From contig CAVPSB010000031.1 in assembly GCA_963708025.1 (NCBI GenBank), forward strand, positions 64,001 to 128,000: a stretch of 64,000 nucleotides of DNA. Direction: 5' to 3'. Positions 1 through 64,000 of this stretch are shown piece by piece. Position 1 is the stretch's first letter. Every line of letters begins with the position of its first letter. The stretch comes from an uncultured Candidatus Rokubacteria bacterium. GTDB lineage: Bacteria > Methylomirabilota > Methylomirabilia > Rokubacteriales > DASRDR01. The notes beneath the pieces are model-generated. The model had not been told where the DNA came from. It worked only from the letters and a program-made list of their open reading frames with translations, and made no database searches. The position numbers and the translations under genes were made by a program.

Positions 1-1268
1 GCGTCTCGGTGTCGAACCGCGACGAGCTGGGCGCGCTCAGCCGCAACGTCAACGCCACCAGCGGCCGGCTGACCGAGCTGTGGGACGAGCTGCGCTCGGT
101 CAGCGACCACCTGCAAGCGGTGGTCGACAACGCCATGGATGGCATCTTGACCATCGACGAGACCCGGACGATCCGCTCGTTCAACCCGGCCGCCGAGCGC
201 ATTTTCGGCTACGCGGCGGCCGAGGTCGTCGGCCGCCCCCTGCGGCTCCTGCTGGGCGAGACGATCACGGACACGATGGCCCTCGACCTCTTCCTGCCGC
301 AGGCCGAGACCATGCGCGCCCACCGGGAGGCGATCGGGAGGCGCCAGGACGGCCGGACCTTCCCCATGGAAGTGGCGGTCGGCGAGATGTGGCACCGGGA
401 TCGCCCGCTGCTCGTGGCCGTGGTCCGCGACATCACCGACCGCAAGCGGGCGGAGGAAGAGCTGGCGCTGGCCCGCGATGCCGCCCTGGACGCCAGCCGC
501 GCCAAGAGCGCGTTCGTGGCCAACATCAGCCACGAGCTGCGCACGCCCCTGAACGCCATCATCGGCTACAGCGAGCTGCTCCAGGAGGAGGTCACCGACC
601 TCGGGGAGGACGCGCTGATCCCCTCCCTCGAGAAGGTCAACGGGGCCGGCCGGCACCTGCTGGGATTGATCAACGCCGTGCTCGACCTGTCCAAGATCGA
701 GGCCGGCAAGATGGACCTGTGCCTGGAAACCTTTCCCGTTCCGCAGCTGGTCCATGACGTCACCGCCATCGTCCAGCCGCTGGTGGACAAGCACCACAAC
801 CGTCTCCACGTCCAGTGCCCGGACGACGTCGGCGAGATGCACGCCGACCAGACCAAGCTGCGCCAGGCGCTCTTCAACCTGCTGAGCAACGCCTGCAAGT
901 TCACGGAGCGGGGCACCATCACCGTCGACGTGCAGCGCGGCATCCTGGCCGGCGTCGAGGGGCTCACCTTCCGGGTCAGCGACACCGGCATCGGGATGAC
1001 GCCCGAGCAGCTCGCCCGGCTCTTTCAGCCGTTCTCCCAGGCCGAGGCGACCACCTCCCGCAAGTACGGCGGGACCGGCCTGGGGCTGGTCCTCAGCCGC
1101 CGCTTCTGCCAGATGATGGGCGGGGACATCACGGTCGAGAGCGAGCCCGGCAAGGGCACCGCCTTCACGATCCGGCTCCCGGGCGAGGTCCGGGAGGCGG
1201 CCGAGGCGTCCCGCCCGGAGACCTCGCCCGCCCCTTTGATCGCGACAGCCACCACCCTCGCCGGCTGA
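1..1268 (+). CDS. HAMP-PAS sensor histidine kinase (5'-truncated by window edge)
   Basis: HAMP tail (RDELGALSRNVN), PAS (DGILTID..FNPAAERIFGY), H-box ANISHELRTPLNAI, N-box NLLSNACKFT, G boxes DTGIG and GGTGLGL; frame open to window start. Confidence 0.93.
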   Translation, partial: VSVSNRDELGALSRNVNATSGRLTELWDELRSVSDHLQAVVDNAMDGILTIDETRTIRSFNPAAERIFGYAAAEVVGRPLRLLLGETITDTMALDLFLPQAETMRAHREAIGRRQDGRTFPMEVAVGEMWHRDRPLLVAVVRDITDRKRAEEELALARDAALDASRAKSAFVANISHELRTPLNAIIGYSELLQEEVTDLGEDALIPSLEKVNGAGRHLLGLINAVLDLSKIEAGKMDLCLETFPVPQLVHDVTAIVQPLVDKHHNRLHVQCPDDVGEMHADQTKLRQALFNLLSNACKFTERGTITVDVQRGILAGVEGLTFRVSDTGIGMTPEQLARLFQPFSQAEATTSRKYGGTGLGLVLSRRFCQMMGGDITVESEPGKGTAFTIRLPGEVREAAEASRPETSPAPLIATATTLAG

Positions 1269-1382
1269 CTCAGCTCCGCGGGCCTCCCGTGAGGCCCGGA
1301 CCACACTCCCCGCGGTGCCCGGGCACGGGGCGTGAGAACCGCCGTAGAATGAATGCCGTGCCGGCGCAGCCGGCACACACCC

Positions 1383-2408
1383 ATGCCCGCCAACCTGACG
1401 CCCGAATACAGGGCTGCGGAGGCCGCCTTCCGCAAGGCGCGCGACCCCGGCGAGCGCCTGGAGTGGCTGCGCGAGATGCTGCGCGTGATCCCCAAGCACA
1501 AGGGGACCGACCACCTCCAGGGCGACATCAAGCGGCGCATCAAGGAGCTGTCCGAAGAGCTCGAGCGGCCGCGCACGGGCGGGGCCCGCGGCGGCCCCGC
1601 GCTGGTGATCCGGCCCGAGGGCGCGGCGCAGATCGCGTTGATCGGGCCGCCGAACGCGGGCAAATCGGCGCTGCACGCGCGGCTCACGGGCTCCGGCGCG
1701 CAGGCCGCCCCGTATCCCTTCACGACCCAGCATCCCGAGCCCGGGATGCTGCCCCACGAGGACATTCGCTTCCAGCTCGTCGATCTTCCGGCCGTCTCGC
1801 CCGAGCACCCGCAACCGTGGCTCGGGAGCGCGCTGCAGACGGCCGACGCGGCGCTCCTGGTCGTGGATCTCGGGGAGCCCGCGTGCGTCGAGCAGGTCGA
1901 GGCCGTGCACGCCGGCCTGCGCGAGCGGCGCGTTACCCTCACCGACCGCTGGGAGCCGGCCGGCGAGTCCACCGGGGCCGCCGCGGAGGGTGACGAGGAT
2001 CCCTTCGCCCTGCGGCTTCCCGCGCTGCTCCTGGCCAACAAGGCGGACCGGCTCGCCGATGCGGACGCCGAGCTGCGGGCGTTCCTGGAAGTCACGGGGC
2101 TCCGCTACCCCGCCCTCGCCGTGTCGGCGATCACGGGGCAGGGCCTCGGCCAGATCGGCCCCTGGCTGTTCGGCCATCTCGGCATCGCCCGCGTGTACAC
2201 CAAGGCGCCGGGCCGTCCGCCCAACCGCGACCGGCCGTTCACCCTGCGCCGCGGCCAGACCGTGGAGGACGTCGCCCGGCTCGTGCACAAGGACTTCGCA
2301 CGCTCGCTCAGGTACGCGCGCGTGTGGGGCCAGTCAGGATTCGGCGGACAGCAGGTCGGGCGTGAGCACCCGGTGGCCGACGGCGACGTGGTCGAGCTGC
2401 ATGCGTGA
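1383..2408 (+). CDS. OBG/DRG-family GTPase with C-terminal TGS domain
   Basis: MPANLTPEY start, PKHKGT, G1 GPPNAGKS, G2 YPFTT, G3 DLP, G4 NKAD, TGS-like tail (YTK..TVEDVARLVHKD..DGDVVELH). Confidence 0.9.
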   Translation: MPANLTPEYRAAEAAFRKARDPGERLEWLREMLRVIPKHKGTDHLQGDIKRRIKELSEELERPRTGGARGGPALVIRPEGAAQIALIGPPNAGKSALHARLTGSGAQAAPYPFTTQHPEPGMLPHEDIRFQLVDLPAVSPEHPQPWLGSALQTADAALLVVDLGEPACVEQVEAVHAGLRERRVTLTDRWEPAGESTGAAAEGDEDPFALRLPALLLANKADRLADADAELRAFLEVTGLRYPALAVSAITGQGLGQIGPWLFGHLGIARVYTKAPGRPPNRDRPFTLRRGQTVEDVARLVHKDFARSLRYARVWGQSGFGGQQVGREHPVADGDVVELHA

Positions 2409-2760
2409 CACGTATGCGAAAGGACGACGCTTCTACGGGACGTTCCCGCGTGTCCTCGGCCACTACGCGCGCGATCTGGGGGTGCTGTCGCTCCCCGAGG
2501 CCGTGCACAAGATGACCGGTGGGCCGGCGCGAGTGCTTCGGCTGCGTGACCGCGGGCTCTTACGCGAGGGCTATTCGGCCGACGTCACGGTCTTCGACCC
2601 CGCGACGATCGTCGACCGCGCCACGTACGAGGATCCGCACCGGTATCCGCTGGGCATCTCCACGGTGATCGTGAACGGCGTCGTCGTGGTCGACGCCGGG
2701 CGGCATACCGGCGCGCTCCCCGGGCGGGTGCTCCGTCGCGGCCCGGCCGGGGTGGCCTGA
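2401..2760 (+). pseudogene. C-terminal remnant of N-acyl-D-amino-acid deacylase (amidohydrolase)
   Basis: RFYGTFPRVLG..AVHKMTGGPA..RGLLREGYSADVTVFDP..NGVVVVD..TGALPGRVLR; catalytic N-terminal region absent. Confidence 0.8.
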
Positions 2761-2789
2761 CTCCCGAGCTTTCCTGCCGAGCGGCGGCC

Positions 2790-2960
2790 ACCCGGCGCCG
2801 TACCGACGATAGCAGCCGGCGGCGTTGCCCCAGAGGAGCTTCCGTCGCGCCGCCCCGGGGATCGACGTCCACTTGAGCACGTTGTCCGCCGACTTCGGAA
2901 TCCAGCTCTCCGAGGTGCGGGTAGTCGGTCGCGAACATCGGCGTGTCCTCGGCGAGCGCG
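2790..2960 (-). pseudogene. C-terminal remnant of amidohydrolase_2-family protein, frameshifted
   Basis: Joining two frames gives MFATDYPH/SESWIPKSADNVLKWTSIPGAARRKLLWGNA, the typical family C-terminus. Confidence 0.65.
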
Positions 2961-3170
2961 CGCCTCTCCCGTGTCTCCTTGCGAGTCATCCTGCCCTTCT
3001 TCCGCGCCGGAGGGTCCGGCATGGATTCGAGGTGCCGATCGAGCGCCTCGAGCGGCAGCCGGATTCGAGGGAACGGTCATTCGGCGCCTCCTCCAGCGCC
3101 CCGGTCGGGGACGCCCGCCTCCATCCCACCCCACCAGTCCGGTAGAATGGCGCGCGAGGAGGCGGGGACG

Positions 3171-3488
3171 ATGACGGCGTGGACGATCCTGGTGATGGCG
3201 AGCCTGTGCGAGGTGGTGATGGCGCTCGGCCTCAAGACGAGCCACGGCTTCACCCGGCTGGGTGGCTCCCTCGTCGCCATCCTCGGCGGCGTGGCCAGCA
3301 TGTGGCTCCTGGCCCTGGCGCTCCGCCACTTCCCGGTGGGCACCGGCTACGCGCTCTGGACGGGGCTCGGCGCCGTCTTCACCGCCGTGGTCGGCATGAT
3401 CGCGCTCGGTGAGAGCCGGGACCCCGTCCGGCTGGGCGCGATCGCGCTGATCGTGGTCGGGGTGACCGCGCTCGGCTGGCGGGAGTGA
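3171..3488 (+). CDS. SMR/DMT family small multidrug (SugE/Gdx-like) exporter
   Basis: 105 aa, 4 TM, conserved Glu in TM1 (LCEVV), KTSHGFTR, PVGTGYALWTGLG; SD GAGGAGG upstream. Confidence 0.88.
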   Translation: MTAWTILVMASLCEVVMALGLKTSHGFTRLGGSLVAILGGVASMWLLALALRHFPVGTGYALWTGLGAVFTAVVGMIALGESRDPVRLGAIALIVVGVTALGWRE

Positions 3489-3715
3489 GCCTTTCCCCTT
3501 TCGAGGCGGAGCACCGCCACAGCCGGCGCGTGGAGGCCGGGCGACGAACCCCAGGCCTCCTACCGACCGCGCTCGCCGCCGGCGCCGCGGCTCGCGGCTG
3601 GATCCGGTGCCGGGGGCCACGCGGGTCTTCGAGGCGCGGATGGTGGTTGCCTGGGCCGTGCTCGAGCGTTTCTAGCGCCCCCGCGTGATCCGGTGGGTTC
3701 GGCGCCCTGGCCCAG

Positions 3716-4144
3716 CTAGGCGCTGCGCATTCGCTCGAACCAGTGGAGGAGGAGTGCCCAACCGATGCCCCAGGCGGCGTTCAGCAGGAAGCCGATGATG
3801 AAGAGGCCAAGGAAGTCCGGCGGGAGCCCGCCGCTCTTTAACGGCCAGACGACAAACATGAAGACGAGCGTCAGCACGACACCGCCCGCGACGAGCGCCG
3901 CGATCCAATAGGCCGGGCCGCTGAACCACCGCGGCAGGGTCAGCGCAAAGACGACGCCCCAGACCCCGCCCCAGAACGAGATGGAGATGATCTCGGGGAG
4001 GCCAAGCGGCTTGGTGGGCGCCATGTCGAATGGGGCGATCGGCACGATACCGGCGGCGTGCAGGATCCAGAGCAGGATCTGGTGGAAGATCGGCACGGCG
4101 AGCACGCCAGCTACGAAAGCCAGGACAAGCGAGGAAGTGCTCAT
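3716..4144 (-). CDS. hypothetical integral membrane protein (4 TM)
   Basis: Hydrophobic 142 aa with FHQ and FWGGVWG motifs; SD-like GAGGGAGAG upstream. Confidence 0.75.
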   Translation of the reverse strand: MSTSSLVLAFVAGVLAVPIFHQILLWILHAAGIVPIAPFDMAPTKPLGLPEIISISFWGGVWGVVFALTLPRWFSGPAYWIAALVAGGVVLTLVFMFVVWPLKSGGLPPDFLGLFIIGFLLNAAWGIGWALLLHWFERMRSA

Positions 4145-4493
4145 TCTCTCTCTCCCCTCGGGTGCCACCGAAAAGGCGGTGGCACCCGTATCCGCCGCCA
4201 TCCTGCGCCGATGGCGTGCTTGCGCGCAATGGCTCTCAACGGTCTCGACGACGAGGAGGGTCCGTCCGAGGAGGGGCACACCGGGCATCGCCCTCACGGT
4301 GGCATGCGATGACGGGCGGGTCAACCACCCTGAGTGCACAGAGTCGCCCTCTTCGCCCGCTGGTCAGTTCGCGACCAGACCGATGGCGCGGCTCATCTGA
4401 GAGTCGTTCTCCCACGCACGTTTCCCGTCGGGCCTGCGGGTTGCACTTCCCACCCCGCCGCGATCAAGACGTCTGCATTGGGGGGAGAACGGA

Positions 4494-4595
4494 GTGGAGG
4501 TGGGCTGGCGAGCGCTCGGCGAAGTCATGGTGATTCTCGGCGGGTTCGTCCTGCTGGCGTTGCTCCTCGGCCTCAGTCTCACGGGCAGCCCATGA
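4494..4595 (+). CDS. 33-aa single-TM peptide, not in ORF track
   Basis: GTG after GGGGGAG; MEVGWRALGEVMVILGGFVLLALLLGLSLTGSP; stop overlaps next ATG (ATGA). Confidence 0.5.
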   Translation: MEVGWRALGEVMVILGGFVLLALLLGLSLTGSP

Positions 4596-4798
4596 AGCAG
4601 CCACGACGCCAGCCGCCGTTGCTCATCACGATGACCGAGGCCGCCCGGCGTCTGCGCGTCCACGTCACGACCGTGCGGGCGATGATCCAGCGCGGTGGCA
4701 TTCCCGTCGTGCGATTTGGTCGCAGCGTCCGCGTCTACGCCCCGGCACTCGCGACGGCGGCGCCACTGCGTCGCCACCGGAAGCGCCGATCAACCTGA
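4592..4798 (+). CDS. excisionase-like HTH_17 DNA-binding protein
   Basis: LITMTEAARRLRVHVTTVRAMIQRGGIPVVRFGRSVRV matches the Xis/MerR-like winged HTH pattern. Confidence 0.8.
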   Translation: MKQPRRQPPLLITMTEAARRLRVHVTTVRAMIQRGGIPVVRFGRSVRVYAPALATAAPLRRHRKRRST

Positions 4799-5014
4799 CG
4801 GACCGACCCAGCGGAGGGCATTCGCAGTGTCACGCTACTCGGACCGGGGCCTGATGCTCGACCCCGGCATCACCGCTGTCACGCTGCGGGCGCTGCATCG
4901 GCGAGGTGGGCACTACCCGTTTCTCGAACACTTTCGGCGTGCTCGACGCTGGCCCGGGCTCTGGCGTATCGGGGAGCCGAGCGCTGGTCCCGCGCGGCAC
5001 CGGGGCTCCCTCTC

Positions 5015-5395
5015 ATGACCCCGCGGGCCCGCCTGCTGGTCGTGGACGACAACGCGGCGGTCCGTGAGGTCTGGGGCGAGATTCTCATCCTCCTCGGCTA
5101 CGACGTGACGCCTGCGAAGGACGCCGCCGAGGCCCTTGCGCTGTTCGACGCCACGCCATTCGATGCCGTGCTGACCGATTTCTTGATGCCGGGGATGAGT
5201 GGGTGCCAGCTGGCGGAAGCGATTCGGGCGCGTTCGTCCGTGCCGGTGATCATGATTACGGGCTCGACAACCGATCGCCACGTGGCACGGACCGACAGCC
5301 GCGGAATGGTCGTGCTCCACAAGCCGGTACGGCTGTCCGATCTCAGGGAAGCCGTCGAGCAGGCACTTCGAAGTCGGCAAGGCGCAACGTCGTAG
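5015..5395 (+). CDS. single-domain response regulator (receiver)
   Basis: LLVVDDN, DAVLTDFLMPGMSG, IMITG, KP. Confidence 0.88.
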   Translation: MTPRARLLVVDDNAAVREVWGEILILLGYDVTPAKDAAEALALFDATPFDAVLTDFLMPGMSGCQLAEAIRARSSVPVIMITGSTTDRHVARTDSRGMVVLHKPVRLSDLREAVEQALRSRQGATS

Positions 5396-5535
5396 CCTCG
5401 GTCGGCGGGTCCGTGCCGCCGCGTCACTCGTCCCGCCGCCGCAACGCCTCCCACGCCGCCCGCCTGAGCTTCGGCCGGTCGTCGACGCGAAGCCGCCGAG
5501 CGGGCGCGCACGAGCAGGGCGCGGGCCCGTGGTCC

Positions 5536-6555
5536 TCACTCATCGACGAGATCTTGCAACTTTCGCCCGGACAGGATGTGCTTGAGCGCGCTCACCGCCC
5601 GAGAGCCGGCCCGAAAACGGCCCGCCGTCTCGGGCGGTCCGATGTCTGCGCGCAAGGCGGCCGCCGCGTCGAATCTCGAACGCATGCGGGCCCGCGCGAG
5701 CAGGTTCATGCCGACAAGGTCTCGGTGATAGGGACTTGTCGAGGCTGCGCGCTGCACGAGTCGCATGCGCGCGACTCTGTGCAGCATCCGGCGTTCCGAC
5801 GGCGCACTGCTCGCTTTCAACGCCTCGGCGAGCATGTCGAGGCAATGCCTGCTCCAGGCCGTAATTCTGCGTTCATAGGACCAAGCGAACCATTGCATGT
5901 GCGTATTGTTCGCGTGATAGCGTTTGCGATACAGCGCTTGCGGCACGCGCACGAGGTCCCCGACGAGCGCCTGGCGCGCCATCCAGACCGTATCGGCGGC
6001 AAAATCCTCGCATGGATTGCCCGCCATCGGCAGGATGGAACGCAGCGCCGAGACGCGCGTGAGCCCACGAAAGGCGACGGCGGCGAAGTGATTGCGCAGC
6101 AGGCCGATCTGCCGCTCGAACGGCGACCCGGCGATCGTCGGCTGCCGAAACACCCCGTCGTGCGTACCGAACGATTGGATATCGGAATAGACGACGGCCG
6201 CATCGGGATTGGCCTCCGCCGCTGCCAGAAGTGCAGCGAGGTAGTCGTCCTCCAGCACATCGTCGTGCGGCTGCAGGCAAGCGTAGTCGGCGCCTTCCGC
6301 GGCCGCCGCGGCGAGGGCCGCGGACGAGTTGCCGACCCAGCCCAGGCGCCGCCGCTGCACGAGAAGACGTACGCGCGGATCGGCCAGGAACGGCCGGCAG
6401 GCCGCCTCGGACGACTGGTCGCCGCCGTCCACGGACACGACGATTGTGAGCTCCGCACCGCGTTGCCGCAGCACCGACTCGAGCGTCTCGGCCACGTAAT
6501 CGGCGCCGCGCCAGACCGGAACGGCGACGCAGATCCTGGGCGTGTGCGGCGTCAC
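5536..6555 (-). CDS. glycosyltransferase family 2
   Basis: VAVPVWRGADYVAETLESVL, VSVDG, GWVGN, QPHDD (DxD-like). Confidence 0.85.
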   Translation of the reverse strand: MTPHTPRICVAVPVWRGADYVAETLESVLRQRGAELTIVVSVDGGDQSSEAACRPFLADPRVRLLVQRRRLGWVGNSSAALAAAAAEGADYACLQPHDDVLEDDYLAALLAAAEANPDAAVVYSDIQSFGTHDGVFRQPTIAGSPFERQIGLLRNHFAAVAFRGLTRVSALRSILPMAGNPCEDFAADTVWMARQALVGDLVRVPQALYRKRYHANNTHMQWFAWSYERRITAWSRHCLDMLAEALKASSAPSERRMLHRVARMRLVQRAASTSPYHRDLVGMNLLARARMRSRFDAAAALRADIGPPETAGRFRAGSRAVSALKHILSGRKLQDLVDE

Positions 6556-7790
6556 GGCGTGACGATACGGTCGGCGCAGACGCCGGCGAAATACGGCGCC
6601 ATCGTCAGCTTTCCCGGGTTGACCGAATGATAGCGGCCGTTCGAGGTGACGCCGATTTCATACCGCCGGTGCAGCTCGCTCGCCGGATCGTCGATGTCGG
6701 TGTGGCCCCACGCAACGATCACGCCGCCTCGCACCGTGCATTCCCGCAGGCTTGCGGAGTCGAGGTCGCGCAGCGGAATAACGATCTCCGCCATGGCCTG
6801 TAGCGTCTCGGTCACGACCCGCGCGCGCCGCGGCTCCGCCGGGATCGGGGACCAATCGGGCGGGCTGACCTCGTGCGAGATCGCTTCAAGGCAGGTCGGA
6901 TACCAGTTCAGATAGGCCATGCCTTGACCGTAGACGACCAGGTCGCCGAACGGCCCCAGCATGATCGCGATCGTCGGCAACGGCCGCGCGCCGGGCGGTG
7001 GGCGGAAGCGGATGCCGTACTTGAAGCGGTGCATCCACGGCCGCAACGGGCGCAGGCCGAGCGTCGCGTCGATGGCGAGCCGGCCGTCCCACAGCGCGTT
7101 GACCACATGGTCGTAGGTGTCGCGCGCAGCGCCCCCGGGACCATCGCTGACCACGCGCAGAGCCGCACCGTTCTCCTCCACGGCGCACACGTTGTGTTGC
7201 AGCCGCATCTCGATTGCCGGCGTGGCGGCAACGCGCTCGCGCACGGCCGCGGCGAGAACCAGAGGGTCGATGGCGACCTCCGGCGTGTCGAAGGCGGCGA
7301 GCGCGAGCGATCCGTCGAACAGGCCATCGCGCTCGGCCGCCGACCATTTGCGCGGCGCGGGGCGAAGGTCGACCCCGAAATAGGCGTCCTTGCGCCCGCC
7401 CGCGGCTTCCCGCAGCAGCGTGTGGACCGCCCCGAGATAGCCCGCCAGCTCGTCCACCGGACGCTGACTGTCGCGATGGACCACGTAGGTCGAGGGCGGC
7501 GACAACGCGAGCCGGCTCAGCGTCAGCCCGACATGGCGCTCGACGAACGACGCGAACGCAAGCGCGCCGCGGATCATCATGCGCGCGGTGGCAAGGCCTT
7601 TGTCGGCGGCGTAGATGTAACCGAGGTGCATCCGCCCTTCGTTGGCGATGGCGGCCTGGGTCATGAGCGTATCGTTACGGTCGTAGAGCGTGACGTGCGC
7701 GCCCCGTTCGGCGAGCGCCAAGCCGATGCAGCAGCCCTGCAGACCGCCGCCGAGTACCGCGACGTGACGCCGCGGGTTGGAAAGAACCAT
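6552..7790 (-). CDS. FAD-dependent oxidoreductase (DAO-like), coupled to the GT2 gene
   Basis: VAVLGGGLQG Rossmann motif, NEGRMHLGYIY, GKLT near C-terminus; GTGA overlap with GT2. Confidence 0.85.
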   Translation of the reverse strand: MVLSNPRRHVAVLGGGLQGCCIGLALAERGAHVTLYDRNDTLMTQAAIANEGRMHLGYIYAADKGLATARMMIRGALAFASFVERHVGLTLSRLALSPPSTYVVHRDSQRPVDELAGYLGAVHTLLREAAGGRKDAYFGVDLRPAPRKWSAAERDGLFDGSLALAAFDTPEVAIDPLVLAAAVRERVAATPAIEMRLQHNVCAVEENGAALRVVSDGPGGAARDTYDHVVNALWDGRLAIDATLGLRPLRPWMHRFKYGIRFRPPPGARPLPTIAIMLGPFGDLVVYGQGMAYLNWYPTCLEAISHEVSPPDWSPIPAEPRRARVVTETLQAMAEIVIPLRDLDSASLRECTVRGGVIVAWGHTDIDDPASELHRRYEIGVTSNGRYHSVNPGKLTMAPYFAGVCADRIVTP

Positions 7791-7894
7791 GGCCCGATGA
7801 TAAGGGACCTCTGGCGAAGATCAAAGAGCGTTGAAGACATCGACACCCTTCGGCTTCTCGAGTTGAGTCTATGATGTCCTCACTCACGACCTCA

Positions 7895-8045
7895 CTGAAC
7901 GACAGCCATGTCTGGTGGCGGCCCTACTTCACCGTCGCCTGCCGACGGGGCCCGGGCGAACGAGCTGGCCGCGCTGCGCTGGGGGACGTGGATAGCGGCT
8001 GTGGGATCGTCCGGCCGTCGATCGCACTCCGTCAGGGGCAGACGA
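7895..8045 (+). pseudogene. tyrosine recombinase/integrase remnant, frameshifted
   Basis: Across frames: WWRPYFTVA / GARANELAALRW / GDVD, the TGxRxxELxALRWxD box I signature. Confidence 0.6.
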
Positions 8046-8053
8046 ACCGCCGA

Positions 8054-8144
8054 GGTTGCGCCCGGATTGCGGATCGACGGCATGCGGTGCCGTCCGCTGC
8101 CGCGCGCTGCAACCCCATATCCCGCAACCCCCATATCCCGCAAC
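8054..8144. repeat. short GCAAC-core repeats, two inverted plus a tandem (GCAACCCC(C)ATATCCC)x2 GCAAC; possible integrase arm-type sites
   Basis: ggttgcg..gattgcg at 8054-8072 and tandem array at 8109-8144. Confidence 0.5.
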
Positions 8145-8189
8145 TGGCGAAGGGTCTTGCCATGCCTTGGATTCGGGTAGAATGGGCGC

Positions 8190-9461
8190 ATGTCCCTGGC
8201 CGGGATCCCGCGCGTCGAGAGCCTGCCCCGCCTGGTGCGCGTCAAGCAGCAGTTCCCCGGCCCCATGCTCGCCGACGTCGCGGGGGCTACCCGGGCGTCC
8301 CTCGCGAGCGTCGAGCTGCCGGTCCGGCCCGGGCAGGCGGTCGCGCTGACCGTCGGCAGCCGCGGCGTCGTGAACATCGACGTCATCACCCGGGCGACCG
8401 TCGACCACCTGAAGGGGCTGGGGGCCCGGCCCTTCATCATCCCGGCGATGGGGAGCCACGGGGGTGGCACCGCCGAGGGGCAGCGGACGGTGCTGGAGCA
8501 CTACGGCGTCACCGAGGCGGCCATGGGCTGTCCGATCCAGTCAACGATGGACGTCGTCCAGATCGGCGAGGTCCTGGGGCTCCCCATCTGGCTCGACCGC
8601 TACGCGGCCGAGGCGGACTGGATCGGCGTCCTCAACCGGGTCAAGCCCCACACCGGCTTCGACGGCGAGATCGGCTCCGGCCTCCTCAAGATGATGACGA
8701 TCGGCATGGGCAAGCACCGGGGCGCCATCCAGGCCCACCGGGCCAACATCCGCCTCGGCTACGAGACGATGATCGTGGCCCTCGGGCGCGAGATGCTGCG
8801 GATCGCCCCGATCGCCTTCGGGCTCGGGATCGTCGAGAACGGCTACGACGAGACGGCGCTGGTCCGCGCCTTCCTTCCCGCCGACCTCGAGGCGGGGGAG
8901 CGGGAGCTGCTGCGCTCGGCGAAGGCGTGGATGGCCAAGCTCCCGTTCGACCGCCTCGACCTCCTGATCGTGGACGAGATCGGCAAGGACGTCTCGGGGA
9001 CCGGGATGGACACCCACGTCATCGGCCGGCACGGGACGTTCTTCGAGCGGCCCTTCACGAGCCCGGCTATCACCTTCATCGTCGCCTGCGACCTGACGGC
9101 CCGGACCGCCGGCAACGGGAACGGGATCGGGCTGGCCGACTTCACGACCCGGCGGCTGGCCGACAAGATCGACTGGGCGCCGACTTACATCAACGCGCTG
9201 ACCGCCTGCTCGCCCCGGGGTCCCAAGCTGCCGCCGGTCCTGGACACCGCCCGCGACGCCATCGCGGTGGCGCTCTCCTGCCTCGGGCTGGAGCGGCCCG
9301 ACGACGCGCGGGTCGTCCGGATCAAGAACACGCTCCGGCTGGCCGAGGTGGAAGTCTCGGAGTCACTCGTCCCCGAGCTGGCCGGGCGGACCGATTTGGC
9401 GCGGCTGGGGGACCCGGCGCCGCTGGCCTTCGGCCCCGACGGCGCCCTGTTGCCCTTCTGA
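8190..9461 (+). CDS. LarA/DUF362-like domain protein (lactate racemase N-terminal-like)
   Basis: VALTVGSRGV, PAMGSHGGGTAEGQ, NRVKPHT, GKDVSGTGMD, GNGNGIGLAD. Confidence 0.8.
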   Translation: MSLAGIPRVESLPRLVRVKQQFPGPMLADVAGATRASLASVELPVRPGQAVALTVGSRGVVNIDVITRATVDHLKGLGARPFIIPAMGSHGGGTAEGQRTVLEHYGVTEAAMGCPIQSTMDVVQIGEVLGLPIWLDRYAAEADWIGVLNRVKPHTGFDGEIGSGLLKMMTIGMGKHRGAIQAHRANIRLGYETMIVALGREMLRIAPIAFGLGIVENGYDETALVRAFLPADLEAGERELLRSAKAWMAKLPFDRLDLLIVDEIGKDVSGTGMDTHVIGRHGTFFERPFTSPAITFIVACDLTARTAGNGNGIGLADFTTRRLADKIDWAPTYINALTACSPRGPKLPPVLDTARDAIAVALSCLGLERPDDARVVRIKNTLRLAEVEVSESLVPELAGRTDLARLGDPAPLAFGPDGALLPF

Positions 9462-9626
9462 AACGCCGTGAAGGAATCGTCGAGGAAGCGTGAATTGGGG
9501 AAAGGCCGGAGGGGGGGTCCGGGCCCCCGGAGGGCGCGACGTCCCGAGGGCCGCAGGCCCGAGGCGTCGCGGCGATCCGGACGGAGCGCGTAGCTCCCCC
9601 CCGGCCCGATTGACCGGGAGACTCCC

Positions 9627-10143
9627 ATGGCGGATCCGAGCTGGGGGAAGCACGTGGCGGACGTCCTGCGCCGGAACGGGATCCGGCTCTTCACGACGGT
9701 GCCGGACTACATCGTGAGCCACGTCCTGGAGCACCTGTGGGCCGACCCCGAATGCACCGTGGTCACCGCGACCCGGGAGGAGGAGGGGCTCGGCATCCTC
9801 TCGGGGGCGTGGCTCGGCGGCCAGCGGGGCGCCCTCCTCATGCAGAACAGCGGGCTCGGCAACTGCGTGAACACGCTCGGCTCCCTCAACGTGGCGAGCC
9901 AGATCCCGGTGGTGCTGGTGATCAGCCATCGCGGCGACCTCGGGGAGTTCAACCCGGCCCAGGTGCCGATCGGCCAGGCCGCCGGGCGCATCCTCGACGC
10001 GCTCGACATCCGCTACGCGATGCCGGCATCGATCCCCGAGCTGGAGGCGCAGGCCGACGGCCTGATCAAGCTCGCCTACACGCGCTCGGCTGCCGGTGGC
10101 GTTCGTGCTCCCGGCCGAGCTGACCGGGGGGAAGCTCGGATGA
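9627..10143 (+). CDS. comD: sulfopyruvate/phosphonopyruvate decarboxylase alpha subunit (1-nt frameshift near 10089)
   Basis: TVPD, REEEGLGILSGAWLGG, MQNSGLGN, SHRG; removing one G gives ..SLPVAFVLPAELTGGKLG-stop overlapping the next ATG. Confidence 0.8.
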
Positions 10144-10706
10144 CCCGGGCGACGGCGACCCGCCTCCTCGTCGAGCGCCTGCGGAGCGAGGTGGTGGTCG
10201 CCAACCTGGGGCAGGCGACGCTCGACCTCCAGCGGCTCGGCGACCGGCCGCTCAACTGCTACACCTTCGGGTCGATGGGGCAGGCCTCGTCGATCGCGCT
10301 CGGCGTCGCGCTGGCACGGCCCGACGTCCGGGTGGTCTGCCTCGACGGCGACGGCTCGCTGCTGATGAACCTCGGCTCGCTCTGCACCATCGCCACCCTC
10401 GCGCCCCGCAACTACGCGCTGGTGGTCTGGGACAACGAGGTCCACATGACGACGGGCGGCCAGGCGACGGCGACCGCGTTCCGGTCGAGCCTGGCCGGGC
10501 TGGCGCGGGGCGCGGGGATCGAGAAGGTGCTGGAGCCGCGCGACGAGGCCGAGCTGGGGCGCGCGTTCGACCGGATCCTCGCCGAGGACGGCCCGTGGGT
10601 GGTCCCGGTGAAGGTCGAGAAGGGCCGGGCGGAGGGAACGCTCGACCGCGACGTGATCGGCTACCCCCGCCGGTTCAAGGCGGCGCTGGCCGCCGTCCCG
10701 CAGTAG
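10140..10706 (+). CDS. comE: sulfopyruvate/phosphonopyruvate decarboxylase beta subunit (TPP-binding)
   Basis: GSMGQASSIALG, DGDGSLLMNLG, DNEVHMTTGGQ. Confidence 0.82.
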   Translation: MTRATATRLLVERLRSEVVVANLGQATLDLQRLGDRPLNCYTFGSMGQASSIALGVALARPDVRVVCLDGDGSLLMNLGSLCTIATLAPRNYALVVWDNEVHMTTGGQATATAFRSSLAGLARGAGIEKVLEPRDEAELGRAFDRILAEDGPWVVPVKVEKGRAEGTLDRDVIGYPRRFKAALAAVPQ

Positions 10707-10896
10707 CCGCGCGGCGGCTCGATCCGCCGCCGGCCCCGCTCGCCGGCGGCTTCCCGCCCGCGGCGAACATGAACCCCACCACCACGGGGCGAGCGTCGGG
10801 AGCCGGGGAGCCGGGAGTAGCACGATCCGTTGGACCGTGCTACGATGCCCGGGCCTATCCAGGGCGTTCCCGTACCACTCGGGTCGGAGGGAGACG

Positions 10897-12510
10897 ATGT
10901 CGCGCCGCCGTTCCATCCTCGTCCTGACGGTCGCCCTGGCGCTCGCCGTCGCCGTCGTGATGACCCACCCGGGCGCCCAGCCGGCCTCCCCGGGCGGCGT
11001 GCTCCGCATCGCCGTCCTGACCGACGAGGGGACCCTCCAGCCGTACTCCTACAAGACGGGCTACCCGGGGTGGAACCTGCTCCTGCTGGTCTTCGACACG
11101 GTGCTGCAGCTCGACGCGGACAACGTCCCGCGCCCGCACCTCGCGCGGGAGGTGCAGGTGGCGCCGGACGGCCTCACGTACACCGTCGGTCTCCGCCCCG
11201 GTGTCCGGTGGCACGACGGCCGGCCGCTCACGGCGGACGACGTCAAGTTCACCTACGAGTACTTCCTGAAGAATCCCCACAGCCGCTTCACCGCGCCGCT
11301 GCGCACCGTCGACGCGGTCATGGTCGCCGGGCCGGGCGCGCTGACGATCCGACTGAAGGCGCCGAATCCGTCGTTTCCCGTCCGGGCGCTCGCCGACGTC
11401 CCGATCCTCCCCCGTCACGTCTGGGAGCCCCTGGACCCGGCGAAGCTGAAGGAGCTGCAGGTCCCGATCGGCTCCGGCCCCTACCGCCTGCGGGAGGCCG
11501 ACCCGTCCGCGGTCTACCGGCTGGCGGCGAACCCCGATTACTTCCTGGGCCCGCCGCAGGTGGCCGAGCTGGTCTTCCCCATCCTCCGGGACCTGACGAC
11601 GGCGCTCCAGGCCCTCCGTACCGGGGAGCTCGAGGGCCTCACCCGCGAGCTCCCGCCGGAGCAGGTGCCGCTCTTCAGCCAGCCGCCGTTCAAGGTGGCC
11701 CGGGGCCCGAGCTTCGCCAGCACGCTCCTGCAGCTCAACGCCGAGCGAGCCCCGTTCACGCGGCGCGAGATCCGGCAGGCCATCGACCTCGCCATCGACA
11801 AGCGCCGGCTGGTCGACACGCTCCTCCTGGGCCAGGGCACGGTGGCCTCACCGGGATTCATCCACCCGGGTTCGCCGTCCCACGATCCGACCGTGACCCC
11901 GCGCTTCGACCCGGCCCGGGCCCGCCAGCTCCTCGACCAGCTCGGCGCGGCCCCCGGTCCCGACGGCGTCCGGGTCCTCGACGGCCAGCGCCTGGCCTTC
12001 ACCGTCGTCGTCAACGCGGCCCAGCCGATCCGGATGCGGGCCGCCGAGCTGATCGCGGGGATGCTCCGCGAGCTCGGCCTGTCGCTGACGGTGCGCTCGC
12101 TCGACGCCAACGCGGTCGACGCGCTCGTCTGGCCCGAGTTCGACGTCGCCAAGGGCCGGAACTACGATCTGGCCCTGTGGGGGTGGTCGCCGCCCGTCCA
12201 GGTCGATCCGGGTCGACTCGTCGAGCTGGTCCACTCGGACCCGAAGGTGGGCCGTCTCAACATCGGGGCCTACCGCAGCACTGAGGCGGATCGGCTCGGC
12301 ACCGAGCTCCTCACGGCGCCCGACGAGGCGGCCCGGAAGCGGCTGATCCAGGGGCTCCAGCGCCAGATCGCGGCGGACGTCCCGTTCGTCATGCTCTACT
12401 TCGCCGACGGCAACTACGGCTACCGGGCCGCCGGTCACGACGCGTGGGTGTACCAGAAGGGCCAGGGCATCTACACGAAGCTCTCCTTCCTCCGGCCGGG
12501 CGCGCGGTAG
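10897..12510 (+). CDS. ABC transporter substrate-binding protein, family 5 (peptide/nickel)
   Basis: Signal peptide, LRPGVRWHDGRPLTADDVKFTY, IGSGPYRL; SD GGAGGGAG. Confidence 0.92.
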   Translation: MSRRRSILVLTVALALAVAVVMTHPGAQPASPGGVLRIAVLTDEGTLQPYSYKTGYPGWNLLLLVFDTVLQLDADNVPRPHLAREVQVAPDGLTYTVGLRPGVRWHDGRPLTADDVKFTYEYFLKNPHSRFTAPLRTVDAVMVAGPGALTIRLKAPNPSFPVRALADVPILPRHVWEPLDPAKLKELQVPIGSGPYRLREADPSAVYRLAANPDYFLGPPQVAELVFPILRDLTTALQALRTGELEGLTRELPPEQVPLFSQPPFKVARGPSFASTLLQLNAERAPFTRREIRQAIDLAIDKRRLVDTLLLGQGTVASPGFIHPGSPSHDPTVTPRFDPARARQLLDQLGAAPGPDGVRVLDGQRLAFTVVVNAAQPIRMRAAELIAGMLRELGLSLTVRSLDANAVDALVWPEFDVAKGRNYDLALWGWSPPVQVDPGRLVELVHSDPKVGRLNIGAYRSTEADRLGTELLTAPDEAARKRLIQGLQRQIAADVPFVMLYFADGNYGYRAAGHDAWVYQKGQGIYTKLSFLRPGAR

Positions 12511-12545
12511 CGCGGCACCCCGGGGCGCGAGCCCCGGTCCGATCC

Positions 12546-12633
12546 GAGAGCGTGTGAAGGAGTCGGGTTTTCCGGCTCCCCCTCCCGCCGGTGGGTGGGG
12601 GAGGGGGGTTGGGGGGTAGGCGGGAGGTTCCGA
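12546..12633 (+). repeat. repeat family A copy (GAGCGTGTGAAG..CCCCCTCCC-hairpin-GGGGGAGGGGG..GGGAGGTYCCGA)
   Basis: Near-identical to copies at 16166, 25832 and 48251. Confidence 0.85.
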
Positions 12634-12638
12634 TCAGC

Positions 12639-13619
12639 ATGGGCCGCCGGCGTGGAGTCGGCGCGGCCGCGGCGCAGGCCGGCCTGGTCCTCGCCGTGGC
12701 CGTCACGCTGAACTTCCTCCTCCCGCGCCTGATGCCGGGGAACCCGCTCCGCTTCCTCGCGGGCGAGGACGCGGCGCTCCTCTCGGCCGAGGACCGGGCA
12801 CGGGTGCTCCGGGAGGCCGGGCTCGACCAGCCGCTCGGCGTCCAGTACGGCCGCCATCTCCTGCAGCTCGTCCGGGGCGACCTCGGGCGGTCCTTCCAGC
12901 ACCGGCGCGCCGTCACCGGGCTGCTTCTCGAGCGGCTTCCGTGGACGCTCCTCCTCACCGGCACGAGCCTGGCCCTGGCGGCCGCCGCCGGACTCGGGCT
13001 GGGGGCGCTGGCGGCGTGGCGTCGCGGCAGTCGCTTCGAGCGCGCCGCCCTCGGCGTGAGCCTCGCGCTCGAGGCCGTCCCGGCATTCTGGCTCGGCATG
13101 ATCCTGATCGCCCTCCTGGCCGTCCAGCTCGGCTGGTTTCCCGCCTTCGGCGCGCGTGACGTCTTCCCGATCCGCCGCGGCGTCGCCGCCGCCCTGGACG
13201 CCGCCTGGCATCTCGCTCTGCCCGTCGCCACGCTCACGGCCGTCACCGCCCCCTCGATCTTCCTGGCCATGCGAGCGGGCCTGGTCGGGGTGCTCGGCGA
13301 GGAGTACATCCGCGGCGCCCGCGCCCGGGGCCTGTCCGAGCGGGCCGTGCTCTGGCGCCACGCGGTGCCGAACGCCCTCCTGCCCGTGGTCACCGTCCTC
13401 ATGCTGACCCTCGGCCAGGCGGTGGCGGGAGCGACCGTCGTGGAGACCGTCTTCTCGTATCCCGGCGTGGGTCGCCTCATGTACGAGGCGGCGCTGGCGC
13501 GCGATTACCCGCTGCTCCAGGGCGGGTTCCTTCTTGCCACGGTGAGCGTGCTCGCCGCCAACGGCGCCGCGGACGCCCTCTACCGGGTGCTCGATCCCCG
13601 GGTCGACGCCGATGGCTGA
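12639..13619 (+). CDS. ABC transporter permease (DppB/OppB-like)
   Basis: LPRLMPGNP, GDLGRSF, EEYIRGARARGL, VETVFSYPGVG. Confidence 0.9.
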   Translation: MGRRRGVGAAAAQAGLVLAVAVTLNFLLPRLMPGNPLRFLAGEDAALLSAEDRARVLREAGLDQPLGVQYGRHLLQLVRGDLGRSFQHRRAVTGLLLERLPWTLLLTGTSLALAAAAGLGLGALAAWRRGSRFERAALGVSLALEAVPAFWLGMILIALLAVQLGWFPAFGARDVFPIRRGVAAALDAAWHLALPVATLTAVTAPSIFLAMRAGLVGVLGEEYIRGARARGLSERAVLWRHAVPNALLPVVTVLMLTLGQAVAGATVVETVFSYPGVGRLMYEAALARDYPLLQGGFLLATVSVLAANGAADALYRVLDPRVDADG

Positions 13620-14508
13620 GGCGGCGCCCCCCGCCCGCGGCTGGTCGCCACGGTCGGTGGTGGCGGGGAGGTGGCCCGCCATGCGTGGGGCCTGGCTGCC
13701 GCTGGCGAGCCTGGCGGGGATCGCCCTCGCGGCTCTCCTGGCCCCCTGGGTCGCCCCTTACGACCCTCGCCTCCCGGTGGGTGCCCCCTTCCAGCCCCCG
13801 TCGTCCTCGCACTGGCTCGGCACCAACGACATCGGCCAGGATCTGCTGTCCGAGCTCCTGTGGGGCGGCCGGGTGTCACTCGGAATCGGGCTGGGCGCCG
13901 CGGTCCTGGGAACCAGCCTCGGCACCGCGGCGGGTGTCCTCGGGGCATGGGGCCGCGGTCCGGTCGGGGCGGCGGTGATGCGCGCGGCGGACGTCGCCCT
14001 CGTCGTCCCCTTCCTGCCTCTGGCGATCGTGCTGGCCGCCTTCGTGGGTCCCGGCGCGACGACGCTGGTAGGGGTGATCACGGCGCTCGCCTGGGCTCGG
14101 CCGGCGCGCGTGGTGCGGGCCGCCGTCCTCGGCCAGCGGGCGAGCGAAGCCGTCACCGCGTCGCGCGCGCTCGGCGCGGGCGAGGGGCGGATCGTGGCCC
14201 GGCACGTGCTCCCGGCGGTGCTTCCTGTCGTGGTCGCCGAGTTCGTCCAGCTCGCCGGCCGGGCCCTCCTGCTCGAGGCGTCGCTCGCCTTCCTCGGCCT
14301 CGGCGACCCCGTGCGGAAGTCCTGGGGCGCAACGCTCTTCTACGCGCAGGCGCGCGGGGCCTTCCTCTCCGGGGCATGGCTCTGGTGGGCCGTCCCCCCC
14401 GGCTTGCTGACGACCACGACCGTGCTCGGCCTGGCCGTGATCGGACTCCGGCTGGAGCCGCTCGCGAATCCCCGGCTCGGCCCCGCCCGCGTCCGGCCGG
14501 ACTCCTGA
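13612..14508 (+). CDS. ABC transporter permease (DppC/OppC-like)
   Basis: HWLGTNDIGQD, GRVSLGIG, EASLAFLGLG, SWG. Confidence 0.9.
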   Translation: MAEAAPPARGWSPRSVVAGRWPAMRGAWLPLASLAGIALAALLAPWVAPYDPRLPVGAPFQPPSSSHWLGTNDIGQDLLSELLWGGRVSLGIGLGAAVLGTSLGTAAGVLGAWGRGPVGAAVMRAADVALVVPFLPLAIVLAAFVGPGATTLVGVITALAWARPARVVRAAVLGQRASEAVTASRALGAGEGRIVARHVLPAVLPVVVAEFVQLAGRALLLEASLAFLGLGDPVRKSWGATLFYAQARGAFLSGAWLWWAVPPGLLTTTTVLGLAVIGLRLEPLANPRLGPARVRPDS

Positions 14509-14535
14509 GTCGCTCGAGGGAATCGGCGCTGGCGG

Positions 14536-15165
14536 CTACTCCCGCGCGCGCTCCGCCATCAGGGCCGCCACCGCGGCCGCCAGGGGATCGCCGGCGGCGG
14601 TGAGCGCGTCCCGGACGCGGGCCTGGTCGGCGGCACTGCGGTTCTGGCTGAGCTTCGCCTTCCCCTCCAGCCGGTCGATCGGGATCTCGAAGGCCACGAT
14701 GCCGCGCAGCATGCCGGCGAGGTACTCGGCCGGCAGCGAATCCATGGCCCACGGATCCGATCGGCCCGCCTCGTGGGTCTGGACGAGTCGGGCCAGGAGC
14801 GCCGTCACGCGCGCCGGCTCCTCGATCACCGCCGGCACGCCGGAGGCGTGGACGGCGACGTAGTTCCACGTGGGGACGCTCGGGTGCACCGCGTACCACG
14901 CGGGGGAGACGTAGGCATGCGGGCCGGTGAAGATGGCCAGCACCGGCCGGCCGTCGGCGAAGGAGCGCCACTGGGGATTGGGGCGGGCGACGTGGCCGAG
15001 GAGGGTGCCGAGCGGGCCGCGGTCCGTGTCGAGGAGGAAGGGCAGGTGGGTCGCGAACGGCGCCCCGGCGGGATCGGCGCCGATCAGCGTCCCGAAGCTC
15101 TCGGCCTCGATGAGCCGGTGGCACCAGGCCCGGTCCGGGGCTTCGAAGTGCTGCGGAACGTACAC
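14536..15165 (-). CDS. paiB: FMN-binding negative transcriptional regulator (PaiB family)
   Basis: MYVPQHF, ATHLPFLL, GHVARPNPQW, GPHAYVSPAWY, VPTWNY, KAKLSQNR. Confidence 0.88.
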   Translation of the reverse strand: MYVPQHFEAPDRAWCHRLIEAESFGTLIGADPAGAPFATHLPFLLDTDRGPLGTLLGHVARPNPQWRSFADGRPVLAIFTGPHAYVSPAWYAVHPSVPTWNYVAVHASGVPAVIEEPARVTALLARLVQTHEAGRSDPWAMDSLPAEYLAGMLRGIVAFEIPIDRLEGKAKLSQNRSAADQARVRDALTAAGDPLAAAVAALMAERARE

Positions 15166-15167
15166 GG

Positions 15168-16070
15168 CTACCGGGTCGAGATGAGCCGGCCGATGCGCTT
15201 CTCGATGACGTGGGTGACGGCCGAGAAGTCCTGCAGGCCCCAGCCGGCGGCCAGCGCTTCCTCGTAGGTCCGCCGGGTCTCCTCCAGGAGCGGCGTCGGC
15301 ACGCCGACCTTCGCCGCGTGCTCCAGGGCGAGGCGGGCGTCCTTCGCCATGTGCTGGAGCACGAACGTCGGCGCGAAGTCGCCGTCGAGCAGTCGCCGGG
15401 CGCGGCGCTCCCAGTAGGTGCCGTAGGCCATGCCCCCGCCCTTCCGCACCACCTCGTCGAAGACGTACGGGTCGACGCCGGCCTTGACACACGTGCCCAG
15501 CGCCTCGGCCACCGCGACCGAGACGACCGCGCCCAGCCCGTTGTGCATGAGCTTGATCCGGTTACCGGTGGCGATGGGGCCCACGTGGAGGTGGAGCTTG
15601 CCCATGGCCCTGAGGTACGGCTCGATGCGCGGGAGGCTCGCGGCGTCGCCCCCCACGATGAAGAAGATCTCGCCGGACACCGCCTGGGGCTGGGAGCCGA
15701 GCATCGGCGTGTCCATGTGAGCGATGCCCCGGGCGGCGAGGGCGGCGTGGACCTCCAGCGTGGCCTCGGGGCTGACCGTCGAGCAGTCGCAGGTGACGAG
15801 GCCGGGCCGGCCGCCGCTGGCGACGCCGTCGGGGCCGAGGTAGGCCTGGCGGACGACGTCGTCGTTCGGCAGGCAGGTGAAGACGACCGCCGACCGTTCC
15901 GCCACCGCCCTCGCCGACTCCGCGGCCTCGAGGTCCGGGAGTGCCCGCGCTGCCTGCCGGGCGGCGGGGCTGACGTCGTAGGCCACGACCGGGTGACCGG
16001 CCCTGGCGAGATTCGTGACCATGGGCAGCCCCATGGTGCCCAGCCCGATGAACCCGACTCTGTCCGCCAC
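15168..16070 (-). CDS. beta-hydroxyacid dehydrogenase (3-hydroxyisobutyrate/tartronate semialdehyde reductase family)
   Basis: GFIGLGTMGLPM, DCSTVSP, DTPMLG, IKLMHN, MAKD. Confidence 0.88.
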   Translation of the reverse strand: MADRVGFIGLGTMGLPMVTNLARAGHPVVAYDVSPAARQAARALPDLEAAESARAVAERSAVVFTCLPNDDVVRQAYLGPDGVASGGRPGLVTCDCSTVSPEATLEVHAALAARGIAHMDTPMLGSQPQAVSGEIFFIVGGDAASLPRIEPYLRAMGKLHLHVGPIATGNRIKLMHNGLGAVVSVAVAEALGTCVKAGVDPYVFDEVVRKGGGMAYGTYWERRARRLLDGDFAPTFVLQHMAKDARLALEHAAKVGVPTPLLEETRRTYEEALAAGWGLQDFSAVTHVIEKRIGRLISTR

Positions 16071-16095
16071 GTTGACCTCCTCGGCTCCGAGTTGG

Positions 16096-16869
16096 TCACA
16101 TCCTACCCCGAATGCCGGTCAGCGGGCGGCGCGCCGCAGCAGGTAGAAGCCCCCCCGATGTTCCCAGAGCGTGTGAAGGAATCGGGCCTCCGGCTCCCCC
16201 CTCCCCCCAGTGGGTGGGGGAGGGGGGCTGGGGGGGTGGGAGGGAGGTCCCGAAAATCTCGAGCGGTAGGATCGGGCCTCCGGCTCCCCCCCCCCCAGTG
16301 GGGGGGGGGGCGGGGGGGGGGGGCCCGCGGGTGCCGGGCGTGTAGGGGATGGGCCCCGCGTAGTCGGCCTTGAGCGGCGCCCAGCGGTCGGCCCAGAGCC
16401 GCGCCAGCGTGCCGGTGAGCTGGCGCAGGTGGAGCCGGTCGTGGGCGACCCACGCCGCGACGAGGTCGGCGCCGGAGAGGGGGCCGAGACGCGGGTGCTC
16501 GACGGCGACGCTCAGGCGGTCGGCCGACAGTGTTCCGAGGAACCGGAGGCTCGTCGCCCGCAGCGTCCGGAGCGCGGCCAGGGCCTCGCGCGGGTCGGCG
16601 TCGCGGTAGCGCCGCTCGTCGGCCCAGCGCTCGGGATCGACCGGCGTGAACTGCTGGCCGCCGGTCACCACGACGCGCAACCGGGCCGAGAAGTCCTCCG
16701 CCTCCTCGTCGCGCAGGTGGCACACGATCTCGATCGGCGACCACTCGGCCTCCGCCGGCCGCGCTCGCCAGGTGGCGCCGTCGAGATCCCCCGTCAGCAG
16801 GTCGAGCACCGGCAGCAGCCGGGCCAGCTCGCGACGGGCCTCGCTCAGCAGCATCCCCGGATCGGGCAT
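16096..16869 (-). CDS. DinB-family protein; similarity ends near 16340 and the ORF reads on through repeats
   Basis: WSPIEIVCHLRDEE, WVAHDRLHLRQL metal-binding His pattern. Confidence 0.8.
   Translation of the reverse strand: MPDPGMLLSEARRELARLLPVLDLLTGDLDGATWRARPAEAEWSPIEIVCHLRDEEAEDFSARLRVVVTGGQQFTPVDPERWADERRYRDADPREALAALRTLRATSLRFLGTLSADRLSVAVEHPRLGPLSGADLVAAWVAHDRLHLRQLTGTLARLWADRWAPLKADYAGPIPYTPGTRGPPPPAPPPTGGGGAGGPILPLEIFGTSLPPPQPPSPTHWGEGGAGGPIPSHALGTSGGLLPAAARRPLTGIRGRM
16166..16326 (+). repeat. two tandem copies of repeat family A (second collapsed into homopolymers)
   Basis: atcgggcctccggctccccc..cagtggg occurs twice. Confidence 0.85.
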
Positions 16870-17041
16870 GTGGCTCCTTCCGGCCCCTCCCGCGCGGGCT
16901 GCGGCTCGACCGGGCCTAAGGCGTCGTCAGAGAATAAGTGATCGGTTCCAGGGGTTGAGCGGATAAGCTGCAACGTGGCGATTCTCGGTCTCCTTGGAAA
17001 CGCCGGACCCAGATGATTCGTTCACTTGTTCCTGACACTGC

Positions 17042-18580
17042 CTAAGGACGGGGCGAGGGGATAGACGACAACGCAGCGACCCGGAGGACGGCCGGATCGG
17101 ATGCCGGGAACCGGAGCGTGAAGATCGTCCCGGCGCCCGGGCGACTGTCCACCTCGATGCGCCCGCCGTGTCGCGTGATGAGCGAGTGCGCCACGCTGAG
17201 GCCGAGCCCGATTCCCCGCTCACCCTTGGTGGTGAAGAACGGCTCGAAGATCCGGCGGCGGACCGTTTCGGGCATGCCGGGGCCGGTATCCGCGATGACG
17301 CAACAGACCGCCTGCGCGTCGCCCGCCGTGCTGACCAACAGCTCGCCCCCTTCGGGCATGGCGTCGAACGCGTTGAGGACGATGTTCAGCAAGGCCTCGC
17401 GTAGCTCCGATGGATCGGCGGCGATCGGGGGCAGCGGCCCCGTCTCCAGCCGGATCGTGTAGCGGCGGCCGTTGGGGCGCCCGGCATCGTCCCAGCGCGG
17501 CCGGCTGATCTCGAGCACGTCCTCCACCAGGCTGTTGAGATCGACCGGCGACGCGGGCACCACCCGGGGGGGCTGGGTGAATTCCAGGAGTCTCCGGACC
17601 GACCGGGCGCCGTCCTGGGTGACCTTCTCGATGACTTCCAGGTATCGGGCCAGCTCGGCGTTGTCCTCTCGCTGGAGCCGCTGGCGGAGGAGCTGCGTAC
17701 GACCCTGAATCGACGCCAGGACGTTGTTGACGTCGTGAATGACGCCGCCCGCCACCTCGCCGAGCCTCTGGAATCGCTCGGCCGTGGCTGCTCGCTCCCC
17801 GGGATCGTCGCCCGCCGCCATGCCGGCCCGGCCGTGGTCCCCGGGCTGGGGATTCGCCGGGGGCGCGACGTCGGACCGGGAGCGGCCCGCCTGCTGATCC
17901 CGCCGGCCGGAGCGGCCGACCAGCAGGCGAACGCCGGCGTAGAGGACGAGGCCGCTCGCCAGCGCAAGCGGCCAGACCGCCATCCAGAGCCACTGTTGAC
18001 TGCGGCGCAAGCGCCCCGGAGCCTTCGCCAGCTCCAGAACGCCGATCTGCTCCGCGCCGTCTTCGCACAGGATCGGAAGGTAGGCGACGGCCTGCGCGGC
18101 GAGGAGGTGACCGCCGTCGCGCGTCGGCGGCGAGCTTCCCTGCGTGAGCTGGAGCACCACCCTCCCGGCCAGGGCGTCCCGCAGCTCGCGGCTCTCCGGC
18201 AGGATCTGGCGGGGCTCCTCTCGCTCGCTCGACCAGAGGATCCGCGCATCCTGGCCGCGGACTCGGACCCGCGCGATTGCCGGAAGCCCCACGAACCGCC
18301 GGCCGATGTCGCCTGCCCACCCCGGGTGACTCTCGGCGTCGGGGAACTCGGTGACCAGCGGCTCCAGGCCACTCAGCTCGAGATGATTCTCGATCGCGGC
18401 GGGACTCGCCTCCCAGTACCACTCGGGCACCAGGTGAACGGACAGGGCCGAGAAGAAAACGCCGAGAGCGGTGGTCAATGTAACCACCGCGAGGAAATCC
18501 CGAACGAGAAATCGCCGAAGCACGGGTTCCCGACCTTCCCCTGTCCCGCCACTTTCAAGGAGGGACGGAACGAGTGTCAA
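17042..18580 (-). CDS. membrane sensor histidine kinase (start may be near 18523)
   Basis: Two TM segments, GGVIHDVNNVL H-box, NIVLNAFDAM, DTGPGM, FEPFFTTK, GLGL. Confidence 0.85.
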   Translation of the reverse strand: MTLVPSLLESGGTGEGREPVLRRFLVRDFLAVVTLTTALGVFFSALSVHLVPEWYWEASPAAIENHLELSGLEPLVTEFPDAESHPGWAGDIGRRFVGLPAIARVRVRGQDARILWSSEREEPRQILPESRELRDALAGRVVLQLTQGSSPPTRDGGHLLAAQAVAYLPILCEDGAEQIGVLELAKAPGRLRRSQQWLWMAVWPLALASGLVLYAGVRLLVGRSGRRDQQAGRSRSDVAPPANPQPGDHGRAGMAAGDDPGERAATAERFQRLGEVAGGVIHDVNNVLASIQGRTQLLRQRLQREDNAELARYLEVIEKVTQDGARSVRRLLEFTQPPRVVPASPVDLNSLVEDVLEISRPRWDDAGRPNGRRYTIRLETGPLPPIAADPSELREALLNIVLNAFDAMPEGGELLVSTAGDAQAVCCVIADTGPGMPETVRRRIFEPFFTTKGERGIGLGLSVAHSLITRHGGRIEVDSRPGAGTIFTLRFPASDPAVLRVAALSSIPSPRP

Positions 18581-18896
18581 GCACGAACTGCGGCGGCGTA
18601 CGCGATTCGCTCCACGACGGTCACCGGAAGGACGGCCTTCGAGGGCGAATCGGTGGCCGGTATATTTCGTGCACCATTTCTAGCGCCGCACTCTATGCAT
18701 GAACACACAGCAGCTGAGGCCCGCGGAAGGGATTGCCCGATGGTTCCGGAATCCCGCACCAGCTCGACACTCCCTCGAAGTGGCGGTCGCGGCTCTCAGA
18801 TGAGACTGCGCTAACGGGGTGACCGCAGAGCGCGCGCGGTGTTCGCCGGGCGACGCGCAGCGTTCAATCCGTGACGCGGAGGTCGGGGAGAGATTC

Positions 18897-19097
18897 ATGG
18901 GACTGATGGGATCGAACGGGCCGATTCGATCGTCAGGTGAGGGTCGGGGGTATGTCGCACGGCAGGACCCGGAGCCGCTCGTCGAGCAGGAGCTCGAAGC
19001 GCTGACTGCGTCGATTCGGGCGATCCGGGATGCGGTGCGGACACTCCTGGACGAGATCGACCCAGATTCCGCGAGCGCCGGCAGGTCGGGTGACTGA
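18897..19097 (+). CDS. small hypothetical protein
   Basis: SD GGGGAG, coiled-coil-like C-terminus, directly upstream of the OmpA gene. Confidence 0.35.
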   Translation: MGLMGSNGPIRSSGEGRGYVARQDPEPLVEQELEALTASIRAIRDAVRTLLDEIDPDSASAGRSGD

Positions 19098-19123
19098 CTG
19101 CGTCGGCTGAGGGAGGTGTACCG

Positions 19124-19840
19124 ATGAACAGGCGATTTGTCGCGGTCTCCGTGCTGGCAGCCGTGGGCATGATGAGCGCGGGCTGCCTGGCGACCCGGAA
19201 CTTCGTCCGGGAGAATGTCCAGCAGAGCGAGACGAAGACGGGGCAGGAGCTGACCCGGGTCGAGGGCCAGGTCACCCAGGCACGGGGCGTCGCCGATGCG
19301 GCGACCAAGCAGGCGACGGAGGCCACCCAGCTCGCCGGCCAGGCCGGCACCAAGGCCGACGAGGCGGCCCAGGCGGCGGGCCGCGCGGCGAACCGGGCGG
19401 AGGAAGGGTTCGGCGTCGCCACCCAGGCCCAGGCGAAGGCCGACCAGACCGACACCCGGCTGACCCGGCTGTGGACTAGCCGCCACAAGTACGCCATCGT
19501 CGATACACTCGTGATCTCGTTCGGCTTCAACAAGTGGCGGCTGGACGACCGGGCGGAGACGTCGCTGCTCGACGTGGTCCGGCAGCTCAACGACAACCCG
19601 GGCCTCTCCGTGAACGTCGAGGGCTACACCGATGACGTCGGGACGGCCGACTACAACCTGGAGCTGAGCCGGCGCCGGGCCGAGTCCGTCCGCCGCTTCA
19701 TCGTGGAGAAGGGGATCGACCTCCACCGCATCCAGACCATCGGCCTCGGCCAGGCCCGCCCCGCCGCCGCCAACGCCACGAAGCAGGGCCGGGATCAGAA
19801 CCGGCGCGTCGCCATCCGGCTCGTCACCCCGAGCGAGTAA
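19124..19840 (+). CDS. OmpA-family lipoprotein with alanine-rich coiled coil
   Basis: Lipobox SAGC, FGFNKWRL, VEGYTDDVG..YNLELSRRRAESV, NRRV. Confidence 0.9.
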   Translation: MNRRFVAVSVLAAVGMMSAGCLATRNFVRENVQQSETKTGQELTRVEGQVTQARGVADAATKQATEATQLAGQAGTKADEAAQAAGRAANRAEEGFGVATQAQAKADQTDTRLTRLWTSRHKYAIVDTLVISFGFNKWRLDDRAETSLLDVVRQLNDNPGLSVNVEGYTDDVGTADYNLELSRRRAESVRRFIVEKGIDLHRIQTIGLGQARPAAANATKQGRDQNRRVAIRLVTPSE

Positions 19841-19868
19841 GGCGCCCGCAACCGGTCGGCGTCCGGGG

Positions 19869-21176
19869 TCAGCCCGGCGCCGACCGGACCCGCCCCGCCA
19901 CCCGGCGCACCTTGCGCGGCGCGGCCAGCCAGATCGCGCCCACCGACGCCACGCTGCCGGCCATCGCCAGCCAGAACGCGGCGGCATAGCTCCCCGTTCG
20001 GTCGTGGAGCAGCCCGGCCACCCACGGCCCCAGCCCGGCGCCGGCACCCGCGGCCAGGTTGAGGGTGCCGAAGATGGTGCCGAAGTGCCGCCCCTGGAAC
20101 AGCTCGACCGGGATCGGGCCGAAGACCGAGGCCAGGCCGTAGCCGAGCATGCCCTGGGCCGCCACCATCAGGTAGACGAGCGATCGCACCGGGTACGCCG
20201 GGAGCAGCAGGAGCGCCGCGTAGCACACCACGTAGCCGATGCCGGAGAGCGTCCACGCCCACTCACGGCCCACGCGGTCCGACAGGTGGCCGAGCCCGAT
20301 CTGCCCCACGATCCCGGTGAGCCCGACCAGCCCCAGGGCGTAGGCCGCCAGCTGCGGTGAGAAGCCGAGCTCGGTGAGGTACTTCGTCTGGTGAACCTGC
20401 ACCGCGTACCAGGCGAACAGCCCCCCGAAGTAGGCCAGCGCGAGCCACCAGAACCGCGAGGTCCGGATGGCCCGGCCGAGCGTCCAGTCGACCGCGGCCC
20501 ACTCGGGGTCGACCACGTCTTCGGCCGGCCGGCGTCCGGCGCCGTCGCCGGGCGACGCGGTCTCGCCGTCCGGGCGCAGGCCCAGCTCCTCCGGGCGCTG
20601 CCGCGGTACGAGCAGGTTGAGCGGGAAGAGTACGGCCAGCAGGAGCCCGGCGAGCGCCCAGCAGGCCGCGCGCCACCCGGCGCGCTCGATGATTCCCTGC
20701 ACGACGGGCAGCATCGTGATGGAGCCGAGCCCGACGCCCGAGAAGGCGACGCCGATGGCCAGCCCTCGCCGCCGCACGAACCAGTTCGGCAGCACCAGCG
20801 AATGGCCGATGTAGCTGATGGCCATGCTCCCGCTGGCGACCAGCACGCCCAGGGTCAGGTAGAGATGCCAGGGAACGCGGACCGCCGGCGCCAGAGCCAG
20901 GCCCGTGCTCATCACGAGGATCCCCAGCGGGAACACGACGCGCGGCCCCCAGCGGTCCATCAGCAGGCCGATGAAGGGCGTGTAGAGCGTGGCGGCCAGG
21001 AAGCCGACCGCGAAGGTGGCCGCCGTGACGCCGCGGGACCAGCCGAACTCGTCGAGGATCGCCGGGAAGAGGAGGGAGAAGGCGGTCCGGGCGTTGACGC
21101 CGATCCCCATCGTGACGAAGGCGGTCGCCACGATCACCCAGCCGTAGAAGAAGGGGAGCGGACGGCGTGCGGGCAT
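19869..21176 (-). CDS. MFS transporter
   Basis: FFYGWVIV, GLLMDRWGPR, WFVRRRGLA, GHLSDRVGR, about 12 TM. Confidence 0.9.
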   Translation of the reverse strand: MPARRPLPFFYGWVIVATAFVTMGIGVNARTAFSLLFPAILDEFGWSRGVTAATFAVGFLAATLYTPFIGLLMDRWGPRVVFPLGILVMSTGLALAPAVRVPWHLYLTLGVLVASGSMAISYIGHSLVLPNWFVRRRGLAIGVAFSGVGLGSITMLPVVQGIIERAGWRAACWALAGLLLAVLFPLNLLVPRQRPEELGLRPDGETASPGDGAGRRPAEDVVDPEWAAVDWTLGRAIRTSRFWWLALAYFGGLFAWYAVQVHQTKYLTELGFSPQLAAYALGLVGLTGIVGQIGLGHLSDRVGREWAWTLSGIGYVVCYAALLLLPAYPVRSLVYLMVAAQGMLGYGLASVFGPIPVELFQGRHFGTIFGTLNLAAGAGAGLGPWVAGLLHDRTGSYAAAFWLAMAGSVASVGAIWLAAPRKVRRVAGRVRSAPG

Positions 21177-21233
21177 AGGCGCCCACCATGCCACACGGTT
21201 GCCGCGCCGGGCAACCGTCTCTACGATGGGGTA

Positions 21234-22835
21234 GTGGGTCGAGCCGTGATCCGTCTCGGCGTCCTGGGTGTCCTCCTCCTGGCGGCTGTCCCCGCGGCGG
21301 CCCAGACCTTCGTCTTCGGCCTCCCGGCCGAGCCCGTCCAGCTCGATCCGGCCGTGGCGACGGACAGCGCATCCCTCACCGTGACCTACCAGCTCTTCGA
21401 GGGGCTGGTGCGCCTCCGGGGCGCGACCACGGAGATCGAGCCGGCGCTGGCGGAGCGCTGGGAGGCGGCCGCCGACGGCACGGTGTGGACCTTTCACCTC
21501 CGGCCGGGCGTCCGGTTCCACGACGGCGGGCCCCTCGACGCGGCGGCCGTCGTGTGGAACTTCGAGCGGTGGTCGCGCGCCGCCCACCCGCAACACGCCG
21601 ACCAGGTGAAGGCCGGCCAGACCTTCGAGTACTGGGAAAGCCTGTTCGACGGCTTCGACGACCAGTCGGTCCTCGCCCGGGCCGAGGCCGTCGGCTCCCA
21701 CACCGTCCGCCTGACGCTCCGGCGGCCGCACGCGCCGCTCCTGGCCAGCCTGGCCGTCGCCGGGCTCGGCATCGCGAGCCCGCGGGCCGTCACCCGCGCG
21801 GGCACCGGGTTCGGCAAGCAGCCGGTCGGCACCGGGCCCTTCCGGTTCGTGGAGTGGCGGGCCGGGCAGGAGGTGGTGCTCGAGGCCAATCCCGGCTACT
21901 GGGGCCCTAAGGCGAAGGTCACGCGGGTCATTGCGCGCGCCATCAAGGACGGCGCCAGGCGGCTGGCCGCGCTGAAGGCGGGCGAGATTCACGGGATGGA
22001 GGGCCTGAACCCCGACGACATCGCCGTCGTCCGGCGCGATCCGAGCCTCGCCCTCCTCCTGCGGCCCGCCAGCACGACGGGGTACCTGGCGTTCAACTAC
22101 CGGGTGCGCGAGTTCCAGGACCGCCGGGTCCGGCAGGCGTTCGCCCGGGCGATCGACCGGACGGCGATCGTGGGCGCGCTCTATGGCGGGACCGGGCTCG
22201 TCGCCACCCAGCTCCAGCCCCCATCCTTCTGGGGCGCGGCGCCCGGCCTTCGCGACGAGCCGCACGATCCGGGCGCCGCGCGCGATCTTCTCCGGCAGGC
22301 CGGGTTTCCCGGCGGGCTGGCGACGCTCTCCTGGGAGGACGGTCGCCGCGAGCCGCTGGTTCTCTGGTACATGCCGGTCGCTCGCCCCTACTTCCCGAGT
22401 CCCAAGGAGGTCGCGGAGGCGATCGGCACGGACCTCGCCCGGGCCGGGATCACGGCGCGGCTCGAGACCATCGACTGGGCGGTCTACCTCGAGCGGGCGA
22501 AGTTCGGCCGCCTGCCGCTCTACATGCTGGGCTGGATCGCCGATCACGGCGACCCCGACGGTGCCCTCTGCTACGTCTTCTGCGCCCCCGGCGCCCCGGG
22601 CCAGGGCTTCTACGCGAACCGGGAGGTGAGCGACCTCCTGCGTCGCGCCCGCCGCGTGACGGCGCAGGCGGAGCGCGCCGGCCTCTACCGTCGTGCCGCC
22701 GAGCTGCTCCACGCGGACGTGGCGCGCCTGTACATCGCCCACAGCCGGACCCCGCTCGCGTTCTCGACGCGGGTCCGCGGCTACGTCCCGAACCCGACCG
22801 GCGCCGAGTCCTTCGGCACGGTCGAGCTCCGCTGA
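21234..22835 (+). CDS. ABC transporter substrate-binding protein, family 5 (DppA-like)
   Basis: LDPA, LFEGLV, LRPGVRFHDG, PVGTGPFRF, MPVARPYFP; GTG 6 nt after TACGAT (alternative start 21246). Confidence 0.9.
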   Translation: MGRAVIRLGVLGVLLLAAVPAAAQTFVFGLPAEPVQLDPAVATDSASLTVTYQLFEGLVRLRGATTEIEPALAERWEAAADGTVWTFHLRPGVRFHDGGPLDAAAVVWNFERWSRAAHPQHADQVKAGQTFEYWESLFDGFDDQSVLARAEAVGSHTVRLTLRRPHAPLLASLAVAGLGIASPRAVTRAGTGFGKQPVGTGPFRFVEWRAGQEVVLEANPGYWGPKAKVTRVIARAIKDGARRLAALKAGEIHGMEGLNPDDIAVVRRDPSLALLLRPASTTGYLAFNYRVREFQDRRVRQAFARAIDRTAIVGALYGGTGLVATQLQPPSFWGAAPGLRDEPHDPGAARDLLRQAGFPGGLATLSWEDGRREPLVLWYMPVARPYFPSPKEVAEAIGTDLARAGITARLETIDWAVYLERAKFGRLPLYMLGWIADHGDPDGALCYVFCAPGAPGQGFYANREVSDLLRRARRVTAQAERAGLYRRAAELLHADVARLYIAHSRTPLAFSTRVRGYVPNPTGAESFGTVELR

Positions 22836-22840
22836 GGGAT

Positions 22841-22878
22841 TTCGGGGGGTCTCGGAAGAGCCCCCCGGATGCCCCCCC
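22841..22878 (+). repeat. repeat family B hairpin (TTCGGGGG..TCGGAA..CCCCCG.ATGCCCCC)
   Basis: Matches reverse-strand copies at 25788-25822 and 46121-46158. Confidence 0.75.
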
Positions 22879-23124
22879 TCGGAGGCCGCCCTCGAGGGTG
22901 GCCGGGCCGGCTGCTCAGATTCGTGCCATGACCCGAGTCGGGCTGACCAGGGACGGGCCACCCGTCCGGCCGGTCCGATTGACCCTTGCCCCCTAACCCG
23001 TCGTCTTACCGAGCAGGGCGGGACTCTCCCCCGGTGGCCCTGTGCTTGCAGCCACCACCGGCAGTGATCGATGGCCGCGTGAGGGCCGGGCCAGCAGGTG
23101 GATACCTGCCAGGGAGGCTGTTCG

Positions 23125-23556
23125 ATGGCGGATGGATTCCCCCTCCGCGCGCTCGTCGTCGATGACGAGCCGCACGTCCGTGACCTGTGGTGCGAGTTCC
23201 TGAAGCTCGCGGGGTGTGACTCGGATCAGGTGGGAACCGGGATGGAGGCGCTGACCTGCTTCGACGCGGGACGCTACGATCTCCTGGTGACCGACCTGTT
23301 GATGTCGGGTCTGACCGGCTGGGACGTGGCCTGGACGGTGCGCCGCCGGGACCCGTCCATCGCCGTGATCCTGATCAGCGGCTCCCCCACCCACATCGAC
23401 GTCGATCTCCTCCGGGAGCCGGGAGTCACCCTCCTGGAGAAGCCGATCCACCTGAAAACCTTCCTCGCGGCCGTGGAGGAAGCCCTGGCAATGCGGGCTC
23501 GAGTCCTCGACCGGACCGCGCTGTCCGCCGGGGTCGCGGCGAGCGCTGCCGGGTAG
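23125..23556 (+). CDS. single-domain response regulator
   Basis: LVVDDEP, DLLVTDLLMSGLTG, ILISG, EKP. Confidence 0.88.
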   Translation: MADGFPLRALVVDDEPHVRDLWCEFLKLAGCDSDQVGTGMEALTCFDAGRYDLLVTDLLMSGLTGWDVAWTVRRRDPSIAVILISGSPTHIDVDLLREPGVTLLEKPIHLKTFLAAVEEALAMRARVLDRTALSAGVAASAAG

Positions 23557-23565
23557 GAGCTCCGC

Positions 23566-24264
23566 CTAGATCTCGTCGAGGAAGGTCAGCTTGACCGGCC
23601 CCAGCTCGATCCGGTCGTTGCTCTTCAGGGTGGCGCTCGGCATCACCTGACCGTTGACCTTCATCCGGTGCCAGAGCGAGAGGTTCCGCGCCTCGAACCC
23701 GCGGTCACCCCGGATGACCAGCAGGTGCTGCTTCGGCCCACCGGCCGGGAGCCGGAGGTCGCACAGCCGGGACCGGCCCACCAGCGCTCCGCCGCCCTTG
23801 ACGACGTGGGTCCCGCGCATCCCCGCCACCTCCCACTCGATCTGGGGCTGGCGCTTCGCCGCGATCGACTGGTGGAGCCGATCGAGGTCCTCGATGTTCA
23901 TGTAATACGTCCCGGCCGGGTTGGCCCGTCCAGTGGCGGGGGTGACGTCGGTCTCGGTGACCTGCTCCCGGAAGACACGCTCGAAGAAGAGGGAGAACTT
24001 GCCGAACGAGATCTCGTCGCCGGGCCGGAGCGGTAGCGCGGCGGGCCCCAGGCGCTCGCCGTTCAGGAAGGTGCCGTTGGCGGAGTCCAGGTCCCGCACG
24101 GTCCAGAACTTCCCCTCCTGGCGAAGCTCGGCCTGCTGACGCGACACCGAGACGTTGTCGATGACGATCTCCATGCCCTCGACGCGCCCGATCTTCAGGA
24201 CGGGCCGGTCGAGGGTGTAGACCTGCACCGGCGTGCGCTCCATCACGAGGGTCACCTGGGCCAT
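23566..24264 (-). CDS. FHA domain protein (two FHA-like domains)
   Basis: IGR..SVSRQQA..DLDSANGTFLNG; second degenerate VGRSRLCDL..KVNG. Confidence 0.85.
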   Translation of the reverse strand: MAQVTLVMERTPVQVYTLDRPVLKIGRVEGMEIVIDNVSVSRQQAELRQEGKFWTVRDLDSANGTFLNGERLGPAALPLRPGDEISFGKFSLFFERVFREQVTETDVTPATGRANPAGTYYMNIEDLDRLHQSIAAKRQPQIEWEVAGMRGTHVVKGGGALVGRSRLCDLRLPAGGPKQHLLVIRGDRGFEARNLSLWHRMKVNGQVMPSATLKSNDRIELGPVKLTFLDEI

Positions 24265-24294
24265 GTGTGCCGTCGGTCGGCGATCGCGGCGCCG

Positions 24295-25650
24295 CTACTG
24301 CGACTTGAAAAGCTTCTCGATCGTCCCGCGGAACTGCTCGAACGCCTCGCGGGGCTTGTCGAGCGCGTCCTTGATCTTGCCCGCCGCGTCCCGCCGCGAC
24401 TCCGGGCTGCCGGCGGCGGGCCTGGTCGGGGCCTCGCGCGGCCGGGCCACGGCCGGGCGCTCCTCCGGGAAGCGGTAGCTGAGGGCCAGCGGCTCGTCGC
24501 GCCGAACCGGGCCGGAGTGCTCCCACTGGCGAGGGCCGAGCCGCAGGGTCACGACCCGCTGGCCGACGCTCACGTCCGGGAGGACGAGCGGCCCGTCACC
24601 GGTCCGCCCCTTGAAGTCGCCATCGACGAACACCTCGACCGCGGGATTGCTGTTCACCACGATCGAGCCGAACCGCTGGTACCACCACCAGTCCCAGGCG
24701 GCCGCCGTCCCGACCCCGAGGGCGACCAGGGCGGCCGCGGCGACCAGCGCTACCCGGAGCCAGCGGCGCGGGGGCCGGGCCCCGGCCGGGATCCCGGGGC
24801 CCGGGCCGACCTCGCCGGGCCGCTCCAGCGCCCGGGCCAGCGCGTCGGCGAGCGCCTGGGCATTCTCGTATCGCCCGGTCGGGTGCTTGGCCATGCCCCG
24901 AGCGAGGACGGCGTCCAGGGCCGGCGAGACCGCCGGGTTCCGCTCCCGCGCGGGCGCCGGCGTGGCGGTCGCGATCCGCGCGAGCACGGCCACGATGTCG
25001 TCGGCCTTGAACGGGTTGACGCCGGTCACCGCCTCGTAGAGCGCGACGGTCAGCGAGAAGAGATCGCTGCGGCCGTCGACCACGCGGCCATTGAGTTGCT
25101 CCGGCGACATGTAGGCCGGGGTCCCGAGCAGGGCGCCAGTCTGGGTGACGTCGCTGCCCGAGATCCGGGCGATGCCGAAGTCGCTGACCTTGGCCTGCCC
25201 GCTCCCGTCCACCAGGATGTTGCCGGGCTTGATGTCGCGATGGACCACCCCGCGGGCGTGGGCGTAGTGGAGGGCGCGGCAGACCTGGACGATCAGCGAG
25301 ACGGCGCGCTCGGGCGACAGGGACCCCTCGGCGGCGATCAGGTGGGCCAGGGTCTGGCCCTCGACGTACTCCATGACCATGTACGGGACGTCGTCGAGCT
25401 CCACCACGTCGTGAACGGCGACGAGGTTGGGGTGGTTCAGGCGACCGGCGGCGGTGGCCTCCTGGTAGAACCGCCTCTTCAGGTCGGCGTACTGCTCGGG
25501 GGAAAGGGCGAGGTCGCGCCGGAGGGTCTTGAGGGCGACGGTGCGGCCGAGCTGGGGGTCGTGGGCTCGGTAGACGACGCCCATCGCCCCCTGGCCCAGC
25601 TCGGCCAGGAGCTCGTAGCGACCGACGCGCTCGACCTGGGATTCGGGCAC
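24295..25650 (-). CDS. Hanks-type Ser/Thr protein kinase with TM and PEGA-like domain
   Basis: LGQGAMGVVY, VALK, HRDIKPGN, DFGIA, GTPAYMSPE, TM, SNPAVEVFVDG. Confidence 0.92.
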   Translation of the reverse strand: MPESQVERVGRYELLAELGQGAMGVVYRAHDPQLGRTVALKTLRRDLALSPEQYADLKRRFYQEATAAGRLNHPNLVAVHDVVELDDVPYMVMEYVEGQTLAHLIAAEGSLSPERAVSLIVQVCRALHYAHARGVVHRDIKPGNILVDGSGQAKVSDFGIARISGSDVTQTGALLGTPAYMSPEQLNGRVVDGRSDLFSLTVALYEAVTGVNPFKADDIVAVLARIATATPAPARERNPAVSPALDAVLARGMAKHPTGRYENAQALADALARALERPGEVGPGPGIPAGARPPRRWLRVALVAAAALVALGVGTAAAWDWWWYQRFGSIVVNSNPAVEVFVDGDFKGRTGDGPLVLPDVSVGQRVVTLRLGPRQWEHSGPVRRDEPLALSYRFPEERPAVARPREAPTRPAAGSPESRRDAAGKIKDALDKPREAFEQFRGTIEKLFKSQ

Positions 25651-25787
25651 GACCCCAACCTGTCGCGGATGTCCAGCACGGAGGCTCTGCCGGTTGCGGA
25701 CCAGGATACATCGGGGCCAGCCGGCGGACCTAGGAACTTCACCGGCCGCGCGGCAGTGGCGTTCCACTTCGAGCCGCGGCGTCCGAC

Positions 25788-25921
25788 GGGGGCATCGGGG
25801 AGGCCTTCCGAGATCCCCCGAAGCACTCAGTTCGGGACCTCCCTCCTACCCCCCAACCCCCCTCCCCCACCCCCACCGGGGGGAGGGGGGAGTCGGAGGA
25901 CCCATTGCTTCACACGCTCTC
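25788..25921 (-). repeat. adjacent copies of repeat families B (25788-25822) and A (25832-25921)
   Basis: Reverse complement matches 22841-22878 and 12546-12633. Confidence 0.85.
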
Positions 25922-26582
25922 AGTCGCGCAACGCGGCCTCGGTCGCCAGCGTGTCGGCGCGGGCGTTGTAGACGGCGAAGTCGTCGCGGCCGGCGAAGGT
26001 CAACTGGTGGCCCCGCTGGTGCCGGAACGTGACGGAGAGCCGGCGGTCGGCGATGCGGGCGCGGCAGGCCGCCACGATCTCGGCCACGACCGGATCCTTC
26101 GTCCGCCAGCGCCCCTCCAGCCAGGCCCCGACCCCCTCGTAGTCGTGCACGACCGTGAGCGCGGTGCCTGGCGGCGCCAGCCCGAGCGCGGCGTAGAGGC
26201 CGCCCAGCTCGGCGACGATGTTCCGGAGGCGGTTCACCTCGGCCGTGATCTTCGGCCGGGTGTCGAGGGACGGGATGCCCGCGTCCCGGAACACCTCGTA
26301 GACGGTGGTGGCCACCTCGCGCACGGCGGGAGGGCCGGTCTCGCCTTGCTCGACCATGACCACGCCGATGCCGCCCATGTGGTTCCCGTCGGCGAAGGCG
26401 TAGCGCCCGGGGGGAAGGACGACCGCCTCGCCGCGGAGCATGGCCTCGGCTTGCGCGCGGCTCCCGACGGCCTGGAAGCGGGCACCGCGGACCCCCGAGA
26501 CGGCGGCCCGACATTCGGGCCAGGTCGCGTAGACGCCGCGGATGGAGTCGGGGTGCGTGACGACGTAGACCTTCATCGCCAC
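25920..26582 (-). CDS. rnhA: ribonuclease HI with N-terminal hybrid-binding (viroplasmin/Cauli_VI) domain
   Basis: [16 protein letters not shown]; catalytic D (FADG), E (VAEL), D (HDYEG), RGH, NARAD. Confidence 0.82.
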
Positions 26583-26607
26583 GCCCCCCGGCTCCGGCGG
26601 GATCGGG

Positions 26608-27054
26608 CTATTGCCCGACGATGTCGGGCTTCATCGAGGCGAGCGCGGTCAGCAGCTCGTTCTTCTCCTTGGCCGGGACCTTGAACTTGTCGAGGCTCTT
26701 CACGAGGTCCTCGACCAGCGCGTTGAAGTCGCCGTCGGTGATCTTCATCCCCTTGTGGGCGGTCTTCATGTCGAGGCCGGTGTACTTGCAGGGGCCGCCG
26801 GTCGCCTGGCAGACCTGGTCGACCAGGTTCTTCTTGAGCCGCGGGATGTCGGTCTGGGCGAACTGCTTGTTGATGCGCGCATCCGCGGCGACGTTGGCGA
26901 CGAAGTCGTCGATGACCGCCTGGATGGCCGGGAGCCCGCCGAGCCGCTCGTAGAGGGGCTTCTCCTTCATCGCCTGCTGCTGGGCGCAGCCGGCCACGGC
27001 CAGCGCCAGGGCGCCCGCCGCCAGGCCCTTCACGATCGAGTGCCACGGGGTCAT
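26608..27054 (-). CDS. glbN: group I truncated hemoglobin with lipoprotein signal
   Basis: LAVAGC lipobox; [19 protein letters not shown], proximal His in TAHKGM. Confidence 0.88.
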
Positions 27055-27546
27055 GATGCCTCCTTTGTCTGGGTTGCCGCGCGGAATCCACCGGGGCGGA
27101 CACTGGCCCGCGGGTCCGACGGCCGCCAGGTTCCGGACCGGACGTCGGCAAGCCCCGCCCACCGCTTCCGGGAGCTTCTACGCCCCGCCGGGGCCGATCG
27201 GATGGGAGGACCGACCGTCGAGCGCGCCCGAAGGGGTCCCTCGCATCCGGAGGGACCGGGGTCCGGCCGCGCGTGCAAGCCGCCTGGCCATCGGCCAGCG
27301 GCGCTCGGCAGACCCGGCAGGCGCGCGTCGATCCCATCGCGGGCTCTCGAGGCATCTTAGCGAGTTGGTGGCCGGCCCACGAAATCCTGGCTCCGGCCCT
27401 CGCGCTCTCGTTCGAGAGGCATCCGAGCCTCCCGGCGGCGCGGGGACGGTGCTGCGGGAACCGGCGGGACGGAGCCGGGTCGCGACTTGACGGCCCTCCG
27501 ATTGGGGCGCACACTCCTGCCATCGCTTGACCGGGAGAGGATCGGC

Positions 27547-28269
27547 ATGAAGAAGGATCGGCTGGTCGTCCGGACCGCCTTCCTGGCGCTCGTGGCGGGG
27601 CTCCTGCTGGTGCCGGCCGCCGCGCTCGCCGATCGATCCCACGGCCGGCCCGCCCCCGGTGGCCACCGGGGCGGCCACCACGTCGGCACGGGCTCCTTCG
27701 CCCCGCACCGGGGCGGACCGCTGCGGTTCGGCCCTCACCGGTTCGCTCCGCACCGCTTCCACCATCGGAACTCCACTCCCTTTGCATACGGTTACGCGGT
27801 GTCCCCGTTCGTCACGTACGCGTCGCCGCCCGTCTACTACACCCCCTCGGTTCTCTCCGACCCTCCGGTCGTCTACGACCCGCCGGTCTACGGTCCACCG
27901 CCGGTCTACAGCGCGCCGCCCGCGTACGTCCCGTCGATGAGCGGGGTCGTGTCGGTCGCGCCGGTGGCGCCGCCGGCCCCACCGACGCCCACGGTCATCG
28001 AGTATCCGACCGGGCGGTACGAGCTCCGGGGCGACGGGACGACGACGGCCTACACCTGGGTGTGGATCCCGAATCCGCCGCCGGCGCCCCCGGCCGGCCC
28101 GCCCGCGCCATCCGTGGCCCCCTCGGGGTATTCAACGGGTGAGCCGCCGCCGCGCCGCAGCCAGCTCTATCGCTGGACGGACGACGAGGGTGTGACGCAC
28201 TTCACCGATCGCGCGGAGATCGTCCCGGAGAAGTATCGCGTCCAGACGAAGCGGTCCCCGTCGTCCTGA
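27547..28269 (+). CDS. secreted His/Pro-rich protein with C-terminal DUF4124-like domain
   Basis: Signal peptide, PPVY repeats, LYRWTDDEGVTHFTD. Confidence 0.75.
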   Translation: MKKDRLVVRTAFLALVAGLLLVPAAALADRSHGRPAPGGHRGGHHVGTGSFAPHRGGPLRFGPHRFAPHRFHHRNSTPFAYGYAVSPFVTYASPPVYYTPSVLSDPPVVYDPPVYGPPPVYSAPPAYVPSMSGVVSVAPVAPPAPPTPTVIEYPTGRYELRGDGTTTAYTWVWIPNPPPAPPAGPPAPSVAPSGYSTGEPPPRRSQLYRWTDDEGVTHFTDRAEIVPEKYRVQTKRSPSS

Positions 28270-28362
28270 TCGCTCGTTCCGCCCACGATTGCTTGCCCGC
28301 GCCACGACGGCCAGCGACACCGACAGCCCCGCACTCTTCGCGGATCAGCCCGTCACATCCAC

Positions 28363-29151
28363 TCAGGCGCCGAGGAAGTCGGCGAGCGCGGCCACGACGG
28401 CGGCCGGACGGTCGAGGACGACGTGGTGGTACGCGTCCGGGATCTCGACCAGGGTGGCCGCCGGGATCGCCGCGCGCAGGCGCTGGGCCATCTCGCGCGG
28501 CAGGACGGGGCTGTGGCCGCCGCGGACGATGAGGGTCGGAGCGGTGATCCGGCCCAGGAGTGACCAGCCGTCCACCGGCTGCCGGGCGGCGTAGGCCGCG
28601 GGATCGAAGCGCGGGACGTAGCCCCCGTCCGCCGGGACGACACCCGCCTCCGCGAGGTGACCGAGGAGGGCAGGGTCGGCGACCGTGTCGGGGGGCAGGA
28701 GGCGGAACGCGGCCACCGCCGCCTCCCGCGTCGAGTGGCGGCGGCGCGGTCGCTGGCCCCGCTCCCGCATGCGGAGGAGGCGCTCCTCGGGAATCGCGGG
28801 CCGGGCGTCGACGATCACCAGGGCCCGGACGCGGTCGGGGTGCCAGGCGGCGAGCCCGATGGCGTTGTGGCCGCCCATCGAGTGACCGACGACGGTGGCC
28901 CGGTCCCAGCCGAGCCGATCCAGCACCGCCACCAGGTCCGCCACGAAGTCCTCGGTCGCGTAGGCCGGCGGCGAGGGCCAGGCGCTCTCCCCGTGACCAC
29001 GCTGGTCGAGTGCTACCAGGTGGTATCGATCGGCGAGCGCCGGCGTGACGGCGTCCCACCAGTGGGCGTGGGCCGCTCCCCCGTGGAGGAGTAGGACCCC
29101 GGGGTGCCCCGGTGTCCCGGACTCGAGGGCGTGTAGCGCGAGACCGCGCAC
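28363..29151 (-). CDS. alpha/beta hydrolase
   Basis: LLHG, DQRGHGES, GHSMGG, AYHHV. Confidence 0.9.
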   Translation of the reverse strand: MRGLALHALESGTPGHPGVLLLHGGAAHAHWWDAVTPALADRYHLVALDQRGHGESAWPSPPAYATEDFVADLVAVLDRLGWDRATVVGHSMGGHNAIGLAAWHPDRVRALVIVDARPAIPEERLLRMRERGQRPRRRHSTREAAVAAFRLLPPDTVADPALLGHLAEAGVVPADGGYVPRFDPAAYAARQPVDGWSLLGRITAPTLIVRGGHSPVLPREMAQRLRAAIPAATLVEIPDAYHHVVLDRPAAVVAALADFLGA

Positions 29152-29355
29152 CTCGATCGTGCGCCGGCGCGCCGTCTCGCAGCCGAAGCACGCCGGGCAT
29201 CAGCTCATCGACCATCGTGGATCGTCCATTCGATCTGCATCATGGTGCGCGGAGACGCCGCCGAGCGCAAGGCGTGAGCACGGGTGGTACAGTTCCCAGG
29301 GAGCCGCGGGTCGCGCCGGCGGACGCGGCGACGTCACCGCGACGGGAGGACGACG

Positions 29356-30352
29356 ATGCGGGTTCTGAGTCTCGGCAAGCTTCGCGGGATGACCCAGATG
29401 GCGAGCGCGGCTGGCGTGATCGCCGTGGCGGCGATCGACCATCGCGGATCGCTCCAGGCCATGCTGGAGCGCGGCGGCCGGCCGGCCGGTCGGATTCGAC
29501 GAGCTGGTGGTCGAGAAGCTCCGCATGACGCGACGGCTGGCGCCGCTCGCCACCGCGGTGTTGCTCGATCCGCTGTATGGGGCGCCGGCGGTCGCCACCG
29601 GGGCGGTGCCGGGGCACGTCGGCCTGGTGATGTGCCTGGAGGAGTTCGGCTACGAGGGGAGCGCCGAGGGCCGCCTGACCACCGTCATCAAGGGCTGGAG
29701 TGTCGCCAAGATCAAGCGGATGGGAGCCGCCGCGGTCAAGCTCCTGCTCTTCTATCACCCCCGGGCGGCGGTGGCCTCCCGCCAGGAGGACTTCGTCGGG
29801 CGCGTCGCCGACGAGTGCCGGCGCCACGACATCGCGTTCCTGCTCGAGCCGATGTCCTACCCCATCGAGCCGGGACGCCGGAAGGAGACGGCCGGGTTCG
29901 CCCGCGAGAAGCCGGAGGTCGTGATCGAGTCGGCGCGACGGCTGGGCAGCCTGGGGATCGATCTCCTCAAGGCGGAGTTCCCCGACGACCCCCGCTTCGA
30001 GACGGATGAAGGCCGGATGCGCGGCCACTGTCGGGCGCTCACCGAGGCCTCGCCGGTGCCCTGGGTGCTGCTGTCGGCGGGGGAAACGTTCGACACATTC
30101 CAGCGCCTCACGGCGATCGCCTGCCAGGAAGGCGCTTCGGGGTTCATGGCCGGCCGCGCCATCTGGCAGGAGGGGATGCTCCTCGCCGACCCGGCCGCGC
30201 GGGAGCGGTTCCTGGCCACGACCGCCGTCAGCCGCCTCCGGATCCTCTCCGCCATCGCCGACGCCTACGCGGCGCCGTGGACGGCGCGGTTCGGGGACCC
30301 GAGCGGCGGGCCGGCGACGCGGGAGGGCTGGCACCTCGAGTACGCCGAGTGA
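29356..30352 (+). CDS. class I tagatose-bisphosphate/sulfofructose-phosphate aldolase (LacD/YihT family), frameshift near 29490
   Basis: AIDHRGSL, AVLLDP, AVKLL, LLEP, DLLKAEFP, WVLLSAG, GASGFMAGRAIW. Confidence 0.85.
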
Positions 30353-30374
30353 CGGCCACGGCCGCCGCACCGCC

Positions 30375-30403
30375 TTGACACTCTCCGTTCCCACCGCGAG
30401 AAT
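30375..30403 (+). promoter_or_regulatory. sigma70-type promoter for the sugar ABC operon
   Basis: TTGACA-17 nt-GAGAAT. Confidence 0.6.
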
Positions 30404-30449
30404 GGCCGCGCACGAACCACCGGTCACCCGCCATCGAAGGAGGCTCGTC

Positions 30450-31730
30450 GTGATTCACGGACACACCGTTCGACTCCGGGTCCTCGCCGTTCTCGTGGCC
30501 GGCGTCCTGACGCTGCTCGCCAGCCAGGGCCACGCCAAGACGGAGGTGCGATGGCTCCAGTGGAAGACGTCCGAGGTCGGCGAGAAGCACATGAGCGATC
30601 TCAAGGCCGCGTTCGAGCGGGACAACCCGGACGTGACCCTGACGCTCGTCGACTCGCCGTTCACCGGCTTCCACGACAAGGCCATCACGCTCTTCCAGGC
30701 GCAGAAGCTGGCGGACGTGCTGATGATCCAGGTGGACTGGGTGGCCGAGTACGCCGACTTCGGCATGCTGGAGCCGCTGGACGAGTGGCTCGTCAAGGAG
30801 CCGAAGGCGTTCATGGACGGTATCTTCCCCACCTTCCACAAGAAGTGGCTGGGGAAGCAATACTATCTCCCGCTGCACGCCGGGTGCGTGGCGCTCTACT
30901 GGAACACCGAGATCTTCCGGAAGGCCGGTCTGGCGGGGCCGCCGAAGACGTGGGACGAGTACGTGGCGGCGGCCAAGAAGGTGACGAACCTGGAGGCCAA
31001 GGTCTTCGCGACCACCGGCACCCTGGCGGTGGAGCCGCCCACGAACCTGACCTACGACATCTACCCGCTGATCTACCAGGCCGGGGGTGACGTGATCGAC
31101 GAGAAGACCAACAAGGCCGTGTTCAACAGCCCGGCCGGGGTGAAGGCCGTCCAGTGGTACGTCGATCTGGTCAACGTGCACAAGGCCTCGGTGCCCGGGG
31201 TCCTGTCGAACGGCGAGAAGGAGAAGCGCGGCAACTTCGGTGCCGGCAACGTGGCCATGATGTTCGAGGGGCCGTGGGGGATCGCCATCCAGAAGCGGCT
31301 CAACCCCAACCTCCAGTACGACATCGCCACCCTCCCCAAGGGCGCGACGACGGGGACCGTGGTGAGGGGCTCGCTGAACACCATGACCACGCAGGCCAAG
31401 GACAAGGAGGCGGCCTGGAAGTTCCTGCGCTGGATCTCGGGGCCGGTCGGCAACGAGCTCTGGGCCCGGGGCACCGGCGACTTCCCCGCCCGGAAGGAAG
31501 TGGCGGAGCAGCCCTTCTTCAAGGAGAACAAGCTGGTGCAGGCCTTCGTCCAGCAGATGCTGCTGCCGAACGCCAAGTCGCCGAACCTCGGGATGCCGCA
31601 GGCCGTCCAGCTCAACAAGGTCCTGACCGCCGAGATCCAGAACGCCGTGCAGGGCAAGAAGCCGGTCAAGCAGGCCCTGGACGACGCGGCGGTGGAGTGG
31701 AACAAGGTCCTGGCCAAGTACCAGAAGTAG
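30450..31730 (+). CDS. carbohydrate ABC transporter substrate-binding protein
   Basis: Signal peptide, LYWNTEIFRKAGL..PKTWDE, AMMFEGPW, AAWKFL. Confidence 0.92.
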   Translation: MIHGHTVRLRVLAVLVAGVLTLLASQGHAKTEVRWLQWKTSEVGEKHMSDLKAAFERDNPDVTLTLVDSPFTGFHDKAITLFQAQKLADVLMIQVDWVAEYADFGMLEPLDEWLVKEPKAFMDGIFPTFHKKWLGKQYYLPLHAGCVALYWNTEIFRKAGLAGPPKTWDEYVAAAKKVTNLEAKVFATTGTLAVEPPTNLTYDIYPLIYQAGGDVIDEKTNKAVFNSPAGVKAVQWYVDLVNVHKASVPGVLSNGEKEKRGNFGAGNVAMMFEGPWGIAIQKRLNPNLQYDIATLPKGATTGTVVRGSLNTMTTQAKDKEAAWKFLRWISGPVGNELWARGTGDFPARKEVAEQPFFKENKLVQAFVQQMLLPNAKSPNLGMPQAVQLNKVLTAEIQNAVQGKKPVKQALDDAAVEWNKVLAKYQK

Positions 31731-31740
31731 AGACACCATC

Positions 31741-31781
31741 CGGCGCCGCTCCGTCCCGCACCCGGGATCGGGGCGGCGCCG
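31741..31781 (+). other. intercistronic stem-loop after the SBP gene
   Basis: cggcgccgctccg..cggggcggcgccg inverted repeat; no U-tract. Confidence 0.5.
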
Positions 31782-31790
31782 AGCTCCACG

Positions 31791-32681
31791 ATGGCCACGG
31801 TCCCCTTCCGGCGCCGCTACGGCGAGGAACTCCAGGCCTACGCGTTTCTCGCTCCGGCTCTCCTGCTGCTCCTCATCCTGCTGGTGTATCCGGTGGGGCA
31901 GGTCGTCCGGATGAGCTTCTTCGAGGTCACGCCGCGCGTCCAGCGCTGGGTCGGTCTCGAGAACTACCGGGTGCTCGCCGGCAACCCGGCCTTCTGGGGG
32001 GCGCTGCAGAACACGGTCTGGTTCACGATCGGCAGCGTCGCGCTCCACCTGGGCATCGGCATGGCGCTGGCCCTGCTGCTCCACAGCCGGATCGATGCCC
32101 GGGTCCGGAACGTCTTTCGCGGGCTTCTCATCGTGCCGTGGCTGTTCGCGCCGACGGTGGCCGGCATGATCTGGGTACTGATCTTCAACCCCTTCGGGGT
32201 CCTGAACGGCTTCCTCACGACGCTCGGCCTCCTCCACGACACCGCGACCATCAACTGGCTCGGCGACCCCCGGACCTCCCTGCTGGCCGTCACCAGCGTG
32301 AACGTCTGGCGCGCGTTCCCGTTCGCCATGGTGATGCTGCTGGCCGGGCTGCAGGCCATCCCGGACGAGCTGTACGAGGCGGCGGCCATCGACGGCAGCA
32401 ACGCCGTCCAGCAGTTCCGCTTCGTCACGCTGCCGTCGCTGCGCGGAGTCATCCTGACGATGGCGCTGCTGGACTTCATCTGGACCTTCCGGGCCTTCGA
32501 CCTCGTCTACGTGATGACGGGGGGCGGGCCGGTCAACTCCTCCCAGGTCCTGGCCACGAGCATCTACTTCGACGCGTTCCAGAAGTTCCAGTTCGGCTAC
32601 GCCTCGGCCGAGGCGATCGCGATGCTGGTGATCCTGCTGGCGGGCAGCCTGGTCTACGTCCGCCGGGCGGTGCGGGAGTGA
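31791..32681 (+). CDS. carbohydrate ABC permease (MalF-like)
   Basis: VGLENY, LAGLQAIPDELYEAAAIDG. Confidence 0.92.
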   Translation: MATVPFRRRYGEELQAYAFLAPALLLLLILLVYPVGQVVRMSFFEVTPRVQRWVGLENYRVLAGNPAFWGALQNTVWFTIGSVALHLGIGMALALLLHSRIDARVRNVFRGLLIVPWLFAPTVAGMIWVLIFNPFGVLNGFLTTLGLLHDTATINWLGDPRTSLLAVTSVNVWRAFPFAMVMLLAGLQAIPDELYEAAAIDGSNAVQQFRFVTLPSLRGVILTMALLDFIWTFRAFDLVYVMTGGGPVNSSQVLATSIYFDAFQKFQFGYASAEAIAMLVILLAGSLVYVRRAVRE

Positions 32682-33538
32682 CGCGAAGCGGGGTGGCCGG
32701 ATCGGGGGGTGGAACCCGGCGTCGCCTGGCCCACGCCGCGGCCTACGGGCTCCTGGGACTGGCCACCCTCGTCACCCTGTTCCCGGTCGCCTGGATGCTG
32801 ACGGTGTCGGTCCGCCCGAACGTCGAGGTGATGAAGATCCCGCCCCAGTGGATCCCGTCCGTCCTGACGCTCGAGGCGTACGGCCGGGTGCTCGGGAACC
32901 CCCGGTACCTGCGCACCTTCGTGAACAGCTACGTGGTGTCCCTGGCGGTGACCGTGTTCTCGCTCGCGGTGGGCGCGCTGGCCGCCTACGCCCTGGCCCG
33001 GTTCCGGTTCCGCGGCCAGAAGAGCGTGCTCATGTTCCTGATCATCACCCAGATGTTCCCGCTCGTGCTGCTCTGCATCCCGTATTTCCAGGTCATGGTG
33101 CGGCTCGGGCTCTTCGATACCCTGGGGGCCCTGGTCCTCGTCTACACCACGTTCACGCTGCCGTTCTGCATCCTGATGCTCCGCGCCTACTTCGCGGAGG
33201 TCCCCAAGGAGATCGAGGAAGCGGCCATGGTGGACGGCTGCTCCCGGCTGGGGGCGCTGGGGCGGATCCTCCTGCCGGTGTCGGTTCCCGCGCTGGTGGG
33301 CTCGGGGCTGTACACGTTCCTGCTGGCCTGGAACGAGTTCCTGTTCGCGGTCGTGCTGATCGAGTCCTGGGAGAATCGCGTGATCACCATGGCCATCTAC
33401 AGCCTCCTGGCGGAGTTCGTCACCGAGTGGAGCATGATGATGGCCTTCTCGCTCCTGGCCAGCGCGCCGCTAGTGGTCGCGTTCATCTTCCTCCAGCGCT
33501 TCGTGGTTCGCGGGATGACGATGGGAGCGGTCAAGTGA
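32678..33538 (+). CDS. carbohydrate ABC permease (MalG-like)
   Basis: AAYALARFRF, EIEEAAMVDG, AWNEFLFA. Confidence 0.92.
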   Translation: MTRSGVAGSGGGTRRRLAHAAAYGLLGLATLVTLFPVAWMLTVSVRPNVEVMKIPPQWIPSVLTLEAYGRVLGNPRYLRTFVNSYVVSLAVTVFSLAVGALAAYALARFRFRGQKSVLMFLIITQMFPLVLLCIPYFQVMVRLGLFDTLGALVLVYTTFTLPFCILMLRAYFAEVPKEIEEAAMVDGCSRLGALGRILLPVSVPALVGSGLYTFLLAWNEFLFAVVLIESWENRVITMAIYSLLAEFVTEWSMMMAFSLLASAPLVVAFIFLQRFVVRGMTMGAVK

Positions 33539-34474
33539 GCGTCGCGCCCTGCGACGTGGTCGGCTTCGGGGTCAACACGGTGGACCTGACCGCGCTGATC
33601 GACGGCTACCCGGGGCCCGACACCAAGCAGCCGATGGCGGACTTCGACATCCAGGGCGGCGGGATGACCGCGACGGCGCTCGTCGCCTGCGCGCGCCTGG
33701 GGCTGCGCGCCCGGTACATCGGCAAGGTGGGCGGTGACTTCTGGGCCCGGGTCTCGCTGCGGACGCTCCGGCGCGAGGGGATCGACGTGCGCCACGTCCT
33801 CCGGGCGCGGGAGAGCGCCGGCCACGTCAGCCTGGTCCTGGTCGACCGGCGATCGGGAACCCGGACGCTCTTCTTTCGCCGACCGGCGGCCTACGGGGTC
33901 GCCCCCGAGGAGCTCGACCGGGCGGTCCTCACGTCGGGGCGCCTCTTGCACGTTCAACGGGGTCGACGCGGCGGCGACCGTCCAGGCGATCGGCTGGGCC
34001 CGGGAGGCCGGGATGCGGGTCACGATGGACGGCGAGCGGATCGTCGAGGGCATCGAGCGGGTCTGGCCCCTGGTTGACCTGCTCGTCTGCAACCCGCGGT
34101 TTCTCCAGCTGGTCACGGGAAAGACCGGGGTGGAGGCCGGTCTGGTCGCCCTGGCCAGTCGCGGCCCGGCGCGGGTGGCCGCCACCCTCGGCGCCGACGG
34201 GGCGATCGGGCTGGAGGGCGGCCTCTGGCACCGGGTGCCGGGGTTCCGGGTTCCCGTGCTGGACACGAACGGCGCCGGCGACGTCTTCCACGGGGCGTGC
34301 GCGTTCGGCGAGCTGCGGGGCTGGCCGCTCCCGTGGTGCCTGACCTTCGCCAGCGCCGTCGCCGCCCTGAAGTGTCGCGCGCTCGGAGGCCGGCGGGGGA
34401 TCCCCCGGTTGCCCGAGGTCGCCGGGTTCCTGGCGACCCACGGCCACGCGGAGATCGCCCGCGAGGTTGGCTGA
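33535..34474 (+). CDS. PfkB-family sugar kinase (YihV-like), frameshift near 33953
   Basis: GGGMTATALVACARLG, GKVGGD, DTNGAGDVFHG. Confidence 0.85.
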
Positions 34475-34585
34475 GAACCTCGAAGCGGAACGCTCCGGCC
34501 GCGCGGCCGGAGTCAGAGAGTTGCGACAATCCGACAGGCGGCGGTACGGAGGGCCGCTGGCATTGGTTCACAGACCTGAGGGGGA

Positions 34586-35224
34586 GTGCCCGTGATTCGC
34601 GCCGTCATCTTCGACGTCGGGGGGATCCTCGAGCCGCCCTGGAGCGAGGCGCTCCTCGGGGAGCTCCCGCCGTTCGTCGGGATGGCCAGGGAGCGCCTGC
34701 AGGCCCACCTCGCCGAGCATCACGTCGCGCTGACCGAGGGCCGGATGTCCCTCGTCCAGCTCTACCGGCGGATCCTACCGGACACCGCATCGTCGGGGCC
34801 CGAACAGGTCGTCGCCCGCCACCTCGAGATCTACCTGCGGGCGACGGCCCGCCTGGACACCCGCGTCCTGGAGCTGGTGGAAAGCCTCAAGCGGCGCTAC
34901 ATCGTGGCCTGCCTCACGAACACCGAGCCCGAGATCGGGGAGCTCAACCGACGGCGCGGGCTGTACCGGCCGTTCCAGCGGGCCTATCTCTCGACCGAGA
35001 TCGGGCTCTACAAGCCGGGCCGGGCGATCTTCGAGTGGATCCTGCGCGACCTGGGGTGTGCCGGCTCCGAGGTGGTGTTCACCGATGACAGCGAGGCCAA
35101 CGTGGGCGGCGCCAGGGCTGGCGGCCTCCACGCCATCCACTACACGGATTTCGACCAGTTCTCCACCGAGCTGGCGAGGCTTCTCCGCGCGGTCGGGGCG
35201 CCTGTCGAGCGGTCGCCGCGCTGA
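34586..35224 (+). CDS. HAD-family phosphatase (YihX-like)
   Basis: IFDVGGIL, LTNT, KP, FTDD..NV..A. Confidence 0.85.
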   Translation: MPVIRAVIFDVGGILEPPWSEALLGELPPFVGMARERLQAHLAEHHVALTEGRMSLVQLYRRILPDTASSGPEQVVARHLEIYLRATARLDTRVLELVESLKRRYIVACLTNTEPEIGELNRRRGLYRPFQRAYLSTEIGLYKPGRAIFEWILRDLGCAGSEVVFTDDSEANVGGARAGGLHAIHYTDFDQFSTELARLLRAVGAPVERSPR

Positions 35225-35259
35225 TCGCGCGCAACGGACGAGCTTCGAGCGGGGGTCCG

Positions 35260-35790
35260 ATGGCACTTGGGCGTGCCGCGCTCGTGACCGGGGCCACGCG
35301 GAGCCGCGGGATCGCCGCTGCCATCGCGCAGGCCCTGGCCCGGGACGGATGGGGCGTCGCCACGACCGGCTGGCGCCCGTTCGACGCGACCGAGCCGTGG
35401 GGCAGCCGCGCGGAGGAGGCGGAGGCGCTGATCTCGGTCCTCCGGGGCCTCGGGGTCGCGGCCGGGTACCACGAGGACGACCTGGGCGATCCCGCCGCCC
35501 CGGCGCGCATCCTCGATGCCGCCGAGCGGGTCGTCGGCCCGCTGGCCGCGCTCGTCAACGTCCACACCCACTCGGGCCTCGGCGGCCTCCTCGACACGAC
35601 GCCGGAGGACTTCGACCGGCACATGGCGGTGAACGCGCGGGGCACCCTGCTGCTCTCCGCGGAGTTCGTGCGCCGCTTTCGCGGCGAGCCTCCGACCGAG
35701 GGGTCCGATGGCACTTGGGCGTGCTGCGCTCGTCGCCGGGGCCACGCGGAGCCGCGGGATCGCCGCCGCCATCGCGCGGGCCCAGCTTGA
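35260..35790 (+). pseudogene. truncated SDR oxidoreductase followed by a duplicate of its own 5' end
   Basis: LVTGATRSRGIA, LVNVH, VNARG, but no YxxxK half; about 95-bp direct repeat. Confidence 0.75.
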
Positions 35791-35924
35791 TGCCGGCCAT
35801 CGCGCCGGGCTAGGCTGAGGCTGGTCCGGCAGCCGGGAGCGATCGGCCGCCCTCATCGGATCAAGGAGCGCGCGTCCGCCGGGCCGGCGACAACCTGACG
35901 GGCCGAGGACGGGAGAGTCAGGAG

Positions 35925-37367
35925 ATGCCCACACCACGCCGCACCGCCATCCGCGCCGGCTGGATCGTCGCCTTCGACGGCCGGGGCCACCGCCTGTTCC
36001 GGGACGGCGTCGTCGTCATCGAGGGCGACCGCATCCTCGAAGTCGGCCCTCGCTTCGATGGGGTCGCCGACGAGATCGTCGACGCCCGCGACCGTGTCCT
36101 CACCCCCGGGCTCATCTCGACCCACGCCCACATCGGCGGCTCGCCGCTCGACCGCTCCTTCATCGAGGACCGGGGGACCCCGCAGTTCTTCTACTCCGGC
36201 CTCTTCGAGATGCTGCCGGTGCGGAGCGGAGCCCAGGACGAGGAGGCCGGCCGCGCCTGCGTGGACTTCTCGATGGCCGAGCTGCTCCGCGGCGGCGTCA
36301 CCACGGTGATGGAGATCGGCGGCCAGGGTGAGTACGTGGTCGAGCGCGCCGCCCACTACGGGCTCCGCGTCTACCTGGGGCTCGCCTTCCGCTCGGGACG
36401 CTGGCTCACGCGGGACGGCAAGCGCGTGGAGTGGGAGTGGGACGAGGCGGCGGGGCGGAAGGGCCTGGAGCGCGCCGTGGAGTTCCACAAGCGGTACGAC
36501 GGCGCCCACGGGGACCTGGTCCGCTGCTTCTTCTCCCCGGCCCAGATCGACACCTGCACCCCCGAGCTCCTGCGCGAGGCCAAGCGCCGGGCCGACGAGA
36601 CCGGCCGGCCCTACCAGGTCCACACCTCCCAGTCCGTCGTCGAGTTCTACGAGATGCTCGCCCGTCACGGGAAGACGCCGGTGGCGTGGATGCGCGAGCT
36701 GGGCGTGCTCGGCCCCAACACGATCCTGGGCCACGCGCTCATCGTCGGCGGCTCCTCCTGGACCAACTACCCGGCCGGCGACGTGCAGATGATGGGGGAC
36801 GCCGGCTGCTCGGTGGCCCACGCGGTCTGGGTCTTCGCCCGGCGCGGCGTGGCCATGGAGTCGTTCGCCCGCTACAAGGCGGCGGGCGTCAACATGTCCC
36901 TCGGCACCGACACCAACCCCCAGAGCGTGATCGAGGCGATGCGCTGGGCCGCCGTCGTCTCGAAGATGATGGAGCGCAGCACGCAGGCGACCGGCGCCGC
37001 CGACGTCTTCGACGCGGCGACCCTCGGCGGCGCCCGGGCGCTCGGGCGCGACGATCTGGGGCGGATCGCCCCCGGGGCCCGGGCCGACCTGGTCCTGTGG
37101 AAGGCGGCCTCCTGGAACATGACGCCGCTCCGGGACCCCGTGAAGAACATCGTCTACAACGCGACCACCGAGGACGTGGACCGCGTCTACGTCAACGGAC
37201 GCCTGGTCGTGGACCAGGGCCGGGTGCTCGCCGCCGACGAGGCGAAGATCCTGGCCGCCCTCCAGGCCGGCGGCGAGCGGATGTGGCCGCGGATGGCGGA
37301 GTTCGACTGGGCCCGCCGCGGCGCCGACGTGCTCTCGCCGCAGACCTACCCGGAGTGGTCGGGGTGA
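35925..37367 (+). CDS. amidohydrolase (AtzA/TrzA chlorohydrolase-like)
   Basis: PGLISTHAH, QVHTSQ, LGHA, LGTD, ATLGGARAL, GRIAPGARADL. Confidence 0.9.
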   Translation: MPTPRRTAIRAGWIVAFDGRGHRLFRDGVVVIEGDRILEVGPRFDGVADEIVDARDRVLTPGLISTHAHIGGSPLDRSFIEDRGTPQFFYSGLFEMLPVRSGAQDEEAGRACVDFSMAELLRGGVTTVMEIGGQGEYVVERAAHYGLRVYLGLAFRSGRWLTRDGKRVEWEWDEAAGRKGLERAVEFHKRYDGAHGDLVRCFFSPAQIDTCTPELLREAKRRADETGRPYQVHTSQSVVEFYEMLARHGKTPVAWMRELGVLGPNTILGHALIVGGSSWTNYPAGDVQMMGDAGCSVAHAVWVFARRGVAMESFARYKAAGVNMSLGTDTNPQSVIEAMRWAAVVSKMMERSTQATGAADVFDAATLGGARALGRDDLGRIAPGARADLVLWKAASWNMTPLRDPVKNIVYNATTEDVDRVYVNGRLVVDQGRVLAADEAKILAALQAGGERMWPRMAEFDWARRGADVLSPQTYPEWSG

Positions 37368-37408
37368 CGGGAGACCACGCACTCCGAGGCGGCGGACTTT
37401 GCGAACGC

Positions 37409-37815
37409 TCAGTCCAACTCGGTCGTCTCGGCGGCGGGCTTCAGGTGGAGGCTGGCCTGTCCGGCCAGCTTCTGGGACAGAAGCTTCTGCTTCGGTTTCT
37501 CGGCGGGCCATGCTGTGACGTTCGTGTGACACGGTGGCGATCATCGACCTCTAGTTCGAGTCCCTCGCCAGTCACGTGGGACACCGAAGGGCCTGCATGC
37601 CCATACAGGGTCTTGCCTGCGGCGATCGCGACGAATCGTCATCACCAAGCCCGAATATCGACTCGGAGAGTTCACGCGTAAGGAACACGGACAACTTCAG
37701 ATCGGGCGGCGGCATGAACACCGTGTGGATGACGCGGCCGTGGTCCAACGAAATTGCGAGCGTGGTCAGCAGGAAGCGCGCGAGAGGTCGGCAGGGACAA
37801 CCGGCAGGTATGCGA
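37409..37815 (-). pseudogene. degraded hypothetical protein (LARF..FMPPPDLKLSVF..TLYG..H.N..W family), at least 2 frameshifts
   Basis: Manual translation: PLARFLL..VFMPPPDLKLSVFLTREL / GKTLYGHA..GLELEVDD / PPCHTNVTAWPAEKPKQKLLSQKLA-stop. Confidence 0.55.
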
Positions 37816-37816
37816 C

Positions 37817-38199
37817 TCAGGTTCGTGAGCGTAGAAGCCGATCGATGCTCTTGGTTATCTCGTCCGGGATCTCGTCGAGCAGGTACTCGGTTCCACTGGT
37901 ATCCGCCAGCCCGAAAACCCCGGCATACGTCAGACGCCGCTTCGGGCTGATACTGATGGAAAAGACGTGGCGGGGGCTACGGTACCATTCGAAAGAAATC
38001 TCGCCATCGGGATCTGCGCTGAGATCTGGCGGCGGAATCGTTGTGGGGAGGAGATCGAGAAGGAGCCGTGCGATCTCGTAGGTCTCTGGAGACACGGCCT
38101 TGGCACCATACCCATCCCAATTGTCCTTGCAAGTCTCACCGTACGATCAACGAGGGCCAGCATTGCTTCACGGTCCTGGCCAAGCGTTACGCTCGGCAT
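37817..38199 (-). pseudogene. hypothetical NWDGYGA-motif protein, frameshift near 38147
   Basis: ETCKDNWDGYGAKAVSPET..PPPDLSADPDGEISFEW..SISISP..YAG. Confidence 0.65.
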
Positions 38200-38235
38200 A
38201 TCATGGCGAGACCGTGGGGAGAGGAGCACGAACGG

Positions 38236-39327
38236 ATGAAGCGCGCCGAGGTCGTGATCGTCGGCGCCGGATGCGTCGGCGCCAACGTGGCCTACCGGCT
38301 GGCGCGCGAGGGAGCGCGTGTCACCGTCCTCGACGCCGGGCCGCCGGGCGGCGGCACCTCGGCGGCCAGCTTCGCCTGGGTGAACGCCTTCAACAAGACG
38401 CCGCGCGACTACCACGCGCTCAACGCCGACAGCATGGCCGAGTTCCCCCGGCTGGCGGAGGGGCTGAGCGACGGGAGCTGGCTCAAGCTCGACGGCGGCC
38501 TCCACTGGCGGGACACGCCGGAGGCGCGCGCGGCGCTCCGGGAGACCGTGGCCCGGCTCGAGGAGTGGCGCTACCCGATCGAGATCCTCACGCCGGCGGC
38601 CGCCCGGGAGCTGGAGCCCGACCTCCACCTCGGGCCGGCGGTGGACGAGGTGGTCTTCACGCCGCGCGAAGGCTACGTGGAGGTGGTCCCGCTCGTCGCC
38701 GCGCTCCTGGCCGCCGCCCGGCGCGAAGGGGCGCGGGTCCTCGCCGGCCATCGGGTGACCGGTGTCCTGCGGGCGGGCGACCGCATCCGAGGGGTGACGA
38801 CGGAGGACGGCGCTCGCTTCGAAGCGGACGTCGTCGTGGACTCGGCGGGCCCTGCCATGGACGAGGTGGCGCGGCTGGCCGGCGTCGCCGTCCCGCTCGA
38901 TCGCGTGCCGGGCCGGCTCGTCTACACGACGCCCGTCGCCACAACGCTCCGGCGGCCGATCCACGCGCCCGGCGTCCACTTCCGCCCGGACGGCGGCGGC
39001 CGGGTCGTGCTCGCCGCCGACGACCACGACGTGACCTTCGACGCGCGCACCGCCTGGGACCCCGAGCGGTCGCTGGCCCGCGCCGTGACCCACCTGCCGC
39101 CCCTCGCCGGCGCCCGCGTGGAAGCGGTGCGCATCGGTATCCGGCCGATGCCGCGGGACCAGAAGCCGATGGTGGGGCCGGTGCCCGGCCTCGAGGGCTT
39201 CTACGTCGTGGTCTCGCACAGCGGCGTCACGCTCGGGCCGCTCTGGGGCCGGGTCGTGGCGGCCGAGATCCTCGACCGGAGGCTGGATCCTCGTCTCGAT
39301 CCGTATCGCCCTGCCCGGTTCTGCTGA
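38236..39327 (+). CDS. FAD-dependent oxidoreductase (DAO/glycine oxidase family)
   Basis: VVIVGAGCVG, GTSAASFAWVN, GIRPMPRD, HSGVTLGP. Confidence 0.9.
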   Translation: MKRAEVVIVGAGCVGANVAYRLAREGARVTVLDAGPPGGGTSAASFAWVNAFNKTPRDYHALNADSMAEFPRLAEGLSDGSWLKLDGGLHWRDTPEARAALRETVARLEEWRYPIEILTPAAARELEPDLHLGPAVDEVVFTPREGYVEVVPLVAALLAAARREGARVLAGHRVTGVLRAGDRIRGVTTEDGARFEADVVVDSAGPAMDEVARLAGVAVPLDRVPGRLVYTTPVATTLRRPIHAPGVHFRPDGGGRVVLAADDHDVTFDARTAWDPERSLARAVTHLPPLAGARVEAVRIGIRPMPRDQKPMVGPVPGLEGFYVVVSHSGVTLGPLWGRVVAAEILDRRLDPRLDPYRPARFC

Positions 39328-39328
39328 C

Positions 39329-39575
39329 TCAGGGGGCGGACGGCCGGCGGTAGGCGAGGACCGAGGGAGGCGGCGCGATCCCGGGTGGGAGCCGGGGATC
39401 GGGGACCGGCGCCGCCGGCGAAAGCGCCAGCGGGATCACCCCGGCCCAGCAGGGGAGTCCGTAGTCCTCCTCGTCGTCGATCGGCGGCCCGGTGCGGATC
39501 TTCGCCGACGCCTCCTCGATCGGCAGGCGCAGGACGGCCGTCGCCTTCAGCTCCTGCTCGGTCGGCCATTCGCCA
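39329..39575 (-). pseudogene. C-terminal remnant of pyridoxamine 5'-phosphate oxidase-family (flavin-binding) protein
   Basis: ELKATAVLRLPIEEASAKIRTGPPIDDEEDY..WAGVIPL. Confidence 0.75.
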
Positions 39576-39745
39576 GGAAGGGGTGGGGCCATTCCGGCCG
39601 GCCCCAGAAACGGACGGCCGGGCTCGTCCGTTCTCCGTGTGGAGCCCCCGTCTGGCGCGGAGTCCCCGGCCGGGGTTGACCCGGTGGAAGGACCCGATTA
39701 AGTTAGGCGACACGGAGGTGGTCCCCGGTGGTGGAGAGAGCTGGC

Positions 39746-41134
39746 ATGCTGGAACGGATTCGCGACCTGTGGCGAACGCTGGACCTGGCCACGCGCCCGG
39801 TCCACCCGGACCTGGAAGCGGCGCTGGCGCGGCGCTGGGAGGAGCTTCCCGCGCACGTGAAGACACCCGCCCAGGCCCTCGGCCGCCGGACCATGGGCTG
39901 CGAGGGGACGCACGGTGTCTTCCCCCGCTGCAACCTGGCGTGCACACCCTGCTATCACTCCCGCGACGCGAACCGCGTCCGGACCGACGGCGCTCACACG
40001 GTGACCGAGGTCGATCGCCAGATGGCCTACCTCCGGGAGCGGCGCGGCCCCGGCCAGCACGCCCAGCTCATCGGCGGCGAGGTGAGCCTCCTGTCTCCGG
40101 ATGCCCACGCCGGCGCGCTCCAGGCCATGCTCCGCCACGGGCGGAAGCCGATGAGCCTGAGCCACGGCGACTTCGACTACGAGTACCTGGAGCGGCTCGT
40201 GCTCGGGCCCGACGGCCGGCCGCGCCTCTCCCACATCGCGTTCGCGGGGCACTTCGACTCCATGATGTTCGGCCGCCGGGGGATCACGCGGGCTCGCAGC
40301 GAGCGTGAGCTGAACCCGTACCGGCAGCGCTTCTGCGAGATGTTCCAGCGGCTCGAGCGGGAGCACGGGGTCACGCACTACCTCGCCCACAACATCACGG
40401 TGACCCCGCGCAACGTCGACCAGATCGCCGAGATCGTCCGCGACTGCTGGGACATGGGCTTCCGCATGTTCTCGTTCCAGCCGGGCGCCTTCATCGGCAA
40501 CACCTCCCGCTGGAAGGACGACTACCGGGACCTGGCCGGCGACCGCGTGTGGACGGAGATCGAGCGCGGGGCCGGCGCCCGCCTGCCGTTCCGCATCTTC
40601 CAGAACGGCGACGAGCGCTGCAATCGAGTCGCCCACGGCTTGCAGGTCGGGGAGCGCTGGGTGCCGTTCATGGACGACCTGGTGCCGGGCGACGTCAAGG
40701 CCCGCGACCTGCTCTATTCCGCCATCGGCGGCATGGACTTCCAGGTCCCGCGGGCCATCCTTCTCGCGAAGCTCACCCGGGTCGTCGCCCGGGTCCCGCG
40801 GGCCCTCCCGGCCGCGCTGGCCTGGGGCGCCCGGCTCGTCAGGCGCGCCGGCCCGGCCGCCTGGCTCCGGCACGGCGTCCGCCCCCTCACGTTCGTGATG
40901 CACAGCTTCATGAACGCCGAGGACGTCCGTCCGGCCTGGGAGGGGCTCCGGCGTGGCGTGCTGTCGGACGACCCGCGCATCCGGGCCACCCAGGAGCGCC
41001 TCCAGGCGTGCTCCTACACGATGGGCCATCCCGACTCGGACATGCTGGTGCCGGCGTGCGTCCAGCACTCGGTGCTCGATCCGGAGGAGAACCGGGCGCT
41101 GCAGAAGCTGTTGCCCCTCGTCCCGGGGACGTGA
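39746..41134 (+). CDS. radical SAM protein with auxiliary C-terminal Cys motifs
   Basis: CNLACTPCY (CxxxCxxC), IGGEV, SFQPGAFIG, DERC, HSFM, ERLQAC..LVPAC. Confidence 0.9.
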   Translation: MLERIRDLWRTLDLATRPVHPDLEAALARRWEELPAHVKTPAQALGRRTMGCEGTHGVFPRCNLACTPCYHSRDANRVRTDGAHTVTEVDRQMAYLRERRGPGQHAQLIGGEVSLLSPDAHAGALQAMLRHGRKPMSLSHGDFDYEYLERLVLGPDGRPRLSHIAFAGHFDSMMFGRRGITRARSERELNPYRQRFCEMFQRLEREHGVTHYLAHNITVTPRNVDQIAEIVRDCWDMGFRMFSFQPGAFIGNTSRWKDDYRDLAGDRVWTEIERGAGARLPFRIFQNGDERCNRVAHGLQVGERWVPFMDDLVPGDVKARDLLYSAIGGMDFQVPRAILLAKLTRVVARVPRALPAALAWGARLVRRAGPAAWLRHGVRPLTFVMHSFMNAEDVRPAWEGLRRGVLSDDPRIRATQERLQACSYTMGHPDSDMLVPACVQHSVLDPEENRALQKLLPLVPGT

Positions 41135-41988
41135 CCGGGCTCGTCGTTGACTCGGACAACGGGCTCGGCTCTCCGCGGGGTGACGTTGACGACGGGCTGG
41201 CCCTGGCCGCCCTCTTTCGCAGCGGGCTCCCGATCGCGGCCCTCGCCAGCGTCTTCGGCAACACGGAGGAGTGGCGGGCGCGCGCGAACCACCGCGCGCT
41301 GGCCGCGCTCTGTGGCTACGCGGGCCCCGTTCTCGCCGGCGCCGCCGGCCCCTTGCGGGCGCGGGCCCCGCTGTCGGAAGCGTCGCGGTTTCTCCTCGCC
41401 GGGCCGGGCCCCTGGCGCGTGGTGGCGCTCGGGCCGCTCACCAACCTGGCGGCGGCGCTCGAGGCCGAGCCCCGGGTCGCGGAACGGATCGCCGAGGTGA
41501 TCGCGGTCGGGGGCAACCGGGTTTCGCGTGGCCGCTGGCCACCCGTCTGGCCGTACGAGTTCAACCTCGCTGTCGACCGCCGGGCGGCGCGGGTCGTCTT
41601 CGAGAGCGGCGTGCCGCTGACCCTGGTGCCACTCGACGTGGCCCGGCGGCTCGTGGTGACGCCGCCGGATCTGGCCGCGCTCCCCGGCGCCCTGGGCGAG
41701 CACGTCCGCCGCCACGCGGCGCGCTGGTTCCGGCGAGCCCTCGTCGTCCGGGCCCGCCGCGCCTTCCCGGTCTGGGACCTGGTCGCGGCGCTCTTCGTCG
41801 TGGACCCGGCGTCGTGCGGCACCGAGTCCACCGTGGCCCGGCTCCATCGGAATGGCTGGCTCGAGTTCGGCGCCGGGAGCCGCCCGGTCACGCTCGTCCG
41901 TCCGTTCGACCCACGCGCGCTCTGGCAACGCTTCGTCTCGCTCGCCACGGCCGAGCCTCGACCCGCTCCCCAGCCGACCCCGGCGTGA
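41131..41988 (+). CDS. nucleoside hydrolase (IU-NH family)
   Basis: DSDNG..DVDD, VFGN, GPLTN, EFN, VPLD, VWD; GTGA overlap with the rSAM gene. Confidence 0.85.
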   Translation: MTGLVVDSDNGLGSPRGDVDDGLALAALFRSGLPIAALASVFGNTEEWRARANHRALAALCGYAGPVLAGAAGPLRARAPLSEASRFLLAGPGPWRVVALGPLTNLAAALEAEPRVAERIAEVIAVGGNRVSRGRWPPVWPYEFNLAVDRRAARVVFESGVPLTLVPLDVARRLVVTPPDLAALPGALGEHVRRHAARWFRRALVVRARRAFPVWDLVAALFVVDPASCGTESTVARLHRNGWLEFGAGSRPVTLVRPFDPRALWQRFVSLATAEPRPAPQPTPA

Positions 41989-43139
41989 CCCGGGCGCCGG
42001 CGGTGCTCGTCCTCGCCACCGCGCTGGTCGCCGCGGCGGCGGGCTGCGAGAGCCGGCGCGGCAACTTCTCGCAGAACCCGGGGTTCGCCGCCTACTTCGC
42101 CTCGCATCCGCCGGCCGGCGAGGCGGCGTCGCCGGCCGACCGGGCCCTGCTCCAGCGCTACCGGCCGCGCCTCTGGCTGCCCGCCGGCCACCCGGGCCCC
42201 GTCGACTTCTACGCCGACTACGTGGCCGCCGGCCGGCTGATCGACGGCGCCGGCCGGCCGGCCGCGACACCGGTCACCCGGGCGATCCTCAACGCCCACG
42301 CTCGCGACCCGGGGGCGGTCTTCGTCCACGCGCCGGGATCCTGGCCACCGACGGGGACGGTGTACGGCCGGGTGGATCGCGCGCCGGTGAGCCTTCCGGG
42401 CGATGCCGGCGCGGTCGACGAGCCCTTCACGTTTCTGACCTACCACGTGGTCTTCCGGGTCTCGGGCCTGCCCGCGGCCCTCCCGGCCTGGCAGAGAGCG
42501 CTGCTCCGGGTGGTCGGCTCGCCCGAGGACTGGCACCAGCTCGACCACTACACGGCGGTGACGATCATCCTGGACGGCGAGCTCCGGCCGGTGGCGGTGA
42601 TGCTCCAGGAGCACAACAACCTGCGTACTCATCTCCTCGGCGCCGAGGTGCCGTGGCCGGCCGACGGCCGGGTCCCGATCGACGTGGCGATCCGCTCCAA
42701 CGAGCTGTACCCGCACCGGCCGGGTCGGACCCGGCGGCGGGCGGTGTCCCGGCCCGATCCGGCCGGGATCCGCTACCTGATGACCGGCGAGCGGCCGCCG
42801 TTCGTCTCGGCCGACGACGTGACGGAGCCGGTGGCCGAGGTCGAGTACGCGCTGGCCTTCCTGCCGCCCGACGACGCCTTCTACACCTTCCAGGGCTACC
42901 TCGGCGAGCGGCGGTGGCTTCCCGGCCGCTCGGGGCCGCCCGGAGCCGACTTCAACACGCTCCCGGCGCTCAAGCCGCGGGGCGTGCAGATGCTCGCCTT
43001 CTACTGGCGGGACGGTGACCCGGACGACCTGGCGCGCTTCGACGCGAGCCTGGCGAGCCCGGAGCCGCTGGCCGCCTTCGCCCGCGCCCAGGCGCCCGTC
43101 TTCTACCGCCGCTGGCGATCGGCGAGGCCGGCTGGATGA
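41985..43139 (+). CDS. uncharacterised lipoprotein
   Basis: Lipobox AAAGC; coupled by 4-nt overlaps on both sides. Confidence 0.8.
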   Translation: MTRAPAVLVLATALVAAAAGCESRRGNFSQNPGFAAYFASHPPAGEAASPADRALLQRYRPRLWLPAGHPGPVDFYADYVAAGRLIDGAGRPAATPVTRAILNAHARDPGAVFVHAPGSWPPTGTVYGRVDRAPVSLPGDAGAVDEPFTFLTYHVVFRVSGLPAALPAWQRALLRVVGSPEDWHQLDHYTAVTIILDGELRPVAVMLQEHNNLRTHLLGAEVPWPADGRVPIDVAIRSNELYPHRPGRTRRRAVSRPDPAGIRYLMTGERPPFVSADDVTEPVAEVEYALAFLPPDDAFYTFQGYLGERRWLPGRSGPPGADFNTLPALKPRGVQMLAFYWRDGDPDDLARFDASLASPEPLAAFARAQAPVFYRRWRSARPAG

Positions 43140-43975
43140 CGGGCATCCTGCTCGGCGCCCTCCTCGCGGCGTCGGGCTGGACCGTCACGCCCGCCGAGCT
43201 CCAGGCGCGGCCGGCGGGTGCGGTGACGATCCTCGACGCGCGGGGGTTCCTCGATCACTGGCGCGGCCACGTCCCGGGTGCCGTGTGGATCACCTGGTGG
43301 TGGTACCGGGACGGCTGGCTCCGCACCGGGCGGCTGCCGCGCGACCTCGACCGGCTGGCCCGGCAGATGGCGGATCTCGGCGTGGACGCGGAGCGCCCCG
43401 TCGTGGTGTACGGGCGGGCGCGCGAGGGCTGGGGTGAGGAGGGCCGGATCGTCTGGATGCTGCGCTATCTCGGCCACCCCGACGTCGCCCTGCTCGACGG
43501 CGGCTGGCCCGCGTGGCGGGAGGCCGGCGGCGCGGTGGCCCGCGGGCTCGCGGGGCGGCCCCGCCCGGGTCGGCTCGTCGCGAGGCTGCGGCCCGAGCTG
43601 CGGGCCAGCGCCGACGACGTGGCGGCGGCGGCCGGCGCGGGCACCGCGCTCCTCGACGTGCGGTCCGACTCGGAGTGGAACGGCGCCACGCCCTACTTCG
43701 AGGCGCGAGGCGGCCACGTGCCAGGCGCCGTACATCTGCCGTGGACCGCGCTCCTGGACGCCGAGGGCCGGGTCGACCGGTCGGGGCGGGCGCTGGCGCG
43801 GCTCGGGCGGCTCGGCGTGACGCCCGACCGTCCGGTCATCGTCTACTGCACGGGCGGCGTCCGGTCGGCGGAGGCGCTCGTCGCGCTCGCGGCGCTCGGC
43901 TTCCGCGACGTCCGGAGCTACGACGGCTCGTGGTTCGAGTGGGCGGCCGACCGGAGTCGCCCGGTCGCGCAATGA
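43136..43975 (+). CDS. double-domain rhodanese/sulfurtransferase
   Basis: ILDAR..GHVPGA, LLDGGW, LLDVRS..GGHVPGA, VYCTGGVRS, YDGSWFEW. Confidence 0.9.
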   Translation: MTGILLGALLAASGWTVTPAELQARPAGAVTILDARGFLDHWRGHVPGAVWITWWWYRDGWLRTGRLPRDLDRLARQMADLGVDAERPVVVYGRAREGWGEEGRIVWMLRYLGHPDVALLDGGWPAWREAGGAVARGLAGRPRPGRLVARLRPELRASADDVAAAAGAGTALLDVRSDSEWNGATPYFEARGGHVPGAVHLPWTALLDAEGRVDRSGRALARLGRLGVTPDRPVIVYCTGGVRSAEALVALAALGFRDVRSYDGSWFEWAADRSRPVAQ

Positions 43976-44682
43976 TGTGCGGGCTCCGGTCGTGCGCGGC
44001 GGTGGGTCTGGCGGCGCTGCTGACCGCGTGCGCGGCGGCGCCGCCGGATCGGCGGGCCGCCGGGACGGCCGGCGAGCGGATTCTGTTCGCCGCCGAGACC
44101 GCGATCCAGGACGAGTGGCAGCCGGTGGCGCTCCGGGGGGAGACGGAGTACCGGCTCGCCGTGCTGGACGGCCGGCTCGCCATCCGGGCCGTCGGACGCC
44201 AGTCGGCGTCGGGCCTCCTGCGTCCCGTGCAGGTCGATCCGTCTCGCTGCCCGGTTCTCGAGTGGACGTGGCGCGTCGAGCGCCTGCAGCCCGACGCGGA
44301 CCTCCGCGTCAAGGAGCGGGACGACGTCGCGGCGTCGCTCTTTCTCTTCTTCGGCGACCCGGGGCTCCTGATCAACCCCAACCGGGTGCCGACCCTGCGT
44401 TACGTGTGGACGAGCGCCCGGATCCCGGTCGGCGCCGTCGTCGACAGCCCGTACGCGCCGGGCACCGTGCGGAGCCTGGTGGTGGAGAGCGGCGAGAGCC
44501 GGCTCGGGCGCTGGGTCACCGAGCGGCGCCGGGTCGCCGACGACTTCGAGCAGGCCTTCGGGCGGCGACCGACCGCGCCTGTCCAGGCCATCGCCCTCTT
44601 CACGGACAACGACCAGACCGGTCAGCCCGTCGAGTCGTACTACGCGGGGCCCGCGCCCTCTGCGAGTAAGTGTCGCCGATAA
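43972..44682 (+). CDS. DUF3047-family lipoprotein
   Basis: Lipobox LTAC, SASGL, LEWTWRV, DD.AA, LRYVW, WVTERR..DD, TDNDQTG. Confidence 0.82.
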   Translation: MMCGLRSCAAVGLAALLTACAAAPPDRRAAGTAGERILFAAETAIQDEWQPVALRGETEYRLAVLDGRLAIRAVGRQSASGLLRPVQVDPSRCPVLEWTWRVERLQPDADLRVKERDDVAASLFLFFGDPGLLINPNRVPTLRYVWTSARIPVGAVVDSPYAPGTVRSLVVESGESRLGRWVTERRRVADDFEQAFGRRPTAPVQAIALFTDNDQTGQPVESYYAGPAPSASKCRR

Positions 44683-44816
44683 CCGGTCGCCTTTCTGATT
44701 GAAAGAGCAATCGCGATACAATGGCGGTGCGCCTGTTGCGATCTCCCTGGTGGAAGTATGGTTCGGCCACCGAGGATGCTGGGAGCGCAGTGCACGGCCT
44801 TTGAAAGGAGGCGGTC

Positions 44817-45113
44817 ATGGCGGAAGGAATCGCCCACGGCGAGCCGCCGACGTTCTATGCAAACGTCGTAACTGCGTCGGTCGACCCCGACGTGGTATAC
44901 CTCGAGCTGAGGCGCTACATCACGCCGCACCGAGACATGTACCGGATGACGCAGCCGGCGGGGGAAGTCCCAGCGATCTCCGGCGAAGCAGTCTACGCCA
45001 TAGATCCGGTCGCGCGCGTGGTGCTCACATACACTGCCGCGAGGTTGCTGCAGCAGAACCTGAACGACCTGATTCCGAAGATGGTATCGGCTCGCAGGGG
45101 ATCCGAACAATGA
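44817..45113 (+). CDS. DUF3467-like small protein
   Basis: SD AAGGAGG; TFYANVV..DVVYLEL..PVARVVLT..AARLL..L pattern. Confidence 0.65.
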   Translation: MAEGIAHGEPPTFYANVVTASVDPDVVYLELRRYITPHRDMYRMTQPAGEVPAISGEAVYAIDPVARVVLTYTAARLLQQNLNDLIPKMVSARRGSEQ

Positions 45114-45575
45114 GGATCGGGCCTCCGCAGACCATCTTCCTTCACCATCATCCCTTGACTCGGGTGGTCGATTTCGCAGGCGCGCCTCCAGAGTTCCTTC
45201 GGTCGAAGCCCGCCGGGATTCCGCCGGTGTTGCCTTTCGAGCTTTTCATCGGACGAGCTACGCCCAGAGTGTCCGCGATACTCGGCAGAACGCCGCTGAA
45301 GTCGCTCCCGTGGCGTACGCGCTGACTCGAGGATCGGGAATACGGGCGGTGGAAAGCGTCGAGCCCGAGAATGGAGCTGGCGAAAGGCAAACGAAGAACG
45401 ACTGCGGCGTGATTTCTTGGGGTTGTGGATTGCCCTAGAAGGCGAGGAGATCGTCGCAAGTGGACCGAATCCCGTGGATGTTGTCCGGCTGGCTCGACAG
45501 CGCGGCATACGTTCTCCGTATGTATTCCGGGTAGAGGCGGCGGCAGAGCCGAGAACCTCCTTTCTGGGTCTTTGA
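45110..45575 (+). CDS. DUF5678-like protein (frameshift near 45297; C-terminal half absent from ORF track)
   Basis: Frame from 45300: EWSWRKANEERLRRDFLGLWIALEGEEIVASGPNPVDVVRLARQRGIRSPYVFRV..FLGL-stop. Confidence 0.7.
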
Positions 45576-45581
45576 GAACCG

Positions 45582-46016
45582 ATGGTCTTGGTCAACTACG
45601 CTCGTACGTTTGACTATCGATACTATGGCGGGCAGTCCTTTCCCATTCTGACCATCCAGCTGAAAAACCCGGATGATGAAGGACTTGCCGTCGAGCAGGA
45701 TGCTTTCCTCGACTCCGGGGCGTCCCGATCTCTCTTCTACGGGCATCTACCGGCGATGCTCGGGCTGGAGTTGCTCGGCGGAGAGCCATGGCACTTTCAG
45801 ACGAATGCAGGCGAGGTGGTAGAGGCGCGAATTCACACAGTTCAAATCATCCTTGCCGAAGCGGAAGGCGAACCGACTCCCCATCCGTTCACTCTTCCGT
45901 TGGCCTTTGCCACCGGGACCATCAGCAGGAATCTTCTCGGCCGAGACTTCTTTGATCGAGTTCAAATCGGTTTCCGGGAACATCACTCGCAGTTCTTCCT
46001 GGAGCCGACACCGTAG
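45582..46016 (+). CDS. retropepsin-like (clan AA) aspartyl protease
   Basis: Catalytic FLDSGASRS and C-terminal LLGRDFF. Confidence 0.82.
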   Translation: MVLVNYARTFDYRYYGGQSFPILTIQLKNPDDEGLAVEQDAFLDSGASRSLFYGHLPAMLGLELLGGEPWHFQTNAGEVVEARIHTVQIILAEAEGEPTPHPFTLPLAFATGTISRNLLGRDFFDRVQIGFREHHSQFFLEPTP

Positions 46017-46090
46017 AAGGGGAGGTGACCCGCGGACGCCTGGACGGCGGGCGCGTATCGCATGCAGGGCGAGGTGAGCCATGCGAAGCC

Positions 46091-46158
46091 TCCGAGCGCC
46101 GGCTTCGCCGGCGCAACGGCGGGGGGGCATCGGGGGGGTGTTCCGACACCCCCCCGAA
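46091..46158. repeat. repeat family C hairpin (46091-46117) plus family B copy (46121-46158)
   Basis: tccgagcgccggcttcgccggcgcaac resembles 50750-50776; B matches 22841. Confidence 0.75.
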
Positions 46159-46162
46159 GGTT

Positions 46163-47008
46163 TTAGGGCTGGTTCAGGTTCCAGTCGTAGTCGTGATCGA
46201 GCCCGCCGTCGTAGTCCTGGAGCTGCTTGGCCAGATCGCCCTTCGCGAACTGCTTGAGGTGCTGGAGCACGCCGCCGGTGCTCCCTCCGAAGTCCTCCTG
46301 GAACCAGACGTAGATGCTGGAGACCTTCAGCTTGTTGAACTTCAAGCTGGCCCCCCGCGGATGATTGACGTAGTCGGCGGCGTACTGCATCAGCAGGCGC
46401 TCGGTGTTCTGCCCGGTGTAGGCGGCAGGGGAGAGGTTCGGGCAGCCGAGGCTCGCGCAGTTGACCGCGTAGTGGATCTTCGGGTCCTTCCAGATCGGCC
46501 GGAGGACCCGGTGCTCGATGTCGTTGAGCGAGAGCTTCTCACCCTCCACCGTCACGACCTTCCCGTCCCAGGGTCCGATGGTGAACAACCCGGGCGGGAT
46601 CTTGACCTTCCGGATGGAGGCGACCGGGAAGTGGTCCAGGATGACCTTCACGGTCTCCGTGTTGTAGAGGTTGATCCAGTACGCCTTCTGCTCGTTCCGG
46701 TTGTAGCCCGAGATGGGGACCGCCTGCAGGCGCCCCAGGTAGTCCTCGAGGCTCTTCCGGTCCTCGGGGCTGACCGTCTTGTAGTTCACCCGGTTGATGC
46801 CCGAGGGGTTCTTGGCGTCGACGTACTTGGCGAGGAAGGCGTCCCACGCCGCGTGGTCGATCGTGCGGGTGTCGGCGGGATTGTGCTTCTCCCACCGGGG
46901 CCACAGGTCGCTCTTGGGCGGGCCGAAGAGCTGGGCATTCGCCACCCCGAGCCACCCGAGGGTCACGCCCGCCGCGAACAGTGTCACTTTCCAGACGGTG
47001 CTGGCCAT
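46163..47008 (-). CDS. DUF547-domain secreted protein
   Basis: IDHAAWDAFL, AYWINLYN, SLNDIEH, DPKIHYAVNCASLGCP, SSIYVWF, YDWNLN. Confidence 0.9.
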   Translation of the reverse strand: MASTVWKVTLFAAGVTLGWLGVANAQLFGPPKSDLWPRWEKHNPADTRTIDHAAWDAFLAKYVDAKNPSGINRVNYKTVSPEDRKSLEDYLGRLQAVPISGYNRNEQKAYWINLYNTETVKVILDHFPVASIRKVKIPPGLFTIGPWDGKVVTVEGEKLSLNDIEHRVLRPIWKDPKIHYAVNCASLGCPNLSPAAYTGQNTERLLMQYAADYVNHPRGASLKFNKLKVSSIYVWFQEDFGGSTGGVLQHLKQFAKGDLAKQLQDYDGGLDHDYDWNLNQP

Positions 47009-47027
47009 GTCGATTTCTCCTTCGTCT

Positions 47028-47498
47028 CTACGTTTCTACGATCGATCCCGGCCCGTTGGGTGCCAGGCCGGACGCGCGTCGGTACAGGAGCCATGAAAGC
47101 CCGGCGAGCGCCAGGTCCTCGAGCGGGGAGAACCAGCGGAGCGGCCGCGCCAGGAAGATCCCGAAGCAGCCGCAGTTCTTGAGGTCGAGCCCGCGCGCTA
47201 GCGTGAGGGAGAGCAGGACGGCGTACCCCAGGTTCACGGCGATCGCCGCCAGCGCCGCCGTCGCGGGACGCCAGCCCGAGAGGAGCCACACCCCGAGGAC
47301 CAGCTCGCTGGCCGTGACGGCGACCGCGACCGGGTAGAGAAACACGGGCGTGAGGAGTCCGTAGCTCTCCATCACGCGGACGAAGCCGTGGAGATCGAGG
47401 GCCTTGCCGATCCCAGTCCCCAGGATCAGGATGCCGAGCACGATCCGGAGCACCAGCCGCCCCCGGCCCCTCGACGCCGGCGACCTTGCCGGGGTCAT
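47028..47498 (-). CDS. MauE/DoxX-family redox-associated membrane protein
   Basis: GK, ELVLG, RGLDLKNCGCFG. Confidence 0.8.
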   Translation of the reverse strand: MTPARSPASRGRGRLVLRIVLGILILGTGIGKALDLHGFVRVMESYGLLTPVFLYPVAVAVTASELVLGVWLLSGWRPATAALAAIAVNLGYAVLLSLTLARGLDLKNCGCFGIFLARPLRWFSPLEDLALAGLSWLLYRRASGLAPNGPGSIVET

Positions 47499-48247
47499 CG
47501 ACGCGTCCGCTCCGTCCCCCCCACGCTCCCGGGGATCGCCGCCGGGTCGGCGGGCGGCCGCGCCGGCCCGTAGTACCAGCGATGGAGCCGCGCCGGGGAC
47601 GCCCCGCAAGCGTAGAGGAGCCGGAGCGCCCACATGAGCAGGATCGTGCGGACGACGCCGTCCCGCTCCCACTTCCGGGCGGCGGTCGTCACCCGGAGCC
47701 GGAGCGCCGCCCGGCGTCCCGCGCGCTTGAGGCGGCGCGTCAGCTCGACGTCCTCCATCAAGGGGATCTCGGCGTAGCCGCCGAGCGCCTCGAACACCGC
47801 CCGGCGGACGAAGATCGCCTGGTCCCCGGTCGAGATCCCGCTCAGGCGGGACCGGAGATTCATCAGGGCCGCGATCATGCGGAAGGCCGGCCCCGGGTTG
47901 TCGAACCGGACGTCGAACCGCCCGGCGACCACCCGCGGGTCACCGAGCGCGTCCAGGATCGCGGCCCGGGCTCCCGGGGGAAGGCGCGTGTCCGCGTGGA
48001 GGAAGAGGAGGATCTCGCCCGTCGCCGCCCGGGCGCCCGTGTTCAGCTGGCGGGCCCGGCCTCGCGCGCTGTCGAGGAGGGTGACGTGCGGGAACCCGCG
48101 CACCGCCTCCCGGCTCCCGTCGTCGCTGCCGCCGTCGGCGACGATGATCTCGTCCTGGCCGAAGTCGGCGCCCAGGCTGGCCAGCAGGGGCTCGAGGTTG
48201 CGGGCCTCCCGCCAGGTGGGGATGACGATGGACAGCCGGGGCGTCAC
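47495..48247 (-). CDS. TIGR04283-type GT2 glycosyltransferase (rSAM/arsenosugar-cluster associated)
   Basis: LSIVIPT, ADGGSDDG, GRARQLNTGA, LFLHADT, TGDQAIFV, PLMEDVEL, TAARKW. Confidence 0.85.
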   Translation of the reverse strand: MTPRLSIVIPTWREARNLEPLLASLGADFGQDEIIVADGGSDDGSREAVRGFPHVTLLDSARGRARQLNTGARAATGEILLFLHADTRLPPGARAAILDALGDPRVVAGRFDVRFDNPGPAFRMIAALMNLRSRLSGISTGDQAIFVRRAVFEALGGYAEIPLMEDVELTRRLKRAGRRAALRLRVTTAARKWERDGVVRTILLMWALRLLYACGASPARLHRWYYGPARPPADPAAIPGSVGGTERTRR

Positions 48248-48250
48248 GGT

Positions 48251-48313
48251 TCGGGACCTCCCTCCCGCCCCCCAGCCCCCCTCCCCCACCCACTGGGGGG
48301 AGGGGGGTGTCGG
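48251..48313 (-). repeat. repeat family A copy
   Basis: Reverse complement matches 16190-16253. Confidence 0.85.
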
Positions 48314-48337
48314 GCACGATGCGCCGTCACGTGGCCC

Positions 48338-49129
48338 TCACCAGGTCCGCAGGAGCTCGCCGGCCACCCGGCTCCGGCGGTGGAGCCAGCGAGGCAGGAG
48401 CGAGACGAGGACGATCAGGACGCCGGCCACGCCGAGGTACGCGAGGGTCCGCCGGGGATTGCCGCCGCCCTCGCCCAGGGCGCCGCCGGCGAGCGCGAAG
48501 GCCGCGGTGCCGGGCAGCATGCAGAGCCAGGACAGGCCGACGAACGTCCAGAAGGGGATGCGGGTCAGGCCGTAGGCGAAGTTCTGGAGGTTGAACGGGA
48601 AGAGCGGCACCAGCCGGGTGATCATCAGGATGCGCCAGCCGTGCTCGGCGACGGCCGCGTCGATCCGGGCCAGCCGGGGGTTCGCCCGCACCCAGCCCTC
48701 CACCAGCCCGCGCGCCGCGTAGCGAGCGGCCAGGAAGGCGAGCGCGGCGCCGAGGGTCGCGCCGATCGAGACGACGATCGTGCCCCGGACCGGCCCGAAG
48801 ACCAGGCCCCCGAGCAGAGTCAGCGGCAGGGCCGGCACGAAGGCCAGCTCGGCGAGCGCGTAGCCCACGATGAACAGGACGGGGGCCCACGCGCCGTAGC
48901 CATCGACCCATGACTTCAGGCGGGCGAGGGTGTCCGCCTGGAAGAGCTGCTGGACCCCCAGGCTCCGGGCGAGGAGCGCGCCGGCGGCGACCACGATCAC
49001 CAGCAACAGGATCCGCCCCCACGGCGCCCGCTGCCGCAGGGGCGCCGCCGGCTCGGCAGCCCCGCGGGAGGGGTTCTCAGCCGGAGACGGCGCGCCGGCC
49101 CATCGCCCTACCGGGTCCAGGCCAGCCAC
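48338..49129 (-). CDS. TVP38/TMEM64 (VTT/DedA) membrane protein; true start possibly near 49103
   Basis: FVPALPLTLLGGLVFG, GATLGA, RLVPLFPFNLQNFAYGLT, MLPGT. Confidence 0.88.
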   Translation of the reverse strand: MAGLDPVGRWAGAPSPAENPSRGAAEPAAPLRQRAPWGRILLLVIVVAAGALLARSLGVQQLFQADTLARLKSWVDGYGAWAPVLFIVGYALAELAFVPALPLTLLGGLVFGPVRGTIVVSIGATLGAALAFLAARYAARGLVEGWVRANPRLARIDAAVAEHGWRILMITRLVPLFPFNLQNFAYGLTRIPFWTFVGLSWLCMLPGTAAFALAGGALGEGGGNPRRTLAYLGVAGVLIVLVSLLPRWLHRRSRVAGELLRTW

Positions 49130-50634
49130 TTCCGGAAGAGGTTCTTGACCGTCGGTGTCAGCCGGGTCCGGTTGTAAGCGTCGCCGAGCTTCCGGATGGC
49201 TTCCGCCTGGGTCGGGTAGCTGTGGATCACGCTGGCGATCTTCCCGAGCCCGATCCCGTGCACGAGGGCGAGGGTCAGCTCGGGCAGCATCTCGCCGGCG
49301 TGCCGGGCGACGATGGTCGCGCCGACGATCTTGTCCGTCCCCTCCCGGACGTGCACCTTCACGAAGCCTTCGGGCTCGCCGTCGAGGACCGCCCGGTCGA
49401 GGTCGGCGAACTCCTGGACGAAGGTCTTGACCCGGATTCCCCGCTTCTGCGCCTCGGACTCAGAGAGGCCGACGTGGGCGATCTCGGGATCGGTGTAGGT
49501 GCAGGCCGGGATCGTGAGCGCGCTGGCCCGGGCCCGCCCGAAGAAGAGGGCGTTCTGGATCACGATCCGCGCCTGGAAGTCCGAGTTGTGGGTGAACTTG
49601 TAGCCGGGGCAGACGTCCCCGGCGGCGAAGATGCGGGGGTTGGTCGTCCGCAGCCGGTCGTCGACCTTGATCCCCTTCGCGTCGTGCTGGACGCCGACCG
49701 TCTCCAGGCCCAGGCCCTCGACGTTGGGCGCCCGGCCGACGCCGACGAGGATCGCGTCGGCCCGCACGGTCTCGCCGGGGCCGCCCGCCTCGACGTGGAG
49801 GAGCTTCTCGCCGCCGGCGGCCTCGACGCGCTGGATCTTGCAGCCGACCAGGATGCGGATGCCGTCCCGGGCGAGCGAGGCCTGCACCATCGCCGCCGCC
49901 TCGCGGTCCTCCAGCGGCAGGATCTGGGGCATCACCTCGAGGAGCGTGACCTGGGCGCCGAAGCGCGCGAAGGCCTGGGCCAGCTCGCAGCCGATCGGGC
50001 CGGCGCCGATCACGGCGAGGCGGCGGGGCAGCTCGGTCAGCCGGAAGACCGTCTCGTTCGTCAGGAAGCCCGCCTCGGCCAGCCCGGCGATGGGCAGGGC
50101 GGCGGCCCGGGCGCCGGTGGCGATCACCGCCTTCTTGAAGGTGAGGCGGGTGCCGTTCACCTCGACCTCGTCCGCGCTGACGAAGCGCCCGGCGCCCATG
50201 AAGACGTCAACGCCGAGGTCGCGGAACCGCCCCGCGGAGTCGGTCTTGCTGATCTTCGCCCGCAGCCGCCGCATCCGCTCCATGACGGCCGGGAAGTTGA
50301 CGCGCGCCCCGGGCGGCACCTCCACGCCGAACTCGCCGGCGTCCCGGACGTCGGCGTAGGCCCGGGCGGCCCGCAGCAGGGCCTTGGACGGGACGCAGCC
50401 GACGTTGAGGCAGTCGCCCCCCATCAGCTCCCGCTCGATGAGCGCGACCTTCGCCCCCAGCCCGGTGGCCCCCGCCGCGGTGACCAGCCCGGCGGTGCCG
50501 GCGCCGATCACCACCAGGTTGTAGCGGCCCGCCGGCTTGGGGTTGACCCACTCAGGCGGGTGGACGTTCTGGACGAGCCCCTGGTTGTGGCTGTCCCAGG
50601 GCTCGATCACGATCGACTCGGTGGCCTTCTCCAT
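49108..50634 (-). CDS. MerA/LpdA-like pyridine nucleotide-disulfide oxidoreductase
   Basis: VIGAGTAG, GGDCLNVGCVPSK, IGAGPIG, YTDPE, HSYPT; no C-terminal Cys-Cys. Confidence 0.88.
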   Translation of the reverse strand: MEKATESIVIEPWDSHNQGLVQNVHPPEWVNPKPAGRYNLVVIGAGTAGLVTAAGATGLGAKVALIERELMGGDCLNVGCVPSKALLRAARAYADVRDAGEFGVEVPPGARVNFPAVMERMRRLRAKISKTDSAGRFRDLGVDVFMGAGRFVSADEVEVNGTRLTFKKAVIATGARAAALPIAGLAEAGFLTNETVFRLTELPRRLAVIGAGPIGCELAQAFARFGAQVTLLEVMPQILPLEDREAAAMVQASLARDGIRILVGCKIQRVEAAGGEKLLHVEAGGPGETVRADAILVGVGRAPNVEGLGLETVGVQHDAKGIKVDDRLRTTNPRIFAAGDVCPGYKFTHNSDFQARIVIQNALFFGRARASALTIPACTYTDPEIAHVGLSESEAQKRGIRVKTFVQEFADLDRAVLDGEPEGFVKVHVREGTDKIVGATIVARHAGEMLPELTLALVHGIGLGKIASVIHSYPTQAEAIRKLGDAYNRTRLTPTVKNLFRKWLAWTR

Positions 50635-50749
50635 CACCTCACGCACCTCTCTGGTCGCGCCGGCTCCGCTCTTCCGATCTCAGCCCGATCCGTCGCGCGT
50701 GGGCTTCTCGCGATGCTCAGCCTGTGCTCTCGCGGTCGTGGCGTTCCAC

Positions 50750-50833
50750 TCCGAGCGGCGGCTTCGCCGCCGCAACCCCCTCCCGGGGGAGGTTCCGGAG
50801 GGGGCCCCTTACGATCAGTGGGCCCCCTCCGGT
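50750..50833. repeat. repeat family C hairpin plus GC palindromes
   Basis: gcggcggc-ttc-gccgccgc; ccggagggggccc..gggccccctccgg. Confidence 0.7.
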
Positions 50834-50835
50834 CT

Positions 50836-51564
50836 CTAGCGCTCGGTGCGCTGCTGAAGGGCTCGCCGGGCGACCCTCGTGACGTACACCGTCACCGCCA
50901 CCGTCGCCAGCAGACCGACCACGCGGAGTGCCCACTCGGCGGTGGACGTGGCCCGCTGACCGGTGCCGACCGCCGCCAGGTCCCCGGCAAGGGAGCCGAA
51001 GTAGACGTACATCACGGTGCCGGGCATCATGCCGATCCAGGATGCGAAGAAGTAGTCGCGGAGCGACACGCGGGTCAGGCCGAACGCGTAGTTCAGGAGG
51101 TTGAACGGGAACGCCGGCGAGAGCCGGGTGAGCCCGACGATCTTCCAGCCCTCCCGGCCGACCGCCTCGTCGATCGCCTTGAACTTGGTGTTGCCCTCGA
51201 TCTTCTTCGACACCCAGTCGCGGGCCAGGTAGCGGCCGACGAGGAAGGCGGCGGTGGCCCCGAGGGTCGCCGCGATCGAGACGATGATCGAGCCCTTGAC
51301 CACGCCGAAGACGAAGCCGGCGCCGAGCGTGAGGATCAAGCCCGGCAGGAAGAGGACGGTGGCGGCGATGTAGAGGAGCACGAAGATCACCGGCCCCCAC
51401 GGGCCGAGCCCGGCGATGCCGTCGAGCGCCTGCCGCAGCAGGGCCTGGGCGTTGAAGTAGCGGGCCGCGGCCAGGAGGGCCACGATGACGAGCACCCAGA
51501 GGACGAGCTTGGCCTTCGAGCCCGATTTCTGTGCCGGAGCTGCCGTGGCCGTGGTCGGTGGCAT
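50836..51564 (-). CDS. TVP38/TMEM64 (VTT/DedA) membrane protein
   Basis: FLPGLILTLGAGFVFG, RLSPAFPFNLLNYAFGLT, MMPGT. Confidence 0.9.
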   Translation of the reverse strand: MPPTTATAAPAQKSGSKAKLVLWVLVIVALLAAARYFNAQALLRQALDGIAGLGPWGPVIFVLLYIAATVLFLPGLILTLGAGFVFGVVKGSIIVSIAATLGATAAFLVGRYLARDWVSKKIEGNTKFKAIDEAVGREGWKIVGLTRLSPAFPFNLLNYAFGLTRVSLRDYFFASWIGMMPGTVMYVYFGSLAGDLAAVGTGQRATSTAEWALRVVGLLATVAVTVYVTRVARRALQQRTER

Positions 51565-51774
51565 ACTTCCGCTCCTTGTCCACGCGGGTCCCGCGTCGAA
51601 TGGTGCTCAGGAGTATACTCTGCTGGCCCGCTCGCTGTCTCCCGGTTCGCGGTCTTCTCGTCGCCGAGGTCTACGTCAGGGCCGAGGAGGCGGGGTTGGC
51701 CCTGGAGGGCCGGCTCCGAAGTAGCCTGCAGATCCACCGACTTCGTCGCCGCCGGGCTCCTGTAGAATGCCGTC

Positions 51775-52524
51775 ATGCCAACCGACGCCAGCGACCGGAA
51801 GCTCGAGATCGTCACCGAGGTCCCCGATCGCGCCATGGTGGTCTTCGCCCATCCCGACGACGGGGAGATCGGCTCCGGAGGCGTGGTGGCCCGGTGGGTG
51901 GCCGCCGGCAGCGAGGTCACCTACGTGCTCTGCACGAACGGCGACGCCGGCACCGCCGACCGGTCGCTGACGCCGGCCGAGCTCGCCACGCGGCGGGCGG
52001 ACGAGCAGCGCGCCGCCGCGGACTTCATGGGCGTCCGGCACGTGGTCATGCTGGGCTATCCCGACGGCGAGCTCGAGGACACCCGGGCGTTCCTCGGCGA
52101 CGTCGTGCGCGCCATTCGCCGGTACCAGCCGCACACGGTCTTCGTCCACGACCCGTATCGGATCAAGGGGTTCCAGCACCGCGATCACCGCAAGGCGGGC
52201 ATCGTGACGACGGATGCCGTCTATCCGTTCGCCCGCGACCACCTGCACTTCCCCGACCAGATCACGCGGGACGGCCTCGAGCCCCACCGGGTCCGCGAGC
52301 TCTGGTACTGGGGCATGGACGAGCCGAACGTCATCGTCGACATCACGGACTCGATCGACCGGCAGATCGCCGCCCTCGTCCGCCACGAAAGCCAGGTGCC
52401 CGGCTTCAACGTGCCGCCGGGCGAGACGCTCGGCGAGCGCGTGAAGCGCCATGCCGTCGAGCTGGCGGCGGGCTACGGCTTCGAGTACGGCGCCGTGTTC
52501 CGGCGCCTGATCGCCCGGCGCTGA
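51775..52524 (+). CDS. PIG-L/LmbE family deacetylase
   Basis: AHPDD, TNGDAG, YPDG, HRDH, HESQ. Confidence 0.9.
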   Translation: MPTDASDRKLEIVTEVPDRAMVVFAHPDDGEIGSGGVVARWVAAGSEVTYVLCTNGDAGTADRSLTPAELATRRADEQRAAADFMGVRHVVMLGYPDGELEDTRAFLGDVVRAIRRYQPHTVFVHDPYRIKGFQHRDHRKAGIVTTDAVYPFARDHLHFPDQITRDGLEPHRVRELWYWGMDEPNVIVDITDSIDRQIAALVRHESQVPGFNVPPGETLGERVKRHAVELAAGYGFEYGAVFRRLIARR

Positions 52525-52631
52525 CCGCATCCTCCCCTTCCTGGTGGGGGAGGGAGCGGGCCCGGGGCGCCCGGAAGGCTGATACACTACCCGGCGGCAG
52601 CGGACCGTCGCGTCCGCGAAAGGAGGCCACC

Positions 52632-53657
52632 ATGCCGATCGTGAGGACCCTGGTGCTCGCCGTGCTGGCCGGCGGCGTCATCGCCGCCGGGCCCCCCGCG
52701 GCCGCGCAGACGACGCTCACGATGTCTTCGTGGGTGTCGCCGCAGCACCACGTCACCATCCTGCTGCAGACCTGGGCCAGCGAGGCCGAGAAGGCCACCA
52801 ACGGCCGGGTCAAGTTCCAGATGCTGCCGAAGCACCCCTCGGCGCCGCCGGGAACCTTCGACGCGGTCAGGGAGGGCCTCGTCGACCTCTCGTACGTCAC
52901 CGCGAGCTACACGCCGGCGCGGCATGTCATGACCCTCATGCCGGAGCTGCCCGGCGGCGGCGACACCTCGCTCGTCAACTCGGTCGCCTACTCGCGCATC
53001 CACTGGAAGTACTTCCAGAAGGTCGGCGAGTACAAGGGCGTGAAGCTGCTCGGCGTGTTCACGCACGGCCCCGGCCAGATGTTCACCAAGCGGCCCGTCA
53101 GTGGCATCAACGACGTGCAGGGACTCAAGATCCGCACCGGCGGCGGCGTGGCCGACGCGGTGGCCAAGGCGCTCGGCACCTCGGCCTTCGTGAAGCCCGC
53201 GCCCGAGTCCTACGAGCTGCTCAAGACCGGCGTCGCCGACGGCGTGTTCTTCCCGCTGGAGGCCATCGCCTCCTTCAAGCTCGAGACCGTGCTCGAGCAG
53301 GTCACGATCTTCCCGGGCGGGATGTACAGCTCGGCGTTCGGCTTCTTCATGAACGAGGAGAAGTGGAACAAGCTGCCGAAGCAGGATCAGGACGCGATCG
53401 AGAAGATCTCCGGTGAGCACATCGCGCGCCTGGCCGGCCCGTCCTGGGACGAGGCCGACAAGAAGGGCCTGGAAGCGGCGAGGAAGAACGGTATCAAGGT
53501 CGTCAACGCGAGCCCCGTCTTCGCCACCGAGGTCCAGAAGCGCTCCGCTCCCATCATCGACGACTGGATCAAGCAGGCGAGCGCCAAGGGGGTGGACGCT
53601 GCCAAGATCCTCGCGGAATTCCGCGAGGAGCTGAAGAAGGTCGCCGCCGGTCAGTGA
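52632..53657 (+). CDS. dctP: TRAP transporter substrate-binding protein
   Basis: Signal peptide, ATNGRV, GLKIR, YELLKTGVADG, MNEEKWNKLP. Confidence 0.9.
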   Translation: MPIVRTLVLAVLAGGVIAAGPPAAAQTTLTMSSWVSPQHHVTILLQTWASEAEKATNGRVKFQMLPKHPSAPPGTFDAVREGLVDLSYVTASYTPARHVMTLMPELPGGGDTSLVNSVAYSRIHWKYFQKVGEYKGVKLLGVFTHGPGQMFTKRPVSGINDVQGLKIRTGGGVADAVAKALGTSAFVKPAPESYELLKTGVADGVFFPLEAIASFKLETVLEQVTIFPGGMYSSAFGFFMNEEKWNKLPKQDQDAIEKISGEHIARLAGPSWDEADKKGLEAARKNGIKVVNASPVFATEVQKRSAPIIDDWIKQASAKGVDAAKILAEFREELKKVAAGQ

Positions 53658-54127
53658 GCTCGCCCGAGCGCGGGTGGAGGCGGCACGCCGAGGGGGTCCT
53701 CGGCGTCGCCGCCTCCGCCATTCTCATGGCCATGATGCTCCTCACGTTCGTGGACGTGGTGGCCCGGTACGTCTTCAACCGCCCGGTGAGGGGCGCCTTC
53801 GAAGTGACCGAGCTGATGCTGCTGGTGCTCATCTTCGCCGGGCTGCCGCTGGTGTCGTTCACCGACGGGCACGCCCTCATGGACTTCATCGACCGCCTGC
53901 TCGTCCCGGGGACCCGGCGCCGCCTCGAGCGTGCGGTCCAGCTGATCTGCGCGGCGATCATGTTCCTGCTCGCCTGGCTGATCTGGCTCAAGGCCGACCG
54001 GATCTGGGCCTACCGGGACGCCACCGACGTGCTGCGCATCGTGTACGGCCCCTTCGTCTACTTCATGGCGGTCATGATCGGGCTGACGGCGATGATCCAC
54101 CTGTACAAGGCGGTGGACCGTCCGTGA
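53654..54127 (+). CDS. dctQ: TRAP transporter small permease
   Basis: DVVARYVFNRP..E; 4 TM. Confidence 0.88.
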   Translation: MSSPERGWRRHAEGVLGVAASAILMAMMLLTFVDVVARYVFNRPVRGAFEVTELMLLVLIFAGLPLVSFTDGHALMDFIDRLLVPGTRRRLERAVQLICAAIMFLLAWLIWLKADRIWAYRDATDVLRIVYGPFVYFMAVMIGLTAMIHLYKAVDRP

Positions 54128-55422
54128 TCGAGGGGCTGGTCGGGCTCACGGCGATCATGGTGATCGCCTTCCTCCGCCTGCCCATCTCCTTCGCCATGGG
54201 CTTGGTCGGGGTCGTCGGCTACGCCTACATGCGGGACTGGAACTGGGCGGTGGCGTTCGCCATGACCCAGACCAAGATCTACGAGACCGGACGCAACTAC
54301 ACGCTGTCGGTGGTGCCGCTGTTCATCCTGATGGGCAACTTCGTGACGCGCGCCGGCATGTCGCAGGAGCTGTTCCGGGCCGCTTACGCCTTCATCGGCC
54401 ACCTCCGCGGCGGGCTGGCCATGGCGACCATCTGGGCCTCGGCCGGCTTCGGGGGGATCTGCGGCTCCTCCATCGCCACCACCGCCACGTTCGCCAAGGT
54501 GGCCTACCCCTCGATGAAGCGCTTCGGCTACTCCGACCGGCTGGCGGCGGGGGTGATCGCCGGCGGCGGCACCCTCGGCATCATGATCCCGCCCTCCACC
54601 ATCATGGTGATCTACGGCGTGTTCACCGAGACCAACATCGGGAAGCTGTTCGCGGCCGGGATCGTGCCCGGGATCGTGGGCGCCATCCTGCTGTGCCTCG
54701 CCGTCCAGTACATGACGTGGCGGGATCCGGCCTCCGGCCCGCCGGGCGAGCGCTCGAGCTGGCGGGAGCGCGGACTCGCCCTCAGGGACGTGTGGGCGGT
54801 GGCCGCGTTGTTCCTCTTCGTGATGGGCGGCATCTACGGCGGCCTGTTCACCGCCACCGAGGGGGCCGGCATGGGCGCCTTCGGCGCCATGATCTTCGCG
54901 CTGTGGCGGCGGGCGCTGACCTGGCGGACGCTCTACGCCGCGCTCCTGGAGAGCGCGCGCACCACCGCCATGCTGTTCATGATCCTGATCGGCGCGCTGA
55001 TGTTCGCGGAGTTCGTCAACATCACCACGATGCCGAGCGACCTCAAGGCCTTCGTCACCCGCTTCGAGCTGAGCCCGATCACGGTGGTGGTGGCGATCAG
55101 CGCGATCTACGTGGTGCTCGGCACCGCCATGGAAGAGCTGTCGATGGTGCTGCTCACCATGCCGGTGTTCTTCCCGGTCATCATGCACCTGGGGTTCGAC
55201 CCGGTCTGGTTCGGGATCATCATCGTGTGCGTCGTCGAGATCGGCCTGATCAGCCCGCCGGTCGGGATGAACATGTTCGTGCTCAAGACGCTGCTGCCCG
55301 AGGTGTCGACGGCAACGGTGTTCAGCGGCGTGATGCCGTTCATGTGGGCCGACGTGGTGCGTCTGGCGATCCTGATCGCGTTCCCGTGGCTCAGCCTCTG
55401 GCTCCCGAGCCTGATGCGATGA
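54124..55422 (+). CDS. dctM: TRAP transporter large permease
   Basis: VPLFILMG, GGTLGIMIPPS, FTATEG, ISPPVGMN. Confidence 0.92.
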   Translation: MIEGLVGLTAIMVIAFLRLPISFAMGLVGVVGYAYMRDWNWAVAFAMTQTKIYETGRNYTLSVVPLFILMGNFVTRAGMSQELFRAAYAFIGHLRGGLAMATIWASAGFGGICGSSIATTATFAKVAYPSMKRFGYSDRLAAGVIAGGGTLGIMIPPSTIMVIYGVFTETNIGKLFAAGIVPGIVGAILLCLAVQYMTWRDPASGPPGERSSWRERGLALRDVWAVAALFLFVMGGIYGGLFTATEGAGMGAFGAMIFALWRRALTWRTLYAALLESARTTAMLFMILIGALMFAEFVNITTMPSDLKAFVTRFELSPITVVVAISAIYVVLGTAMEELSMVLLTMPVFFPVIMHLGFDPVWFGIIIVCVVEIGLISPPVGMNMFVLKTLLPEVSTATVFSGVMPFMWADVVRLAILIAFPWLSLWLPSLMR

Positions 55423-55426
55423 CCCG

Positions 55427-56587
55427 ATGAGCGTCGCCCGCGCGATCAACATCGACGACCTGCGCCAGCTCGCCCGCCGGCGCCTGCCGCGCGTGGTGTT
55501 CGACTACCTCGACGGCGGCGCCGAGGACGAGACGACCCTCGACTGGAACCGGGCGGCCTTCCGGCGATGGGCGCTCGTCCCCCGGGTGCTCCCCGGCACC
55601 GGGAGCGTCAACCTCTCGGTCGACATGTTCGGCGAGCGGCTGGCGCTGCCGCTGATCGTCGGGCCCACCGGTCTCAACGGCATTTACTGGCCGCGCGCCG
55701 ACGTGCTGCTCGCCCGCGCCGCCGGCGCGGCGGGCGCCGCCTTCACGCTGTCGACAGCCTCGAACAGCTCGCTCGAGGAGGTCGCGGCCGCCGGTCCCGG
55801 CGTCAAGTGGTTCCAGCTCTACGCGTGGGGGGAGCGCGCCATCTCGCAGCGGCTGATCGAGCGGGCGGCGGCGGCCGGCTACCGGGCCCTGCTCGTGACC
55901 GTGGACACGCTGACGCTCGGCAAGCGCGAGCGCGACCTGCGGAACGACTTCGCCCACCAGGTCCGCTACACCCCGAGGATCGTCCTCGACGGGCTCGCGC
56001 ATCCCCGGTGGCTGATCGGGACGTGGCTCCGCGCCGGCGTCCCGCGCTTCGAGAACATCGTCGAGTTCGCGCCGAAGGGCGCGACCGCGCGCGAGCTCAC
56101 CGCCTTCGTGCGGGCGCGCCGCAACCTGGCGCTGTCCTGGGACGACCTGGCCTGGATGCGCGGCCGCTGGACCGGCCCCTTCCTGGTCAAGGGCGTGCTG
56201 GCCGCCGAGGACGCGAAGCGGGCGGCCGACCTGGGCGCCGACGGCGTCGTCGTGTCGAACCACGGCGGGCGCCAGCTGGACGGCGCCATCGCCTCGCTCG
56301 ACGCGCTGGTCCCCATCGTGGACGCGGCCGGCGACCGGCTGGCGGTGATCGTGGACGGCGGCGTCCGCCGCGGCGCCGACGTGGTCAAGGCGCTCGCGCT
56401 CGGGGCCCGGGCCGTGCTTCTCGGCCGGGCGCCCCTCTACGGGGTCGCCGCGGCCGGCGAGCCGGGCGCCGCCCGGGCGCTGGCGATCCTGCGCGACGAG
56501 CTGGAGCGGGCGATGTTCTTCGTCGGCAGCCGGAGCGTGGCCGGGCTGTCGCGCGCGTACCTGCAGGAGCGCTACCAGCCGCGTTAG
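55427..56587 (+). CDS. FMN-dependent alpha-hydroxy acid dehydrogenase/oxidase (L-lactate/mandelate family)
   Basis: FDYLDGGAEDE, WFQLY, KRERD, VSNHGGRQLD, DGGVRRGAD. Confidence 0.92.
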   Translation: MSVARAINIDDLRQLARRRLPRVVFDYLDGGAEDETTLDWNRAAFRRWALVPRVLPGTGSVNLSVDMFGERLALPLIVGPTGLNGIYWPRADVLLARAAGAAGAAFTLSTASNSSLEEVAAAGPGVKWFQLYAWGERAISQRLIERAAAAGYRALLVTVDTLTLGKRERDLRNDFAHQVRYTPRIVLDGLAHPRWLIGTWLRAGVPRFENIVEFAPKGATARELTAFVRARRNLALSWDDLAWMRGRWTGPFLVKGVLAAEDAKRAADLGADGVVVSNHGGRQLDGAIASLDALVPIVDAAGDRLAVIVDGGVRRGADVVKALALGARAVLLGRAPLYGVAAAGEPGAARALAILRDELERAMFFVGSRSVAGLSRAYLQERYQPR

Positions 56588-56628
56588 CCTGACGCGGCCG
56601 TGGCTGTCGGGCCAGACGAGGTGAAGCG

Positions 56629-57108
56629 ATGACCGATCTCTCCTCGCCTTCGACTATCGTCATCGGCCGTCTGGCGTCGGGTCCGGTGCCCCCGGACTCG
56701 GCGAGCGCCACCTGGCCGAACGTGCTCCACACGCGCATCGCCGACGTGATGGGGCAGATGGGGCCGCCACCCTGGGCCCGGCGGCTCATCGCGGACGAGC
56801 GCCAGCTCGTCACGCTGATCGCCAGTCCGCCGGGCGGGGGCAACCGGCCGCACTGGCACCGGGAGTTCGACGAGTGGTGGGTCGTCCTCGCCGGGCGGCT
56901 GGAGTGGGAGCTGACCGGCGGGGTCGTCCTGCGGGCGGGCCCGAGCGACATCGTCTGGGTGCCGCGGGGGACCGTCCACCACATCCGGAACGTGGGCGAG
57001 GACGTGTCCCTTCGCCTGGCGGTCGCCATGCCACCGGCCACGCACCACTTCAGCGCCTGCGAGGCGTGCGGCTACACCGACGACGGCCCGCGCGAGTGGA
57101 ACGCGTGA
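56629..57108 (+). CDS. cupin domain protein
   Basis: PHWHREFDEWW..G, VPRGTVHHIRN; C-terminal CEAC. Confidence 0.85.
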   Translation: MTDLSSPSTIVIGRLASGPVPPDSASATWPNVLHTRIADVMGQMGPPPWARRLIADERQLVTLIASPPGGGNRPHWHREFDEWWVVLAGRLEWELTGGVVLRAGPSDIVWVPRGTVHHIRNVGEDVSLRLAVAMPPATHHFSACEACGYTDDGPREWNA

Positions 57109-57132
57109 GGCGGCCCCAGCCGGAATCCTGAA

Positions 57133-58495
57133 CTACTCGACAATCGGCCAGCGGGGTCGCGGGGCGAGGCCCGCGCGCGCCAGGTACGGTCCCGACAGCC
57201 GCTCGGCGCGGTCGAGAACCTCGGCCTCGGCCACGGTCGTCACGCGCGCGGTCGTCCAGCACGACGCGCCCGTCGACGATCACCGTCCGCACGCTGGCCC
57301 CGCTGGCGCTGTAGACCAGACTGTTCACCGGGTCGAGCAGCGGGCGCCACTCCGGCAGGTCCAGGTCGAAGACGACCAGGTCGGCGCGCTTGCCCGGCTC
57401 GAGCGAGCCGATCTCGGCCTCGAGCCCCAGCGCCCGCGCCCCGTGGAGCGTGGCCATCTCGAGCACGCGCTCCGGCGGCATCACCGCGGGGTCCAGGCGC
57501 GCGTCCTTGGCGGCGAGGGCAGCCAGGTACATCAGCCGCAGCATGTCGAAGTGGTTCGAGCCGTTGGCGCTGTCGCCGCCGAGCGAGACGGGCACGCCCG
57601 CGTCCAGCATCTCGGGGAACCGTCCGTGCGCGAAGAGGCCCTTGACGTGCTTGAGCGCCGCGGAGGGACAGTGCGAGATCGTCACGCCCCGGCGGGCCAG
57701 GAGGGCGATGTCGGCGTCGTCCACGTACACCATGTGGGCGAGCTTGGTGCGCGGCCCGAGCACGCCCCAGGCGTCGAGGGTGGCCAGCGGCAGCGTGTCC
57801 GCCGTCTGGCGGGACGGATGCGAGGCGAGCTGCATCATCCCCCAGCCGGTCCCGTACCGCTCGGCCAGGGCGTGGGCGCCGCGGATCAGCGCCTCCGAGC
57901 CGGTGCCGAAGCCGATCAGGAGCGGCCAGGCCCGGACGCGTCCGCTCCCGCGCCGGTTCACCTCGTCCAGGACCGTCTCGGTGAGCCGCAGCGCCTCGCC
58001 GGTGGACTGGGCCAGCCGGCCGGGGCCGCGGACCAGGTCCCACGTCCAGCGTCCGAGGACCGCGCGCAGCCCCACCGCCTCCACCGCCTGCGCCACGCCC
58101 CGGACGTCGAAGAGGGTGCCGGCCTCGCAGAACGTCGTCGTCCCCGTCCGCAGCATCTCCAGGCAGGCGAGCTGGGCGGCGGCGGCCTCCTCCTCCGGGG
58201 TGATGGCGCTGTAGAGCGGGACGTACCAGTCCGGGACGTAGCGGTCCACCGGCACCTCGTCCGGCATCAGGCCGCGCGCGAGGTGCTCGGAGAGGTGGAC
58301 GTGGGTGTCGACGAAGCCGGGGAGCACGAGACGGCCCCTCCCGTCGATCACGCGGTCGGGCGGGCGCGGCGGGCGGACCTCGGCGGCGCGGCCGACCTGC
58401 GCGATCCGCGCGCCGTCGATGAGCACGGAGCCGTCCCGGAGGATCCGGCGCGCGGGATCCAGGGTGACGACGATGGCGTGCTCGACGAGGATCAT
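57133..58495 (-). CDS. amidohydrolase (MTA/SAH deaminase-like), frameshift near 57245
   Basis: PGFVDTHVH, LAHM, HCP, LGGD, GSLEPGKRADL; corrected tail ends PRWPIVE-stop. Confidence 0.85.
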
Positions 58496-58556
58496 GGGAC
58501 GCGGCTCACCCGGGAGGCTCCCGGGGAGCTCATCGGGCCGGCGGTGTCGGGGTCGC

Positions 58557-60028
58557 TCAGCCGGCGACCCAGCCGTACCACCGGTGGCTCGGGATCGGCC
58601 CCTTCGTCGAGATAGGCCATCTTGATCCGGCTCAGGTAGTCGTTCGGGATCTCGTTGCGCCTGGCGTTCACGTCCACGCCGAAGACCCGCGCCGCGTTCA
58701 GCCCGAAGATCTGCTCCTTCACCGGGCGCGTGAGGGGCGCGTACCCGTGCTTCTCGACCAGCGCCGGGGGGATCTCGAAGCGCCGGAACGCCTCGATCTG
58801 CCACTGGGGCGTCCCGTACCAGATGGAGTCCGTCCCCCACAGCACGTGGTCGGCGCCGAAGGCGTCGACGACCTGGCCGAGCAGGTGGGCGCAGGCGGTG
58901 GGATCGGTCGTGACGAGCTGACCGAAGGTGGAGCCCAGCTCCATGTAGATGTTCCGGAGGCCCGGCTCCTTCTTCTTCATCTGGCAGAACTCGGTGGTCC
59001 AGGGCACCTCCCCCGACGGCTTCGCCGCCGCCGACCCCGAGCAGCCCGGCGTGGTAGAGGAGGAAGTCGATGTCCGGGAAGTCCCGGGCCGCCTTGATCA
59101 CGTCGCGGGGATGGTTGTAGTCGGCGACGGGGCCGAGGGGCAGGCCCTTGTGGAGGCAGATGCGCCGGACCCCGAGCTTCCGGGCCCGCTCCAGCATCGG
59201 ATAGGCGATCTTCTCGTCGTCGACGAACCAGCCGCGATCGAACCCCTTGGGGGCGGCGCCGGTGTATCCCTTCCAGGCGTCGACCTTGAGCGTGGCCGCC
59301 TGCATGTCCATGAAGTCGAGATCGGCCTGGCCGAGCTGCGGCGTGATGAGGCCGTGGGCGAGCATCCGGCGGGACTGGGTGACGCGGTTGATCTCGTCCC
59401 GGATGTGGGTCATCTCCTTCGGCGGCACCACCGCCTCCTGCGGATAGGGCCCGGGCGGGGTCGAGATGAGCCCGATGTCCGTCTCGCTGTCGAGGAACAC
59501 CTCCTTGACCATGTTCGCCCACGACAGGTCGGCCAGGGTGCCGCGGTCGGAGGCCAGCTTCGGGTTGAGTCGCCGCGACGACCGGCGCAGCCCGAGCAGC
59601 CCCTGCTTCGAGACCGCGCCCCGGCGCCCCGCCTCCTCGTCGTGCGGGTCGTATCCGGCGCCGACGTAGTGGAGCTGCAGGTCGAAGATGAAGAAGGGCG
59701 GGCCCGTGCGCGCCTGGAACGCCGCCCGGTCGGCCGCCTCGACCGGGAGCACGTCGAAGAACCGGCCGAAGACCGCGTTCATGGCGAGGAGCGACGCCGC
59801 CATGCCGCCGCTCGTCCTCAGGAATCCGCGGCGGCTCTGCCCGAGCCGCGGCGCCAGCCGGGCCGCCTCCGCGAGGATCCGCTCCTCGACCGCCCGCTGG
59901 GCGGCCGTCTGGGGGAGCGGCGGGAACTCCTCGTTGGAGACGAGCCGGGTCGGCAGCGGCAGCTCGGTGCGAAGCCCCCGGCGCATCCCGGGACGGAGAC
60001 GGAAGGCGTGGCGGTTCCCGGTCGACAT
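58557..60028 (-). CDS. amidohydrolase_2-like protein, frameshifts near 59020 and 58600
   Basis: VSNEEF, FDLQLH, WKGYT, CLHKG, LYHAG, ELGSTF, WGTDSIWYGTPQWQIEAFRRF, IFGLNAAR. Confidence 0.82.
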
Positions 60029-60184
60029 GATCGCCTCCTCGAGCGAGGGTGGCGGACGGCGGACGTCCCTGCCGATGACCCAGTGTAGGACGCCATCCCG
60101 CGCTGTCAACCGAGACGGCCCGCGGGTTGACAGCCGGCGGCCGGGAAGGCGATGATGCGTCGACACCAACCCCGGGAGGACACC

Positions 60185-60923
60185 ATGGCGATGACGTCTC
60201 TGGAACGGGCCGAGGCCGCCGAGCACGCGATGAGCCAGGAGCTCGATCGCCAGGTGGTGAAGTCCGTGATCTACGTCTCGGGCGAGCGCGACCCTCGGGT
60301 GCCGATCGTGACGGGAGCAGGGCAAGCTCGTCATGATGGGGGACGATCCGCGCCTGCCCAAGATGCCCGCCCGGCCGACCCTGTTCGACTTCTTCAAGTA
60401 CCGCTTCGGGCCGGCCAACCACATGCTCCAGAGCGCCCGGCTCGCCCTGAAGAACGGCGTGGAGGAGAAGGTCGTTCTGGCCTGCCTGCTGCACGACATC
60501 GCCATCACCGGGTTCATCCGGGGCGACCACGGGTACTGGGCCGCCCAGCTCCTCGAGCCCTACGTCGAGGAGGAGGTGAGCTGGGCCATCCGGCATCACC
60601 AGGCCCTGCGGTTCTTCGCCGACGAGTCCGTCGGCTACCAGTACCCGGAGCTCTACGTCAAGCTGTTCGGCGAGGACTACCAGCCCGAGCCCTACATCCA
60701 GGAGGCGTACCGGTACGCGCGCGGCCACAAGTGGTACATGACCTCGCGCCTGATCACCGTCAACGACCTCTACTCCTTCGATCCCAACGTGCAGGTGACC
60801 CTGGAGGAGTTCACGGACATCGTCGGCCGCCACTTCAAGCAGCCGAAGGAGGGCCTCGGCTTCGACGCCAGCCCGTCGGCGCACATGTGGCGCACGATCA
60901 TCTGGCCGACGAAGTATTTGTAG
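60185..60923 (+). CDS. HD-domain protein, frameshift near 60320
   Basis: NHMLQSA, ACLLHDI, DHG, IRHH, VND. Confidence 0.78.
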
Positions 60924-60927
60924 GGGC

Positions 60928-61611
60928 TCAGTCGGGCAGCTCGATCCGGCGGCACAGCGTCTCCTGCTTGCCGTCCTTGTAGCGGACGGTGGCCGACACC
61001 CCGAACCAGCCGCCGGGGCCGTCGCCGAGCAGGGGGAACCCGTCGTCGGCCCGGTTCCGGGAGACCAGGTCGTCGCCGCCGTCCTTGGGCGGAGGATCCA
61101 TCCGCCAGCGCACCAGTCCACTCCCTCCAGGAGGGACTGTGGCGCCCTGGAGCCGCACGAACCACTCGTAGCGGGACTCGCCGCCGGGCGGGAGCTTCCG
61201 GTAGGCGTAGACGAGGGCCAGGCCGCGCGGCGATGGTGTCGACGCGGACTGCACGATCCAGGGGCCCTTGGCGGCCGCCTCGCCAGCGGGGCCCGGGGGG
61301 CCGGAGTGGCCGGGCTCGACGGCGCGTCGTCCGCCGGCGCGGCCGCGGGAGGATTCGCCGGCGCCCCGTCGTCGGCGACCCGGTCGCCCCGATCCGCTGG
61401 GTACGGTGCTCGAGGGCAGGCTCAGCACCAGGCCGCCGACCGCGACGACACAGAAGGCCAGGACCGCGGCGGCCAGGACGGGCTGGGCCCGGACCCACTG
61501 GAGCCACGAGTCGGATGCCGCCACGCGACGCTCGCCCGGCAGGGCCGGGGGCCGATCTCCGGTTTCCCCGCCGGCGGCGGGCGATCGCTTCCCCCGGAAG
61601 GGTGTGGGCAT
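60928..61611 (-). CDS. single-TM protein with C-terminal pYEATS-like beta domain
   Basis: TM at about aa 44-65; YEWFVRLQG..VRWRMDP..DGFPL..GWFGVSATVRYKDGKQETL; TAGAAT-6nt-ATG start. Confidence 0.6.
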   Translation of the reverse strand: MPTPFRGKRSPAAGGETGDRPPALPGERRVAASDSWLQWVRAQPVLAAAVLAFCVVAVGGLVLSLPSSTVPSGSGRPGRRRRGAGESSRGRAGGRRAVEPGHSGPPGPAGEAAAKGPWIVQSASTPSPRGLALVYAYRKLPPGGESRYEWFVRLQGATVPPGGSGLVRWRMDPPPKDGGDDLVSRNRADDGFPLLGDGPGGWFGVSATVRYKDGKQETLCRRIELPD

Positions 61612-61723
61612 GACGACATTCTACCCACTCGACGGCGTCACGTCCGGGCGACCTCTACGTCGCCTCCGACCGGCCCTCGGAGCGGCGAGCGGCCTCTCAG
61701 GGCCCCGTGAGCGCGGTGATACC

Positions 61724-62270
61724 GTGAGCGAGATGGAGCCCTCGGCCTGGCTGCGACGAGAAGCTCTACGACCGCCGGATCGTGCTCGTGGCCGGCCGGC
61801 TCGACGACGCCGTCGCGGCCCGGGCGGCGGCGTCGCTCCTGAGCCTCGACGCGGCCGGTGCCGGTCCAATCGAGCTCCACGTGGACAGCCCGGACGGCAC
61901 GCTGGAGGCCGCGTTCGTGCTCATCGACACGCTGGGCCACCTCCGGGCGCCCGTGAGCGCCCGGTGCCGCGGGCAAATCGGGAGTCCCGCGATCGGCGTC
62001 GTGGCCGCGGCCGGCGATCGGTCGGCCTCGTCCCACGCGCGATTCCGGCTCGCCCAGCCGCGGGTCCAGTTCTCCGGAAGCCCCGACCAGGTCGCCACGC
62101 ACGCGCGCCTGCACCGGGACCTCCTCGTGCGGTTCCAGGCCCACCTCGCGCGGTCCACGGGGCGGCCCGTTGACGAGATCGCCGACGACATGCTTCGCGG
62201 GACGGTATCTCGACGCCCGCGAGGCGCTCGACTACGGCTGATCGACCGGATCGCCGACTCCGCACCGTAA
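61724..62270 (+). CDS. ClpP-like protein lacking catalytic residues, frameshifts near 61757 and 62200
   Basis: LYDRRIVLVAGRLDD, PIELHVDSPDG, TGRPVDEIADDM / YLDAREALDYGLID. Confidence 0.75.
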
Positions 62271-62287
62271 CGCGTCGTCGCCGTCCG

Positions 62288-62351
62288 GGCGGAGGTCAGG
62301 CGTCGGGCCGAAGCGGGCGCGGACGACGACGAGGGCCTCGTCGGCCCGCTC
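62288..62351. repeat. diverged duplicate of the aminotransferase gene 3' end (62657-62721)
   Basis: ggcgga.gtcaggcgtcggg(g)ccgaagcgggcg.ggacg.cg.cga.ggcctcgtcgg.ccgctc at both sites. Confidence 0.8.
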
Positions 62352-62608
62352 CACGGGACATCGCCGAGCTGGATTTCGTCGTCAAGCGGGGTCGCCGCTA
62401 CGGCGTGGAGGTCAAGTTCATGGACGCTCCGCGCCTCACCCCCTCCATGCGGATCGCGCTTTCCGATCTGCGACTGGAGCGTCTCACGGTCCTCTATCCT
62501 GGAGACCTGCGCTATGCGGTCGATCCTCGCGTCACGGTCGTGCCGCTCGCCGAGCTGGCGGTCGATTCCGAGATCATCACGCGCAGCGTGATGGGGGTCC
62601 GAGGGTAG
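62352..62608 (+). pseudogene. C-terminal remnant of AAA+ ATPase with DUF4143/PD-(D/E)XK tail
   Basis: AELDFVVKRGRRYGVEVKFMDAPRLTPSMRIALSDL.LERLTVLYPG. Confidence 0.75.
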
Positions 62609-62664
62609 ACGCGCGACCGGCCTGGTCGAAGGCCTTGCCGGATCGCCCTGCCCAGCGGCGGACG

Positions 62665-63924
62665 TCAGGCGTCGGGGCCGAAGCGGGCGTGGACGGCGGC
62701 GAAGGCCTCGTCGGTCCGCTCGAGCGCGCAGCGGACGTCGTCGGGGGTGTGGGCGGCGCTCAGGAACCAGTTGTGCCAGGGGTGGAGGTAGACTCCCCGG
62801 CGCGCGGCCTCCCCGGTGAAGACGTTGGCGCGGTCGAAGGTCCCGGCCGCGACGTCGTCGGCGAAGGTCAGGAACGGGAGCTGCACCGGCCCCGTCTGGC
62901 GGATGCCGAGGCCGTGGGCTTGGGCCTGCCGATCCAGGCCCTCCCGCAGGAGGGCGCCCGCGCGCTCCATCGTCGCGATGCCGTCCTCCTCCTCCAGGCT
63001 CTGGAGCGTGGCGAGGGCCGCGGCCATGGGGACGGCGGCGAACCAGAAGGACCCGGTGGCGAAGACGGCCGTGGCCGCGTCGCGCAGGGAGTCGGCGCCG
63101 GCGACGGCGGCCAGCGGGTGGCCGTTGGCGATGGCCTTGCTGTAGGCGGCCAGGTCGGGGCGGACGCCGAGCGGCACCCAGCTCCCGCCCAGGTGGAGCC
63201 GGAAGCCGGCGCGGACGTCGTCGAGGACCAGCGCGGCGCCGCGCCGGTCGCAGAGGGCGCGCACGCCGCGGGCGAAGGCCGGATCCACCAGCTCCTGGTC
63301 GTGGCGCGCGTCGTGGCGGAAGGCGGAGACGAGCACGGCGGCGAGGTCCGGGCCGGCCTGGTCCGCCGCCACCTCGACGCTGGCGAGGTCGTTGTAGGTG
63401 TACGTCAGGAGGTGCGCGCGGTCCTCGGGCGTGGTGCCGGCCGGACGCGGCGTGCACCAGGGCGCCGAGCCGTGGTAGGCGCCGCGGGCCACCAGCACCT
63501 TGGCCCGCCCGGTGGCGGCGCGGGCGATGCTCAGGGCCAGCGTGGTGGCGTCGGTCCCGTTCTTGGCGAACATCGCCCAGCCGGCGTGCGGCGTGAGGTC
63601 GACGAGGCGCTCGGCCAGCTCCACCATGCGCGGCGAGGGGCCGTTCTGGCAGTCGGCGAGGGCCTGCTGGGCGGCCACCGCCGCCTCGACCCGGGGATGG
63701 GCGTGGCCGAGCACGATCGGGCCGAAGCTGCACATGAAGTCGAGGTACTCGCGCCCGTCCACGTCCCACACCCGGCTCCCGCGCCCCCGCTCCATGAACT
63801 GGGGGAACTCCGGGGGCAGGGTCGCCGCGTTCTGATGGCCGTACATCCCCCCGGGGATCACCTGCCGCGCCCGGGCCCGCAGCGCCTGATCGCGCGTCTC
63901 GACCGCCAGCTGTGCCGTGCCCAT
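62665..63924 (-). CDS. class III PLP aminotransferase (glutamate-1-semialdehyde aminomutase-like)
   Basis: VWDVDGREYLDF, KNGTDAT, AYHG, LDDVRAGFR, DLAAYSKAIANGHP. Confidence 0.9.
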   Translation of the reverse strand: MGTAQLAVETRDQALRARARQVIPGGMYGHQNAATLPPEFPQFMERGRGSRVWDVDGREYLDFMCSFGPIVLGHAHPRVEAAVAAQQALADCQNGPSPRMVELAERLVDLTPHAGWAMFAKNGTDATTLALSIARAATGRAKVLVARGAYHGSAPWCTPRPAGTTPEDRAHLLTYTYNDLASVEVAADQAGPDLAAVLVSAFRHDARHDQELVDPAFARGVRALCDRRGAALVLDDVRAGFRLHLGGSWVPLGVRPDLAAYSKAIANGHPLAAVAGADSLRDAATAVFATGSFWFAAVPMAAALATLQSLEEEDGIATMERAGALLREGLDRQAQAHGLGIRQTGPVQLPFLTFADDVAAGTFDRANVFTGEAARRGVYLHPWHNWFLSAAHTPDDVRCALERTDEAFAAVHARFGPDA

Positions 63925-64000
63925 CGCGTTGGGCCCCTTTCTTCTTCGTCAGGTCTGCCGAGTCGGTCCCTTCTACCGCGGCCGGGCGCCGTCCCGCCAT

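Follow-up and report, generated by a model that had tools for sequence, protein, structure and literature searches.

Eleven genes form a cluster within the window, the 64,000-nucleotide stretch of DNA that was analysed. A five-gene arm on the + strand converges on a six-gene arm on the − strand. The + arm carries, in this order, a radical SAM enzyme, an IU-type nucleoside hydrolase (NH), a lipoprotein, a tandem rhodanese and a DUF3047 protein. The − arm reads VTT1, FAD disulfide reductase, VTT2, TIGR04283 glycosyltransferase (GT), MauE/DoxX and DUF547. The features are as follows.

39728..41134, + strand: radical SAM enzyme P0001, 468 aa, CX3CX2C at C68/C72/C75
41131..41988, + strand: short IU-type nucleoside hydrolase P0002, 285 aa (PF01156, IU_nuc_hydro, 113 bits); start overlaps the radical SAM stop (GTGA)
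41985..43139, + strand: exported lipoprotein P0003, 384 aa, lipobox; GTGA overlap with NH
43136..43975, + strand: tandem rhodanese (PF00581, 124 bits, two stretches)
43972..44682, + strand: DUF3047 lipoprotein (PF11249, 149 bits), lipobox; ATGA overlap with the rhodanese
44683..46162, no strand: spacer between the convergent arms, 1.5 kb, lower GC (0.53-0.67 per 100 nt)
45582..46016, + strand: possible retropepsin-like ORF in the spacer (weak aspartyl-protease matches, E 0.003, below cut-off)
46163..47008, − strand: DUF547 protein (PF04784, 84 bits); signal peptide read by eye
47028..47498, − strand: MauE/DoxX membrane protein (PF07291, 65 bits; PF07681, 34 bits)
47495..48289, − strand: family-2 glycosyltransferase (TIGR04283, 257 bits, cut-off 182)
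48338..49129, − strand: VTT2, VTT/DedA-family membrane protein (PF09335, 88 bits)
49108..50646, − strand: FAD-dependent pyridine-nucleotide disulfide oxidoreductase (NF004991, 813 bits, cut-off 620)
50836..51564, − strand: VTT1, VTT/DedA-family membrane protein (PF09335, 109 bits)

Profile matches and the letters at the junctions confirmed the gene content and layout given in the original prediction. From 5′ to 3′, the four junctions of the + arm are GTGA, GTGA, ATGA and ATGA overlaps. The true start of the radical SAM gene may be the ATG six codons downstream of 39728. The MauE/DoxX gene likely starts with the ATG at position 47498, in an ATGA overlap with the stop codon of the GT gene, and therefore runs from 47498 to 47028. 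Between VTT1 and the reductase lie about 190 nt with a strong hairpin, and VTT1 is probably its own transcription unit. The spacer (44683..46162) gave no Rfam match at E up to 0.1.

The NH scored below all RihA/B/C/UriH cut-offs; its Asp cluster and its GNT, LGPLTN, EFN and (W/F)DL motifs are kept across 20 homologues. P0003 matched no Pfam or NCBIfam family and belongs to a conserved unnamed family (552 homologues) with a weak NLP/NPP1-like beta-sandwich match. The rhodanese has a hydrophobic N-terminus and an active-site Cys in the second domain only; its closest NCBIfam family is 3-mercaptopyruvate sulfurtransferase (105 bits, cut-off 250). The reductase carries a CxxxxC redox pair and is devoid of the MerA-type C-terminal Cys pair. 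Its assignment as MerA was rejected (386 bits, below the cut-off of 454). The GT is the only TIGR04283 match over cut-off in the genome.

Superfamily of the radical SAM enzyme

P0001 scored 29.3 bits with the Pfam Radical_SAM profile, for a cut-off of 29.5, does not contain a DUF3641 domain and matched no NCBIfam family. The HMM comparison ruled out membership of the ArsS family, as had been anticipated, and of the Tes family, and gave no HpnH match. However, profile A3 aligned with PDB 7TOL over residues 55-445 (E 6.2e-15). The structure model of P0001 (pLDDT 92.5) matched GDGT-MAS in Foldseek (E 1e-12), with a VIA Z of 25.5 for the Tes/GDGT-MAS fold as compared to 15.2 for the next fold. P0001 therefore represents an uncharacterised, mostly actinobacterial family within the Tes/GDGT-MAS superfamily. 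Residues C298, M395, C428 and C444 fall in the C-terminal region aligned with 7TOL. The GDGT-MAS paper mentions a labile Met439 (PMC9433317) and, taken together with the alignment, this suggests that these four residues may be cluster ligands.

The chemistry of the nearest characterised relative bears on that of P0001. This enzyme, GDGT-MAS, abstracts hydrogen and couples lipid tails by C-C bonds via a cluster-sulfur intermediate, with no adenosyl transfer (PMC9433317). Therefore, homology lends no support to an adenosyl-adduct step, which belonged to the original prediction. The cluster might rather perform lipid-tail chemistry only. The radical SAM enzyme would then cross-link, thiolate or otherwise modify membrane lipid tails by hydrogen abstraction with cluster sulfur, as GDGT-MAS does, while the NH would only clear inhibitory 5′-deoxyadenosine and the GT, VTT and exported proteins would build and process a glycolipid; the pathway would yield nothing derived from an adenosyl or ribosyl group. 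That P0001 is homologous to GDGT-MAS over its full length, with the C-terminal cluster residues aligned as well, argues for this alternative, and the rhodanese and thiol-redox genes fit a supply of sulfur to the cluster. We nevertheless regard it as possible but doubtful, for reasons that come from the genome and from other loci. The genome has four PNP_UDP_1 genes, so that general disposal of 5′-deoxyadenosine seems already covered; a nucleoside-cleaving gene recurs near the radical SAM in two non-homologous forms; and the slot beside the same module is occupied in relatives by ArsS, an adenosyl-transferring enzyme (PMC12159101).

Linkage of the cluster's gene families in other genomes

The accessory genes are indeed those of the ArsS/TIGR04283 cassette, and the window is free of ArsS, TIGR04282 and ArsM, both as first proposed. 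A genome-wide search for arsM and arsS recovered ArsM (370 bits, contig C43), not ArsS (best 44 bits, cut-off 300). TIGR04282 was also found (189 bits, contig C23), adjoining a SelD fusion. Neither ArsM nor TIGR04282 is linked to the cluster. Among 60 relatives, ArsS was over cut-off in 11 (14 at E ≤ 1e-40), and these all belong to the same family as the window. In 13 genomes, which come from a single genus, no more than about 3.3 kb separates ArsS from the GT. The operon of the closest relatives reads ArsS-reductase-VTT-GT. The GT of the window is 65-69% identical to that of same-family relatives, and VTT2 is 60-65% identical to the VTT located there between reductase and GT. The window-type radical SAM was found in none of the 60 relatives and, bar one paralogue (34-36% identity), in none of 250 other genomes of the phylum. 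Order-level relatives carry the GT in 18 of 37 genomes, with ArsS and the window-type radical SAM both at 0/37, which shows that the module can do without a radical SAM.

In this context, a true arsenic pathway has to be considered, in which arsenosugars or arsenosugar lipids would be made from dimethylarsenite that the unlinked ArsM supplies, the Tes-like enzyme being a functional ArsS analogue. This would be a special case of the explanation favoured below, and it appears unlikely. The TIGR04283 GT, the presence of ArsM and TIGR04282 elsewhere in the genome and the equivalent slot held by ArsS in relatives are consistent with it, as is an Actinoplanes MAG (L088) in which ACR3 (447 bits), an ArsK-like MFS and two ArsR domains occur close to the radical SAM gene. 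However, Ars genes occur in only one of ten annotated loci, and the genes for ArsM and TIGR04282 are scattered from the cluster in the window's own genome. SelD fusions beside TIGR04282 and beside a lipoprotein homologue (L122) point to selenium just as much, and the thiol-redox genes are in keeping with sulfur.

The radical SAM family is mostly actinobacterial (588 loci). Neighbours were counted in 80 actinobacterial loci, 51 of which had full flanks (at least 6 kb on both sides); genes in the fetched loci were called with a GC3 heuristic and tblastn thresholds. The GT was present in 52 loci, a phosphoesterase-radical SAM fusion in 46, the reductase in 41 and VTT in 10, with VTT-PAP2 in 6 more. 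At least one of GT, reductase and VTT was found in 69/80 loci and in 49/51 with full flanks. These GTs are true TIGR04283 members (200-210 bits), one being fused to TIGR04282. Lipid-type genes also occur at these loci: a CDP-alcohol phosphatidyltransferase lies directly downstream in 14/80, and VTT-PAP2 fusions and LPG-synthase TM were observed. Together with an LGT-like gene near the radical SAM paralogue of relative G193, they are further points for lipid-tail chemistry. Because the radical SAM usually accompanies a second one in Actinomycetota, the phosphoesterase fusion (46/80), it may not be the equivalent of ArsS.

NH, lipoprotein, DUF3047 and DUF547 were found in 0/80 of these actinobacterial loci, and the lipoprotein family showed no link to any cluster gene in some 77 of 80 metagenomic loci, so that the + arm is a mosaic specific to the lineage. 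NH homologues (64-87% identity) and radical SAM homologues were located on contigs of equal size (11756, 10426 and 5654 nt), as were NH and lipoprotein homologues (11756, 10426 and 9931 nt). From these equal sizes we infer co-location with the NH on four close metagenomic contigs. NH is also followed by the lipoprotein in L115. Outside the nearest clade, the NH does not accompany the radical SAM. A nucleoside-cleaving step receives indirect support: the NH is translationally coupled and kept with the radical SAM on the close contigs, and a PNP_UDP_1 phosphorylase, non-homologous to NH, occurs in 11/80 actinobacterial loci.

Genes of the two arms are linked across other genomes. DUF3047 adjoins the GT in the order-level relatives L107 and L108, the VTT of which is 64-65% identical to VTT1. 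A lipoprotein homologue in L153 adjoins ArsS, DUF3047 and VTT, with DUF3047 next to ArsS. DUF547 adjoins the GT in L110 and, in G193, lies directly upstream of the radical SAM paralogue (34% identity).

Two unrelated operons could also have converged by chance, the + arm being a mosaic gained by horizontal transfer that serves a purpose of its own and the − arm a native reductase-VTT-GT module minus ArsS. The convergent arms with their lower-GC spacer, the absence of this radical SAM type from all 60 relatives, the existence of the module without any such radical SAM in order-level relatives and the failure to find another locus with both arms are in line with this. On the other hand, the radical SAM family lies beside the same module in nearly all full-flank actinobacterial loci, a chance landing beside the module in an 8.2-Mb genome is very unlikely, and in other genomes DUF3047, DUF547 and the lipoprotein family each connect one arm to the other. 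We consider such a coincidence improbable. Overall, the first interpretation is partly supported. Its kinship with the cassette and the linkage of the radical SAM stand, because homologues of the enzyme co-occur with GT, reductase and VTT and its paralogue is coupled to DUF547; the expected company of NH and DUF547 was not seen at the actinobacterial loci.

Proposed pathway and comparison with known systems

The explanation that we favour, with moderate confidence, is that both arms form one functional cluster, a hybrid form of the widespread radical SAM, TIGR04283 GT, VTT/DedA and FAD reductase cassette in which another radical SAM replaces ArsS. ArsS would have been lost. The most likely donors of the new radical SAM, through horizontal transfer, are Actinomycetota, in which it is a constant companion of this module. 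The translationally coupled NH would have come along with it, and both genes now share an operon with those of three exported proteins. The Tes-like enzyme, acting in the cytoplasm, would use SAM and a C-terminal auxiliary Fe-S cluster to form a covalent adduct on a substrate that is either hydrophobic (a lipid) or carries a heteroatom (S, Se or As). The NH may then strip the base from an adenosyl-derived intermediate, like HpnG after HpnH. The GT would add a sugar to a lipid-linked species or take one from it, and membrane passage of the product may fall to the VTT proteins. Its thiol, selenol or arsenic chemistry would be the task, on the periplasmic side, of the lipoprotein, rhodanese, DUF3047, DUF547 and MauE/DoxX proteins, with reducing power supplied by the FAD reductase. 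Gene content, gene overlaps, family assignments, the superfamily of the radical SAM and the links across genomes are shown by the data; all of the chemical steps, including the adenosyl-adduct route, and the nature of the product, possibly an As-, S- or Se-containing ribosyl lipid, are inferred. The relationship of the radical SAM to an archaeal lipid-joining enzyme suggests that membrane lipids are the target of this widespread but unexplained set of genes.

Several known systems resemble the cluster in part. Tes/GDGT-MAS (M. jannaschii MJ0619; PDB 7TOL, 7TOM; NF045702) is the best profile and structural match of P0001, by a wide margin and over nearly the full length, and shares its CX3CX2C motif. 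However, identity is 17% and the Tes HMM is not matched. In addition, the host of P0001 is bacterial and its neighbours are a GT, VTT proteins, a thiol reductase and a nucleosidase rather than archaeal lipid genes.

With the ArsS cassette (TIGR04167, TIGR04282 and TIGR04283; labelled arsenosugar biosynthesis in NCBIfam), the window shares a GT over cut-off and a reductase-VTT-GT core 58-71% identical to that of relatives, where ArsS adjoins. DUF547 and DUF3047 in the neighbourhood and TIGR04282 and ArsM in the genome are also common to both. It differs in that the genome is without ArsS, the radical SAM is of another superfamily and TIGR04282 is unlinked, and it adds an IU-type hydrolase, a tandem rhodanese and an unnamed lipoprotein.

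The actinobacterial operon (Rv1681-like radical SAM-metallophosphoesterase fusion, TIGR04283, sometimes TIGR04282, radical SAM, reductase and VTT) shares its radical SAM family (59-72% identity) with the window, and likewise its families of GT, reductase and VTT. Its phosphoesterase-radical SAM fusion (best 66 bits, cut-off 380), its Pyr_redox gene of about 400 aa, DUF427 and CDP-alcohol transferase are missing from the window, which adds NH, lipoprotein, DUF3047, DUF547 and MauE.

In mycobacteria, DoxX-SseA forms a membrane thiol oxidoreductase complex. The window likewise has a DoxX-family membrane protein and an SseA-like tandem rhodanese in one cluster. The DoxX and rhodanese genes are on opposite arms and no SodA partner was seen; this is a resemblance only.

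Finally, in hopanoid side-chain synthesis, the radical SAM enzyme HpnH is the adenosylhopane synthase and HpnG a PNP_UDP_1 nucleosidase; the genome carries a true HpnH (531 bits) adjoining a PNP_UDP_1 gene, the textbook precedent for such a pair. Although the radical SAM of the window does not match HpnH and its partner is an IU-type hydrolase rather than PNP_UDP_1, pairing a radical SAM with an enzyme that removes the base from a lipid-linked adenosyl adduct follows the same logic as that proposed for the window.

Layout of the two convergent arms and family tests

Because the window has a G+C content of about 72%, genes were chosen by third-position GC and then confirmed with Pfam and NCBIfam. 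The cluster comprises eleven genes in two convergent runs, referred to as arms.

Genes of the cluster, each arm in the direction of transcription
39728..41134, +, radical SAM protein (P0001, 468 aa), CX3CX2C motif, no NCBIfam family
41131..41988, +, IU-type nucleoside hydrolase (NH), PF01156, 113 bits
41985..43139, +, 384-aa lipobox protein of an unnamed family (the lipoprotein)
43136..43975, +, tandem rhodanese, Pfam Rhodanese, 124 bits
43972..44682, +, DUF3047 protein, Pfam, 149 bits
51564..50836, -, first VTT protein (VTT1), Pfam VTT (the two VTT genes score 88 and 109 bits)
50646..49108, -, FAD disulfide reductase, NF004991, 813 bits, cut-off 620
49129..48338, -, second VTT protein (VTT2), Pfam VTT
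48289..47495, -, glycosyltransferase (GT), TIGR04283, 257 bits, cut-off 182
47498..47028, -, MauE/DoxX protein, Pfam, 65 bits; its ATG overlaps the GT stop
47008..46163, -, DUF547 protein, Pfam, 84 bits

The four junctions of the + arm read GTGA, GTGA, ATGA and ATGA. This confirms the 4-nt overlaps that chain the genes, and with them the five-gene operon of the original prediction. In the - arm, a 190-nt spacer containing a strong hairpin comes after the first VTT gene. DUF3047 and the 384-aa protein carry a lipobox, DUF547 a signal peptide and the rhodanese a hydrophobic N-terminus, so that these four proteins look exported as judged from their sequences. The 1.5-kb spacer between the arms (44683-46162) has a GC fraction of 0.53-0.67 as compared to the 0.72 average and contains only a weak retropepsin-like ORF (45582..46016, +, 144 aa; aspartyl-protease matches at E 0.003, below cut-off). 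The spacer may be what is left of inserted DNA. An Rfam search of 38000-53000 gave nothing at E <= 0.1, and a promoter and terminator scan of the sequence found sites no more numerous than in shuffles. A chimeric contig was considered unlikely, given that genes of both arms have relatives in the same phylum and that the contig is about 398 kb long; the contamination estimate of the assembly is 8.18%. Two further genes flank the cluster: a PIG-L/BshB-like deacetylase (51775-52521, +; 105 bits with BshB1, under the cut-off), transcribed divergently from the first VTT gene, and a ThiO-like DAO flavoprotein (38041-39324, +), just upstream of the radical SAM gene. In loci L116, L121 and L191, DAO genes are likewise found next to lipoprotein homologues.

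The GT passes the TIGR04283 cut-off (257.4 bits vs 182) over positions 1-221 of 221, and the DUF547, DUF3047, VTT, MauE/DoxX and rhodanese scores are all above the Pfam gathering scores. The reductase falls short of MerA (TIGR02053, 386 bits vs a cut-off of 454), the C-terminal Cys pair being absent from its sequence, and fits NF004991 instead. Thus, among the families named in the original prediction, TIGR04283, PF04784, PF11249, PF09335 and PF01156 were recovered above their cut-offs in the cluster, whereas TIGR04167 gave no match for P0001. As regards the ArsS-type cassette, in which ArsS, TIGR04282 and TIGR04283 are linked, only TIGR04283 was found in the cluster.

The radical SAM protein and its family in Actinomycetota

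P0001 was indeed unlike ArsS, as anticipated: it gave no TIGR04167 match at E <= 0.01 (cut-off 300 bits) and has no C-terminal DUF3641. It gave no match to the Tes model NF045702 at E <= 0.01 (cut-off 450 bits), is not among the four weak NF045702 matches of the genome, and did not match the HpnH model TIGR03470 (cut-off 225 bits). Among the candidates scored, 2558 matched as homologues, the best at 66-95% identity; 563 homologue representatives were counted at 50% clustering (E <= 1e-3).

A single-sequence phmmer search of P0001 against PDB chains returned nothing at E <= 1. Only with a 46-sequence profile was PDB 7TOL (GDGT-MAS/Tes) found, at E 6.2e-15 (residues 55-445 vs 111-503), far above all other structures. 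The AlphaFold model of P0001 (pLDDT 92.5) gave the same answer. Foldseek ranked 7TOL first (E 1e-12; next entry 3.7e-6), and VIA-align matched the Tes/GDGT-MAS fold with Z 25.5 and an rmsd of 3.8 Å over 342 residues, the runner-up fold (Z 15.2) covering the radical SAM core only. Residues C298, M395, C428 and C444, invariant or nearly so in the family, align with the C-terminal region of 7TOL, for which PMC9433317 describes an auxiliary cluster and a labile Met. From this alignment, the four residues would be ligands of a C-terminal auxiliary cluster. Overall, the fold match, the CX3CX2C motif and the aligned C-terminal cluster domain, with its putative ligands, agree at the fold level, and P0001 belongs to the Tes superfamily, though not Tes by HMM. 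More distant family members (30-37% identity) show weak Tes and TrsS HMM matches of 33-67 bits. One of them, P0222 (597 aa), carries an N-terminal thioredoxin-like domain of the VPGUxxT (seleno)protein type (71 bits), a fusion that links the radical SAM family to thiol/selenol redox chemistry.

Scanning one genome per species, we confirmed 588 loci of the radical SAM family. The best 80 of these are all Actinomycetota, as named in the records, mostly Solirubrobacterales and Thermoleophilia, the rest being Mycobacteriales, Actinoplanes, Kineococcus, Nakamurella and Acidimicrobiales. Neighbours were counted over these best 80 of 588 loci in two tblastn passes, one with the window proteins and one with local representatives, at thresholds of E 1e-5 to 1e-8 and 40-50% coverage, which divergent members can escape. 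Gene calls in the fetched loci relied on the GC3 heuristic.

Neighbours of radical SAM homologues in the best 80 of 588 loci, and in the 51 loci with full flanks (at least 6 kb on each side)
GT: 52/80; 37/51
Metallophosphoesterase-radical SAM fusion: 46/80; 34/51
FAD reductase: 41/80; 33/51
Pyr_redox gene of about 400 aa: 37/80; 27/51
Single-domain rhodanese: 19/80; 15/51
CDP-alcohol phosphatidyltransferase, directly downstream: 14/80; 10/51
DUF427: 12/80; 9/51
PNP_UDP_1 phosphorylase: 11/80; 8/51
VTT: 10/80; 8/51
VTT-PAP2 fusion: 6/80; 5/51
Any of GT, reductase or VTT: 69/80; 49/51

The expected co-occurrence in other genomes therefore holds for part of the cluster: GT, reductase or VTT genes stand beside the radical SAM homologue in 49 of the 51 full-flank loci, whereas NH and DUF547 do so in none of the 80. 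More generally, tblastn with NH, lipoprotein, DUF3047, DUF547, MauE, DAO and PIG-L gave nothing in the 80 loci even at E 1e-3, bar one marginal DAO match; the window rhodanese matched single-domain rhodaneses in 11 of them. The GTs of the actinobacterial loci are true TIGR04283 proteins, one being fused to TIGR04282. The phosphoesterase-fused radical SAM has its nearest match in the Rv1681 family, at 266-276 bits (cut-off 380), and reaches only 46-48 bits with ArsS. ArsS above cut-off was found in none of five actinobacterial genomes carrying the family. Nevertheless, the idea that the family is a plain ArsS substitute everywhere was set aside, because most of these genomes have a second, different radical SAM. 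At one locus from an Actinoplanes MAG (L088, 3627-12029), the radical SAM homologue adjoins ACR3 (447 bits), a double ArsR, an ArsO-like flavoprotein and an ArsK-like MFS protein, with a CDP-alcohol phosphatidyltransferase directly downstream. None of the other loci among the 10 annotated has an arsenic-specific context.

The native module, proposed base removal and links between the arms

The rest of the genome, where the original prediction had suggested looking for arsM and arsS, holds ArsM (contig C43, 370 bits), but ArsS was not found, the best match scoring 44 bits (cut-off 300). Within the whole genome, the TIGR04283 match is confined to the window, and TIGR04282 is located on C23, another contig (189 bits), unlinked to the cluster. 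On C23 (L008:4297-10345), a fusion of SelD with a pyridine-nucleotide disulfide oxidoreductase (TIGR03169 405 bits, selD 268 bits) adjoins a 607-aa methyltransferase and TIGR04282; this selenium-flavoured locus may belong to the same pathway as the cluster. The genome has no Rv1681-type radical SAM above cut-off and no true Tes. Its best Tes-HMM match, at a weak 74 bits, is another radical SAM (C14:415790-416323, 506-aa frame), which may be a second Tes-like enzyme.

The window's radical SAM is absent from all 60 relatives searched, which are a sample of their groups, and in 250 other genomes of the phylum it was found only as one paralogue (34-36% identity). The GT occurs in 35 of the 60 relatives (17/20 in the same family, 18/37 in a sister family), and nine of the 12 fetched loci of relatives hold reductase, VTT and GT together, at 58-71% identity to the window genes. 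ArsS is above cut-off in 11 of the 60 (14 at E <= 1e-40), all from the window's own family. In 13 genomes of a single genus, ArsS and the GT share a strand and are no more than about 3.3 kb apart; at one such locus, Pfam gives the order ArsS (Radical_SAM + DUF3641), reductase, VTT, GT. One relative (G014, C92:13263-13625) has an ArsS match with one in-frame TGA, which would fit a selenocysteine form of ArsS. As ArsS neighbours the reductase-VTT-GT module in relatives and is not found in the window's genome, the native module has been kept and ArsS is lacking. On sequence comparison, an otherwise actinobacterial radical SAM convergent to a native module may be read as a horizontal acquisition with non-orthologous displacement, or at least as a front-end swap.

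The NH is well above the PF01156 cut-off of 34.2 bits. Residues D9, D18, D20, D21, N44, T104, E143, N145 and D216 are invariant across 20 homologues, and the subfamily retains the Asp cluster with the GNT, LGPLTN, EFN and (W/F)DL motifs, which we equate with the residues that bind Ca2+ and ribose in IU-type hydrolases. It stays below the RihA, RihB, RihC and UriH cut-offs (382-459 bits), the best being RihC at 80 bits. Its closest homologues (64-87% identity) are on contigs of 11756, 10426, 9931 and 5654 nt. Radical SAM homologues were found on contigs of 11756, 10426 and 5654 nt and lipoprotein homologues on contigs of 11756, 10426 and 9931 nt; on a 1.9-kb metagenome contig (L115) the NH directly precedes the lipoprotein. 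Equating contigs of equal size in nt, we therefore infer that close relatives forming a small clade share the radical SAM-NH-lipoprotein trio. Remoter NH homologues belong to Acidobacteriota, Planctomycetota and Thermoanaerobaculia.

A nucleoside-cleaving enzyme thus recurs with the radical SAM family in two non-homologous forms, the translationally coupled IU hydrolase here and PNP_UDP_1 in 11 of the 80 actinobacterial loci. The window's genome has four PNP_UDP_1 genes, one of which adjoins a true HpnH (C16:79560-81803, 531 bits). Given this pair, extended hopanoids are probably made by the organism; HpnH with PNP_UDP_1 is the textbook example of a lipid that receives an adenosyl group, the base then being removed. 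Taken together, the two nucleosidase forms, the four genomic PNP_UDP_1 genes, the HpnH pair and ArsS in the relatives' slot favour pathway-specific base removal.

The main reason for treating both arms as one system is that their families are linked in other genomes. DUF3047 adjoins the GT in two order-level relatives. The lipoprotein family is conserved and unnamed (552 homologues, the few names attached being NC10/Methylomirabilales and Proteobacteria). In 80 metagenome loci, its context is mostly unrelated to the cluster (NH in one, DUF3047 in two, VTT in one); reductase-like matches in two of them (27-29% identity) are probably unrelated, and the usual neighbours (PurL, glutaredoxin, SelD fusion, DAO) follow no single theme. 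A glutaredoxin gene is directly upstream of a lipoprotein homologue in three loci, and at L122 the homologue is divergent from a SelD fusion. On metagenome contig L153 (59-4441), a lipoprotein homologue, ArsS (Radical_SAM + DUF3641), DUF3047 and VTT form one string, showing that a classical ArsS neighbourhood can include this family. The lipoprotein model resembles, weakly, an NLP/NPP1-like beta-sandwich (Foldseek E 1e-3, target-normalised TM 0.40-0.45; Atlas scores of 0.81-0.83 for NPP1/Vps62 clusters), a possible fold that is a lead and not a finding. In relative G193 (L215:7873-10722), an LGT-like diacylglyceryl transferase gene precedes DUF547, which is directly upstream of a Tes-like radical SAM paralogue (34% identity to the window's), and a CMD/AhpD-like gene converges on the string. 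This string is another lipid-plus-thiol context for the Tes superfamily.

Proposed working and comparison with ArsS and Tes systems

By family, the radical SAM, NH, GT and FAD reductase are cytoplasmic enzymes; the two VTT/DedA and the MauE/DoxX proteins are in the membrane, and lipoprotein, rhodanese, DUF3047 and DUF547 are predicted to be exported. In the integrated model of one cluster, pathway-specific base removal would act on an adenosyl-derived intermediate. Conversely, the homology of the radical SAM points to Tes-type H-abstraction, which could act on lipid tails and make up the whole of the chemistry, whereas the nucleosidase in two forms and ArsS in the relatives' slot favour base removal on an adenosyl intermediate. 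Weighing these, we therefore give the integrated model an even chance and consider lipid-tail chemistry alone rather unlikely. As to the element handled by the integrated cluster, ArsM in the genome and the ars operon at L088 point to arsenic, the SelD fusions next to TIGR04282 and next to a lipoprotein homologue to selenium, and the rhodaneses, disulfide reductase, DoxX and AhpC-like and DsbD-like neighbours to sulfur.

Cheng et al. 2021 is said to be the source for the adenosylating role of ArsS in arsenosugar synthesis. ArsS, a radical SAM enzyme, is given this role in PMC12159101, which cites that study. What follows ArsS in arsenosugar and arsenolipid synthesis, namely base removal, glycosyl transfer and lipid attachment, is unassigned, and the cluster offers concrete, testable candidates for these steps. 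No product is known for the reductase-VTT-GT core, which occurs in several phyla, and a full-text literature search for TIGR04283 found no paper mentioning it. Here the core is tied to a Tes-superfamily radical SAM, a dedicated NH and exported sulfur/thiol proteins, which points to a membrane lipid as the product.

Tes and GDGT-MAS are treated in PMC8941075 and PMC9433317, and a bacterial membrane-spanning lipid synthase in PMC13159169; in the accessible part of PMC13188914, TrsS, the nearest named bacterial relative, is only a table entry. The supplementary lists of bacterial homologues in the Tes papers might include members of the radical SAM family, which is present in several hundred actinobacterial species, cultured ones included, and has no assigned function. 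Tes-like enzymes matter for interpreting bacterial membrane-spanning lipid biomarkers, and this family would broaden their known chemistry. GDGT-MAS begins with rubredoxin (CX2C...CX2H) and [4Fe-4S] domains, according to PMC9433317. Unlike Tes/GDGT-MAS, P0001, which the Tes HMM does not recognise, lacks both N-terminal domains: its residues 1-57 contain no Cys, and its structural alignment begins at chain residue 60-81. More speculatively, and with considerable doubt on our part, the 'arsenosugar biosynthesis' set could be a general bacterial maker of membrane lipids bearing a SAM-derived sugar or an S, Se or As group, with ArsS, Rv1681-like and Tes-like enzymes as interchangeable front ends. 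On this view, the Tes-like family would be a bacterial branch of the tetraether synthase that uses auxiliary-cluster sulfur to join carbon to a heteroatom or to an adenosyl group on a lipid, rather than to make a tail-to-tail C-C bond, and such bond-making, if true, would be new chemistry for the Tes superfamily.
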